DNA of 64,000 nucleotides from Thalia democratica (Eukaryota): assembly GCA_965202585.1 (NCBI GenBank), contig OZ241833.1, forward strand, positions 31,434,001-31,498,000, read 5' to 3'. Positions 1 through 64,000 of this stretch are shown in pieces. How positions within the stretch are numbered: position 1 is the first letter of the stretch; each line of letters starts with the position of its first letter. The notes under the pieces are model-generated. The model searched no databases, had not been told where the DNA came from, and was given only the letters and a program-made list of their open reading frames with translations. A program made the translations under genes and the position numbers.

Positions 1-569
1 GCTCTTGCGCTCGCTACACACACACTTTGTTTGAAGTGCTTTGAAAGCGCAACAAGTTTTTTTAGATACTTTTGTTGTGTTTTTGTTGAGATTTTTAAAA
101 AATATGTTTATATTTTGTTTAAATTCAGAGCCAAGTAACGATAGCTAAAAATTTAAGAATACTTTTAAGATAACCATTAAATTTGTTTTATTTATAAAAA
201 AGTTTAAGTCAGGCTGGATATAAGTTTGTATAGTATTAAAAAAATTAGCATCTAACGTATAAAAAATCTAGCTGAAGTTTGTTAACCTATGCAGTTTTTA
301 TTTTGTTCCTAAATGAAAAATAATATAAAATTTTGTATTAGAACTTTCGAAACTTATAATAGTTTTCTCTCTTAAGTCAAATGATTTTTCTTATTTATGC
401 TCGTAGTGAATTGAAAGAAACAAAGTTAGAATATTTTCATTCAAAATAAAAGTTTAAAAGCTTTTTTTAAAACAGGAAGCAATACATTTAGCGCAAGAAT
501 TATAAGATTTATCATGGGTTCTGTGAAGTAAAATGTTTTTTTTTGAAATAAAAATCAAGCTGTACTCAC

Positions 570-676
570 CTTTCCTCCATTCTTCTTTCCACTCCTCCCA
601 AGTAAAGCTTGCTCTCTCCCCAGCTGTTCAGTCCCCTGCCCCCCGATTGTGACGTAATCTTCCTCCCCTCGTCAAC
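570..676 (-). CDS. AGRN: Agrin exon 32: laminin-G 1, part 3
   Basis: VDEGRKITSQSGGRGLNSWGESKLYLGGVERRMEE (LYLGG motif); AG|GTGAGT, phase 0-2. Confidence 0.9.
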
Positions 677-3600
677 CTGTGTGACGTCATTAAAAAGTTT
701 GAAAAAACAAATTAGCGGTTCATATACGATTTGTTTTGACGTGATAAAGTTTTTTACACCTGTATGTTTTGTTTAACAGCATTTAAATGTATTAATTTAG
801 TTTTTGGTTTTGGTAGTTTTATTTTAATAACAATAACTTTTGTGTATACAACATGTGCATTGTGCATATTATATCACTTACGACTGGTGACAAAATAATT
901 AAAATATCGCTTGTTTTTTATTAAGATGTTAAATTTTACTTGAAAATACTATGGTAAACTAAACATTTGAAAACTTCGATTTGATCAAGAGTGAAAGTTA
1001 AACATATGGAAACATATGAAAATTCAGCATGTACTAGTAAAACAAATTGTGCTTAACTTGACTATCCTTTTTATTTTCAGCTAATCATACCTTCAACATA
1101 AAGTCGTTCCTGTTGACGCTGGATGTAACGACGTGCCAGTTTCCGTCCGATACCTCCACATCGCTGAACAGAGGAACAGGCTTGTCGACAATGTACCTGT
1201 GACGTAACAGAAGTTTTTCGTGACGTAACTATGCAGACGTGAGTTTTTAGTTTGATGTTGAAATATCAAGAAGTTTTTAAATGTTTGAGTCTTGATCTTT
1301 TGACAACTTGGTTGTCATAATTGTTTTGAAAAGGTCGCATTAACAGTCATGAATTAAAATTGTATATAATCCGGTTTAAAATATAAAACAGACTGACAAA
1401 AAAGTTTTGATGTAAGTTTGAGATGTCGTTAACATTTCATTGTTTTATTGTTTAAGTTTTAAAGAACAAAGTCATAAATAATAGAGTTGTTAGTTTAAAA
1501 TATGTCGTGAAATCTAAAAGAAGAATTTTTTTAAAATAAATGTTTACTCAGTTTACTTCACGGTAAGTTAAAAATTAAAAAAAAAGTCTGATGAATAAAG
1601 GCTTAGAATTTATCTTTTTACGTAAGCATATGTTTAGCTAGAAAAAAAAATACTTTAAAGTATTTAAAAATAAAACAACTGTGAAAATGCTTGATCTCAT
1701 TTTTTAAGCACTCGACTATAGAAAAAGGCAGAAGCCAGCATTAACAGTGATTGATTTTTCAACATATAAACTTTCTTACTTATCTTACATTTTACGTGCC
1801 TGAAAAAAAAAACTGGTTCTATGCTATTAGTTCAAAAAAACTACTGCGCAGTCATGTTAGTCTGAAAACACAACTTTTCAGACAACCCGATCGGCTTTCT
1901 CAAAACTCGATGCATTGTTCGTTAAAAAAAAATCAACTTTGCGGCAAGGCCTTAATCAAAGCTGCAAAATTTCGCACACCAGCAACGGCTAGCCATTATG
2001 ACGTAATGTTTCTTGTTTTTAATAAACGACGCCTTTGTTGCAGTTCAAAACAAAAGTTATGTTGTTTCGCGCTCGAGGATTAATATTAAAGCCATTGTGC
2101 GAGTGGGCTCACAGAAAAGTAATCTGTTTTTGATGAAAACTGCGTGCAGGTCTATATGGTCGAACAAGAGCAGTTTTGTTTAAAACTCAAAGTGTGGAGA
2201 GACAATAAGTCTTTTAAGCTGCGTCTAAATAAGGAACGGTTTTGTCAATGATGGAATGTATTTTGCTTTTTTTTTATAGTAGCTCCATTGAATGATATTT
2301 TTTGTGTTTACTTTGTATAAGGTGGGTTTATTTTCCCATTTTTTCAGTATTTGTGGTGAGAAATTTCTATCCTATTGGATAAAGTTTCAGCGAATTAGTA
2401 TGAATAGAAAAAATGTAAATTGTTTATGTAATAATTATTAGAAAAATAATTAAGAGTAAAGTTTTGCATTTTCTTGTTTATTGACTATTTTTGTTTATCA
2501 AGCTGTCTTTTTGTTTTGTAAGATTTCATTACAATTTTGAACTAAAGTATTTTATTAAATGGGTGTTTTGAGTAAAAATGGTTTATCATCGGTTTTAAAC
2601 TTAATTAAATAAGTAAATACCATTTTCGAAATAAAGATATATTAAATTAAGTTAAAAAATCTTTTTTTTTATATGTATTTGTTTGTTTGTATTTGTTTTT
2701 ATATTTAAACAAAAGTTATAGTGTTAAAGCTTAACAAAATTTAACAAAAATCTAAATTGACACAGAATTTCTAATTTATAATTTCTAATTTGAGACAGAA
2801 CTTTTAATTTAACTTTATTTTTAAAATGTATATACATATAAATCTTTTTACTGAGTACAAACATTTGTTTTAATATATACTTTTTAGATAGTTTTTTCAA
2901 GCCTGTTTTATTTTAAACTTTGCGTTGTCAATAATAGTTTACCTATATTTTGGTATCTACTAAAACAACAAAAAAATAACATTTAATGTTCAAATACAAG
3001 CTTTTTCAATTAATTGATAAGCAAAAAAATACTCAATTAATTAATAAAAATTTTTCAAGAATAAAAATAAAATTGTTATATACACATTTAATGTAAAATA
3101 TAAATTGACTTACTTGAATATAAAAACAAGATTCTTAAGTAAAAAAGTTTGTTTTTATAATTATCATAACTACTTAACTAAGTAAATTTTCTTTTTTTAA
3201 CTCAAAAGTATTTTCATATCAATTTATATGTAATTTAGATTTTACAAGATCATAAATCACAAGCAATATTTTACCTGCAGACAACTTGAAATCTAAAACT
3301 GATTAAACTTGTCTATTTTACATGCATATGAAAAATAAAATTAAGACTTAAAATAATAAAATGTAATTGAAATTTAACAGTTTACCAACAAACAATAAAA
3401 AAATACAATCAATTTTATCTATAGACAGCTTTCTAAAATCTAAAACTGGTTAAAAGTATTTTAGACTACATGCAGACAATAAAAGTTTTAAAACATAAAA
3501 TTAGTATACCAACATACAAAAAAAACAATTTTACCTGTAGACGACTCTTCCCTCCTCCACGGATATCGTTATGGAGGACTCCCCGTCGGTGAGGTGGAAG

Positions 3601-6600
3601 AGAAGGCCGTGGAGGTCGAAAGTCTTGAAGGCGAACTTCACTTTGATCTGTCTCATGTTCGGCACGCCGTCGTACAAGATGTACGAGCTGCCCCCGAACT
3701 GCGGGCTTGTCACCCTGACGGAACCTGCGTTTTCGTTTGATTTTTGTTGCTCGCAGTACGATTTTGTGTGTGAAAAGACAAAAAAATAATGATTTTTTAA
3801 GCGATTTTAATTTAATCGTAAATTTTTTTATGCATTTTAGCGTTTAATATTTTTAAATGCGTTAAAGACATTTGACAAAACTTTAAAGACTTTGTACAAA
3901 AATATTTTTGTAACAAAGGACGTAAAAAAATTTAGTTTATAAAAAAAACTTATATATACCTGTTTTAAATACTGAAATTAACTGAAGTTCGTTTTAAAAA
4001 GAAATCTTGTTATATTTACAATTTCAATTTTATCTTTTAAGTTGCAATCATTGTTCACAAACTTTTAACAGTTAAAAAATTGTGGTAGGTAAGAAATAAT
4101 ACTTATAAACGCAATCTATTAAGAAATAATAGTTAAAAATTAAAAAAAAAAAACTTAAAACAAGTCAAAGTGATCCTTAAATTCTAAAGCTAAAAATGTT
4201 TACAAGTACGAATACTTCAAAAAAGGATCACTTGTACTTTTTATTATAAATAATACTTTGTGTGTTAGTTGAAGTGTGTAACCCTACGAGACAATAAGCA
4301 TGTTATAAAAAATGTTATTCAGAAGTTAATTATAAAAACAACAAATTTAAAAGCATTACAAAAAACGTTTAAAAAATTTTATAATGTATTTTTCTTATTT
4401 CGTAGGAGATATTTCAACTAATAACTAATTAGATGTAATAAAAAAAGCACAAAATTTTAGTTGCAAAAGGTTTTTTTAAACTAATAATAATAAAAATTAA
4501 ATAAAAATCTCACCTTCTTCATAGGGTGGTTCCAGACCTGTAAAAATGAACAGATCTATTTAAATAAGAAATAAATGCATTTTCGTTTGTATATTAATAA
4601 AATTATTCAATATAGAATGAGTTGACTAAAACATGCGGTTAATGTAAAAACAAGCAACCTGCCCTGCATGCGAGTTAGTAGCGACGAAAACGGCTCTTTT
4701 TACAAGTTGGCACCAGAAAGATAATGCAGCAAATGTCCAGGCGCAATAATGTTAAATAAAACTGCACCTTGGTGATGAACTTAGCATTTGGATTTAGTTT
4801 TTTTTATATAAAAAAATTATGTACCTTTTCAGTAGAGTTTTTTAAACCATTTTGAACTGATTCAGTTTGTACTTTAATAAAAACTGTCTGAAATGTTTTA
4901 CTTTTTGTCAAGATTTCAGTTTAGATAAAAGTACATCTATAACTAAAAAAAAATTCTTTTAATCATTTTAGTACTGATAAGTTTTATTAGTTTTTGGTAT
5001 ATTTTAGTTTTTTACAACTACTTTATACAGTTGTTAATTTTGCTAATAGTTCTATAAAATAAAAACTGCTTTGTTTTCTATTGTTTATTAAAAGCAAATT
5101 AAAATAAAAAACACAATGAATGTTTATAATTTTTTTTTTAACCGGCAAATAAAAATTACTTTGGTAGTAAAGAAAAAAAAAGATATTTTCTAGCTAAATT
5201 TTCTACTTAGGATTATTCAAAAAATATTTCATGTTTAATTGATTTAAAACAAAAAGAATTGTAAAAAAATTTGAACTTGAAAACGTTAGTTTAGAAATGA
5301 GGTTTTAACTAAAAATAAAACATGCCATATTCACACCAGAAATAAAAATAAATCATGCAAAACGAACTGAATGAATAAAAAAACTATTTTAATTTAAGCA
5401 TTTTTGTTTAAAGATAGTTAAAGATTTAGTAAAAGTTTCTAATTCAGTAAAAGAAATTTCAAAAACATACTAAAGCTTTGAGTAAATAAACTAAGTTTTT
5501 AAAAGAGTAAAAAGTACTAGACAAAAACTTTTTCAGCAAAAAAATGTGTATTTTAAGACTTCATTATGAAAATTACTATAAACTAATATGTTTTAATTAA
5601 ATAAAAGGTTGAATTTGAGTAAAAATTTCAATGCTACATCATTAATAATTAAAATTTAATTAGTAAATAGTAAGGCAGCCATGACTTATTGAACTTATTA
5701 AGAAATGCTGAGGTTTAAACTTAGAATTTTTTTTTTGGTTGAAATAGTTAAAAACATTTTAATGTTAAGTTAACAACATTTAAAAAAAGTAAAAAGAAAA
5801 ACTTAAAAAAACATATAAAACATTTTATACCGATATTCTTTAATACTAGTAAAAAAATAAAATATCCAAACTTCGTAGAACTTGAAAAGTTGGAAATTAA
5901 TGAAGTAGTTTAGAACTATTTTTAATTTTGCTTTGAAATATCTAAGACAATGAATTTCTTATAAGCAGCTTTAAACCTAAATATGTTATTTTAAATTTTT
6001 ATATTATTACTTGCTTATAGAAAAATTTTAGATTTGGAATGGAGCAAAAACTTGATCGGAATTATAACTTTTTTTTGAACGTTTAAGTTTTTAATGCACT
6101 AAAATCAGAAAAATGTTAAATTTCATGACGACACGAAACAAAAAGTATGACTGCAAGTACAAAAACAAAATTATAAATTAAATTTATAAGTGAAAGATAC
6201 CGTTTGGTCGCAGACTCGCTTCTTTTTCTAAATAAATAAATATATCAATGCTTTAAAAGTTCAAAGTTTGAAAAGTTTAAAAAGTTCGAGAATTTAAAAT
6301 AACTATTTAATTAAATTAAATCAAATTTATTTAAAGATTATCCTGTAAGTTTGTGTTTTATATCTAATAATCTTTTAATTTGTTTTTTAAAAATAAGGAA
6401 AAAGAAAAGTGTCAGTGATGGTAAATGGACAAAAAATAAAAAAGTGATAGAGCAAAATGAGAGAACAAAAACGAGAGAATAAAATTGAGACAATGAAAAT
6501 GAGAGAGCTAGTGAAGTGTGGCGCTACCTGGTGTTCGGAACCGGTACTTTTCCGCGGGCCCGCCCCTCTGCAGGAAGTGGTTGGTCAGGTATTCCCCCAC

Positions 6601-9600
6601 TTCGGAACTGCTCACGTCATCATTCAAACTCAAGGAGAAATCCACTGAAACTTTTCTGCCGCTCGACGGCGCCCTGCTGAACTGGGTGACTCGCACGGAT
6701 CGTATCTTGCCGCTGAGCTCGGCCACTTCGGTGAGCTGGTTGTATATCTGGAAATTTAATTTGTTATGATTTCAGATAATTAAAAAAAATAATAATATTT
6801 TTTTACACAATTTTTACTGATTTCTAAAAGAAAATGTTTGCAATTAAATAAGTGTCTTTGTTTTTTAACCGTCCACACACATTGTTACAGATGAAAACCA
6901 CATTTGATAAGCTTATCTATTTTTTGAACAAAAAGCCAAAATTAGTTTACCTATGTGTATAAAGTAGCTAAAGTTGTTATTAGTTAAATAAGTTTTAGTG
7001 TTTGCAAGTAAAGGTTTTTTGCGTAATTTAGCTATAGATTACATATTTAAAATAAAAGTTGAGTTGAGTTTGTAAATTCTGTTGTAATTACAGTAAAAGA
7101 AGTGTAATTGTAAATTATGTTTTCGCTAAAAACTCAAACCAAAGACTATTTTTAGCTTAAAGTTGTTTGAAAAGGCAAACCAGTTTCATATTTTTCTATT
7201 GTATATTTTTGCATCCATTGCGTGACCTTAGCCTTATCTTTTGAGTTGCAAAAAGTGTTTTTTTAAAGTGTATACAAAAACAAATATCTGTCAAAAGCTA
7301 TGTTTTTGTCACATGCGATGCTAAAAGTATAATTAAAATTTTCCAACGAAAAAAGTACCGGGCAGCTCATAATTAAATTTCGTGTCATTCTAAAATGTCA
7401 AGATGAACTCACCTCATCCTCAAACTTCTTCTTGTATTTTTCGTGCTCCTTGGAGCCTTTTATTTTCAGTTTCGTTTTGTAAGCTTCGTGCTTGTCCAAC
7501 GACATGATCGCGCTTCCGTCGACCCGGTAAATTGCAGCGTCTGGTAAATGTTAGAAAGAATTTCGATAAAAATGAAACTGTCAGTAGAGCTATGACTTAT
7601 ATAGAATGGTATTTTTGAACAAAATCAAAAAATTGTTGCCACGTCTGCATTATAAATTTTTTTTTTCGACTTAAAATGTACAGTTAAACCTTTTCACACC
7701 GTAAATTGTCATATGGTAACACGGTTTTTTAAACAACAGTTAAAACATTTTTAGAAAAGACTTGGCAAAAAATTTATTAAAAAAACTCACTTATTTCTGA
7801 AGGTGGTTTTGAACCCTGTAAATAAAAAATAGATAAATGGTTTTAAAAGCAAGTAGTGTACTAAACGAAGCTCATATTTTTTAGTTTTAAAGTTAAATTT
7901 GTAAAATTCTATTATCTAATAGTACAAACAACTGTGTTACTCTGATAATATAACGTTTGCAATTCATGTCTAAATTTACTTTGCAGTTTAAAGTATTAAG
8001 AGCATATTTAAAGTAATATTTTGTATAAAAAACTTATTAGAAGTTTCTGCAAAGCAACTAATTTATAAGATATAAAAAATCAAATAAAGTTTTTGGAAAC
8101 ATTACAATATATTTTTAAATAAGTTTTATGACGTCATACCGGGTATCCCGAGCCTTCCTCATCATCGTCACCTTCATCGTCATCAGGTGGCATCGAACCG
8201 CTTCCGCTGCCTTCTGTGACGTCATATCGTTTATTTTTAGTAAAATATAATATACACAACTTTTATTAAAGATATTTTACACTACCTGTACTTTTATATA
8301 AGACAGACATTTGCTGTATTTTAAAAAGACACTTGTCTAATATGTGAATGTAAAAAAAACATGAGCTACGAAAAAATGCTAAAAGTTGCAAGCTTATTTT
8401 ATCTTTAAAAAATTCTAAACAGTAAAATGCTTCCAGCTTGATGGAACTGCAAAAGTAGTCTAGTTTTTTAAGAACAGCTTTAAATGACAAAATTTTCATT
8501 GAATTTAATAAAATTAAACCTGACAATTCGTCTTCATCGTCACTTTCAGACGGTGGAATTTCTTCCGAGGGTTCTGTTTATTAATTATAAAATAAATATA
8601 TTATAACTAGTATGAAGTAAAAATGGTAATTTAAAATATTCTTTATGAAATTTTGTGCTAACTTTCATACGTATGAAATGTTTTTGTAATTTTAATACTG
8701 TTTAGTTATGACACTATTGCTGTATTGAAATAAACCAATGTTATAAATTTTTAAGATGCAAAAACTTCACATTTATTCACATTTGTTCACACAAATATGA
8801 TTAGTTTTACGCATAGTATTTATTGTCGTTTGAGTATGCGTGAAGTATATGAACTAAATTTTGTAACATATAAGTATTTCTGTAAATTTAGTTTAAATAT
8901 TTTTCTAACAAAAACTTTGTAGTAAAAACTTAGCCAATAAAACTTTTAACATGACTTGAAATTATATGTATTAAATATTTTAGAATAACAATATAATTTT
9001 TGTGAAACTAAATGTTTACAGATAGTTATAATTACTTAAAATAAAACTTTACAAAGTTCAACAAAACTAGAAAATTTAAGACTGACCCTCGTAGAAACCG
9101 CACTTCCCACGCTTGTAAACGGTTACTACGTCATAATTTCCAATGACGTCACTACACGTCATCGCGTGCATCGCGCATTCGCTGTGGTAGTTGTTCCCGT
9201 CTGAACCGCATACCTTAAAAAGTAACAAAAAATTAGCAAGATTATTTGTATCATTTATATTTCGCCTTGAAAAATTTAAGGCAAAGGTAAGAAGTTTGAA
9301 CATTTGTACCATATTTTAATCATTTCAAGGTAACATTATTTTTTAGCATTTAACCTTTTCGAGCTTCATTACGAAATATATTCTAGACTAATAATAACGT
9401 TCACGTAAAAGCTAGGAAAAAAAAACTTAAAAATATCCAATAAAACTTACCAAGTCTTCCGGTTGGTCGTTGCAATCAGCCAATGTTATGCAAGAACAGA
9501 CGGCTCTCTGGTCAAATTGGTCGCCAACAACTCTGCATTTGTGGTCAGCCCTCTCACAAGTAACTCCCTTGCACAGTCCGTTATCTAAGAAAGTTCAAAA

Positions 9601-12600
9601 ATTGTTGTAACGTTCACACATTAAACTTGTATTAAACGAAATTGCTTCTATATAGTTGGTATTGCTAAAAAACAGATATTTACTTAGGTTCAATGTTTTC
9701 TTTTTACACTTTTTTTTATTTAGTATTAAACTTTTAATCTTTTTATATACAAAAATAAAAGGATGTAGTTGCGTATTAAAGACAAACATTTTTACAACAG
9801 CTAAAGCCTATATAAAAAAATCGTATCACTTTCAAAACAATTTCAACCACACAATGGCACTAAAGAGTTAAACAAACAAACCAATTTCAACAAAAAACGA
9901 GACGTATAAAGTCATTCATAAAATCATTGTGAAATTCAAGCGCTCACTAGAACCTACTAGCGGTGAGAAAACGAGTTGTTGACAAAGTTATGATTACAAA
10001 AATTTAGTTGATATATATGCATATCTAACCCTCAAATATTGTCAAAATATATATATCGAAGGTTTTAGTAAACATTTTTCGCGTAGCAACGAACCATCTT
10101 GTTTGTTGTCTTGGCGACAAAGATCCCGGGATATTTCGCTGCCATCCGGGCACGTGTCGCACTTGTCCCCTTTCACCCCCGGTATGCAGCTGCATTTGCC
10201 GTCAGTCTGGTTGCAATCCTGACGCTTCGATCCATATACGTTACACTCGCATTCTAAATTAAAAACATATTTTATTTTTTAAACAAAAATAAAGGAGAAT
10301 TTTCAATTAAGACACATTTGATTTTAAGTAAACTTGTGCAGTTTTGTAAAATTTCGACAATTTAGTTGATGATAAGAAATCTGACCTTTTTTTTTGTTTC
10401 GAACAAGTTTGTTAAATATAAATATTTTTTTTTTGTTTGCAACCAAGTACCCAGCACTTTCCGACAACTCTTATATAAATTCTACTGCAAGTTTGGTAAC
10501 GAAAAAGGAGAAAAAAATCTGAACAAGGTAACCAATAGCAACTAACTCCTGCACTCCCTGGTAACGTTGTTGCCCACGGACCTGAGGTCCCAGTAACCGG
10601 GGACGCACCTGTCGCACCGGAGCCCGCCCACGAACGGCAGACAGGGACACTGCTTGGTGACCGGGTTGCACTCCTTGTTAGGGACCGTCCCTTTCCAGAA
10701 ACAATCGCAAGCTGAAAAGAATAATTAATTTTAAAAATAAAATTTAAGTGTTCAAACTTTCTTTTAGTGCCAAAATATTTGTTTTTTTATTACTTATGAA
10801 AAGTTACATGTAACTTACCGTTTTTTTTCTGAAGTTGTTTATGAATTTAAGGTACATATAGATAATGAAAAGAAAAATTCAATTTTTTATTTTCCTTAAC
10901 TAACGTTATTGAAAAAAAACTTAATTTTTATTTGTTTGAAAAAATATTTTTTTATTTTCTGTAAAACAACTTTTTTTCTTTTAAATTAGTTAATTCGAGT
11001 CAAAAAAAGTTTTTCGATACCAAATAATGCATTCCATGCTATGATGTTTAAAAAATAATCGAGACAAAAGATTAGTTAATCATAATTAAAACGATTGAAT
11101 TTAAAGTGTGCTAAGATGATTTTGTTAACCTTTTTGAATAAGGATCAGTCAATTGTTTAGTTTTGGCAGAAAAACATAATGTTTACGAAAAAAGTAACAT
11201 TTCATTGATGAAGTGCTGAAAGATTTGATTTACTTTTAAAGTTTACAAATAAATTATAACAATAGTGGTATTTATTAAAACTTTCATCAGAAAAGAATTA
11301 TGCTATTTTTAGCTCCAAAATGAATAGTTATCTAATTATACTGATATTCAGAGTAAGAATAATTTGAAATGGTTGCAACAAAAACGCTTTATTTTAAGAT
11401 GTTTTAAAACTGGCTGAGTTAGTGAATGCTTTTGATCAAACAGAAAAAATGCTTTTCAAGTGTTTTTATATTCCTATAGCATACATATTTTTAGCAAAAA
11501 AGTAAATTTCGTTGCAAACTATTGATTTTTCAGCAATTGATCTCATTGAAAATTTTGTTACTATAGTTAATTTTATTGTTTGTCTTTACCACACTTTTTT
11601 TAAGTATTTTCAAAAAGTTTTTATTAAGGTAAACATTTTATGCATATAAAAACATCATAGGTAAAAAAATTGAATGTATCACACACAGTTTTTATATTAT
11701 TTATTTTTAATAGTTTTTCAAGATAAGTAATTCATTTTAATTAAATTGAAATAAATATACAAAAAGTGAAAACCTTCTTAATTACGTACAAAACTAAATT
11801 TATACTAAAAAGAGATTTAGAAGGTAAATGCGTTCTACTTGACGCAAATAATTTATTTATTTCTTAAAAAGTTTTGACAAAAAAAGCGTGTTTATTTACC
11901 AGATGCATATCGCCAAACTAAAATAACCCCCTTTCAAAATTGCTCTCTTTCACAAAACAATTTCCTATTAAAACGAAACATTTTACTTTTTATTGAGAGC
12001 GTTTCGACGAAAACTCGATATCCTGAGTGCACTTATGAATTTCACAGTTTATTTAAAATTGTTCTCTAAATAAAAGTTTGTTTAACACGAGTGCCTTGAG
12101 GATGCTATTTATACGGCGGAACTCAACTTAGCGGAACTTGGGTAATTTTAAGCAGCAAAAACATCAGATTGATTTGATTTCAATTTTTTCTTGGCAATTA
12201 CCGACCACGCTTAAATTTGAAAGCTTTTGAAGTTATGGTAAATTCGATAGTCTGATATTTTTGAAGCGCATTATTGATTTATATGTGGAGCTTAATTATC
12301 GGAAGTAATTTAAGTTTAAGTAGTAAATTAAATTTAAGTTTATTATTTTAATTCCAGTGTTTAAAATAAATTACTTACCGAGATTTAAAGTTTTATAAAC
12401 TACTTCAGTCATTTCTGAACTCTTTTTATCTATAACTTGATAGCAAATAATATTTGATTTTGACTAATTAGACAGGAAATAAAAAGCTAATAACAATTTT
12501 GATAGTAAACAAATATAGTCAATTTAAAAATCTAAATTAATCGGACGCTATAATAAATCTGAGATCGTTGTTACGTCACAACTTGATTGATACTCACTTA

Positions 12601-15600
12601 ATTTTAGATGACCCATAAAAATATTATATAACAATCGCTTTCAATCTGTTCGCCAAACTGTATCCATGATAAAGCTTTCTTTAATTTTTTAACAAGCTGC
12701 TTGAAACTTAAAGGCATCTTCGCGTCTAGTTTAAGATACATCAATTACCAACAAAAAAACTGGAACATAATACAACAACAAACAGGCGTTCTGACGTCAC
12801 TGCCGTTGTGACGTAATAGTTTGATTGAAAACTGCTAATGTTCTCCGTGAAAATTAATAAAAAGTCGCAGCTTAATTGAGCTCGGGTGGTCCGCTTGATT
12901 TATTGCTTGAAGATTTTTTGACTCATTGGCGCAAGTAAAACGAGTATCATTGGCGCAAAGCAAACACGCAAGTTTCCTACCGTTTGCTTGTTTTGTCACA
13001 AGAAAAAGCTTAATTTTGTTTGATTTTTACCCGACGTTTTATATAGTAACTACCTGTTTGGGTTAAAAGTTTTCAGTATTTTCGATAATAATTTAAAATA
13101 AGAGTAGTATGTAAATTCAATTAGGAGCTGATTGCAAAGTATAGTTTATGATTATTTTTTAAAAGAAGAACATCAATCGTTGTGGAAGTGACTGTTTAGT
13201 TCAGTTCATTAATCATTTTCGCAAGCTTTTGTATACGAACTTTTAAAACAAAAGTTCTTATTTAAACGAAAAGAAACATTGAAACTAACTTTTATCAGTG
13301 GAACATGATCCTTCATGCTTCAATGTGATGATCATGTTATTTTTGCAGGAACTTTTGTTTAACTCACAGATTGATTTGTAAGTGACTCCATCACTGCCAC
13401 ATAACTCTTTCTTCTCTCTGTTAAAGTAGTATAATTTTCCTAACAGTATGAATTTGTCTTGTTTTCTAATATTTAATTTATACGTGTTGTTTAAAATGTA
13501 ACGATTCATTTTAGTAATTATGCTTTAATCATAAGAAATTAGTAAATTTAGTACGAAGTTTTTTAAAAACTTAAACAAAATATAAAAATATAATTTCTAA
13601 GAAATATCACATAAAAGGTGAAAGTTATTGTAATATAAAAACTAAGCTTTTTAAACTGAAGGTAATAAATTATTGCTAGAAAACTTAAAACTTAAGAAAT
13701 GTTTGAAATAACCTTTGAAACATTTTAATTTAAAATAATACTATGATATTTTAAAAATAATTAAACATGTTTTACAAATTGAAATTACTTGAAGATCTAG
13801 CTAGACAAATGACTTCATTAGAAACAAATTATTCTGAATTTTTTTCATACAGTGTTTTAATTACAAATTTTAAGCATTTTTTAAACATTTAAAGTATTGA
13901 TTTATACTTATAAAATACCTTTGTTTGTCCTTAGTGACGGTTTATATTCAAACGTATAAAATCAAAAAAAACGACCTACAAATACATTTCAACTCAAAAA
14001 CTATGAAAAACTATTTTATCGTAAACATAGCCACACCAACATTAGTCATTGAATTTTAAGTATATAAATAAGTAGTAATTAAAGCATATTATAAAATTGT
14101 TAAACAGCTGCAGTTATTCAACTTACTCCAGTTCGCACTCGAAATCGCACACGCACCGATACTCGTTGTCCACAAACTCGCACTCCCCGTTCAAACACAG
14201 GTCCTCGTTATCGTAGCAGTCCAGTTCCCCGCTGCCCGAACCCGATTCTGATAAACAATTTGTTAACTAACTTATAATCATTAATAAATTTTATTTTGTT
14301 AATAATTTTTTTACCAAGAATAAACATGCTATCTTGGTATTGATACAAATATTGATGTTTAGGAAACACTTACAGCTCGATTCTGATAAGTAGTAATAAA
14401 CTGTTGATTGAAATTTAAACCACGATAGTATATAATAAAGCTAGAGTTAAATTATAAATAGGATTGTATATATGTTAAACTAAGAAAAGTAAATGTTTGA
14501 TAAAAATAATATTAAAATCAGGTAATAACTGAAACTTAAAAAATGTACCAAAGTTCATCTTCTGGACTTTAACTTATCGTTTATTGTGGCTGTGTTGAAA
14601 CAAAGCATGAATACTGTTTAAAAATTCAAACTAGTTGCGATAAGCTTCACTACAAAAACTTTCAACCGACCTTCGGTGGTGCAAGGTCCCTCGTAATTGA
14701 CAATGACTTCGGTGTTGTCCTCGCAGGCGACCTTCTTCAGTTGACACTCGTTCTTGTACGTCCTGTCGTCGGTACCACACACTTCAGCATCGTCCGATGT
14801 TTCCGGACACTGAAAAGTATTGTATCAGTAACATACTTTTTTTCTTCGAATGGTTAACTTTATTAGTTTTAGCTGAAGGCAGCATATTTTTACCATTTTC
14901 GGTTTATTAAGTGGAAAGAAAAGATAAAATTTCATTTTAAACATACTTCTGCAGTGAGAAGCAACCTCATAAATATTTTAAAGGCAGCAAAAGTTTGGTG
15001 TGGTAGAAATGTTGTATTACTACTTGTGTAGGTAAAAGCTTAAAGTAGTAACACAGAAGAAAGATACTTTAAAAAAAAAATAATTTGTTTTTGTGATTTT
15101 GTAAAAAAAAACTAGGAACAAAAAAAAAACTCGTATTGTATTGTATAATAATTTTCGACTATTTAGTTTTTAAAGTTAAGTTTGTGACAAATTCTATTCG
15201 AAAAACGACTTGAATACTAATAAAGTTAATAATAAAAATTGTTACATACAAGAATTATCACTTTGATAAATAGTTTCATTGGCGGATAATTGTCTAAGTA
15301 AAAGTATTAAAAAACTTAACTCTTAACTTAATATAACTTTATTATATATTTCTGTAACAGTCTGCCTGACTTTAACATTAATTTTTATATTTTACCTCAG
15401 GACATCTGCATTCTCTTCCGTCGAACTCGGAGTTGCGACATGTTCCGTAAATCGGGCACTTCATCCCTTCGCACGGATTTTCTGCAATTAAAACAACAGT
15501 AAAATTCCTTACTTGAAAAAAAATCCCACATTCACGCAAAAGCTGTTGTGATTACAAAGAATGTTTTCTTCGACCACACGCGACCAATAAGTTTTTAGTT

Positions 15601-18600
15601 TAAATATAAAAAAACTGACAAATACCATAGTTTTAAAGACACTCAGCGGTTTCTACAGTGTTATTTTAGTTTGTCAGACACTTGAAATAGTCTGGTAAAA
15701 CCAATGATTAAACATAGTGTTATTAAAGCTAATCTCTAAATACATACTCGAAACCGAATAATCTTCGTATTAGATCTTAAGTTTTAAGAAGCTAACAAAT
15801 ACTAAAACTTATCTTGATTTTTTTTTACTTTTAAGTTTGTTTAAAACACTAACTGCATGTTCCAGCCGATGAAACTTTTACATTTTTCTTGTTTTCACAG
15901 TTGTATTGCTCAAGTTTGCAGTTGCTCCTGTGAGTAAAAACACTGTTTAAACCTTAGTGCAGCATTTAAATTATACTATTAAATAAATTACTATTTAAAA
16001 AAAAAAGTTGTAGTAGATTTAAAAATTTCAAGTCGAAAACCAAAATTGTTTTTTAACTCTTAATTTTTTAGAGTTAATGGTACACACGTAAACGGACTGT
16101 TTACCACTTTATATCAAAAGAAGTTTACACTGAAACACCAATAAACGAACTTGTAAGTGTTTCCATCGCTGCCGCACACCGGTGCGTATTCGTCCTGGCA
16201 AGAAACACAAACACAGCTTGCTTTTCCGTCCTTCACAACGCATCCCTCACCTGGTTTGCTGCACATTCCATCGCAGGTACCTGTGTGAATGAAAATATTC
16301 AATAGTGTTACTTTTTTACAGGTTTTCACTCCCTATCGCAGTAACATGTGTTTAACAGTTAGGAGGTAAGCATTGCTTTTGCATAGGTTTTCAAAGTTAG
16401 TACCTCTTTAGGTTTTACTTTAGTACCTGACGAGAAAGTCTAATTTTGACTGATAAAATTATGGTAAAAAAAACTCGTGTTGGATTAGTTTGTTATACCG
16501 TTTTTCTATAACAAGTAGCACACAGCTAATTTAAGTTTAAACATATAAGAAATTTAGTGATATACAGAAAAAACTATTAAAGCATAAATGCAAAGTTGCT
16601 TCAACAAAAAGTACTATTTTTATCATCTCCTACCATGCGTTTAGTTTTCCAAACCTATTGAAATTAAAAGGTGTGCTGTGCTAATTGAGCATTAATATTG
16701 AGGAATTTTGTCTCCTTTTTATGAGCTTTAATCTCAGCATACGAACAACTGTATAAGAGTTCTTTTATACTATAATAGGAATTTTTTTCCTAATTCTGAA
16801 GAGTTGTTTGGATAGTGATAAATTTCTGTTTAAACTTTTTTATGGAATTAAGAACTTTTTTTTAAACCTTAACAGCTGATCTTTTCTTTTCGCAGCTTCT
16901 AATCCTAATTATTGCGTCATAGTTTACGTTTATCTTTGTGAGTAAATCGCGTAAATACGTCACAAAAACGCATGATCACGAGAAAAGTTTATAATTTTGA
17001 AGGCAAAAGAGTCTTAAATCTTTATAATTGCATACAACCTGAGTTACTAACTTTTAATTTTTTCGATTTGGATTACTTGGTCAGAGTTTTAAATTTTTGT
17101 GAAAAGGAAATATTTTAACAACAAGACTTAAGTATTCTTGACGATAAACATTTTAAGTTATTATAGAACTAATATAACCTTTACAAGCTTGTATTAATTA
17201 AAACAGAAACGTTTTTGTCAAGTTTTGTCAAAACAAAAAAAAAACTACTGTTTATGCATTTTACGTATCAGTTTGTACAAACATAAGGTGCGTTATCTGC
17301 GAACCTAACGCTCTAATAACTTGAAATTAACTCAAATTGGCGGCAATTTGGCTTTGAAACGCAATAATAGGCCGGCTTGTTTAGCAAATAGCAGATATCG
17401 TAATACTTTCATGCTTTATCCGGCCTAATCTCGAAATACACTAGTGCCTCGGATAAGCGACAAACTTTATCTGCTCTGTACATGATTTTCGGATTACGTA
17501 CGAGATCATTTCGTGGAAATATTTTTGCTTCTTCTGTAAGTCGTTTTTTTTTGTACGATTTTTTGATTTCAAATGAAAAAAAAAAGAGTTCTTTAAAATT
17601 GATGTAATATCTAAAAATATATAAAGCTGTATATATATTTAATGATTTCAATATTAAATAATTTCACTGCATATTACTTCAATTTATATTATAAAAGAAA
17701 CTATACTACACTTTGTCGATTATTTAAAACAATTTCAGTGCAAAAACAAAATTCAAAAATAATGTTTCAAACGAAAACCTAATAAGTATGTATTAAAAGG
17801 CTCAACTTTTTGTATAATAAGAAAATAATTGTGAAAAAAACCTTGGAAATTCTGGCACTTTGTCGCAAACACGAACTCCTCCGACCAGCAAACTTCCCTC
17901 CTCAGCGCCAGCTTGTTGGCGAAAGTGGCGTTTTCGCGTTTGGAACACAGGGGGGAGTACCGGACGTGATCCGGGTTGGGGATTGCGTCGCAGGTGCACG
18001 TGGGTATCAGCTCGCCCAAGTCCGTGACGAATATCTTGCACTTTGCCCCCTTTTCGCACCGAATGTCCAAACATATATCTGTTTAGGGGATTTTGGTTAA
18101 TTTTTCTTGAACGAGCTTTTTGTATTAGTTTATGATAAAGTTGATATTTTTTAATTTACATTTTGTGCATTTCGAATAGCTTAGAAGCTAAATATTTGAA
18201 TGAACTCTGTCTTTTTTCTGAAATAACTTTTTGATTTTATTTTTAGTGAAAAAAGTATAGCAAAAATATCTAAATATATATGTACCTTTTAAAATTTTCT
18301 TATTACTATTTTTTATTGAAACAGTCAGTAGATCTGGTTTCAAATTTAAGTTGTATTTTAAAAGCTAGTTATTTATTTAAGACAAAATAGCTAACTAAAC
18401 TACAAGTATAAGTATATAAATAAGTCTAAACAAGTCTAAAACTGCAATTTTGTTTTTTAAATTTTACAATTTCAATCATTATACCATCAGCAAAGAAGTT
18501 GTACAAGTTGGTTTCCATGTCAACCAGATTGACGCCAACTTGCCTAGCAACCATCGTCACCGCTCCGTTGTCAGGGTGGAACAGTCGTCGGTAGGCCCAC

Positions 18601-21600
18601 TTGTACTCGTCACCTGGCAACCAGTTTGTCGGCTCGTTTGAAGCTGAAACTTCCGCTCTGTGACGTCATAAACAAATTTTGTATAACTTCTTTTTTAGAT
18701 TTTTTAAATGCTTGTTTATTCCAAATATTACTTTTTCATATTTTTTATTTAAAGCTGGAGAGTAATTAATATTGTTATAAAGTTAATTTTTGAATTTTCT
18801 TTAGTCTAATATTTGGTCTATAACTTAAAATATATATTTCATACATGAATCCAAAAACAGACGATACAACTTTGGTTTTATGTTTTGTGACATTATGTAC
18901 AATACTGATATTTTAGTTTCGCTTTTAACAAATATATGTAGAATAAAACCAATAATTTATCAGAAGCCTACTTAAACTTTAACTTTGTACAAACTCAGTG
19001 AAATTTGTGGTTTTCACAGTCATTAATTTTAATCATTAGCGTTGTAGAGCTTACTATGATTACGTAAAAAAAATTAGTTTGTGTTTAGTGTTTAATTTAT
19101 GAGTAAAAAATTATTTCCTTTGAAGTTTTAACATTGCATGATTTATTATGGGAAGTAATAAACAAATATGATGTAAAAAGAACTTTTTCAACTTATACCT
19201 TTAATTGATCATTTTAAATTATACAATTATTAACAAAAAACCATACTTTACTTTATACAAACTAAAATATTGTTTTTGTAACTATTTCGTAATCAACTAA
19301 AAAAGTTTCTAAAAACCATTACGTTAAACATCTCATTATTTTTTGTAATTAAAAAAACACTAGTAAACTACATTGAAATAAAACAAACTTGTAAAAAATA
19401 ACCAAGCTTCCTTTCTGAACTTTTTCTATTTCAAATTTGATTATTTGGTTGTGTTTAGTGTTTTTCTCTGCAAGTTTCTGTAAAATATTATTTTCTTTAA
19501 ACTTTTTATTTAAAGAAACATCCGCTGTATTCATAACCTCTAAATAAACACGACTTAAACTTTTAACATTTTTTAATCGAAATAAACTGTTAATAGAGTT
19601 AATGAAGTCGAAAGTTAATCTGAGGCTTGAACGTGATCTATCGAAACTTGTGAATAAAAATACGTCAGACAAAATGTAAAAGATTAACCAGTTATCGATC
19701 TCGAAATTATGTTTAGAAAACACGAAAAGGTCTCCATTGAGTTGAAATTAATCGGAAAGCAACAAATTTGTTGGTCTCTGTAGAACAGCGAGCTGCGATA
19801 TGAAACGCGGATTTCAGTCGAGTTGTCAACGTAGCCGATAAGTCGCTTTTGAACGCTTATCTTGTTACTTTGCAGCTAAGCAACGGGAGTAATCTGGTGA
19901 AAGTGACGCCTTCGACGATAAGAAAAACGCGAAAAGGGCCAGTTTGATGAGCTTTTGCTGCTTGTGCAACAAATATCCACTGACTTGTGGAGTAATTGCT
20001 GGTGAAATATAAACTCACGTTTCTTACAGGATTAGTTTACATACACTGTTCTGACGTTTTGATGCAGTTTGTTCTGACATTCAAAGTTCAACAAACAATT
20101 TTAAGAAAATAGGATTATCTTTTTAAATAACGTCGATGCAGATTTTAATCAGTTGTAATAAATATAACTTAAATCCTGAAAAAGTTCGCCGATGTGCTTT
20201 TAATAACATTTAATCTTTGTTAAACTGGGATTTTTTCATGAGAAGAAAAGATAAGCATTCAACATTTAATCTTATCACACAACTATATGGTATGAATTTA
20301 TACAAACATATTTTAAAATGACAACTAAAGTTATTTTAGCTGAGTAATTAATCTACATTAATCCGTGTTTAATAAAACTAATGTCATTTTCGCTAGTAGA
20401 ACTAGTGTATTATATGCTTTAATCAAATAAATCATCTTAAAAACTTTGTAGAACTGTAAATCCGTTATAATGGGGGAAGTTCAATATTTTAATTTGTTTT
20501 AAAAAATTAAAAATAATTAGTTTTTAGCGTAAAAGTTTAACTGATAACGTTCAGCATAACAAGATTTTTAAGCAAAGATAAAACTACTGTGTAACCCAAC
20601 AACATGAGTATTCAATTAATCGACTATAAAACACGATAATCTATATTTAGCCTCTGCAAAGCTCAAATTAAACAGAGGATAAAAGATTGATTGTGATGAA
20701 GAAATTTCTGAGCTTTTGTTTGAAATACACCAAGGTTAACAAAAACCACCAAGTGCATTAAGGTAGTCGGCTGCAAATCGCGAAAGACCACAAGTATTTT
20801 CAATAAGACAGTTTTGTTGAAATAAAAATTTGTTTAAGCAATAAATTCCGATCTCATTAGTGGTGTTTGGCGTGAGTTTTAATTACACAAACTTCGGTGG
20901 TGTTTATTTTTTCGTAGGTTTGTGCTGCGTTGCAGTAAAATTTAATAATTGTTTGTTTCAGTGTTAACAACACAAAGTGCGCACTTTTTAATTTAATTTT
21001 GACGTTAAAAGTAAAGTTTATTTAATCAACTAAAAACTTTTTGTTTACATATTAGCTTTGGTGAATATTGGTGGTTAAAGTGTTTACACTTTCAGCGAGT
21101 ATTATACTTTGATTTGAAAAATAGTTTTCTAAAATTTTTATAAAGCTATATATATTGAGTTTGCATTAAACAATTTTGAAAAGTATAACTGTTAGGATAC
21201 TTGGTTTAATTGACGTTAACTTACTTAACTAAACAAACTTTTAAAGTTTTTATTAACTTACATTGACACACTAAACGTTTAGTGTCTGCAAAAATATTTG
21301 AAGCTCAAATGTTTGTTTAAAGATTAACAAAATTCAAAGGCTTGATACTCTTCTTATTTGTGTGCGTCTGCCGCGCAACCATGCCCTCAACACAGCCTTC
21401 ACTAAACTTTTGCCAAAATTAATGAGCTTAGCGGGGCATTACCTTCAAAACTGTTTACCTTCGCAGTCAGAAAGTCTTGAGCATCAACAACTTGTTTTGT
21501 TTACAAACAAATGTTTGTTTTATTTGGGGTGGAAATGACATTTAGAACGTTTTGGCAGTGTTTATGTTCTTTTCAAGTTCCGCTTACTTTTTTTGCAACA

Positions 21601-24600
21601 GTATTTGAAAACTAATCTTATATCTGATCAAAGCTTTTTTTACTCAATTATATGCAAACTAACCAAGTTGATGAACTTTTCGATTCTTTTCAGAGTTCTT
21701 TTGAACTCTTTAGAATCCAAATTACAGTTGCCCGCTGTATTTTTGCACGCCTTATCGGCATCGACACTGAAAGTTCCGTGTATCAAAGTTGTATCTGTAT
21801 TTAATATTTTTTTTTTTTTTGAAAAAGTATAAACTTTTAAAGCTCAGTTGAACACAATATAGTTTAAAATAAATACGAAATTTGTTCAAATTTCATGTTT
21901 GAGATTTTTAAGTTATTAATCTGTAGAAATTTGGTATTGTTTAAGTCTCATATAAAGGTTTTATAGAAAATTTTCACTAAGAAAAAGCTATTATCTTTTG
22001 TTACCTTTTTAAACTAAACAAGCACCTGTATGAAAAACCATTTAAAAACGTAAAACAATACAGCACGTAAATAATCAATAAAAAACAAAAGTCTATATCT
22101 GAAAAAAAATAATGATTACTTAACTTTTCCTGAAACACGTTGAAGATATTTTTTACAAGGTTACGTGTATTCGGTTATAAAAAAAAAGATTATGTAGTTT
22201 TTTTATTCAATCTATAAATAAACTCTAGCTTTTAGTACTTAACAACCGTATTAATCAGTATATAAAAAAAACAGTTAATATGTGCAAATGAATACATAAT
22301 TAAAACATTTTTTATAAAATAAAATTTTATAGCAACAAAATTAAAAAAACTAAATACAATGAAACTTACCAAAATCGCTTTTGCAGGCTTCTTTGGACAC
22401 CGCTTTGAGCTCCTGACCAGTTTGGCAAGCATACCTGAGAATATAACACAAAAATAAATAACAAGTAAGTTATAAGGTATTTGAAAAGGTGTTCTGAACT
22501 TTAAAAACAATCTAAATGCTTAGAAGTGTAAATGAATATAAAAGTATACTAAAACTTAAAAGTTCTAGCAGACAGATAAAACTATCTGTAAATACAAAAC
22601 TTTGCGTTAAGATTAACCAAACGCAGGTTGAACAAAAAATGCTTACATTGGCACACATAAATTTTTGGCTTAAAAAACTTGAATTAATTAAAGCTACCAG
22701 TATAGCCGATAGACTTGGAAAAAGTCTTAGCGGATTATTTTAAGGGCAGCAAAATTGATTTTTGCTTATGAAGCTTAAAGTAGTTTATTCCGCGGCTTTG
22801 ATCTTTATCCCGTAAACTCCTCACCCTAGGTTAAAACTTAAATTTTTTTATAGATTTAGAAATAAGTTTTGATCTTTTACTTTCAAAGTTGCCCAGCTGT
22901 GCTTGATTAAGGCTGCTTTGTAGCGTAGGCGTATAATACAGAAAATTAAGTTATTAAAATAAGACTTAAAACTTCTTTTACATATTGAATTTAATTTATT
23001 CTTTTTTACAAATTAGTTTGTTTGATATTAGTCAAATTTTTTATCTTTAGGTTTTATAACGCAAGGTTTTAATTTATATTTACTAAATGTCCTTGTCCAA
23101 ATCAATTATTGTATTTAAAAAGTAATATTGCAAAAATTAGAAACATTTATTTTATTTTGATTAAATTTTACAGTTTTATTTGAGCCTCTACCAATATTAA
23201 AAAACAGTTCAATGAGTTATTTTCTTTTGTTGAAAATATAAATTAACTTGCGAAATAACTGTACAAGTTTTTATAGTATTTAGTGCAAACAATTGACAAT
23301 GGCTATTTTTAGGAATGCACTTTCAGTTTAATCCCTTTTCTGTTATTTTAACTTGTTGTCAGTTCTTTTGTTGGTTTTTAAACCTTTTGTACTCAATACA
23401 ATTAGCATTCATCGTTTATATTTAAACTCACCTTTTTTGTAAACTTTTAAAAACTTAAGGAATGTATGGTGTAACTTTAAAATAATTTCTAAGCTTTTTA
23501 AAACAATTTCTAACTGGTTAAAAATAAAAAAAACAACTTTATAAATACAAAAAATACTCATTTAGAAGCGAGGTATTAACATGGAAATCAATAAACTTAA
23601 CAATACATAAAGGACTACAAATTACTTAAAGTTGTTTTATTAATATAATCCTTAAAATAGCTAAATAAACATAAAAAAGAGTAATCAATTTAACTCTACC
23701 TCTAAAGTTGATTCAGCTCTAGTTGAATTAAAAAAATTTTTTAAAAAATGTTCAAAACAAACTTTCGCATTGCGCATTCTGACTGGTAGCTCCTTCCGTC
23801 GTTGCCGCAAACCGTCTTAGTGACATCATAGTCGCAAACGATGTCGCTGCAGCAAGTTGGAGAACCCCTCGCGTCGAAACTGCAGGCTCCGGGGCAGGTC
23901 GGCACGAATCGATTGAGAGACGAGTTGTAGGAAGTGCATGGGTCTGAAAAAAATTAAATAATTCACTAAAATTAGCAACTGTAAGTTAACGGATTTTTTA
24001 TAATGTACAAGCTTTCAAACTCTAAGTTTATGAAACTAATAATGTGTGTTAATTGTAACTTCTGTATACTTTTATTTAACAAAGGTTTTCGGTTTAACCG
24101 CCTAATACTGCTACAAATTTTTATTGATAAATAAATATTAGAAAAATTAAATATTTTGCTGTATAACAGCTGCAACATCCGTATATATACTGCTTAACTT
24201 CCAGGAACAAACAGTTGTTTGTTACCTCAAGAGGTTTTTATTTGTCCTGTTTGCCGAGCATAAACGGGTTAAAATTTGGTAATTCTCAGAAATTTTATGC
24301 ATGTTGCTTTAGATGTGGCAGCTTAGAAAAGTAAGCCGGTCGCAGTTAATCAGCAGCGTGTAGTTTTCTTAATTGGAAATTAAGCTAATCAAGTTGTACA
24401 TGTCAAAAATTCGTTCTTAATCTAATTTTTTCATGATGTTGTTAATGAGTTTTTTGATACAAAATTTAACTAGCCACAGGAGTTTGTATAAACCTTTTTG
24501 TGTAGAAAACAGCTAAAGGAGTAAATTTTAACAGTCATACTTTTTTATTTAAATACTTCAATTAGCTTTTCATTAGTTAAAGACTCTTTTGTGCTTGTAG

Positions 24601-27600
24601 TTAAGGTTTGAACAAAACGTAGTTTTTAAAGAACTTTTTTTTGTAAACAATCACTTAAAGTCGTTTTTGATATATTAATAGACTACTAGAAATAAATTAA
24701 CTTTATTAAGTTTTTTGATAGAAATCATACAACTAGTTTGTCAACTTTCTTGTTTTTTTTAAATTTAATTGAATTAAAAAAATTAAGTTTTTTGAGAAAG
24801 TTGAACAAAACACTACCTCTCAAAAAAATTTATTTTGTTTCTAAAAAACATTATGTCTAGTGTAATTGGTTACTAAAAGTTTTCATTTAAGTTACTAAAA
24901 TTTTCTACACACCTTGAACATCAAGCAATCAATCAAAGCTACAGAAGAAAGGCATCAAAAGCACATTTGTGAATGCTAGGCTGTTTCGACCTGCGTAATG
25001 CTTTATTTTTAAACGCACTGAAAGTAGTCAGAACAATAAGTTCAAAAAACACGTGAGCGTGCTAAAAAGTAACTTAAAAGTGGCTGACTGACTTTTGCCA
25101 ACTCGATATCTAGTATATTTTTACTAGTTCAGCTACTCTTACTCCTAACAATGTTTATTGGAAACGCAAACGCCGAACAATAGTGATTATTACATCACAG
25201 AGCAGGGAAATAGTAACTATTACGTCATAATGTAGTGACTGTGTGATGCAACAAACCGCAAGCGGAGTATCTGACTAGTTTGATTTTCTTTCCACTTTCG
25301 CAGGAACGTTTCTCCAGTTCGCACTTGTTCCTGTAGCTGGTTCCGTCCGAACCGCAGACCACGGCCGTGTGATCCCCGCAGCTTCCACATGATGACGGTG
25401 CAGAACCTAAGCGGTACAATTTGAATTAGTTTTTTGTATTAAAACTGTACAACACTAGGGGTTTTATGTTAACTATTATCTTTAAAGAAATGAAAGGTTT
25501 ATGTGTACGGTTAAAGTTTAGATGTAGTAATTTTGTAAAGTCTGCTTACTTTGTAAAACGACTAGTTAACCAAAAACTATATTTTGAGGTATTTTTATTT
25601 AATTTCGTGTATAAAAACAATAATTTTGATTATACTAATGTATCAACTGTTTAATGTAATAAAACTTTTGTGTTAATTACTTTTTCTTTTTAGAATTTAC
25701 TTTTGATAGCGTTTTGTAAAAATAATTTATACACAAAGTGATTTAAGTTTGTACAATAAACTGTACACTGAAAAGGCTTACAAATTAATATGGAATAAAT
25801 TCTAATAAGTAAAAAAAACTAGAACTTGTCGACAAAAAAATTAATAAGAAAATTAGTCCTAAAAAATTGATGTTAAAGTTAATATTCGAACAAACCCTGC
25901 ATTCTTAGAAAAAAGCTACACTATATTTTTGTCAATTTAAATTTTTCAAAACTACATTTATTCGTTTCAGAACTTAACATTAACATCCTTTTATCTTATA
26001 TTACGAAATAAAAAAGTTCCCTATAAAATTTTTTTTTTAGATATTTTAGTATTCACCAATTTATATTTCTAAAAAAGTTAGAAACCTACCCTGTAAAATA
26101 TTTTTTCCAGATATTTAAAGCTGTAGTATTTACCAGTAAAAAGTGAGATATTAATAGCTAATTAGCCTAATTAAAGCAGCAGTTTGATTTGAAAGCAACC
26201 TCAGTGGTTAATTCGAAACTTAATGCGTACGAAAGGTTAAGACAAGCTATAAAGCTTCCCCTAATTAATTAAAATCCAGTTTTAATCTGTCACCGCACGC
26301 TGATTGTGACGTCATAGCTATGTGCAGCAGGTAGTTTTTATTTGAAGCGAATCTCATCATAGTTGCTTGAACTTGCGCAATGCTTTTACATGTAGCATTT
26401 ATTTTTTGTAAAGAATTTGTTACTTAGTTTATATTAACTGGAACATAACTAAAGATATATTTACAACTAGAATATTGGACGATAGATAATTCAACTATAA
26501 TATAATATTTTTTTACCAAAATAGCTGATTTAGCATATACATAAATGTGGAATTCTATCATTTTATTTAAATAAACTTATTGTGTTATGAAACCAAACCA
26601 TAACATTTCAAATCGTCTTATTTAGCAGCTAATAGTCATCACTTTACATAAATTTTTGTTTCTTTTTTTTTAATTTGTAAACAAACTTGTGGTCGTTGTG
26701 GCTGCTGTTGTAGTCGAGATCCTCGATGACGTAATAATGGTGGACAAAAGCGGGTAAGTGGACGATTCTCCTAAAAGTGAACGTAAGTTGAGAAAATTAA
26801 TATATAAACATTTATAAAAATTAACGTGTATTATCTACTTGCACATTATTAGTAGCTTTAAGTATTGCAGGACAAGTTGTATAAAATCATGAATCTCAAT
26901 ATTTATGTTTTTTAGTTTTTTAGCTAATTAAAAAGTATAAAAAATATAATCAAAAAAACCAACTGCAAAATTTTTCGTCGACAATTTTAATTTTCTTCTG
27001 CATTTCGCACTGCGCCGCTTTCAGATGGCATTCCGATTCATACGTCACACCGTCGCTGCCGCACAACTGTGACGTCACAACGCAGTCGGTTGCGAGGGGG
27101 CATAAGCAGTCGGGAATTCCACCGGTTACCTGGCAACGAGCCCCGTAGCCGCACAGTACATCCAAACAGGGGTCTGGAGAATTATAAAAATGAATGTTTT
27201 AAGTCTGGTTTGTGAATACTTCTGAATATGATGTATTAATGTTAAAAAATGAATGGCAGCAAAGTGCAAGTTGTTTGTTTTTTAATACATATACTTCAGT
27301 CATAATTATAATCTTTAGTAAAAGATAGTAGATTTATAATATAGTAAACTGCAAAATCAAAGGCTAGAGTTCTATATTTGTGCTATATAAATTAAATACA
27401 TTACTATAGTATATATGAAGTCTGTTTGAGTTTTTTTTAAACTTAATATACAAATTTTTCCTGAAAATAAGTTCTATTAACAATATTTTATAAAACAAAT
27501 GCTTATGTTTTAACACAACAAAAAAAATTGTTAGCATAAATAAAATTATACTTTTAGTATTATACCGTAATATTCACTTAAACTCACCATATGGCTTGGC

Positions 27601-30600
27601 AGGACGATCCGGAACAACTTTTCCTGTAAAAAATAAAATTAAATTAGAAAAATTGTTTTCAACCCAATCAATTATCAACTTATACAAACGCTTGTCGGAT
27701 CGGATTTACCTTCGCTTAACCCGTTAACACCAAACAAGCCAGAATAAAACTAATGCCGTCTCTTAATCCGTGAAAACTCGGATTACCATTTAAAAAGTGC
27801 GTCACACGGAAAACGGCGGAGCTTGAACGTAAACATTTTATAGCATTCAGAAAGGTTTTCATTGGCTGAAGTTTCCGCCGTAAGACGCTTGCATGTAAAC
27901 ATGAACCGGCGAATTTCTAACATCCGCCCAGCTGGCTTCGAAACTATTTCGATACAAATAAGTTAATCTCACCCAAAGGGTCGGTAAATAACAGAAATAC
28001 GAAAATGACTTGAAAAACTGCCTAAGCAGTTTTGGAGGCGCACCAAGTTTTAAAGTAATTTTTTGTTTGAAACTAAAATGGACACAGTGTGTCTGATGTC
28101 TTTTGATATGTCATAATAGGGTCGTGCTTCCGACTTTTTAACTTTCAAAAATCAAAGAAAAAACAAGTCTCTGTTTTTCATGTAAAATGACTGATGCAGT
28201 TATAAGCCTTATTTTCCCAACAACTTTTACTAGTATGTTAACTAATAAATCATAATCAACTTATGATACGTTGCAATTCAATTAAAGTATAAAATTGCTA
28301 TTGATAAAAAGTTTTGTAATCAATAAAAGCCATTAGCGGGCTCATAAAAAAGATAAAATGTCAATGAAAACTACTTTAAGCGATATTAGTTTTTGTTCAC
28401 GTACCTTCTGAAATTCTTACTACGTAAAGTTGTTTGCTTTAAGTGTTCCAACTAAAGTTTTGAAAAATTCTAATTAAAATTTGTTTACTAAAACTTAATC
28501 AATCAAAAAATAAATAAATCGACAATATGCTAATTTGTTTCTTTTTTCTAATACTTTTAAAATGTTTGTAGTTGTATTTAACTTAACAAATTTACAAACA
28601 AACAAAAGCTTTAATTTGTTTTATTTCGTTCACTTGATCAAACTATAGTATAGGACAATTATAAAGAACCTTAGAAAGTTTTAAATATTACAACTTCTAA
28701 CTAAAGAATAACAAAATTGTATAGTTATTTATAAATGCGGCTTTTTTTATCAACTTTTGAGTTTAATATTAAGTCATAAATTTGAAGAGCAAGTTAAAAA
28801 GCGTAAATTTTTTCTAAACTATCTAGATAAATCTTAGTAGTAATACAAAATTGATTCCTTATAAAACACCCATTATGTTGCGTGATAAAACTTTTCTTTT
28901 CAAAAAATTATTTTTTTACAATTGATAACAAGTTTTTGTGTTTCATTCGAACATCAACAGCCAATTATGATGAATCCAAAACAGAACTTTCAAACCTTTA
29001 TCTAATCACACTTCGCGAAAAAAAAAGTTAGACTTCCGTTTTCGAAATTAAACTTTCTCAACAAAAAAAAGTCGAAATCTGCTTTGTTTGATAACAATCG
29101 AAGAGTGCAGACGCGACAAAAGGGCAGGGGGTGAAATGAAAAGGAGAGAAATAAAAAACCAGCCCAACAGTTTGGCGTGTTGACTCAGAAGAAATGACAA
29201 AAACGTTTCGATTGTCAATTTTCTGAAGATTGTTTTTGTCTGGCGCTTGAAAAGTTTCTTTAAATTGAGAAAACTCAGTTAGTAGTGTTGTTGAAAAAAA
29301 CTTAAGTTATATGTTTTTAGCAGAAAATATAAAAAGAAAATACATTAATAAGACTTTTTTAATAGTATGATTTATTACTATTTGCTCGTGACTGTAAACT
29401 GGTTAAAAAAATTGAGATAAATATAAGAGAAAAAATAAAAAAATTTTTTTTTTTGCTTAAAGTTTACATCGACTTACTCAAATTTATATATTCGAATATT
29501 CACAAAAACACTGTTTATAATGTTTTGAAAAAAAAACTCTTTTTGAACTTCTAGGCTGAAGCCAAACAAAAAAATGTTTTTCATTTGGCAAACAGTTGTT
29601 ATTTACATAAGGGAAATAAGTTTTATGCTGTGTGAATGTTTCAGCTCTACTTGGGATAATAACAAGATAGACGTTTATGAAAAATTCAAAAGCTTCATTT
29701 CACACCATCAGTTGCATTTGACAACTTTTACAAGAGTGCTACTTCTTAAACCTTTATTGAAACCAATTATCAATTAACTTGTTCAAATTAAAATTCTTTA
29801 TTTGTTTAAATTTTAAAATCAATTTACCCTTCAAAACGCAATAAATCAACATGCTTACAACAAACACTAGCTTCAATGTGTAATTATGTTTTTACCAACA
29901 ACATTCACCCAACTGTGCTCAGAAGAGGTAACGAATTAACGTTGTGCAATCGCAACACTTGTTCGAACTTGTAAGATCAAACAAAAGCGTAGAAATTTTA
30001 TCTTTAAAACATGAATTTCGTCTTGTTGTTACACAAAAAAAACAGTTTGATCATGAGTTGTTTTGGTTGTGTTTTATGTACAGCTTTTTGAAATAAACAA
30101 AATTATTCATAATTAAGTTTAATAATCAACTCAACTTATTTTATGGAAATTTTTCTGATATTACTAATGATTAAATAAACGCTGTTTTTTTTTTCTTTTT
30201 GAAATATTATAAGTACATTTAGACAGTACTACAATGCACTTAAAAAAGTCAACTACAATGTAATGCATACACTTGTGTATTAACTTACCAACTGTTATTT
30301 GCTTTTTTTACAAGAAAAACTACTTAAAAAAGTTAATACTGAAATTAGGGATTAAAATTTAATCGGATTATAAGGCGAGACAAGAGTCTGGGAAAACATC
30401 TAATTTTAAGCAATTCACTTAAAGTATGTTTCATGAATTTCTGTGCTTAAGTTAACAGCATGAAAGTTAAGTTTAGTTTTAAAAGAATATTTTTTACTTG
30501 CTGTATTTTATTTAAAAACGAAATACTGATATATTTACTAAATTTAATATATATATTTTTAAATTTTATTCATAAATCTCTAAAATTTAAAAGAAAAAAA

Positions 30601-33600
30601 CGTAAAAACATCAAAAAATATTTAACTTGATTTTAGAAATTAAGTGAACTAGATGTTTTTGAAATCATGCAAAAAAACCTACTTTAACAACAAGTGTACT
30701 TGCTCAAATAAACAGTGTAAATAAACAAGGTTCTACATCAACGCATTTTATTTGGCAGAAAACAAGTTTGAACAAACCGTTTGAAACGACAAACAAATAT
30801 TTGGATCTAAGATAAAAAAAAAGTTCAGCTAGTACAAATAAAAGGACAACCATGCAAGACAAGTGGTTTTAATAAAAAGTTAAATAAACTAAACATTTTT
30901 AGCGTTTGTTCAAAAAAAACGTATATCTTTTGTGAAAGTAGATACTAAGAAAGACAAATTACTTTTAATTCTATCTACTCAAAATGTGTTTCATTTGTTT
31001 TTTAATATTGTATAGGTAAGTAAAGTGAGTTACTTAAATAAACCTAGTAGCTAATTGAAAAAATACATATCTAACTTATGATTAGCAATGTAACATTATT
31101 TTTTTTTAATAAATTTGTTTATTTGAAACTAAATTCATCAAGTTTTTACTTATAACATCTTATCAACAACATACACAAGCTAAAGTAAGTAGATTAAACT
31201 ATTACAATTAAGCTAATGACCAACTTCTAATAAGCCTAGTAAATAGTTTTTATAAAATAAAGAGAAGAAAAAAAGTAACGTTAAACCTAAACTCTGTTTT
31301 AATCATAACTTAAGCAAAAAAATCACCAAGTTTGCAAACGGCACAAAATTGTTTATGCAGACAAATCAAAAGATTAAGAAGTTCGAAATCGGAAGAAACT
31401 TGACGTCTTTGAAATCGAGTTTCCGTTCCGAGAAATGAGAAGAAAAATTCGCAAATCTATTTGATTTGATGTTCGATTTGCATGCGCGAGAAAGGCTGTT
31501 TGAAACACGTGAGAGGTCGCAGAGGTCAGCGACTTTTAATCGGAAGCAACTTGAGCGCGCTGACATTCAAAAGCGATTGCGAAGCTCCAAGTACTTCAGC
31601 ATACATCGTTGTATGTCGTGTTGTAGTTAATTTTTGCAAGGGTTTTTTTCTAACTGTGATTGAGCGCTTGATGAAACTTTTTTTTTGTGTTGAGTTTACA
31701 CTTTTAATTAATGTACTTAATGGTAAAGTCCGAACATTTGCATACTGCATTGCTGTATAGCTCAGATGTAAAGCTATTTTATCTAAGTTTGAAATATATC
31801 CTAATAACTGATACCTAATTTTTATTCATTTTTTAAATAAAGTAACTGCTGTAGTACATATGTTAGTATTTTTTGATGTTTACACCCAAGTTCTTACTAC
31901 CTGCATACTGACTTCTTTGCCTGTGCAGTAATAAATCTGTAAAAACTTATCAAGCAAACCGTTACGCAACTGTTTTCTGTTCAACCCAATTTAAAATGAT
32001 TCGGCGAATGTCGCAGCAAATGGTAATGTGTTTACCCAAATAGGTGTGGTTTACGTGCGAAATTTCAACAAGCAACCTTGTTAGAAAGAAGAATAAAACC
32101 GTGTATTAAACATTCGCTCGATGTTTGTTTAACATTTTCGCCTACTGTTGTTTATGTAAGATTTTATGAAATTTCTATTTTTTTAATTATGTGATTTTTT
32201 AATGTTTATAGTAAGCTGGTAGTGAAGTTATTAAATTTCTCTTGTTTAGAAATAAAATAAGTTTAAAAAACAAAAGAAATATGTTGATACAGACAAAATA
32301 AATAGATAAACTTTGACAAGTTACAAATAAGAATTTTGTAGATGACCTTTTCTCTTGACAGATTGATTAGCAAAACAAATGATTGTGATATTAAGATAAG
32401 TTGTTTGAATACAAACAAAAACAATAATGACAGTTGATTTAAACAAAATTGCGTTATGAATACAAAATATTCAATACAAACAGAAATTTCCTATTTTTGT
32501 TTTGTAAGTATTTTTGTTCATTTTTTTTTCTTGCATTTATAAATTTAGAAACTGAAAATTTCTAGAAAACTTAAATACATGGCCTTTAAAATTATCTTAT
32601 GTTTTATTTATCCAAAAAAGTCAGTTTTTATTTTTTAAATTTAAACCAGCATCTTATGATACTTGGAGTACTTTATCTTCACTATCAACATGTATACATG
32701 CATGTTTTCTATTAACTTGTCTGATGTTTTTCTACACAAACAATTAAGCACCAACACCTACTACCGCCATCGCAGCAAGACTTTTTAAAACATTTTAACT
32801 TTCAGTTCACAGAGACACTTTGAAGTCTGCAGACAAAATGACACATTTCATCGTGAATTTAAGCCTTTCTCCACGATGCGAAAGTGGGAACACCCAACTT
32901 TGACTTCCGTTTCGCATGGAAGCGGAAACGGCGTTGTCACGGCAACTGCGCATTTTGACACCCATTGTAACTTCGTCTGGGAAAAGTGCAGCGGAAAACA
33001 AAAGAAGGCTTGGTGACGTCATAATAAAAAATAAGTCTCGAGTTTTCTGTTGACGGCGCAAACGTTTTGGAAAGACCTCGAGTGTGACGTAATGATAACT
33101 TTGAGATGTGACGTCATAAAAGGCTGAGTGTCGTTGCAGACATTAATGTAAACTGTAAGGTTATTTTTATCACTTTTTGTTAAATTTTACTCAAATGTGC
33201 ATCATAAACTATGGAAATGATACACGAAATATTAAAATTAAGGTTATTATTTGCTTTTAATAAGTAAAAGATGATTTACATACAACTTTAATTTCTGTCT
33301 CGTCTCATAAAAAACCAGTGAGAAACAAAACTCGAAAAGGTTAACTGGTTATAAAAAGTAACAAATCATTTTTCAACAACGAATTTTTTTACGACTTATA
33401 ATAAATTGCAGTTATTAATTTTTATCTCTGAGCACAGTAGGTGGTCTCAAATCAATTATATACTAAATCTTGCAACCTTGAACATTTAAAAAACACATTT
33501 TTCTAACTTTTTATATTTCTAGAAGTTTTCTGAAAAACATCAAAATAATTAAATTTCACTTTAATAGTTTTTTATTAGTATTTAAAACATTTTGTTTAGC

Positions 33601-36600
33601 TAAATGAGAAAAAAATGTATATATTGCATTTTTTGTAATGGTAAAAACTTAAAAAGTTTTCAAGTATATATGTTATTTTATACTTTAAAACATAAAGCCT
33701 AAAGCTAACATAAACATTTATAAAACATAAAAAAATATTACTATTCAATACATAAGAAAGTTTGTAAAACACAAGGCTTATTTGCTCATATGAAGATAAA
33801 GATAAAACGTATATTTTTTCTTGTAAAACTCAAGTTAAACTTTTAACAAACAAAAATGACAAGTAAGAACAAACATTTACTTTGAAAACTAAAAGGTATG
33901 ACAAGATAGAAGTTATAATAAAAGTTTGCAAATTTTGTTCTTGTTTAAATACAGCTGGTATATTCTCTCTTTATTGTCTTAACCTATTTTAAACTACTAA
34001 AGTTATGTTGTTATATCTATTATAGTCTTTAAAAGACTATATAATTTTTGAATTTAATTTAAGCCACTCATCAAAGCGCTTTCAACACACAGCAATCAAA
34101 GCTAATCCACTTGTTTGTCATTTAAAATTTTCAGGATTTATTTCGAATTCAGTAGCGACAATTCTTAATCAAGCATTAAGCTTTCCCACGTTAGAATAAG
34201 AGAAATTAATTCACCGTAAAATTTCTCTCATAAAGGTCATGCCATAAAATGAATTCAAATGCATGTGAAATGCGCTATTAATAAAGTTGTGTTGCTTTAT
34301 ACATTTACTCCTAAATTAAATTAGAGCGATTAGTCCAAGGTGTGTAGTCTTTAACTTAAAAAAACAGTTGAGAAAAAACAACAAACACGCTTGGGAGAGT
34401 TTATTGCACCTTAGTGTAACACAAACTTAAAAGACAAAGATACAATGTTTTACAATCATACTCTTTTTGTTTGAACTCAAATTTTGTTTTTGTCTTCCAT
34501 CACACAAAAGCGTTTTCAATGAGTTTTCTTAATTAAAACACCAAACTTCAAAGGACACATTCAGCCTGAGCGCCTTGTGAAATATTAACGCGTGTTGTGG
34601 GAACACGCTGCAATTTACACTGCAAATTGCCACAATTTTCCAATAAAGCGGCGAGAATCGTGCGATTTCGATTTTAATAAAAAGTTTAGCGTCACCGTGA
34701 TCTTTTAATGCAAATCGTTTCTGACAGTTTGCAAGCAAAAAGGTGTGAACAAGAACAAAAAGCTCGTTTTTCAATTACTTACGCGAAAACTTTCAGCGAT
34801 AGTGATTCTAGATCGGTATCTCATGTTTTCAGAGTTTTTCATTAAACGTTTCTGCGTATGTTATGTCTTAATATTCACTGTTTGTTTTTGTTTTGAAAAA
34901 CAACCACTAATTAGTGAACTGTATTCATGATTAAAACACAGATAAACAGTTTACATTAAACAAAGCTTACAAGGGTCATACAAGCATTTGTTTTTATTAA
35001 AAAGTTCATTTTGGTGCACTGCAGCTTTCGAGCAGCCTGAAAATCAAACCCAGATGAAACAAATTGAAGATTAATCATAATTAAGTTGACGGTGCGACAT
35101 AACAAAGTTGAAAATAAACAGAAACGCGAAAGTGTGACAAAATTTTGTTGGTAATCCATCGCCTTGAAAAAAGACCACACCGTTTGTTTTAACAGATTAA
35201 AAAAACAGTCTGATTGGGTAATTTTTATAAAAGTTAAAAAGGTTGAGCTGTTTTAAAGTCGCACCTGGTATGAGATTCCGCGTAAAGTTTTTTTCTAATT
35301 TGCTGTCATTTATTTTACACCATTAGAGTTGAAAGTTTTTAACGACTTCTGAATTGCGCTTTTTCATGTTGTCTGAATACTTTCACGAACTTGATTTTGA
35401 GACTGGAAACAGACGTTTTTTTTTATTGGTTTTTGCCTAAAAACAGACTTACACAGACATTGTTTTAAACTGTTACTTTAATTAGTTTTATTGATCTATG
35501 TTGTTTTCAATTGTTTTAATGGCTGAACGCATTTTTTTTGTTTTATTAGCGGTTTGAAACAACTATAAAAACGAAAATTATCTCATTTACAAAGCGATCA
35601 ATAACATCGAAGTCAACCGTTATTTTTGTTACTTGTTAATTATAATTTACTGCAACAGTTGTTAAATTTATTGCTTGTCTAAAACGAGTTTCGTTAATAA
35701 AATTTACAAGTAAAACGACAAGCTCATTCAACTAAGGTGAGATTTTTAATGTAATTTTCATGTGTCTCATAAATTTACGCAATTAAAACAGCACACCTTC
35801 TTATACCTACTGAAAAAGATGCACAGATTTTGCAAAACAGGCGTAAAACGATTTGTTTTGTTCACTAATGCAAAGCAAAACAAGAAATCGATTATTAAAT
35901 TTAATGCAGCAGAAAAAACAACTTTTTTAACAAAAAAGAAATTTCACGCCAATGATAATTAGCACAACACGCCTAAAAAGCACAAAAACAAATATTTCTG
36001 ACCTAATTATTTTCACGCTGAAAGAATCTTCAGAAACTAAAAAACTGCTAATTAACAAAACACTCCCGTCCCAACCAATTAAAAAGTCAGAAAAGTGGCT
36101 CAAACTTTTGTTAGGCCTTTGTAATTATTCGATACTCTGACCGTGTCTTGGTCGCCTTCCAACAGAATCGTGATCAAAGCGGGCGACTCAGACGGTAATT
36201 AATTTGCTTTGTTTCATTCATGCTTGTTTTGATTGGAGTCAATTTGTCTTGCTTACGTTTGCTGAAGTACAACGTTTTAACATGAAATTTGTTATTTTTT
36301 GTTCACAAAAAGTAATGTTTTTTTAAACATTAAATCTACCTATTAGTGCTCTTTACGTTGTTTTTTTTTATCTACTACTGTCAAAACTTTTTTAGGTATC
36401 TAGTTGCTACATTTGACAGTATTTTTTTCCAACTCTCGCTTCAAACGCGCCTTCAGTGCATATTTTGAACTCGAGTTTTCACAACAGAACACTTCACAGA
36501 CTGCTTTCACAAAGCGGAAGAAAAGAAACGCTTTTGTTTGGGTGGAGTCGGCAAAAGTTTAATGAAAGGTTGAAGAGTGCAAATTAAAAAGGAAAGTTTC

Positions 36601-39600
36601 AAGTGATCGCTCGAAAGGTGAAAAAAAGTAGTAAAAAGCATTTTGAGTTTTTGTTTAGTTTTTTAATGGTTTTTTTTTTTCATCAAAAGTTATTACCAAC
36701 ATGTAGCAATAAGTATTTTTTGCCTTTTTTAATAATTTTTTCTAAATATGTACTTATAGTTTTACAATATAATGCTTCAAATAAACTACGTACGGTGCCT
36801 AAACTTTATAGGTTTTCAACAAAAAGTAATTTTTTTGTTTGAAGTGTTTTCAAAACTGAAATAAGACAACTGCCGACGAAAAGATGCAAACAAAATATTG
36901 GATCCTGTTTGACCTTTTATTAGGAAATTAATTTAATTTCGCGTGTAATGTTATTACGAACACGCCTCGACACGGCAGCGTCTGAAGACGACTTTGTTTA
37001 TTTCAAACTGAAGCTCAGACAAAAAGTTGTGCCGAACAGGTGTTTTTTTTTTGCGAGCCCACGAGTGTCATCGTGAACACAAAAAACATTTAGTATTGTG
37101 CACTGAACAGCTTTTTGTAAACTTTTCTTTGAAAATGCTCAGTATATCATACCACGTGACTTACAAAAACAGCTTTATTATTTTTTCTAAAGAAAAAACT
37201 GCTGACAAACAGGCTAATTACTTTCGGCGAATTGAGCCAAAAAATTAGTGTTGTTTTGGATTTGGACTTGGAAAGGTAATTATATAACGATTAGCGGCAG
37301 CTCTGAGGTTAATTGTCAATTTAGATTAGACAGTTAAGAAAATATTTCGCTACTGTTTTGTGCACTGGTAAAAAAATGTAATCGTAGGAAAATTTTAAGA
37401 TTTTTATACTTGTATTTTTTTATAATTATACGACACAAAAAGGTTTAGTTTGTCAGAATTATATTTATCAGTTCATTTTATCTCAAGACAAACACAATTT
37501 GAGAAAGTTCATACAGTTTTATAGCTTGTAAAATGATTACGAAAAAACATCTACTAAGTAAACAAAAATTAATATTCTTTAAGGTTTACTTTTTAAGTAT
37601 TAACTAATTACAATACATAGTTAAAAAGTTTTTAAAGATTAAAACAAAAGTTTTTGAAGATTTTTTTTGTTTTGCAACCAGTTGTAATAATATTAGAGTT
37701 AACTGAAAATAAATCAGGTTATTCATTATACCTCGGAAATAATTAATTGAATAATTTACAATTTGGAACTTAATGAAAGACTAGAGTTTTCAATTTAGAG
37801 ATTACATTTTCATATGGCTTTTAGATAAACACCAGTTGTAGTTTCAAAGTACGCACTTTTGAATATTTTAAAGCTCTTTGTAGTTTTTAGCAGAAACCAA
37901 ACACTTAAAAAAGAAACTTTATTTTCAAAACGTTTAAAAGTTACACTTTCATAGTCTGTATCTAGTTTTATTTAAAGCAAAGTATTTAAAAAAGGTAAAC
38001 TGATTTAAAGAAAACTAAAACGTTGCATCAAAACAGCTTAATGTTATCTAAACACGGTATTCTAACCATAAAGTTTTCTAAAAATATTTAATTAGCCTAA
38101 CTTTTACACGATTAATTACAAAACCTTTATCAAAGGGTGCGTAGGAAGCAGGTTGTCTTTTCGTATGAAACATTGCAGCAAAGTGGTATTTACACATCAC
38201 TAATGTGACATTCTGAACAAAGCGCACTCGAGTATTAAACAAGCACTCCACTTGCAATTGTTTGCTATTTGCCACGAAGGATAAATAATATTAAAATTTG
38301 GTATTTTAAAAAGAACGTAAGTTGCAAATAAATGTCATAAGCATGTTAAAAGCGAGCATAATCTTCTTAAAACTGTTTCGTTTGTAAGAAAAACTATCAG
38401 TTGTTACTAGCAATGTTAAACTGAAGAAAAAAATAACAGTTGGTAAATAAAAATTAGTGGTAATTTCACTAAATTTTCACAATGTGTTTTGCAATATTTC
38501 TGCTTAAAAGATGCAGCAAGAAAGTAGATAGATATCCATTTTAGCGGGCCAAAAATTTTCAAAGAAAACTTAGTAGGAAATGTATTGAAAATTGAACACG
38601 AAATTTGCAAGGAGATTAGATTTTGTTTTGTAGCGGCGGCAAATTAGCTTTGAAGTTGAAAGGTTCTTCCCCCCGTACAAGAAACCTCAAATTGGTAACA
38701 AGAGACAAATGGACAGGAAAATTTTTGAATTTATATTCTTCATTAACTAAATTTTTGTTTATGTCTAGAACATTACTTCCAAGTATTTTGTAATATCAAT
38801 TACAAGGTTTTTGTAAGTCCTTAAAAAAATTGCAAAAACATTTAAACTTCTTTTCTGGTGGATAGAATTTGATATCTAATTAAAAAAAGTTTCTTTTTCC
38901 TTGTAATAAAGACTCGTTTCTATGATTTAAAGTTATTTTATGCAACTTGTCTGTTCATGTTAACTTAAGTTTGTAAAACCAAAAAGAATAACTTTTGAAA
39001 TAGAATAAAATATTAAAATATATATTTTTAGTGGGAGTTTTTCACTCCATTTTTTGAATCATCCACATTTCAAACAGCTACAAAACCCCGTACAAAAGTT
39101 CTTAAGCCATAAAATTGCGCACAAGTCGAAGGTGGTTGTTATATCACAACGAAAACACTTTTCTTGCCATTATTGCGTCACAATGCCAGTAGTAAGAAGG
39201 CGTGCCGCTCGCAGAAACACATCAAATGTCGCTTGAAAGGAATTCTTTTGAAATGTCAAAAATAAACTGTTCTCTTGCGCACCAGTTTTAGTATCCTTGT
39301 TTACTTGGTGCAGTTATATTTGTAAAAATGTTTTTTAACTGCCTTATAAACAAATTGTTAGTTCAACAGTGTGCCTCTTTAAGTTTGCATCAAAAACTTT
39401 ATCAATCAAATTCAAAGTTACCACAGTTCAACAGGAAGTAAATTATTTTAGCTTGGACACAGTATCTGAAATTTAAAGTTACAAGCAATTATACACTGCA
39501 GTTTGTAAACATGCACACTCGCACAAACTAAATGTTATCTCAGCGCTGATTGCGGCGAAAATGCGAGCAGTTCCCAGGCGGGTTTGAAAATCAATTAGCA

Positions 39601-42600
39601 AAAAGTTGATTTTATTTTTATCTGGCAGCCGGCCATTCGACCAGTTTTTCCACAAAAACTTTTTAAAACAACAAAAAGCGCGCCAGAGTTGCGCAGGTGA
39701 CTAAATAACTTCTACGACGGTTTGCTTTGCAAAAGAAACTTTCAATTCAAATGGCAACCCCCTTTTTAATAACAAAAAAAAGTTTCAACAATCTCGTAAA
39801 TAAGAATGACTGTGTTGATAGTTTCACTTTTTCAGAGTGAATTTAATGGCAAAATGTTTACTTCTGTTTTATTTATTTGAAAGTATCATAGACAATTATG
39901 GAAAAGGACCCTAAATATTTCCCAGAAAACTACAAATTTAGAACCTAAAAGAAATTTCAATACTTAAAAAAACCTGTACTGTACAGCCCAAAGGAAATTT
40001 CAAAACATTTTATTAACATTAAAAAACTTTGTTTTTACTTCAATTGACAAAAGTTTAGCTTGTAAAATTTTCCAGCCCTGTGTGAAGTTTACGATTTCCA
40101 AACTAAGTTAACAAATAAAAAGTTTTTGTTACGTCACAGTAACGAACCTGCGACGATGTCGTCAACGTCTTCCAGGTTTTCCAACGTCACGTGGCTGAAC
40201 GATGATGTCATAATCAGCTTGTCGTTGAACTTCCTCAAAAAGAAAATTTTCGTGTCGCCCACTTCGACCTGAAGTGTTTATTAGATATCAAACAAAACAA
40301 ATACATAAAGAAAAAATTTTGGCTAAAAATTAAGTTATTCAAGTTTTTAAGTAAAATTACTTCATAGCTGTAGTTTAAATAAGTATTATAACTTGTACTG
40401 CTTTTGACAGGTAATTTAAAACAGTATTTCTAAAAGTAAAGTTTTCTACTGATTTTTAAAAAATATCAAACAGTTCACAGTTCCTTAAAGTACGAGTTGT
40501 TTTTTATGAATTTTCAACATCAATGTTTTTTTCATACTAAATCATAGTTTTTTTGAAAACTGATATGTCATAATAACACGAGACATTTGCAAACAGAAAT
40601 TCTACTTTTTCGTGTAAAACCGAATTTAATAGGTAAAGTGATCTTTTCAGTGTGACAAAAATAAACGCGAACCTTACATTACTAACTGAAAATATCTTGT
40701 TGCACTGTTAAAAACAAATTACCTAAATGCCTCTGCAAGATGCAAGTAAATCGTTTTAGAGTTAAACGCGGGCTTACGTTAAAATATTTTACTGGCCATT
40801 ATGAGATTACTTCGCGAGACTTATAAGTAAAAATTATTGTTGGTCCAACAGTAAAAAAAGAAGTCAGTTAAGGCTTGTTTTAACAGAAAGAAACTTTGTT
40901 AAAATATCTTGCATTCCTGCATGGTAAAACTTAAAAAATTCGATTCAAAAAAAGCTTTTGTGCTGTTTTTGTAAACAGTTCTGCTTTTATTAATACGACA
41001 AAACTTAAAGGTTTTTAATCTACTAAAAGCTAAAAACATGACTTTTAAAACTTAAAGATATGTTCGAAAATTTATAAAAAAAACATACATAACTTAAAGT
41101 TTAAAATAACTTATCTGACTTCAAAATTTAACAACAAGTGAAAGAACAAACTCACGTTTGATTTACAAAGTTTCTTGTTACCGAACCCGGCTACTTCAAT
41201 GAAGGAAGCCGACATGAAACTGAAAATATCGTCCAAGTTTATCGAGGTCATGTTTTCCAGCTCCTCACTTCCCTTCAGCACCCTCCACACCTTCAAAAAA
41301 TTATAAAAAATAATGCGAACCCAGGACACACTGTTTGTATCTTTTTATAAACAAATTAGTTTAGAAATATATTTTTGTGAGCGTTTCATGTAGAGGTTGT
41401 AACAAACAAGGTTTTTAAAATAAAAAACTTCAGAGAAACTTGAATTTACAAACAACAAGCTTCTTTTTACTGGTGTTTTCTTCCTACTGTAAATATTTTG
41501 TTTGTTCGTTTCATTTCTCCTAAAAAGAAAATAAATAGCACCACGTTAGTTAAGTATTTACAGAGAGTGCAAAATAAATATTGTTCTGCTTTAGGTATTA
41601 GTTTGAATTTATTTTTCAGTTTTCTATCACTAACAGTTCTACCATAACTAAAAACAGCTATTTAACATTTAAGAATAAAAAATTTTTAGTTATGGTTATT
41701 ATTTTTAATTCTGCTGACAGAACAAAACTCCAACAAAAAAATATTTTCTAAATTTTTTAATCACAACATATCTTCTAATAATGAAGCTATTTCTATGAAA
41801 TTTATCAAAACTTATTATCATAAGGTTGTAGATAATTAGTATCTGTTAATTTATTTAAAAGTTTAAGTTTACAAATGTAGAAGCAGAAGCCTAACACCAT
41901 TAAAGGTATGAAAAAATTTATTTCAATATATATAAGTTGTAAGTAAAGAAAGAACTTTATACTTACATCGAGAACCAAAAAGTCGTATTGAATATTTAAA
42001 ATCTGGGTTAAGTCGCTTACAATTATCTCTGTACCATCTTTAGACTGGTAAAGTAACCAATTTCATACAAATTTTAAACATAAACAAATAAATAAACATT
42101 TAATCTTACAAGCCCTTCATCTGACCGAGCTTGTAACTGGCCTGTAACGTTTTCTGTTAATGAAATGTTTACATTAAATTACAACAATAGATAAGGCATT
42201 AATGAATTTCGCAAAGCTCATAAGTTTAAAATCATGAAAATTGGTATCCTTTCAACTACATTAAAATCTTGATAAGCTGTTGTCAGAATGTAAAACTTTG
42301 CAAAATGCACAAAACATTATCAAAAGCTTTCTAAAGCCCATAAAGTTGAAAACAATAAAGTTTTACAGGGTTGCTGGCTATTACCATGCTATTTTGGGAG
42401 CAGTAAAACAATTAAGTGGTAAAGCAACTGATGTAATAAAAAGAAAATCAGTCATGGCGATTAAGGAAACCTAATTGTGCTTCCTTAATAAAACCGAAAT
42501 TTTTCTTAACTTTATACTTCAAAGAACAGGTTTACATTTTTTTTTTGACTTAATTTCAACAAAAACTAGTTAATAATTAAAGGATTTCCACTTGCTTTTA

Positions 42601-43150
42601 GTTTTTACTGATAGGAAAAAAATTAAACTTGCATAATCAATTTGCTATTTTCTATTACTTTAAAAATCTAAGTTTTTCTGAAAAATATCTACAATATTTG
42701 TAGTTCAATAAATATACAAAACAACAACTAATAATCTATCACAAACAAATTACATTAAATAAGTAAAAACTCAAAATTATCTCTTTAAACAAAAAAAAAA
42801 TTGAATAAATTATATAAAGATGTAAAAAATACGGTCAGACAAAATAAAACGTCTTATAAAACACAAAAAAAAAGTTTTTAATCATAATATAAGACTAGCA
42901 AACAAAAATAAATGTAACCATGGCAACCAACCTTTACGGTGCAGGGGTAACTCCCCGCCCTGATACCCTGACATTTCTCCACCGTCCCCGTCGCCACCAC
43001 GTGGCTGTCCCCCACTTTCCGGTTCAAACCCTCGTCGCGGCACCTCTCCGCTCCCAAACTCGTCATCACCGCGCGTTTCACGTGGGACTTTCCCGAAGCT
43101 GAGAGGAAGACGAAGAGGAGAAGGGACGTGGTTGCGATTGAGCTCTTCAT
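570..43150 (-). CDS. AGRN: Agrin-like basement-membrane proteoglycan, 32 coding exons in window, 3' end beyond position 1
   Basis: Manual exon chain with GT-AG boundaries and matching phases gives 4022 nt of open frame. Domain order NtA, FS/Kazal repeats, 2 laminin-EGF, FS, SG-rich, SEA, LamG is diagnostic of agrin. Confidence 0.9.
1091..1196 (-). CDS. AGRN: Agrin exon 31: laminin-G 1, part 2
   Basis: YIVDKPVPLFSDVEVSDGNWHVVTSSVNRNDFMLK (DGxWH motif); phase 2-0. Confidence 0.9.
3535..3724 (-). CDS. AGRN: Agrin exon 30: laminin-G 1, part 1
   Basis: SPQFGGSSYILY...IKVKFAFKTFDLHGLLFH...EEGRVVY; phase 1-2. Confidence 0.9.
4514..4537 (-). CDS. AGRN: Agrin exon 29: 24-nt microexon
   Basis: GLEPPYEE; catttttacag| and G|GTGAGA, phase 1-1; could be skipped without a frameshift. 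Confidence 0.68.
6528..6747 (-). CDS. AGRN: Agrin exon 28: canonical SEA domain, part 2
   Basis: IYNQL...IRSVRVTQFSRAPSSGRKVSVDFSLSL...FRTP; phase 0-1. Confidence 0.85.
7413..7540 (-). CDS. AGRN: Agrin exon 27: canonical SEA domain, part 1
   Basis: AAIYRVDGSAIMSL...GSKEHEKYKKKFEDE; phase 1-0. Confidence 0.82.
7791..7815 (-). CDS. AGRN: Agrin exon 26: 25-nt microexon
   Basis: GSKPPSEI; ttttatttacag| and A|GTGAGT, phase 0-1; needed to keep the frame. Confidence 0.8.
8140..8213 (-). CDS. AGRN: Agrin exon 25: acidic Ser-Gly (GAG attachment) region
   Basis: GSGSGSMPPDDDEGDDDEEGSGYP; phase 1-0. Confidence 0.85.
8520..8573 (-). CDS. AGRN: Agrin exon 24: acidic linker
   Basis: PSEEIPPSESDDEDELS; 54 nt, phase 1-1. 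Confidence 0.78.
9087..9213 (-). CDS. AGRN: Agrin exon 23: module 8, Kazal part
   Basis: VCGSDGNNYHSECAMHAMTC...RGKCGFYE; phase 0-1. Confidence 0.92.
9451..9584 (-). CDS. AGRN: Agrin exon 22: FS module 8, first part
   Basis: NGLCKGVTCERADHKC...VCSCITLADCNDQPEDL; phase 1-0. Confidence 0.9.
10095..10253 (-). CDS. AGRN: Agrin exon 21: laminin-type EGF 2
   Basis: CECNVYGSKRQDCNQTDGKCSCIPGVKGDKCDTCPDG...LC; phase 1-1. Confidence 0.93.
10547..10711 (-). CDS. AGRN: Agrin exon 20: laminin-type EGF 1
   Basis: CDCFWKGTVPNKECNPVTKQCPCLPFVGGLRCDRCVPGYW...ECR; phase 1-1. Confidence 0.93.
13290..13417 (-). CDS. AGRN: Agrin exon 19: module 7, Kazal part
   Basis: EKKELCGSDGVTYKSICELNKSSC...HEGSCSTDK; phase 2-1. 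Confidence 0.9.
14127..14247 (-). CDS. AGRN: Agrin exon 18: SGSGSG glycosaminoglycan site and FS module 7, first part
   Basis: SGSGSGELDCYDNEDLCLNGECEF...CVCDFECEL; phase 1-2. Confidence 0.92.
14671..14809 (-). CDS. AGRN: Agrin exon 17: module 6, Kazal part
   Basis: CPETSDDAEVCGTDDRTYKNECQLKKVAC...YEGPCTTE; phase 0-1. Confidence 0.92.
15396..15481 (-). CDS. AGRN: Agrin exon 16: FS module 6, first part
   Basis: NPCEGMKCPIYGTCRNSEFDGRECRCPE; phase 1-0. Confidence 0.9.
15854..15927 (-). CDS. AGRN: Agrin exon 15: module 5, second part
   Basis: SNCKLEQYNCENKKNVKVSSAGTC; phase 2-1. Confidence 0.9.
16151..16280 (-). CDS. AGRN: Agrin exon 14: FS/Kazal module 5, first part
   Basis: TCDGMCSKPGEGC...SCVCVSCQDEYAPVCGSDGNTY; phase 1-2. 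Confidence 0.92.
17842..18078 (-). CDS. AGRN: Agrin exon 13: degenerate FS/Kazal module 4
   Basis: ICLDIRCEKGAKC...PTCTC...PLC...EVC...TKC; 237 nt, phase 1-1. Confidence 0.85.
18485..18657 (-). CDS. AGRN: Agrin exon 12: extra SEA-like domain, part 3
   Basis: AEVSASNEPTNWLPGDEYKWAYRRLF...NLYNFFAD; atgacgtcacag|, phase 2-1. Confidence 0.75.
19389..19477 (-). CDS. AGRN: Agrin exon 11: extra SEA-like domain, part 2
   Basis: KLAEKNTKHNQIIKFEIEKVQKGSLVIFY; atattttacag| and AA|GTTTGT, phase 0-2; it resolves the phase mismatch between exons 10 and 12. Confidence 0.72.
21664..21794 (-). CDS. AGRN: Agrin exon 10: extra SEA-like domain, part 1
   Basis: DTTLIHGTFSV...LDSKEFKRTLKRIEKFINL; aaatacag| and |GTTAGT, phase 1-0. 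Confidence 0.72.
22370..22434 (-). CDS. AGRN: Agrin exon 9: module 3, second part
   Basis: YACQTGQELKAVSKEACKSDF; attctcag| and G|GTAAGT, phase 2-1. Confidence 0.88.
23763..23943 (-). CDS. AGRN: Agrin exon 8: FS/Kazal module 3, first part
   Basis: DPCTSYN...CCSDIVCDYDVTKTVCGNDGRSYQSECAMR; phase 1-2. Confidence 0.9.
25257..25406 (-). CDS. AGRN: Agrin exon 7: Kazal module 2
   Basis: SAPSSCGSCGDHTAVVCGSDGTSYRNKCELEKRSC...SAC; phase 1-1. Confidence 0.9.
26687..26770 (-). CDS. AGRN: Agrin exon 6: Ser/Thr-rich linker
   Basis: ESSTYPLLSTIITSSRISTTTAATTTT; cacttttag| and A|GTTTGT, 84 nt, phase 1-1. Confidence 0.78.
26964..27173 (-). CDS. AGRN: Agrin exon 5: follistatin/Kazal module 1
   Basis: DPCLDVLCGYGARC...LCGSDGVTYESECHLKAAQC...FC; phase 1-1. 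Confidence 0.93.
27588..27623 (-). CDS. AGRN: Agrin exon 4: 36-nt Pro-rich linker
   Basis: GKVVPDRPAKPY; ttttttacag| and G|GTGAGT, phase 1-1. Confidence 0.8.
40148..40268 (-). CDS. AGRN: Agrin exon 3: NtA end
   Basis: VEVGDTKIFFLRKFNDKLIMTSSFSHVTLENLEDVDDIVA; cttcag| and G|GTTCGT, phase 0-1. Confidence 0.9.
41156..41290 (-). CDS. AGRN: Agrin exon 2: NtA
   Basis: VWRVLKG...IEVAGFGNKKLCKSN resembles the NtA VWRYLKG/GFGD motifs; ttttttgaag| and |GTGAGT, phase 0-0. Confidence 0.88.
42932..43150 (-). CDS. AGRN: Agrin exon 1: signal peptide and NtA start
   Basis: MKSSIATTSLLLFVFLSASG...HVVATGTVEK...YPCTVK; donor AAG|GTTGGT, phase 0. Confidence 0.88.
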
Positions 43151-43272
43151 TTTTAACTTGTTTGTTCTTCTTGTTGTTGTTTTCAGACTTCAGTTGAATT
43201 TCTTCATGTCTCGTGAATTTAAAATTTATATGCTTTTCGTTTTCGAGCAGTGTTCTTGTGAACTATTTATAG
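43151..43272 (-). other. Spliced 5' UTR part of the first coding exon, with a 5-codon uORF (43190-43207)
   Basis: Acceptor aatttcag| at 43273; ATG AAG AAA TTC AAC TGA lies upstream of the main ATG. Confidence 0.55.
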
Positions 43273-44092
43273 CTGAAATTGTTATAAAAATTTAAGATCT
43301 GCAACATATCATGTCTTGCTGAACTTGAAACTAAAGTTTGAGACTTGTCTAAATTAAGCTTATTTGCTGTATTTATAAACAATTAATTTTTTTTAAGAAG
43401 TTTTTGATGCAACAGTTGTTTGAAAAACACATTACATTCCTAAATTACTTCTATTTATTATGGTACAGCTAAATTTCTACAGTTAAAACAGAAAGTTTTA
43501 TATACTTGGAAAATATACTTTGTTTTTTTAAGTTACAAAACTTTAATTTTGTTACTATTTCCTTTTAGTGTTTACTAAAAGTTTTTAGAAGCTTGATATA
43601 GAATAGTGAAGAGCTTTTATGATTATCTAATATAACAGTATATATCAAACTAAACTTATTTTCATAATAAATGAACAAATATACATATGCATACGTATCA
43701 TTGTATTGAATTTTTTTTTTTCTGTTTCATAGCTTTTTACTGCGCAGTAAAACAGAGTTTATCTATAATTCATAAGACCAGTCTGTAAAAGCTTTTTTAT
43801 TCTCTCAACACGGCAATACTTCTTAGACTTTCTCTAATCTCTATTTTTACCAGATAAAGTAGAGCCTGTTCATTACAGCTTAAAATTTAAAACTTGTTAA
43901 ACAATGCCATTCTCAAACTTCTAAACAAAAAAAAAACCGCTAGAAACAAAAACTGTTTAAAATTAGCTGCCCGAAAAAAAAATAATGCTCTCAAAAGTGC
44001 AACCGTAACTTTTTCATATTTCAAACACACATTAAATCAGTTTCAAAGATTTTTCTCACATGTTGAGTATCACAACTATGAGCACGACCTAC

Positions 44093-44350
44093 CATTGCAA
44101 AGTGCCGAGGATTGAAAACTCAAGGCGGCTCGCTTCACCTGAGAGTAATTCGCCGGTGGTGTCTCTCGTTTTCTCTCCGGCGACACCCGCCGGCAGACGA
44201 GCGTTTTTCCGCCTTCTCTCGTTTCCTTTCTCTCGTTTTTCGGCGCCGCTTTGAACTTTCCGCTCGCTTTGTAAACAATCGCGCGCGATTTCGAAAGAAA
44301 AATTGTAAGAAAAATAAAACAGCCGGTCAAAGAAACGTGCCTACCGGTTT
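44093..44350 (-). promoter_or_regulatory. Putative agrin promoter / non-coding first exon
   Basis: CpG-rich island in an AT-rich background, 14-bp palindrome AATCGCGCGCGATT (44277-44290), donor AATG|GTAGGT at 44093/44092. Confidence 0.45.
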
Positions 44351-46477
44351 TAAACAAAATTGGTGCACGTTTTAAAGCAAAAAGCTACTTATGCTTGAGC
44401 AATACTTTTTCGTTCTAAAAGTAAAATAACCAAAGTTTTGTAAATCAGCTTAAGTAACTAAATTATCAATAACATCGACTTACATCATTTATTACTGATT
44501 AAATTAGTTATATCAGAATGATTCTACCATTATTATAAATATAAGTAGTATAGTTTATCACTACTTTTAATATAATCATTAAAATGTTGTAATACAGTCG
44601 TATCATCACAACTTCTTTTTTTTATTTTTTTTTTTTTCAAGCTGAAAAAAGTATGATAAAATTTGAAAAATCAAATTTTTTTTATAACTTTTTTTTTTTT
44701 TCAATTGTAGCTTTAAATATATATTCACATTAATTCTACCTCATATGAATTAAAGATTGTGCAAAATCTAGTTTCTTCGGCATCTAAACATTTTTTCGGC
44801 TTGACATTTGAACGTAATATAATATATTTGTATAGAAACAAAAATTGCAAAGAATTAATTGATAAAATATCGAGTATACTAACTACTGTTCACGGAAATT
44901 TATTTGTATTAAACTGAACTTACAAGCTTTAATTTTTTCTTTTAAAGTCAACTTGGTATAGTTTGAAACTGCGGTAAAAAAAACTCGAAAGCTCAAAAAA
45001 AAAATTGAAAACTGTAAGAATGGGTACTGAAATAAATAATATTTACACAAAGATCAACTAAAGTTGAGTTTTGAGTTCGAACGTGAGTTTTAAGTTTATT
45101 TTGTTTTTTTTTTCTCTTTTAATCTCGTTTTCATCAAAAGTCCCAAGAAGTCTGTATCAGTTTTAGAAAATTGCAAAAGCAGAAGCCTAACAACAAACAC
45201 TGGTACATTATTTTTCTATTCGAAATTATTTAATTTTTTGATATTTGTTTACCATACCTGTTTCTAGTTTGTAAACGAGTTTAAAAAGAAATTATCTATT
45301 TTAAATCTTAAAACATTTTATATTAGAGTATGTTTCACTGTTAAAGTGTTGGTCAACAACCAAAACACGATTTTGCTTAGGTGTTAAACGATAACTAATT
45401 ATAAAGTTTTTTATTTACTCTTTAGAACGGAATGGCCTATTGGCAGCCTTTTAAAACTAACTAGTCAATTTTATCAGAATAAGTTGCTTGCTTGCCGCAT
45501 TGTATAGAAAAAGTTTTTCGCTTGCCGCAGTTATTCAAAATAACATCAGTAAAAAGTATAAAATAAAATTTGAGACTAAACGTGATGAAATATACAAATG
45601 TTAAATACTAGTTAGAATTACTGTCTACTGTACACCAAATTAAAATATGGGCTACTTGTAACTTAATTATATTATTTTTGATCATACGATACCGAATTTG
45701 GTCCACATTCTCATACTCATGTAAATATTACTAAGTACATTGACTTCTTATAACATGCTGTAAAATAAAACACTATCCTCTTTAAAAACTTACTTAAAAT
45801 ATATAAATAAAGCAAAGAAAATTTGAATCTAAGAAAAGTTATAAAATAAGCACTTTAAAATGTTTCGTAAAGTGAACATTATGTCCTGGACAAGACATTA
45901 AATTGTATTTGTTTTGTGTGATTCGATAACTGACAGTTTTTTGTACACCAAGTTCTTTGACCAAACTTTTTGAGCGCTTACTTTTTTGTCGTGCAATGAA
46001 CAATTTGCATTTATTGATTAAGTTTTAGGGGTTTAAGATTGATTAATAGTAATTAAAGTTTTTATTTGTTAAACTCAATGTATAAACTTTACAATTTCAT
46101 ATAATGTTAAGTAACTATCACGTTTATGCAAGGCAAATCAGTGCATATTTAGTTTCAAAAAGTAATTAATCTATACAATTTAGACTATGAGTTTATTACA
46201 CGAACATTTTTATAAAGTTCTCTTTTTTTTTGAAACAAAAATACTACAGCACTGATAGAGGTAAAATTTAAAGCATACTGTTTTATCATTAGAAGATGAT
46301 TTTTAGTTTAAAGCACAATTATCTAATTAGTTATTCTTCCAAAAATTCCATTTTCCATACTAAATAGTTAAAAAGTATTTTGCTAACTTATTTTAGTTGC
46401 ACCGCGGTAAACAGTTTAACTCTTGTTCTGTTTTTTTTTTTTGCTCAGTTTTTTAAATAAACTCACCGCCACTATAC

Positions 46478-47260
46478 ATCAAAGTGCTGAAAATTCTCAC
46501 CAGTTCTCAGCTGAACTAGAAGTTCATCATACTGCAAATAACTGGGTAACATATTAATATGGAAACAAGAAGACAACTTGCTAAGAAAGTTTATTTAAAA
46601 GCACGCATACCGTTCATGTCTGAAAAAGCTAAGAAAAAAATAATTTTTTAAATCGAACTGTTGCGTGATTTAACTTTATTTTTTAAAAGATGTAAACCTT
46701 AATCTAATAAAAATCGAGAACAGTTGAACGGGGACAAGTCTAATTTGTATAAAATACGCAGGTGTCATGACGATGAGTTGTTTGATTTCATGTTGTACGG
46801 GGATAGGTATGGTTTAAGTAGAAAAGCGGCTAAAATCAACAAAACAAACTTTTCGAGGAACCATTGTTGTTTGTGGTGGTTGTAACTCTTTCGATGAGTG
46901 GAACAATGTTGGAAAGACGTTCTAAGAAACGGTCGATTACGGCCAACATTGTCGAGCGTGGATGCAGTCACAGCTTGGTTTCAACAAACAACAAGATATT
47001 TGTGATGAGTGGGCTTATTTCAAGAGTTGCGAAGTTTAAGACACAAGTTCTTAGAAGTTTGTGTTTGTAAAACAGCAACCTCGTTCTATGAAATTTAATT
47101 TTTTGTGCTAAAACCGGAAACTGTTTTAACGGGCAACAGAGTTGTTGTGCTGAGGAAGAACTCCAAGCAGTATCTGTTTATAGTGTTCATAAAGCCAAGT
47201 GATCAAGAAGTTACAAAAGAAGAGAACAAAATTGCTCGTCTGAAAGTACCTCAAATATTA
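46478..47260 (+). pseudogene. Decayed BACK-Kelch (kelch-like) pseudogene fragment
   Basis: Frame-shifting translation gives KILTSSQL, ELEVHHTANNWVTY*, RRQLAKKVYLKARIPFMS (BACK-like), then FRGTIVVCGG, HSLVSTNNKIFVMSG, SCEV*DTSS*KFVFVKQ, GNRVVVL, LKVPQI (kelch blades); several stops and frameshifts. Confidence 0.65.
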
Positions 47261-50200
47261 AACTTCATTCAGAACGATCGAAGTAATGTTTGCAAACTTA
47301 TTGAAAATAGCTTATGCTTTTTTTTTTGCGTAAAAAGAAGATTTTGCTGGAGCGGTTGTATACCTTAAAACTAGATAGTGCACTAAATCGTTCACGATAA
47401 TTAATTTTTATTTGATTTCAACTCTTTGTGTTTGTTTTTATTAGTCTTTTTCTTTATTTTTATTTGTATTGTTTAAATCATTTGAAAAAATAGTTTTAAA
47501 TTAGAAATATAAACAGTTGGCCCGCAAGAATTTTTTTCCGTTTGAAGACTTTTTTCAGCCCTTATTAAAGTCTGCCCAAAGCTGATAAATGACTTACAAA
47601 ATTCAGCAACCTTTATTCTATAAAAGAAATTTAATAGTAAATATCAAGAAAAAAATAGATCTACCATCTGATAACCAATACAAAAATTAATTTGGTAACA
47701 ATAGTTTCAGTTAATAGTTTACAAAGTTTTAAAAATCTTTGAGTCGATAATAAAATTAACATTAATTAATGATGTTTAACTAACGAAAATTTAAACACAA
47801 ATGGTTACATGGTTACAAAATTTTCTATAAAAAATCTTCTTTAGTTGCAATTCAATTATACTCTTGAGTCTTGACTTCTTTAATTCAAATAGTTTTCAAA
47901 AACTATCAGGAACAAATTTTGTATCAATAGGACTATTTTTAAAATAACATGTCTCTGAAAAATAACTTTACAGCTTTTTAAACTTTGAAACTAAATTATG
48001 TACGGTTTACTATGCAGCTTAGTGAGATACACCAACAACAAGACATAAACGTTTTAAACAACTGAATTATTTATATGCGGAAAAAAAACAGTATCAGTAC
48101 TCAACAGTGTCTTTTAGCGGATAGTTATTCACTCAAAAGTTTTATTTTCTGTGCATTTTTAAAAAATGTTGTCTGGAGATTTTTATACATCATTCAATAT
48201 CGAAACTATTAATTCGGAATCTTTAATTTTGTAAAGCTTTTTTGTAGCGATAAACGTTTAAATGGCTATTTAATAAACTAAAATTCGATTTGAGTCTTAG
48301 AACACAAACTGTTTTATTATTTTATCCAACATGTGTTTCTAAAATAATAAACCTTAATTTTAAAAAACTAAAAACTATTTACAGATTACATAAAAAGAAT
48401 TTTTCTAACTTTATTTATACTATTACCAGAATAATAAAAACTATATTAATTTTATTATTAAAACTTTTTGTTGTTTACACCAACTATTTCCTTTATTATA
48501 TATATTTCTAGTTTTTCATACGTTTTTATAATGCTATAATCTTATCAATTAAGTTAAACAAAAAACAAATATAATATATTCAAAAATACAAATAAAGATG
48601 TAGTAAATCACAACTTACTTAACGAAAAAATAGCACGATGCAGTTTACATCTAAATCTCATAACTGAATATAAATTAAAAAAATATAAAAAGCTATGATA
48701 GAATTTACACATGAAAAGATCTATAGTGTACACATTAGTATGTTATACAATTGAAATAAAATTTTCCAAAGATGGCAATATTAAAAAAAAATAGACTTTA
48801 ATGACAAACTGTAACTTACTTTAAAAAAGAAACTTTAAAAAAAAGTCTAAATTAGTAGCTTGCTTTTAGACTTAGTAAGCACTTTTTTGTTGTTGATAAT
48901 TGTTTAACAGTTAAGCAACTGAATACCTTTGATAGACCCGATGTTTCATATAAATGTTTATCTTATGTTTTTCGAAATAATTTACATTTTCATAACATTG
49001 TTAGCTTTACAACATAAAATAATTGGCCATTTTGTTAAAAAAAGATCATTATTTTGCACTTACGCGTTTCTTAAACACAAGTAACTGTACCTTGTACGAG
49101 AGTTTGAATATAACGTTTGAAAAGTATACTTTACTAAGTAGTAATGCAGTTACAAAGTACTAACACACTTCTTAATTTACAGACTTTATTAAAACATAAA
49201 GTAACGCTTAAAACTCTGTAGACAAAAGTCATAAGCTAGCAGAGTGTTTTCATATTACGTACTACTTTTTATCTTATTAGTTTTAAAATACCTTTTAGTT
49301 TTTTAACACTCACTGATTATTTAAGTTTGTAACATAGTTGCTACGCTTTTAATTTTCAAAATCTAAATATTTGGAAAGATATAGATTTATACTTTTTAAT
49401 CGTCAGGTCTCGACAAATTACGTTATGAAATTAACATTATGCAATAATATTAAGTTTTTTCAAACGCTGTACTTAAAGAAGTTTCATTTATAACAGCTTT
49501 CTATAAAATATTTTCTGCCAATAAGTTCTCTGCTAAGTATCCTAGAATCCAGTTTTCCCAATACGGTACAAACGCAAATTATCCCACTATATTCTGCTGG
49601 TCAAACAGCTTATTTACAAGTTAGGGTTTTTGTCAGAATATTTTTAAACTATATACCGTTGATATAGTTTATAAGTTATCCATAATAAAAATGCCTGTAA
49701 TTTTGTTTTCTTAACTAGATTAAGCTTTTTTTTTGGGAAGTTTTGAATACCTAGTTTAAGTGTGATAGTTTAGTATGTTACACATTTATATTAATAAATT
49801 ATCAATTTTATTTTTAGAGATTAGTCAAATATAAATCAAAATGGTTTATGTGATATTCATAAACACTCAACTAAAAAAGTTTGAGTTGACTTATTGTTAG
49901 ATACACTTAAGAAATGTCTTAAGTTGCTGTTGTTGTGGAAAACTAATGTTTTGAAATGTAAACACCTTTTTGAATTATGTTTTAAAACTGAAATGATACA
50001 CAACTTGAATTATAAAAGGTTTTATAACTTTATTAGTCATTAAACTTTATAGAATTCCAAGAAAGTTAAAAGTTGTGTTTGTTAAACTTTGTCTTCGTGA
50101 AATTTATAAAATCTTATAAAGCTGTTTAAACGCTTCTGTTATTTCGGAAGCTTTTAGTTTCGGTTTTAGTCTTATACAATATTTAGTACTATATTTCGTT

Positions 50201-53200
50201 TACAAGATTATTTTATATCTTACTGAAATATTAGATATCATTTTAGTTATTAAAGTTTTTCATGGTTTATTGTACTGTATATTTTAAAACAATTTTAGCT
50301 TTTATGCATTACAAAACTTTTTGAACACCAATTTTTAATTAACTTTAGTATTAATGATTTATTAAAGTACTCCTATGGTTCAAGAATTTAAATAAAACAA
50401 AGACAATATGTATAGATATAGATATATTATCAAAGAAAAAAAAAACTTGATTAAAGTTCTTAGTTATAAAATTTCGTATAAAGTTTTCAACTAACCATTT
50501 ATTTTTCACAGAAAAAAAAGTTCTGTGTTTACAAAGGGTATATGGCCATACTTATTTTCAGTATATATAGATATGAAATTTTTAAACTAAATTGTTGTTT
50601 TGTGTCTAACAAACTATACTTACGTATGAAAAACAAACAGATGCATCCGTTTTAAAAGCACATAAGTATTTTCAAAATGCACGAAACTAGAAAAATTATA
50701 GTTTTAGTTAAAACAAGAGCTCAACAATTTTAGTAAAAAAAAATATTAATAATGCTTAGTAAATACAAAAGTAAACTTTGTGGGGTATGCAACTCGATGA
50801 CCGAGATGTCTTTTTGTGTATCCAGGTCCTTGAATCAAAAAAATTTTTGAGAAATTTGTTTTTGTTCAATAAACCTCCTTTGTGACTTTATAAAGAGTTA
50901 GGTGGGTTAAACTGTGCCACTAATTTGCATATACCAAAACAGGACTAACAACAACAAGATGTTAATCATGTTACTTTTAGCTTTAGTTTTTTTCAATTTG
51001 TTATATATTTTGTTAAGGTGGATTAAGGGTAAAGGAACAATTGATTAAAATTAAGGAAAATAAATTAAAAACAACACAATTAACATGGTTTAGATGTTAA
51101 GTTATCATGTTTTTAAAAATTTTTTCGACTTATTTGTTTTATTTTTGGATAAGTTTGTATAGGGATAAAAGTGTATAAATCAAAAAACGATGTTTAAAGT
51201 AACATGATTAAAGTTTTAAAGTTTATTGAGAGAAAAAAAAATCGCTCAAAGTATTTGATCCTACGACCTGGTGTAGGTAGAACCTTTCAGTTAACGAGTC
51301 GCACACCACGAATATCTTTCACAAGATTTTTGAAAACACCAAATTTAAACACAAAAATTATCAAAATTCATACTAAGTTGAGCATAAACGTGATATTTCT
51401 AAATAAAATTTTGCAAAAAAAATTTAAAGCTACAAATGTAAATGTTTAAAAGCTGTAAATTATGGATAGTACTGGTCATAATCTAGCAAGCATTGAGAAC
51501 TTAAGAGTTGAAATTCTTAAAATTTTTTAATTAACTTTTATTATTGTTGAATTTTCTAGTGGCAGGAGTGGTAAGTATATATATTGCTAAGTTGTTAAAA
51601 CAAGAAAGTATATTTTCTGTTTTGAATTTAAAAGAGTGGAAAAAGTTATGCTAAAACCTATACAGAAATCAAAATATAAAAGTTTATTTTCCTTTTTAAT
51701 ACTTTAACGCTAAATAAAGCTGAAGCACCAAAATTTAATATATTAAATAACCAAGTATCCTACAAGTTTTGAAGTTAAACTGCGAACCTTAAAAAATGTA
51801 GAAGAAACTAAAGTTTGACTTCTAAAACTGCTTTAACCTAACAAGCTTATACAAACTTAAGTTAAAGCTAATGAAAAGTTTAGTTTATTATAAAAAGCTT
51901 AAACTTCAAAAATTTAGCAACATAATGTTTAATTAAAAGCTTTAATGATAAATTTTTTATCTTTATCCAGCAAAAATGTCTAAAATATGTCCTGTAATTA
52001 TTTAGGTTAGTAGCTTTAAAAGAAGGGTCAGCAGACTGCGGCCCGCGATGTACTTTTCAGCTAAATACATGCTTGAAAAAAAAATAATTGTGATAAAAAA
52101 TAAAAATTAGGACAAAAAATAATTACTAATGCTTATGTTTGTTAATTTGATTACATTTTTAGTTTACTGTGTTTTTTAAAAACTACTTTTATACTTTTTT
52201 TCAACAACTGCGATCGAAGGAATTTTTTTTTATATTGCGCGCTTTTTATAGAAAAATTGGATTTTTGCTTATAAAATACTGTCGCCCCTTGTTTAGTATA
52301 AGTAATTTTGGTTAAACGATTGTTTATCACGTAACAAAAACGTTTTTCGTACGCAATTGAGGTCCTGTCAAGCAATTGGTTTTTAGTTTGTTTTTAATGA
52401 TTCGTAATTTTACTAACAGTTAGCGTAAAATATCAGTATTTTTATTTTAAATTTTAATTACCATTCAATTTAACTATGACTTTGTTTAATTTTTTTATAA
52501 CATATAGTTTGTAAATTATAATGACTTTGTACAACTCTTTACCTTTAAATGTTTTAAACTTATAGCATTTTTGATGTAGTAAAAATTATTTGAAAGTTAT
52601 CATTTCAATTTAGTACTATAAAAACTGTATTTTAATAAATTTTATTTAAAACTAATTTTAATTAAATGTTGATTATATTCTATACACAAGTACACAAGAC
52701 TATTTTTTATAACCTTGTATGTTTGTTCTAAAGTAGACATCAAACCTTGTAAGACAATTTTAAATTGCTTTATTCAGTCGACAGTTTAAAATTTGCAAGT
52801 AGTAAACTTCAAACTTAATGTTTCTTTTCCTTTAACAAACATTTAACAAAATTTTTACGTTCAGCTGTTTTTTGTTTTGTTTAAAATAAATAAAAAATTC
52901 TCCTTATTAAAGCAAAGATGTTTTTTTATAATCATATGTTTAATTTTAAGTTTAAATAAAATCAAACTTTTTGTTATGTTAATAGAACACTATCTTTAGA
53001 TCAAAATACTCATTTAAAGACTTTACTGAAACTAAATTTTATTTAGTTACTGCAAACTTTTTTCTAGTCAAGGAAACAATTAGGTTACTTCATAAATGCA
53101 AGGTAAACATGTAATTTTGGGAAAAAAAAACAGCAGTTTAAAAAGCAGCTGAACCAGTCGAGTTTCAATTTAGTTTTATCGAAGTTGTTAAAGAAAAGGG

Positions 53201-53242
53201 TTTATAATACCAACTCGATCATTGGACCACAAGCTTTCGGTA

Positions 53243-53285
53243 GACTGAGACCGGTTTCGTCCTGATAAGGACTCATCAGTCAGTC
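53243..53285 (-). ncRNA. Minimal type I hammerhead ribozyme, intact core
   Basis: GACUGA-CUGAUGA-GUCCU-UAUC-AGGAC-GAAA-CCGG-UC-UCAGUC: stem I GACUGA/UCAGUC, core CUGAUGA and GAAA, 5-bp stem II, GUC cleavage triplet. Confidence 0.85.
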
Positions 53286-53546
53286 ACAACCGAAAAACTT
53301 GCAGTCTTCAATCTACAAACGGTTTATACATGCAAGCATAAATAAACCTGTTCTGCAGACTTGTGGTGATGTTTATGTTGATTGTATTAAATACGAGCGT
53401 ACCAGCTGTCTTGCCTTGTGGACAATGTAGTGATGGTTGCACGGCAAAAGACAATGCTGATGTCACTGAACAATGCCAGCAATCGGTTGCTTCATGCTTG
53501 CATGTCTAAACCGTTTTAGATTGAAGACTGCAAGTTTTTCGGTTGT

Positions 53547-53589
53547 GACTGACTGATAAGTCCTAATCAGGATGAAACCGGTCTCAGTC
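53547..53589 (+). ncRNA. Minimal type I hammerhead ribozyme copy with mutated core
   Basis: GACUGA-CUGAUAA-GUCCU-AAUC-AGGAU-GAAA-CCGG-UC-UCAGUC: G8A substitution and a G-U pair at the base of stem II. Confidence 0.7.
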
Positions 53590-56500
53590 TACCGAAAGCC
53601 TGTAGTCTGATGATCAAATTAGTATGAACAACCCTTTAGTTTAACTTGAGCTTGTCTCACGACATACGAAAGTCCAGGCTTCTGCCCTGCAGAATTATTT
53701 CGCCGATGTTTATGTTGACTTTATTAAAGGAGGATTAAATTTGTTATTGTTGATGTCTTAGCACTTTTCTTCGTAGGTTACACCAAGGCTCAAAAGAAAA
53801 TAAAGAGATGTGTTTTTTTATACATTATGTATAAACCTTACACGTATACAGCTATACTGTGTATAAACATCATAAAATAAAATAAAAACAAAACTGTAAA
53901 TACAAAATCGTATTTACTTATATTGTTCATGTTTACCAATGCAAGTTTACACGACTAAATGTTATCATTATCTTATTTTGTCATGAAAAACCGTTTTTAC
54001 GTATCATTTAAGTGTAAATAAACAAATAAAATCATTTTTAATGGCCTTTAAACCACATGTAATTTAAAACATATATTCTAATGACATTTTTACCACAAAG
54101 TTATTTCTCCTTAAATAAGTACATGTTGTACTTTGTTCAATATGTGCTTAATTAAATATATAATTTTAAAGCACTTGTCATGTCACTAAGATTAGCAAGC
54201 TATTACTTATGCCCTCTATTTAAAATAGATTGTTATGTCATAATTTGAAACTTCCCATGCACTTACATATTTCAATGTAATTATAATCTTTAAAGCTTTT
54301 TTTTCAGGTCTAATATACGATAAAGTATTTTTATTAAGCAAAGCATAACAAACAGTAATTATGAGACTCTAGAAAATAACAAAAATTCTAGAGAAACTAA
54401 TGCAATAATTGTTCATGGTTTCAACACAACTTTTTTGTTAGCTAATTTTTTACTACCATAACTTAACTTTGATACAAACTTTAAAAAATCAACTAAATTA
54501 CACAGTATATATTAACTAACTTGTAATTTAAAATCACTATGAATACTAAAAGTATTTTGTATATTTTTTTCTACGATTGTTTTTTGTTGAACATAATATT
54601 GTAGATGTTCTTTTAGATGTTTCTTTTTCACTCAGATTCAAGAAAATACAACAATAAACAGTGTTTTAAACACTCAACTTTTCATTTTTTTGAAAATTGG
54701 TTATCAAAAAAAAACCATAGTGTTTATAAACTTGTGTTTTTTTAGTTTGTCAGATATCACATATACATTGTTTTCTTGCACAAATAAAAACGTTGACTGA
54801 TACTAACTGCTTATTAGAAGTTTTGTTATAAGATAAATGCTAGATTCCATCTTAAAAATCAGCTACTAGCAAGTATGCCGTAGTTACTTGAAACAATAAT
54901 CTGGCGTACAAAAATCAGAAAGTCTTTAAATTGATTGATTTAGTGCTCAAACAAGTTCAGAGTTTTTGTCACAAAGTCGAAACGACGTTACAAACTAGAT
55001 AGAGGTTTTAAACAAAAGGCTTAGCTGGGCCTCCAGCTAAAACGAACACAAGCATCTGTTATTTTATGAAAATAATTTATTTTAAAAAAACAGCGCAAAA
55101 ATAATTTAATAGATACCACGTTGTTATATGTATATTGTATTGAATCATATTTACTACATTATATAGATTATATTTTTGTATTTTGCATCTTTTATTATAT
55201 ATTATATTATTATTGCACTGTTGAACTAGTATATACGACTCTAATAACTTTAATTTTGTACAGCTCTTTTGCTTAAGTTATTAAATGAATTAAAGTTAAC
55301 TATTTTAGTTTATTTTTAATTCTTTTATTTTTCTTATATTTGGTCTTTAGATAGTTTATAAAAGTTCTGAAAAACTTTCTAAAAATAAAATTTTCATATT
55401 TTTAAAATTAAGTTAATAAAGACAACTTATTAAAGTAAACATTAAACCTTGTGAGACTGTCAAAATGCTTATTGTTGTACAATATAAAAATAACTTGATA
55501 ACAAACTGCTTCAAACTAAATTAAAAAATAATTTATACTATTATTGCACACACTTTACTTGATTTATAGCAACGGCTAATGTGTTTAATACAGTAAGTTT
55601 TTAGTTGTTTAAAAAAAAACTAACTTTGTCACACAAGAAATGCATCTATTTTAGACTTTTGTGTTCTCATTGTTATTTTTACAACGTGTACAACTGGATC
55701 ACATAAAATCATTATGTACGGACTTTTGTGGCAAATTCATGTTTAAGAAGATAACACTAGTTTGCCCAAAAAAGATTGTTGCTTTAGTTGTAAAGAAAAT
55801 GCTTGGTCAACTTGCTTGCTATGACAAACAATTTAAAAAGTTCCTAACTGAACAGGGTTTCACTTTTCACAGTTTGTTGTTTTTTGCATACTTTACAAGT
55901 TTTTGTTTTAAGTGTTTTAATTTGAATCTAAACAATAACAATATAAACAATATTAATTACATTGAAAAATAAGGTACCATCTCCACAGTTTTATATTTTA
56001 ACTGGTACGTAAAATTAGTTTTGCATAAGTTAAAATATAAAAAATTGTGAACTAAAGTAATAAACTATTATGTTTCAAGAATTGTTTTATAGTTTACGTA
56101 AATGAAACAAATACAATGTTTCTCGCAATTAGTCTAAAGTTTTAGTTTGAGAGATATTAAAACTATTTTTTGTTGTTTTTAGTTTTCTTTTAAGCGGTCA
56201 TTTTTAAGAGCGTGTTTTACTCACATGTAAGTTTTTTGTTGAGTACACTTTGATCTAAATTTAAATCAACAGTAGTTTCATTGAATTTGAAAACAATATA
56301 GTTACAAATTCTTAACTGTTTCTACGAGTCACAAGCAAATAGCATCATCGTTATTTTTCCAAACATTAATAGAAAAATCGAGGATTGAATAAGTTACTGA
56401 TTCTGGTTTAATTATTTACAACAATGTTAACCAACACTGGGAGACCAGCTGAGCGAATAGAAAAAAGTTTAGTGTTTCTAATTCATTTTAACAATATTCA

Positions 56501-58611
56501 ACATAGTTTTATCTAAATATATAAATTCTCATTTCTGATTTCTTATAATCTAAGGCTTAAAAATGTTATAACTACAACCGCTAAGCAGCGCTAAAGTTAA
56601 GTTTATATAAATTTTAAACTTATAGTAATAAAACAAATAATGTTTACTCCTAACTGTTTTTACATCTTTAAAAGCACTTGCTGATAGTTTTGTTCAAATT
56701 AATAAAATATGTTTGTAGTTTAAAAGCACGTTTTAAGTTAAGTTTTTTTTCTATTGATAACGTTTTATATGTTTTAGCTCAAAAACAGTTTTTTGTTTCT
56801 TTTTTATAGGGTATAACTGATTCACTTACAACTTTAAAAATTAAATAGTTACAAATAAACTAAAAACAAAACTTAAACTTAAATACAAATCAAAAGTGTA
56901 TAAACATCTATGTTGAACTGTTTGGCTGGTAGTTAACTATAAAACTTTTAAAATGTTTAGTAATACCTGAACAATTTTACTTTTGTAAATTATTTAAAGT
57001 TTTGCTCACAAAGTTTTTTAAAATTTCATATCTATAGAAACAAGCATATTTAAGTACATGTTCCCATATTTTATAGTATGCAAGAAAAAAGCTTGAAATC
57101 TAATAATTTTAAGTTCTATTGTCCTAGAATTTTAACCGCATGTTTATAAATAGCGTAATTAATAAAATTACCAATCTTTATATATATTTACCTACGTGTA
57201 GAAAAACATTTTTAAAACAAAAGTAATTACCATCCCTATAAATAAATATTTACTAATTTTGTTATGTTCATTCTGTGCTTAACAAATTCACTTTAAATAA
57301 AGTTTATACAGCTACATACTTTTTATAAATTTCCGGAAAAATTTATAAGCTTACTTAATAATAAAAGAAAACAACAAACAAAAAAAGAATGTTTTGTAAA
57401 TATTGCGACATTGACTGACTTCTATGACGTAATAAACTTTAACTAGTGAAGTAATCTTTTAGTGCTAAAATATTTAATTTTTACACTATTTGTTGCTATT
57501 TAAACTTATACAAAAAACTTTGAAAATAAATGTTATTACACTGTTGTAATTTTTTAGGTTTGTCTCATTTACACTTAAAATTGTATACTTGTGTGTTCAT
57601 TAAATATAGTTTTAAAAGTTAACTATTTGTTTTTATACAACTTCTATTATATAAGTTAAAAATATATAGATTGCTTTACTAGAGTTGAAAACATTATATA
57701 AAAGAGTAATATTAAACTTTTCTAAATATAATATTTCTAAAAACAAAGGTTTTTGCTAACACAATTATAAGCTTTGTGTAATTTATCGAAAGTCGGTAAT
57801 AGAGTTTTAAGACTCAAAATTCTAGTAAAGTAAAATAAATTAATCAGATAATTGAACATTGCTATAAAGTTAAGTGAGCACTTTTACAATGAGATAATTC
57901 AACTGTTTGATAGTTAATCTTTGTTACTTTACATTTAAAATTAAGTTTCAAAATAATTTTACGAATGATCATCAACAAACTAACTTAGTTATAAATTTAA
58001 ATTTCAGTTTATTAGTAATTATAAAATTTGTATATTCAAAACAACTTGTAAAAATTATTGTACAATTTTTTTAGACTATGTACTTTTTAAGCCATATCTT
58101 TATGGTTGATGTTTTTAATTCATAAACATCAGCTGTAATTTTACAGTTTGTAACCAAAAATAATAAAAAGAATTTATATCGTTTTTTGATTTTCACTTTG
58201 CCTTTAACTTTCCTGAACTTATTTTTTACTCTGAAACCGGTTAAAAAAAAATTACATACTATAAACATGTTCTAAAGCCACATACATTTTATTGCAATTA
58301 GGGTTCAAGCTATGCTGAGCTGTTTGGCTAGTAGTGAACTATAATACTACTAAATATTTTAATACAAGTTAATCTTTGTAATTTCGTTTACTTAGTAGTA
58401 TATTTTAACATTGTTTTTACAGCATACTATAACAAAAAAACATATGATATTACAAAATTTACTATTTTTTAAACTTTTTTGTGTATAAAAACCTTTTTTT
58501 TTTTTTTTCAAAATATTCATAGCTTTCAAACTTGATCAAAAAACCTTACGCCCATCGAGCTCTAGAACAATTTTATGCTTCAAGTTTTTAGCTATTTTAG
58601 ATACTTGTATT

Positions 58612-58990
58612 GATGGCTAGGTGTCAAATATGCACGAAAGGTCACTTTTGCTCAAAGACACTTCTTCACGAAGGGTCATTTTTCCACAAATTGAAATTTT
58701 AGCACAAGTTAAAACTTTTTATAATTTATCTTTTTTTTTTAACTGTTACTCTTAACCCGTAACCTTGGTCAGCAAATTTTATTCCTTAATATTATTTACT
58801 TAACGGTTATTGTAACCAATTTTATACTATCACTGTGATCCCTTAGCCTTACCCTTGGTCGATAGTGTTTTTTTATTAGTTCACTTTATTTTTTTTAATG
58901 TTTAATTTTATTTTACTCTTGTGAAAAATTAATCCTCCGTACAAATGTGACCCTTCGTGCAAAAGTGTCTTCGTTTATATTTGACCCATC
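58612..58990. mobile_element. MITE-like non-autonomous element with imperfect TIRs
   Basis: Left GATGG..GTCAAATAT..GACACTT..CACGAAGGGTCA is mirrored at the right end (TGACCCTTCGTGCAAAAGTGTC..ATATTTGACCCATC); T-rich interior; no ORF; no clear TSD. Confidence 0.6.
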
Positions 58991-61900
58991 CCCTGTAGTG
59001 ATGAAGGCTTAAATCATTAATTAAGAAACTAAATTTTTAGCAGATGTTTACATCTTGATTACATATCGAACATCCCTGATACGTTGAACAACTAAATGCG
59101 AAGAAGATTTTTAATAACTTAACTTATGTAAACAAAAAGTTGACAAAAACTAGTTTTTTAAAAACTGTTTCCCAGTTCAAATGTTTATTCCAAACATTTC
59201 TAACGGTTGTTGTAGTAATTTTACTGCAACGCTGTATTCTTTTATTAAGTAACAAAATGCTTTTACACAAATTCATTACAAAGTATAAATATTTTTTGCA
59301 AGCTTTTTACTGTTAGTAGTATATTAATCAATTTATAATACATCCGAAATGCTGTACATATTACGAAATCAGTATTTACTAAAACTGGTTCTTGCTAACC
59401 CTTTATCAAAAGAATAAAAAGAATGTTTAAAATTTGAAAAGTTTATTGAATGTTATTTAGTGGTAATTTTACTTCAAAACATCCCTACAGCTCAAATATT
59501 TACACATGAGGTTTTTAAAACTAGCTATTATACTTGCGTTGTGGTTATTTTACAAGTATTTACTTGCTTGGTTTATTTGTGATTGACTTTGCAGGAGCCA
59601 TAAGTTGTTTGAATTACTAAAAACACAAAAATTTAAAGTGACAATCAGCTTAGAATGTAAATTAAACTGCTGAAATAATTTAAAATTTATCTTTTGATAA
59701 ACTAACTTTATTTTTACTCAGTAATTTTCAAATTAAAAACTCATTAGACTAAAATATCAAAGATAACCGGATAAATTTGTTGGATTTAATTAGCAAAAAA
59801 ATTTTATTTTGTCTATAAGAATGATTGAAGTTTTGATTAAGTATTAAAAGTTGAAATAAATTTCTTATACCGCAAATTGTTTTAGATTTTAATTAGCTAA
59901 TTGATAATAATTTTTATGTAACAAGTATACAGACATAATATTTTCCTAAAAATCTCTCAATTGTTGTGTAAACAGTTTAATGTTGACTTTTATTTCAAAT
60001 TATTAAAATATTCTTGGAAAATAGCATAATCTTATGTAGTAAGTATTGTTATTAATAGCAAAAAAAGTTTTGTAAAAAGTGTGCTGAATTTTGTATCCTC
60101 TAAACTGGTAAAACAACTTGACAATGAAAAACATCACTTTGACTAAACATTCGAGCAAGTTCAAACGGTATTAAGCAGCTTATTCATAATCAACTTGCTT
60201 TACTACCCTTGATTGAATATTTTTATCATTCAGTCGGATTATGGTTTTTACTGTGGTTTCTGTATTTTTGATACGAAGCGCTTAAAGTTAATTTGTTTGT
60301 TTTAGATGAACATTCACTGGCGTATTAAAAGCATATTCGTTTAGTTGTAAACTTTATTGTTGTTTACAGCTTTCAAAAAAAAATCATCAGTAGGTTTATC
60401 TAAGCTTTCATGACAAAAATAGTCTTTTTTTGTAACAGTATTAACTAGTTCAATGGTTCTTTTTTAGTTTTTGTTTTACCGATTTTTTATCAGTTTTTCG
60501 GTCAAAGTAATAATTTTGTCTATAATTAATGTTTATTCTAAGCTATAGTTGTATCTAATTTAGAAATTTATTTTAGCTCAAGCTTTATTGTTAAGTTTAG
60601 ATATTAACGTTATACACGTACTGGTTATTGTAAAATTTCTAAACTCTGCCTAAAAAATTGTAAAAAGATTTTTGAAAGCAAAAGCTAAGTTGACAATTTT
60701 TAAGCATTACTTTATGTTTTGTTTATTTAAACAACACTTTTAATGACAATATCTGTTTGCATTAAAACCGAAAACAAGTACTTAACTGAGTTAAGCTTGC
60801 AAATCGACTGTAGGGTAAACAAAATTATACGAAAAACAAAACAAAATTTAGACAAAGATAAAATTTGTAGAAAGGTAGTTATTTCTATTTATTTTTTGTT
60901 TTAAAGTTTGTGCACGTTTTACAAAAAAAAAGTGTCCATTAGAACAACTTTATTTATTTAATAAAAAAATTTCACCTATGCTCAAGTTTAACCATAATTA
61001 AACTGTAATCTAAATTTTCAACGTTGAGTAGATATGTGAAAAGCTATGTTTCCACTTAAAACTGAAAATATTTACAAAGATAAAAAAATCAACTATTTCT
61101 TACTAAAATATAAAATTCAAAGGCTAAATTGTACTTTGATAAGATTAATGTATGCAATCTGTAGTAATTATAGTAATTATTTCTGAAGTACGTGGTTTTA
61201 TGTGACTGAATTTTTAGTAAATTAATCCATTAGTACTATAATAGAAATATTATCTAATTAAAATTTATATTTAAACTTTGAGGGTATTTGATTTTTTAAG
61301 ACTAAGAACTTAAATGACAAAGCTTTTAATTATGATCTTATACGCAACGGTATTTGTCTAGCACCTAATTATAAATATTGACATTTAAAAGAAACTAAAA
61401 ATATTTCAGAAAATATGTTTTTTAAAAACGTAGCGTGAGATATTTATTTTGTAATTTTTATGGTCAACCACAGTTTTTAATTAAGATAATTGTCACGGAT
61501 ATTCATGTGTCGGAATAAAATACTTTGGTTATTTTTGGCGCCAAAAAATCATCTTAATCAACTCTTGGTTGGTTTTCTAAACATTAGAAATTCCCGATTG
61601 GTGTTTTTTTAATTTAAACTATCTTAGTTAAAACGTTAAAAATAAACTTATACACTTAAACTATTTTACTAAAATATTTTGTTAATAGTATGTCAACATT
61701 TCTAAAAACTTTATTTTTTCCTCTTAAACAACAACTTAGTGTACAATAAATAATTTATTTACTCTTTTTTAAACTACCAAACAAAAACATTTTAACTATA
61801 TTTTCAAAACAAATTTCATGATTTACCGAAGTCAAATTTTTTTTATTTAATGCATCAGCTTTAAGAAAAGAAACTAGTTTTGAATAAAATAAAACATCAA

Positions 61901-64000
61901 ATAGCAAACATTAAAACATTTAAATTTAATCCTGTTTTTTATCTTTGTTTGTTATTGTTGATCGTAAAGTTTAATTTTTGTAAAGTTTTGCGTAAATAAA
62001 AGGTCAAAGTTTTATAAATCAAAAAATTACGGAATAATGTAAAAGAAGAATCGTTTATTAATATGTTCTGATGTTTATGTTAAATCCAAAAGAGTTCTCA
62101 ATCTTTTTAATATTTTAAACAACCTAAATCAAATTTTGCAACTTTTGTCTTAGCGTAGAACCCAGAACAAAGAAAATCTTAACTCCTAAACTTTTTTATA
62201 ATTTTTTCAACTACACAATAGTTGTAGAGGAAACTGGATGTTAACACTTTGTCAGTTTAGTGTAATAGATTGTTGCTGCTTTTTTGAAGATTTTATACAT
62301 TGTTTACTAGACAAAGAACGTCTGTTTTATGTACTTTGAAACCATGCATAATCGATCTTAATCTTTGTTTTCATTCTAATGTGTACTGAGTGATAAGATA
62401 ACTATTTTAAATTGCTCAAAAAAAGTGAAGAAAATTTTAAATTATTTAAAAGTATGTTGTACGACTTAATTTCTGCAATTTATCTATCTTTAATTCATAT
62501 ATAGATTTATTAGTGTTTAAATAAAGAAATGTGTGTGGTAGCTAGGTTTACAACGTTTACTTTTTCATTTTAGTACCATAAATAACCATAAAAATGTAAG
62601 TGCGTACTAAAATAAGAACTTTAATTAAATACGCCTATTAGTAAAAATGTTGCCACTTATATTTTTACTGAAGCATTTTCTGTTTTTTCTTATATATACT
62701 AAATATATATTTTGTTTGAGTTTTTGTTTTATAGACGACATACTATCTTTAAGAAATATTTATTTAGGTTAAAAAAAATATATAGTTTCAAAAACGCCAT
62801 TTTTAAAATCTTCTAAAATAATAATTTAGTTTTCATGACCAGCATAATTGCTTGAATAATTTATTATTGAATAAAATTAAAACATTTGTTTAGAAAATAA
62901 AGTCTGTCCAAAATTTCTTTTTTATCGTATAGTAAACGCAAAGTTTAGGTGCAGCCCAATGATAGAAAAAATTTAAATATTCTTGGTTTTCCTGTATTAG
63001 ATTTTTTTTTTAATATATTCTAAGTAAACTAATAAGTTGTAATATTCAATAAGGAAAACACTAAAACAAATATTTGAAATCAATATTTTTATTTTCTTAA
63101 ATTAAGAGTTTGTTTAAAACATTTTCACACTGGGTATAACTAGATGAAGCGATTTATTTTGATTAAGCAAATTTTTTGTCAACAATGACAAATTATTGTA
63201 CGTTCATGGTTTCGTATTTATCATAACCTCAAACTCTCATACTTTATAGTAACTGCAAACTAATGCGTAATATTTTTTTCTATATTTCTAAATCAGCCGT
63301 TAAGTCGTTGATATAAATCAAAGTTGTAATGTGTCAGTGAGTTTACTTAAAGATTAAAAAAAACTGTATGTGAAAGCAAGATTTTTTATATGATTTGTTT
63401 TCAGAATCTGTATTTAAAACAATATTTTTAAAAAGTTTTAAATGCATATGTGTTTTCTACATTAAAGTTAACTTTGATGATTTATAAGAAAACAAATAAT
63501 AAATCATAAATACTTTTATAAACGTTTTTGTGCTTCGTAATAAACTTATTTTTAACATTTAGTATTAAAATGTTTGTTAAGGTAAAAGTAATTATAGAAT
63601 AAATAAAAATAACCTTTAAATAATAAATAGTTCAACTAATTAGGTTTTTTTACTAATATTAGAATAATATTTAGTTTTGTAAAGTTAGTTTACAACTACT
63701 TTTTTCTTAAAAATATGACAAAAAACTGTAACAAAAGTTGTCAAATAAATTTACTGATAATATATTTGTGGAAGTAGTTATCATATTAAAACAAATTACT
63801 ATTGAGAAACAGTGGTTTATCAATTTAAATCTGACAAACAACCCTAAATCATACATCCAATAAGCATCAACTTTGTTCAACCAAACTCAAATAGTGGATG
63901 CCGGCAAAAGATAAAGATTTAATCGAACTTTTCATCTCTTATCTAACACCTGACTGTTTACACTATACTCGGAAAAGGCTGTCAAATCTTTATTCAGGGT

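Follow-up and report, generated by a model that had tools for sequence, protein, structure and literature searches.

From sea urchin to human, agrin is regarded as keeping one domain plan, except for the number of follistatin (FS) repeats. Its canonical SEA domain is located after the last follistatin domain and an acidic/Ser-Gly region, in vertebrates, in Ciona and in the gene described here. SEA domains (PF01390) occur in agrin, perlecan, enteropeptidase, MUC1 and MUC16; they are extracellular, cysteine-poor, about 120-130 residues long and bordered by phase 1 introns on both sides. Their first strand, around G-[ST]-[FV]-S-[VI], is hydrophobic; they carry S-x-E-F at the start of a long amphipathic helix, and continue with a strand-turn-strand that bears G-S and hydrophobic residues. 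For the agrin of Ciona intestinalis (XP_002123658.1), the published final architecture comprises seven FS domains and one SEA (PMC2874008), and residues 431-677 are given as a 'region unassigned by Pfam' (PMC2874008 Table S1). In sea urchin and insect agrins, the Kazal domains follow each other back-to-back, with no gap at the corresponding site (PMC2874008 Table S1).

The window, a stretch of 64,000 nucleotides from Thalia democratica, carries on its minus strand a gene that is identified as agrin by its matches to Pfam NtA, Kazal and laminin-EGF families. Successive minus-strand exons match NtA (E = 9.6e-5), several Kazal domains, EGF_laminin twice, and Kazal again. A laminin-G-like exon at 3534-3806 was assigned by eye and has no Pfam match. 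The resulting order is that of agrin, with NtA, a follistatin/Kazal array, two laminin-EGF domains, a further FS, SEA and laminin-G, and the gene is collinear with Ciona agrin. FS3 is encoded by two minus-strand exons. The first (23763-23943) covers the Kazal part up to E-C-A-M-R-K (Pfam Kazal_2, E = 6.4e-6), and the second (FS3b, 22370-22434) provides the last two cysteines and ends in phase 1. FS4 (17842-18078, minus strand) is a divergent follistatin-like exon with phase 1 at both ends; it lacks the CGSDG motif and is not detected by Pfam, and it is also retained in the three homologues described below. The canonical SEA is encoded by two exons on the same strand, at 7413-7540 (42 codons, phase 1 in and phase 0 out) and 6528-6747 (73 codons, phase 0 in and phase 1 out).

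Three additional minus-strand exons lie between FS3b and FS4, the former joining the first of them. A preliminary description of this DNA had proposed that they encode an extra module of about 130 residues in addition to the canonical SEA, with phase 1 at both ends. The analysis confirms that they form a real, conserved protein module of this size, and the proposed position, exon borders and phases all hold. Exon 1 (21664-21794; 2 nt plus 43 codons, phase 1 in and phase 0 out) codes for the first predicted strand, then for a short C-x(n)-C loop, and reaches into helix 1, which opens with S-K-E-F. Exon 2 (19389-19477; 29 codons plus 2 nt, phase 0 in and phase 2 out) codes for the end of helix 1 and a predicted strand-turn-strand containing K-G-S-L-V-I-F. 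Exon 3 (18485-18657; 1 nt, 57 codons and 1 nt, phase 2 in and phase 1 out) is the most conserved part of the module, with the motifs W-A-Y-x-R-L and D-N-G-A-V-x-x-V-A-R. Each of the three exons begins after a pyrimidine tract and an AG acceptor and is followed by a GT donor. Spliced together they measure 393 nt, with successive phases 1, 0, 2 and 1, and encode an uninterrupted peptide of 130 residues in which the motifs LIHGTFSV, DSKEF and KVQKGSLVIFY singled out in the preliminary description are all present. The phases at the FS3b and FS4 junctions agree with this arrangement. FS3b leaves one spare base at its 3' end and FS4 begins with two, so that including or omitting the module leaves the reading frame unchanged.

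The module is present in three other agrin sequences. Another agrin gene of this genome (hereafter the paralogue, on contig C5) and L002, an unrelated contig from a relative with a compact genome, each carry it as three exons between FS3 and FS4 with identical phases; in L002 the introns measure only about 55-62 nt and interrupt it at the same positions. In Ciona agrin the motifs and their order recur immediately behind FS3, in the first ~135 residues of the 431-677 region, which bears these motifs but has had no earlier description as a domain. Every residue that is invariant in the alignment is kept in Ciona except one, the second Thr of an N-terminal T-T; those retained are the G of R-G-S, A-D, K-E-F, D-F-x-I, E-V, G-S, W, R-L, N-G-A, V-A-R and D-F. 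The length of the module among the homologues ranges from 117 to 132 residues. Comparison of the window copy with the paralogue gives dN 0.47 and dS 1.45, hence a dN/dS of about 0.3, and judged by these rates the module is under purifying selection.

A search of the 802-Mb genome found the module in the two agrin genes and nowhere else. Exon 3 is also found on TARA plankton scaffolds. An exhaustive representative search with this exon yielded only three real clusters, all of them exon-sized ORF fragments, and a word-indexed search with the exon-3 profile found no further relatives. Exon 3 also matched P0003 and P0004, but these two are proteins of repetitive sequence and the matches were discarded as spurious. 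Since the sea urchin and insect proteins have no gap at the corresponding site, the module looks tunicate-specific and absent from the agrins of other animals.

The features of SEA domains listed above recur in the module: size, extracellular location, scarcity of cysteines, intron phases, a predicted hydrophobic first strand, S-x-E-F at the helix start, and a predicted strand-turn-strand with G-S and hydrophobic residues. A crude propensity-based assignment of secondary structure gives b-a-b-b-a-b. The first exon of the module and that of the canonical SEA from the same gene have the same phases, and both domains carry S-K-E at the helix start. The first intron is in phase 0 in both, after 43 codons in the module and 42 in the canonical SEA. 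We used hhalign to compare a three-species alignment of the module with two canonical agrin SEAs and one Pfam-verified SEA exon. The N-terminal half aligns with a score of 25.5 (P = 0.0011, probability 21%), module positions 4-62 being placed on SEA positions 6-64, and in this register the two first introns are three residues apart. Neither 100 column shuffles nor 120 local-block shuffles produced a score this high, and reversed controls gave 13.8 and 14.3. Identity between module and canonical SEA is about 20-25% over 36-59 aligned columns.

The module also differs from known SEA domains. It is encoded by three exons and the canonical SEA by two. Its C-terminal 57 residues are longer and cannot be aligned with SEA; the similarity of this half is not significant, as 8 of 100 shuffles reach its score. 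The C-x(n)-C loop that follows the predicted first strand, and is missing in the paralogue, is not a SEA feature. The module adjoins FS3 and FS4 directly, within the follistatin array, and not the O-glycosylated, Ser/Thr-rich stretches that are the usual context of SEA domains. The Pfam SEA profile gives no match at E <= 10 to the single exon pieces of the window copy, the paralogue or L002, a weak negative since the canonical SEA exon pieces of the same gene are missed as well. Run over the six-frame translated genome, this profile detects only one SEA exon, the unrelated L005, which scores 27.8 bits when scanned as a piece. With Pfam 23 on the whole Ciona protein, one SEA was assigned and none in the module region at E < 0.01 (PMC2874008). 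Sequence searches of the PDB with the exon-1 and exon-3 profiles and with a canonical SEA exon returned chance matches only (E > 0.8), and a feature-based search of the ESM Atlas with exon 3 gave no usable match.

The module may be a lineage-specific globular domain whose fold is unrelated to SEA, for example a mixed α/β domain with a helical C-terminal half, in which case the resemblance to SEA would not go beyond a strand and the amphipathic helix after it. The absence of matches in Pfam, the PDB sequences and the ESM Atlas, the C-terminal half that cannot be aligned and the low hhalign probability all favor this reading. The AlphaFold2 model of the exon-3 fragment alone points the same way, as it consists of three helices (residues 17-26, 32-40 and 50-56 of exon 3) instead of a helix plus a strand. 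However, the model is of low confidence (pLDDT 59.7), and strands without their partners are often mis-modelled. A complex prediction with the three exon products as separate chains scored 0.01 against a mark of 0.34, with alignments unused and one chain shorter than 30 residues, and speaks for neither reading. An unrelated fold also has to account for the in-register N-terminal similarity that exceeds all 220 shuffles, for the phase and near-position of the first intron common to both domains, and for G-S and hydrophobic residues where SEA has its turn. We regard it as possible but doubtful. The SEA-likeness put forward in the preliminary description is plausible and has moderate support, which comes from the N-terminal half, the first intron and the predicted strand and helix order, and does not extend to the C-terminal half or to a Pfam match.

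In SEA domains of the MUC1 type, which have a motif of the form G|S-[VI]-V-V at the turn between strands 2 and 3, the two halves stay bound to each other after cleavage, and cleavage needs strain in the fold, so that the motif alone is not predictive. The module carries G-S at the turn between predicted strands 2 and 3 in three of the four homologues, followed each time by hydrophobic residues (K-G-S-L-V-I in the window copy, T-G-S-S-V-L in L002 and Q-G-S-A-I-L in Ciona), whereas the canonical SEA of the same proteins has no such motif (S-S-G-R-K-V-S-V in this gene). If it were cut autoproteolytically at G|S, the module would join the laminin-binding NtA-FS1-3 part to the remaining agrin in a force-sensitive manner. 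We hold this to be rather unlikely: the paralogue has D-K-T (in D-K-T-V-F) in place of G-S, which means that the function for which the module is conserved must be independent of cleavage, and the SEA fold of the module is itself conjectural. The presence of a candidate site as first described is borne out in three copies, but the suggested release of NtA-FS1-3 is not, because halves that remain associated would not be freed by cleavage alone. It is quite unlikely, too, that a second, self-cleaving SEA turns tunicate agrin into a two-chain protein with a force-sensitive joint between NtA-FS1-3, its laminin-anchored part, and its receptor-binding remainder; one paralogue would then have lost the motif after the gene was duplicated, and the two genes would form a natural pair of cleavable and non-cleavable agrins.

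The symmetric phases would also permit the three exons to be skipped together, as the preliminary description had noted, and the FS3b-FS4 join indeed stays in frame; agrin would then exist with the module or, in certain tissues, lacking it. An alternatively spliced cassette nevertheless appears improbable, since the follistatin modules that were checked (FS3 and FS4) are phase 1-1 as well, which makes the symmetry uninformative, and since none of the four homologues has lost the module, not even the one with a minimal-intron genome. Apparent joints in three sequence runs are not splice junctions; these runs are genomic contigs, and the joints have sides of 20-27 nt and lie at repeats. Finally, that the exons are chance open frames in introns, wrongly joined in the preliminary description, is hardly credible, as it is contradicted by the conservation of the module, with identical phases in the paralogue and L002, a counterpart in Ciona, a low dN/dS and neither stop nor frameshift.

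We consider it probable, by a modest measure, that the module is a constitutive extracellular domain that was inserted in the tunicate lineage and kept under selection, a divergent SEA-like domain that serves as a compact spacer. The point of insertion would be the phase-1 intron that separates follistatin-like domains three and four, and purifying selection would have maintained the module in both agrin paralogues, L002 and Ciona. We infer that its fold is most likely a divergent SEA-like α/β domain with the order strand, helix, strand-turn-strand, helix, strand. It may derive from the canonical SEA of the gene itself through exon duplication and shuffling. It is probably a compact, cysteine-poor globular spacer amid the disulphide-rich follistatin array. 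In the copies with G-S, autocatalytic cleavage into two non-covalently bound chains might occur.

This conserved addition amid the follistatin repeats is a change specific to one lineage, found in the invertebrates most closely related to vertebrates. The Ciona sequence of this module has been public since 2010 and was left as an unassigned region, and Ciona agrin is now a model for neuromuscular junction development (PMC12445529). Should the module prove to be a SEA whose G|S site is active, the N-terminal half of agrin, about whose function little is understood, would acquire a further processing step and a mechanically weak spot. A module without a SEA fold would represent an undescribed extracellular domain.

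The module comprises three minus-strand exons, at 21794-21664 (exon 1), 19477-19389 (exon 2) and 18657-18485 (exon 3), each preceded by a pyrimidine tract and an AG and followed by a GT. Once spliced, these exons give 393 nt with a single open frame of 130 residues, which contains the LIHGTFSV, DSKEF and KVQKGSLVIFY strings, in agreement with the preliminary description of the locus. The successive intron phases are 1, 0, 2 and 1. The phases of the flanking exons confirm that the module has phase 1 at both ends and lies between the follistatin-like domains FS3 and FS4. FS3 is encoded on the minus strand by two exons (23943-23763 and 22434-22370), the second of which ends with one spare base, and the first two bases of FS4 (18078-17842, minus strand) finish a codon, so that the frame is unbroken with or without the module. 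Further minus-strand exons of the window match the Pfam NtA (N-terminal agrin), Kazal (several) and laminin-EGF (two) domains, which identifies the gene as agrin. The canonical agrin SEA is encoded far downstream by two minus-strand exons, at 7540-7413 and 6747-6528 (phases 1-0 and 0-1), and the module is thus truly additional, as had been proposed. Acidic stretches with Ser-Gly repeats (G-S-G-S-G-S beside D/E runs) are also present on the minus strand at 8137-8262 and 14126-14266. These resemble glycosaminoglycan attachment sites, which a heparan-sulphate proteoglycan would be expected to have.

The module is a real coding feature. An exhaustive search with exon 3 revealed three clusters of exon-sized ORF fragments (96%, 65% and 44% identity), two from TARA Oceans plankton metagenomes and one from a 4-kb Logan contig, L002, whose source genome has tiny introns. 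Within 900 nt, L002 encodes FS3, three counterparts of exons 1-3 and FS4, and the two internal module introns (62 and 55 nt) have phases identical to those of the window copy. Over L002:668-3753, where introns are about 55-62 nt, both module intron positions are kept but FS3 is a single exon. This compact tunicate genome would be a handy source for cloning the region. The 802 Mb genome of the window contains exactly one further copy of exon 3, on contig C5, in a second, complete-looking agrin gene (G000:C5:72337300-72355500, plus strand; loci L004, L006-L008, L010 and L011) that comprises FS1 to FS4, canonical SEA exons of its own and, between FS3 and FS4, a module of three exons with identical phases. 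The conserved exons of this paralogue are about 60% identical to those of the window copy, with a dN of 0.47 and a dS of 1.45 for the module, and neither stops nor frameshifts were found in the module of any copy. TARA scaffold L001 carries the orthologue of the C5 paralogue from a related plankton species. At window position 18622, sequencing runs X1 and X2 have a C>A change that replaces Trp by Leu ahead of L-P-G-D, where L002 has Tyr; the protein P0001, from TARA-derived contigs L014-L016, begins at the resulting TTG. As for the suggestion that the three exons could be skipped together as a cassette, the phases would permit it, but every FS module checked is likewise phase 1-1 and the module is kept even in the minimal-intron genome of L002. 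The three sequencing runs found to cover the locus consist of genomic contigs from the same or a sister organism, and none is an RNA run.

Pfam gave no SEA or other relevant match on the separate exon pieces of the window copy, the paralogue or L002. This negative is weak, since the two canonical SEA exons, each taken alone, were also missed, whereas an unrelated SEA exon of the same genome (L005) passed the cut-off. We compared profiles with hhalign, taking the three-species module alignment as query. Against the two canonical agrin SEAs the score was 18.3 (P = 0.023), reached by 1 of 100 column shuffles; adding the Pfam-verified L005 SEA raised it to 25.5 (P = 0.0011), above all 100 column shuffles (maximum 22.9), all 120 block shuffles (12 columns per block; maximum 19.9) and the reversed controls (13.8 and 14.3). 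The HHalign probability was just 21%, owing to the shallow alignments. Module residues 4-62 align with SEA residues 6-64, an in-register stretch that runs from the first strand through the S-x-E-F helix to the second strand. Exon 1 and the first canonical SEA exon have the same phases, 1 at the start and 0 at the end (43 versus 42 codons), and in this register their introns lie three residues apart, which is compatible with, but no proof of, an origin by duplication of SEA exons. Crude analysis of propensities and hydrophobic moments, only roughly correct when applied to the canonical SEA, predicts for the module the order strand, helix, strand, strand, helix, strand. Similarity between the C-terminal halves was not significant, their score being matched by 8 of 100 shuffles. 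The AlphaFold2 model of exon 3 alone has three helices, which would be unlike the expected SEA C-terminal half, at a pLDDT (59.7) too weak to count. The SEA-like reading thus has partial support, from the N-terminal profile match, the intron phase and the predicted order of strands and helices, and none from the C-terminal half or Pfam on the pieces; on balance, we lean slightly towards a SEA-like fold.

The predicted turn reads K-G-S-L-V-I in the window copy, T-G-S-S-V-L in L002 and Q-G-S-A-I-L in Ciona. The canonical SEA of these agrins is devoid of a G-S-hydrophobic motif, so that the extra module preserves it better than the canonical domain does, a suggestive contrast. The paralogue has D-K-T-V-F instead, so that a function common to all copies cannot rest on the motif. 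In MUC1-type SEA domains, cleavage requires strain in the fold, and the resulting halves remain tightly bound to each other. The proposed release of an NtA-FS1-3 portion is thus better read as a non-covalent, force-sensitive joint, and actual cleavage at G-S is unlikely.

The survey extends beyond the paralogue and L002 to Ciona intestinalis. Its published corrected agrin sequence harbors the module motifs in the same order, directly behind the third Kazal domain (PMC2874008, Table S1), and retains all residues invariant in the alignments of exons 1, 2 and 3 (A1-A3) except the second N-terminal Thr. That study reported only one SEA and left residues 431-677 "unassigned by Pfam" (PMC2874008); the module sat unrecognised in this public sequence. 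The agrin gene of the window is collinear with Ciona agrin, which fits a tunicate origin. FS4 (window 17842-18078, minus strand) is a divergent follistatin-like domain that is devoid of the CGSDG motif, yet is kept in the paralogue, L002 and Ciona. Its exon gave no Pfam Kazal match, and this divergence explains why Ciona agrin was counted with only seven FS domains. At the place of the module, the tabulated sea urchin and insect agrins have back-to-back Kazal domains (PMC2874008, Table S1). Thus, the module is conserved in tunicate agrin and missing from the non-tunicate agrins tabulated in PMC2874008, and Thalia democratica agrin carries a lineage-specific, probably SEA-derived module within its follistatin array.

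What the first reader, a model, noticed from the sequence alone, without database searches (positions are those of the whole stretch)
53243..53285. Intact minimal type I hammerhead ribozyme about 9 kb upstream of agrin, same strand
All core nucleotides are present (CUGAUGA, GAAA, GUC), with a 6-bp stem I extendable through UUUCGGU/ACCGAAA and a 5-bp stem II. Stem III is only 2 bp around the palindrome ACCGGU. This matches the minimal hammerheads described for Penelope-like elements, which cleave efficiently as dimers. Predicted cleavage is 3' of position 53249 on the minus strand.
Basis: partly seen in the sequence, partly recalled or inferred. Interest (0 to 1): 0.85.

Follow-up and report, generated by a model that had tools for sequence, protein, structure and literature searches.

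The report
Hammerhead ribozyme in decayed retrozyme repeat
The hammerhead self-cleaving RNA motif is really there and intact, but it sits in an old, gene-less copy of a mobile repeat that occurs thousands of times in this marine animal's genome, so it is an ordinary example of a known class and probably has nothing to do with the nearby agrin gene.

Summary
On the minus strand, 53285..53243 carries a complete type I hammerhead: CUGAUGA, GAAA, GUC, a 6-bp helix I with a 7-bp extension, and a 5-bp helix II. Helix III is reduced to the palindrome ACCGGU. Cleavage is predicted between 53249 and 53248.

It is not chance. The motif pattern is expected 0.06 times per window. Rfam HH9 scores 30 bits (E 6e-6 locally, below gathering). 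Helix I covaries across independent loci that share the core.

The motif is one part of a 545-bp, GC-richer, ORF-less insertion (53187-53731). A plus-strand copy of about 1.13 units of a ~335-nt repeat carries a core-mutated hammerhead (CUGAUAA). It is joined head-to-head to an inverted, 5'-truncated copy that carries the intact one. This is the insertion anatomy described for Penelope-like elements.

Summed word depth in a DNA run of the organism is about 10^4 times the flank depth. The same 31-nt core lies next to RT + GIY-YIG ORFs in metagenome contigs.

By the published criteria the ribozyme is a canonical metazoan type I (retrozyme, newt or Schistosoma style), not a PLE "min-HHR". At this locus it is probably inert, because a read-through transcript folds into a ~160-bp hairpin. 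The link to agrin (~10 kb away) looks incidental. The scan had already noted similar elements elsewhere in this genome.

The parts
53243..53285 (-). Intact type I hammerhead: helix I 6 bp, CUGAUGA, helix II GUCCU/AGGAC with loop UAUC, GAAA, palindromic ACCGGU helix III, C17 at 53249. Predicted cleavage between 53249 and 53248.
   Evidence: Sequence read; pattern statistics; Rfam HH9 30.2 bits; helix I covariation.
53227..53297 (-). Full extent of the hammerhead, including the internal loop (UGU/U) and the 7-bp closing extension of helix I. This is the span matched by Rfam HH9.
   Evidence: alignment (model 1-77); fold (-25.6 kcal/mol, z -2.8).
53187..53348 (-). Inverted, 5'-truncated copy of the repeat unit (left arm of the palindrome). 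It carries the intact hammerhead.
   Evidence: 162 nt, 87.7% identical to 53485-53645 in reverse complement; loose ends at 53327 show that the family continues as in the right copy, so this copy is truncated.
53349..53731 (+). Main copy of the repeat, about 1.13 units of a ~333-337-nt ORF-less unit. Its start is repeated at its end: 53353-53391 matches 53687-53728.
   Evidence: direct repeat, spacing 337; (depth falls to single-copy level after 53731).
53547..53589 (+). Second hammerhead copy, core-mutated. G8 to A at 53558 gives CUGAUAA. C to U at 53573 turns the helix II closing pair into G-U. One change lies in loop 2.
   Evidence: Rfam HH9 26.0 bits. The family-majority letters at 53558 and 53573 restore the canonical core.
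42881..43189 (-). Context only: first coding exon of the agrin-like gene (signal peptide followed by the start of the NtA domain). The motif lies about 10 kb upstream on the same strand.
   Evidence: NtA 22.9 bits, just under the 25.1 cut-off; Kazal at 9076-9312; many Kazal/follistatin-like and laminin-EGF-like Cys-rich exons on the minus strand.

Best explanation
The motif is the hammerhead of one decayed copy of a very abundant, non-coding, ~335-nt retrotransposon-like repeat. The repeat is an animal 'non-LTR retrozyme', that is, a non-autonomous derivative of Penelope-like elements.

The locus (53187-53731) is a single PLE-style insertion. A plus-strand copy slightly longer than one unit is joined head-to-head at its 5' end to an inverted 5'-truncated copy.

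In active members of such families, multimeric transcripts carry two or more hammerheads. Two of them pair through the palindromic ACCGGU to form a double hammerhead, cleave after GUC, and release unit-length RNAs with 5'-OH and 2',3'-cyclic phosphate ends. A tRNA ligase can circularise these RNAs, and a PLE reverse transcriptase/GIY-YIG endonuclease supplied in trans copies them back into DNA.

Shown here: the motif, its covariation, the repeat anatomy, the abundance, and the same core beside RT + GIY-YIG ORFs elsewhere. Inferred from the literature: cleavage as a dimer, circularisation, and mobilisation by PLEs.

At this particular locus the ribozyme is most likely inert. Each strand carries only one sense hammerhead, the partner copy has a dead core, and a read-through transcript would bury the intact motif in a ~160-bp hairpin. 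Its position upstream of agrin is incidental.
For: Motif and significance.

Helix I covaries in 9 loci that were selected only by the core plus helices II and III. 82.9% of cells are paired against 71.2% in shuffles (0 of 500 shuffles reach it), 6 of 7 helix I pairs change on both sides, and slid controls give 26-49% (stems listed).

Anatomy: inverted arms 53187-53348 / 53485-53645 at 87.7% identity. Unit period 333-337 nt with terminal redundancy. No ORF of 60 aa or more overlaps the 53187-53731 insertion in a 14-kb scan (46000-60000). GC is 41% against 24-25% in the flanks.

Abundance: in DNA run X1, which matches the flanks with 0 differences at depth 35-38, summed word depth rises to 2e4-6.7e5 exactly between about 53187 and 53731. 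About 6,700 contig pieces are laid, mostly 90-95% alike. A 'goes back 316' joint indicates tandem arrays elsewhere.

The family-majority letters give an intact core at both copies, so the family hammerhead is conserved and the right copy is a private decay.

PLE link: the same 31-nt core lies about 750 nt downstream of ORFs with RVT_1 + GIY-YIG in L001 and L009. PMC8557442 (section 6) describes exactly this insertion form: partial tandem plus an inverted 5'-truncated copy adjacent at the 5' end.

Retrozyme features (170-400-nt units, type I HHR, low GC, dimer-dependent cleavage with a short palindromic helix III): PMC7229834 and PMC4209133. Retrozymes as PLE derivatives: bioRxiv 10.64898/2026.07.22.740005.

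Local inertness: the monomer MFE (-23.9 kcal/mol) is not the hammerhead fold (-20.7, or -15.0 with the single helix III pair). The 581-nt minus-strand RNA folds as a long hairpin of -289.7 kcal/mol, z -24.
Against: - No copy of this particular family was seen next to an RT/GIY-YIG ORF. The metagenome PLEs share only the ribozyme core, not the flanks, and the rest of the genome could not be searched.
- Only about 1.13 units are present here, not a tandem array.
- No target-site duplication could be found.
- The inverted copy ends at a different unit position (equivalent to 53645) than the main copy (53728), which the simple PLE model does not predict.
- Transcription, cleavage and circles are untested. 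Family contigs in two marine metatranscriptomes could come from contaminating DNA of a 10^4-copy repeat.
- Summed word depth is not a true copy number.
Confidence: 0.8

Rival explanations
1. Solo pLTR or 3'-terminal remnant of an autonomous Penelope-like element whose ORF was never copied (extreme 5' truncation) or was later deleted, rather than a member of a dedicated non-autonomous retrozyme family.
For: The same hammerhead core occurs beside RT + GIY-YIG ORFs. PLE insertions are typically heavily 5'-truncated, with inverted or tandem pieces (PMC8557442). Earlier scan notes report PLE relics in this genome (leads only).
Against: The plus-strand copy repeats its own start after 333-337 nt, which indicates a short unit rather than the end of a 3-4-kb element. 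A contig joint that goes back 316 nt points to tandem arrays of that unit. There is no RT/EN remnant in the window. The hammerhead architecture is the canonical retrozyme type, whereas the autonomous PLEs in L001 and L009 have only a 4-bp helix I.
Confidence: 0.12
2. A domesticated ribozyme that processes an upstream agrin transcript or alternative 5' exon, as proposed for the intronic HH9/HH10 hammerheads of amniotes.
For: It lies on the same strand as agrin, about 10 kb upstream of the first coding exon. The core is intact. The best Rfam match is HH9.
Against: It is one of roughly 10^4 family copies. The insertion differs from the family majority at about 4-7% of positions, and its partner copy has lost G8, as expected for neutral decay. 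At that divergence an intact 43-nt motif is expected by chance in roughly one copy in ten (inference). The fold-back would block folding. The HH9 score is 22 bits below gathering. No conservation across species was shown.
Confidence: 0.03
3. The functional unit is the palindrome itself. A transcript through 53187-53731 forms a long hairpin that is diced into small RNAs against the repeat family, and the hammerhead is only a passenger.
For: A ~160-bp hairpin with 88% pairing, -290 kcal/mol, z -24.
Against: The inverted arrangement is a routine by-product of PLE-type insertion (PMC8557442). There is no small-RNA or transcription evidence. The arms have drifted to 12% divergence without compensatory changes.
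Confidence: 0.04
4. A chance occurrence of the hammerhead consensus in AT-rich intergenic DNA.
For: Rfam reports nothing at gathering thresholds.
Against: 0.06 matches are expected per window. A second copy, a huge family, a conserved family-majority core and helix I covariation all argue against chance.
Confidence: 0.01

Closest known systems
Animal non-LTR retrozymes (Cervera & de la Pena 2020, PMC7229834), including newt/axolotl satellite hammerheads and Schistosoma Sm-alpha
   Same: - Type I hammerhead with a 6-bp helix I plus an internally looped extension.
- Helix II GUCC/GGAC with an A/U-rich loop.
- Helix III of a single pair capped by a palindromic tetraloop, implying dimer action.
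- ORF-less unit of about 335 nt, within the 170-400-nt range.
- GC 41-43%, below 45%.
- Very high copy number.
   Different: Here there are only about 1.13 units plus an inverted fragment, not a tandem array. Circular or linear unit-length RNAs were not demonstrated. The loop 1 / loop 2 tertiary contacts were not verified.
Penelope-like elements and their pLTR 'min-HHRs' (Cervera & de la Pena 2014, PMC4209133; Craig et al. 2021, PMC8557442)
   Same: Palindromic helix III (ACCGGU) and a G10.1-C11.1 pair. The identical 31-nt core sits beside RT + GIY-YIG ORFs in L001 and L009. The insertion anatomy is a partial tandem with an inverted 5'-truncated copy at the 5' end. PMC4209133 also notes pairs of hammerheads 100-700 bp apart on opposite strands.
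   Different: There is no RT/GIY-YIG ORF here. Helix II is 4-5 bp, not 7-8. Helix I is 6 bp plus a closing stem, not 4-5 bp with an undefined loop. [quoted passage not shown]
Rfam Hammerhead_HH9 (RF02275), intronic amniote/Xenopus type I hammerhead
   Same: Best-scoring Rfam family. It shares the core, the 6-bp helix I, the UAC bulge on the 3' strand of helix I, and a closing stem.
   Different: The score of 30.2 bits is well under the gathering score of 52. The 5-nt helix III loop is missing. The context is a repeat rather than a conserved intron.

Membership tests
Hammerhead ribozyme, type I | Conserved core C3-U4-G5-A6-N7-G8-A9, G12-A13-A14, and cleavage triplet N-U-H with H not G | tested here: met
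   CUGAUGA, GAAA and GUC are read. Pattern expected 0.06 times per window.
Hammerhead ribozyme, type I | Three helices around the core, with helix I open-ended; G10.1-C11.1 and A15.1-U16.1 pairs | tested here: met
   Helix I has 6+7 bp and helix II 5 bp starting with G-C. A15.1-U16.1 is present. Helix III is otherwise only the palindrome. Helix I covaries across loci.
Hammerhead ribozyme, type I | Score at or above an Rfam hammerhead gathering threshold | tested here: not met
   No hit at gathering. HH9 scores 30.2 against 52 bits. The deficit is mainly the missing helix III loop.
Hammerhead ribozyme, type I | Mg2+-dependent self-cleavage 3' of C17 | not testable with these tools
   Needs in vitro transcription of monomer and dimer constructs.
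PLE min-HHR (PMC4209133) | [quoted passage not shown] | tested here: not met
   Helix II is GUCCU/AGGAC (5 bp, or 4 bp + 6-nt loop) and follows A9 directly.
PLE min-HHR (PMC4209133) | [quoted passage not shown] | tested here: not met
   6 bp, then a UGU/U internal loop, then a 7-bp closing stem. By contrast L001 and L009 have 4 bp.
PLE min-HHR (PMC4209133) | Absent or very short palindromic helix III | tested here: met
   ACCGGU; the duplex of two copies is -8.3 kcal/mol.
Penelope-like element (autonomous) | ORF with a telomerase-like RT plus a GIY-YIG endonuclease | tested here: not met
   No ORF of 60 aa or more overlaps 53187-53731. tblastn of the L001 and L009 RT/EN proteins against the window gives E of 0.7 or worse.
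Penelope-like element (insertion anatomy) | 5' truncation, partial tandem (pLTR) and an inverted 5'-truncated copy abutting the 5' end | tested here: met
   compared with PMC8557442 section 6.
Animal non-LTR retrozyme (PMC7229834) | ORF-less unit of about 170-400 nt, GC below 45-50%, carrying a canonical type I hammerhead | tested here: met
   Unit of 333-337 nt, GC 0.43, no ORF.
Animal non-LTR retrozyme (PMC7229834) | Tandem repeats, from dimers to multimers, in many genomic copies | tested here: inconclusive
   Only 1.13 units here. Family abundance is about 10^4 times flank depth, and a 'goes back 316' contig joint suggests arrays elsewhere, but the genome itself could not be searched.
Animal non-LTR retrozyme (PMC7229834) | Expression as unit-length linear and circular RNAs | tested here: inconclusive
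   Family contigs occur in two marine metatranscriptome runs and none on the flanks. DNA carry-over of a 10^4-copy repeat would look the same, and contigs give no ends or circles.

The most novel reading that the evidence does not exclude
The head-to-head pair of one live and one dead hammerhead is not just insertion debris. It acts as a hairpin-RNA locus that feeds small-RNA silencing of the 10^4-copy retrozyme family, or as a ribozyme-terminated upstream transcript that affects agrin expression.
Probability: 0.05. Interest if true: 0.45.

Novelty: new member of a known kind. Interest (0 to 1): 0.2.

Why it matters
It matters mainly as annotation. The motif marks a high-copy hammerhead-bearing retrozyme/PLE-derived repeat family in a marine animal genome, and this locus shows the PLE-type inverted plus partial-tandem insertion form on a very short non-coding unit. 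That fits the recent proposal that animal retrozymes are non-autonomous PLE derivatives. It opens no new question, and it should not be read as a regulatory element of agrin.

Tried and rejected
- Rfam at gathering thresholds over the whole window: no hit.
- Search for other family fragments in the window: none beyond the two copies.
- Search for RT/GIY-YIG remnants in the window with the metagenome PLE proteins: none.
- Target-site duplication search at several candidate boundaries: only a 6-nt shared word (TTGTTA), which is at chance level in AT-rich DNA.
- Homology between the window's repeat and the 12 metagenome loci beyond the ribozyme core: none. Those loci support the motif class and its PLE association, not this family's own parentage.
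- The search of earlier findings by sequence: blank.
- RNA evidence: only Logan contigs were available. No read ends, no strand and no circles could be scored, so transcription stays open.
- Chance motif: rejected.
- Agrin-linked domesticated ribozyme: considered and judged unlikely.

Full report
**1. The observation**

The minus strand 53285..53243 reads GACUGA-CUGAUGA-GUCCU-UAUC-AGGAC-GAAA-CCGG-UC-UCAGUC. Every invariant hammerhead position is present:
- C3 to A9 as CUGAUGA, and G12-A14 as GAA;
- the A15.1-U16.1 and G10.1-C11.1 pairs;
- the cleavage triplet GUC, with C17 at 53249.

Helix I has 6 bp. After a small internal loop (UGU on the 5' strand, U on the 3' strand) it continues for 7 more pairs (UUUCGGU/ACCGAAA). 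Helix II has 5 bp. Helix III is only the palindrome ACCGGU. In a single molecule this can form just the A-U pair around a CCGG tetraloop, because a 2-bp stem would leave an impossible 2-nt loop.

**2. Is it more than chance?**

- The core pattern is expected 0.06 times per window in dinucleotide shuffles, and it occurs only here.
- The 43-mer has a second copy with 3 mismatches at 53547-53589 on the plus strand.
- Rfam gives nothing at curated thresholds. A local scan gives Hammerhead_HH9 at 30.2 bits, E 6.2e-6, against a gathering score of 52. The alignment covers the whole model except the 5-nt helix III loop. The second copy scores 26.0 bits.

An independent test came from the JGI metagenome contigs. 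I scanned them for the core plus helices II and III only, leaving helix I unspecified, and got 12 loci. In all but one sequence family the bases flanking the core pair with each other, using different sequences: GACUGA/UCAGUC here, GCGG/CCGC, ACGG/CCGU, GCCUAA/UUAGGU, ACACCA/UGGUGU.

Counted formally on 9 sequences, 82.9% of cells pair against 71.2% in shuffles (0 of 500 shuffles reach the observed value). Six of seven helix I pairs show changes on both sides. Sliding the partner strand drops pairing to 26-49%. The motif class is therefore a real hammerhead, not a consensus coincidence.

**3. What surrounds it**

The motif is part of a 545-bp block (53187-53731) whose GC content is 41%, against 24-25% in the flanks. 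The block has three features.

(a) Arms 53187-53348 and 53485-53645 are inverted repeats, 162 nt long and 87.7% identical. The left arm (minus strand) carries the intact ribozyme. The right arm (plus strand) carries CUGAUAA (G8 to A at 53558), a C-to-U change at 53573 and a loop change.

(b) The 136 nt between the arms is not a neutral spacer. 53353-53391 is repeated at 53687-53728, a spacing of 333-337 nt. The plus-strand copy therefore runs from 53349 to about 53731 and is about 1.13 units of a ~335-nt repeat.

(c) The left arm is an inverted copy whose 5' end is truncated at 53348, abutting the 5' end of the plus-strand copy head-to-head. Loose ends of family contigs at 53327 continue as in the right copy's upstream sequence, which confirms that the left copy is the truncated one.

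Further negatives:
- No ORF of 60 aa or more overlaps the 53187-53731 insertion in a 14-kb scan around it (46000-60000).
- There is no RT or endonuclease remnant anywhere in the window.
- There is no further fragment of the repeat in the window.
- No convincing target-site duplication was found.

**4. Abundance**

Logan contigs of a DNA run of the organism (X1) match both flanks without a single difference at depth 35-38. The summed word depth jumps to 2e4-6.7e5 exactly inside 53187-53731 and falls back to 35 after 53731. About 6,700 contig pieces are laid, most of them 90-95% alike. A second organism (X3) shows the same profile.

This sum is not a true copy number, but it implies a family on the order of 10^4 copies.

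The majority letters of the family restore the canonical core in the right copy (53558 A>G, 53573 T>C). They differ from the left copy only in loop 2 (53264, 53267). So the family ribozyme is conserved, and the two local copies are about 4-7% decayed. That adds up to the 12% divergence between the arms.

A contig joint that 'goes back 316' nt indicates tandem arrays of the unit elsewhere. Other contigs share only 53249-53283 and then diverge, so further families in this genome carry the same core with a different helix I.

Family contigs also occur in two marine metatranscriptome runs. With a 10^4-copy repeat this could equally be DNA carry-over, and contigs give no ends or circles.

**5. Link to Penelope-like elements**

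In metagenome contigs L001 and L009 the identical 31-nt core lies about 750 nt downstream, on the same strand, of ORFs with RVT_1 and GIY-YIG domains. That domain pair defines EN+ Penelope-like elements. A further ORF of 448-475 aa without Pfam matches starts about 200 nt after the ribozyme in L009, L010 and L005, so the ribozyme sits between tandem element copies, as in pLTRs.

The flanks of these loci are not homologous to the window's repeat. They tie the motif class to PLEs, not this family to a particular PLE.

[quoted passage not shown] Cervera & de la Pena also noted pairs of hammerheads 100-700 bp apart on opposite strands (PMC4209133).

**6. Which kind of hammerhead**

PMC4209133 separates two kinds:
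- 'canonical' metazoan type I motifs: helix I 6 bp, helix II 4 bp, interacting loops, and helix III of 1-2 bp with a small palindromic loop;

The window's motif fits the first description on every count. It resembles the newt/axolotl motifs described as a single base-paired helix III capped by a palindromic tetraloop (PMC7229834). Those motifs cleave poorly as monomers and efficiently as dimers.

Together with the ~335-nt ORF-less unit of low GC, this places the element among animal non-LTR retrozymes (PMC7229834). A 2026 preprint argues that these are non-autonomous derivatives of PLE pLTRs (10.64898/2026.07.22.740005).

**7. How it most likely works, and whether it works here**

For the family, the following is inferred from the cited literature. 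Multimeric transcripts bring two hammerheads together. The ACCGGU palindromes pair (the duplex alone is -8.3 kcal/mol) and form the extended helix III of a double hammerhead. Each ribozyme cleaves after GUC. Unit-length RNAs are released and can be circularised by a tRNA ligase. A PLE RT/endonuclease reverse-transcribes and inserts them.

For this locus, the computed results are:
- The monomer's minimum-energy fold (-23.9 kcal/mol) is a misfold. The hammerhead fold is at -20.7 kcal/mol, or -15.0 with the single helix III pair.
- Each strand has only one sense hammerhead, and the other copy is dead.
- A minus-strand transcript across the block folds into a ~160-bp hairpin of -289.7 kcal/mol (z -24) that pairs the intact ribozyme with the antisense of its partner.

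The copy is therefore most likely an inert relic. At about 5% decay, an intact 43-nt motif is expected by chance in roughly one copy in ten (inference), so its intactness does not argue for selection.

**8. Agrin**

The minus strand of 1-43189 carries many Kazal/follistatin-like and laminin-EGF-like exons. Its first coding exon has a signal peptide and the start of an NtA domain (42881-43189). The motif lies about 10 kb upstream on the same strand. Nothing links the two functionally.

**9. Verdict**

This is an ordinary, decayed member of a known class (hammerhead-bearing retrozyme/PLE-derived repeats). The scan had already noted similar elements on other pieces of this genome (s1-291866, s1-279059, s1-311192; s1-271392) and the palindrome itself in this window (s1-301350). 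Interest is low.

Noticed in passing
L001:1-6211 and L009:1-5755 (metagenome contigs): Apparently intact Penelope-like elements in tandem. An RT + GIY-YIG ORF (621-706 aa) is followed after about 750 nt by the hammerhead, and after another ~200 nt by a 464-475-aa ORF with no Pfam match (58% identical between the two contigs). This second ORF may be an uncharacterised N-terminal or ORF1 protein of this PLE lineage.
   Followed up: partly
L004:1-1518 (Trout Bog Lake metagenome contig): Five identical hammerheads on the minus strand within 1.5 kb by a slightly relaxed pattern scan (one search's exact pattern listed four). Start-to-start spacings alternate 607 / 185 / 607 nt. This is a retrozyme-like array with two ribozymes per ~790-nt unit.
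   Followed up: no
window:53249-53283 (from contigs of runs X1, X3, X9, X10): Dozens of contigs share only the ribozyme core and then diverge on both sides into other conserved flanks. The genome therefore holds further hammerhead families with the same core but a different helix I.
   Followed up: no
window:53066-53139 and 53732-53805: In the run of a second organism (X3) the two bins directly flanking the insertion have zero depth, while more distant flank bins are covered. This may be local divergence or a different structure at the orthologous site. An empty-site joint was not among the rows shown.
   Followed up: no
window:1-43189 minus strand: A large agrin-like gene: a signal peptide + NtA exon at 42881-43189, many Kazal/follistatin-like exons (for example 26953-27198, 25228-25425, 16117-16332, 14621-14824, 9079-9315) and laminin-EGF-like exons (10045-10278, 10545-10724).
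   Followed up: partly
L002:194-224: This contig carries a core identical to the majority core of the window's family (loop 2 AAUA), but its flanks cannot form helix I. It is either a decayed copy or a different arrangement.
   Followed up: no
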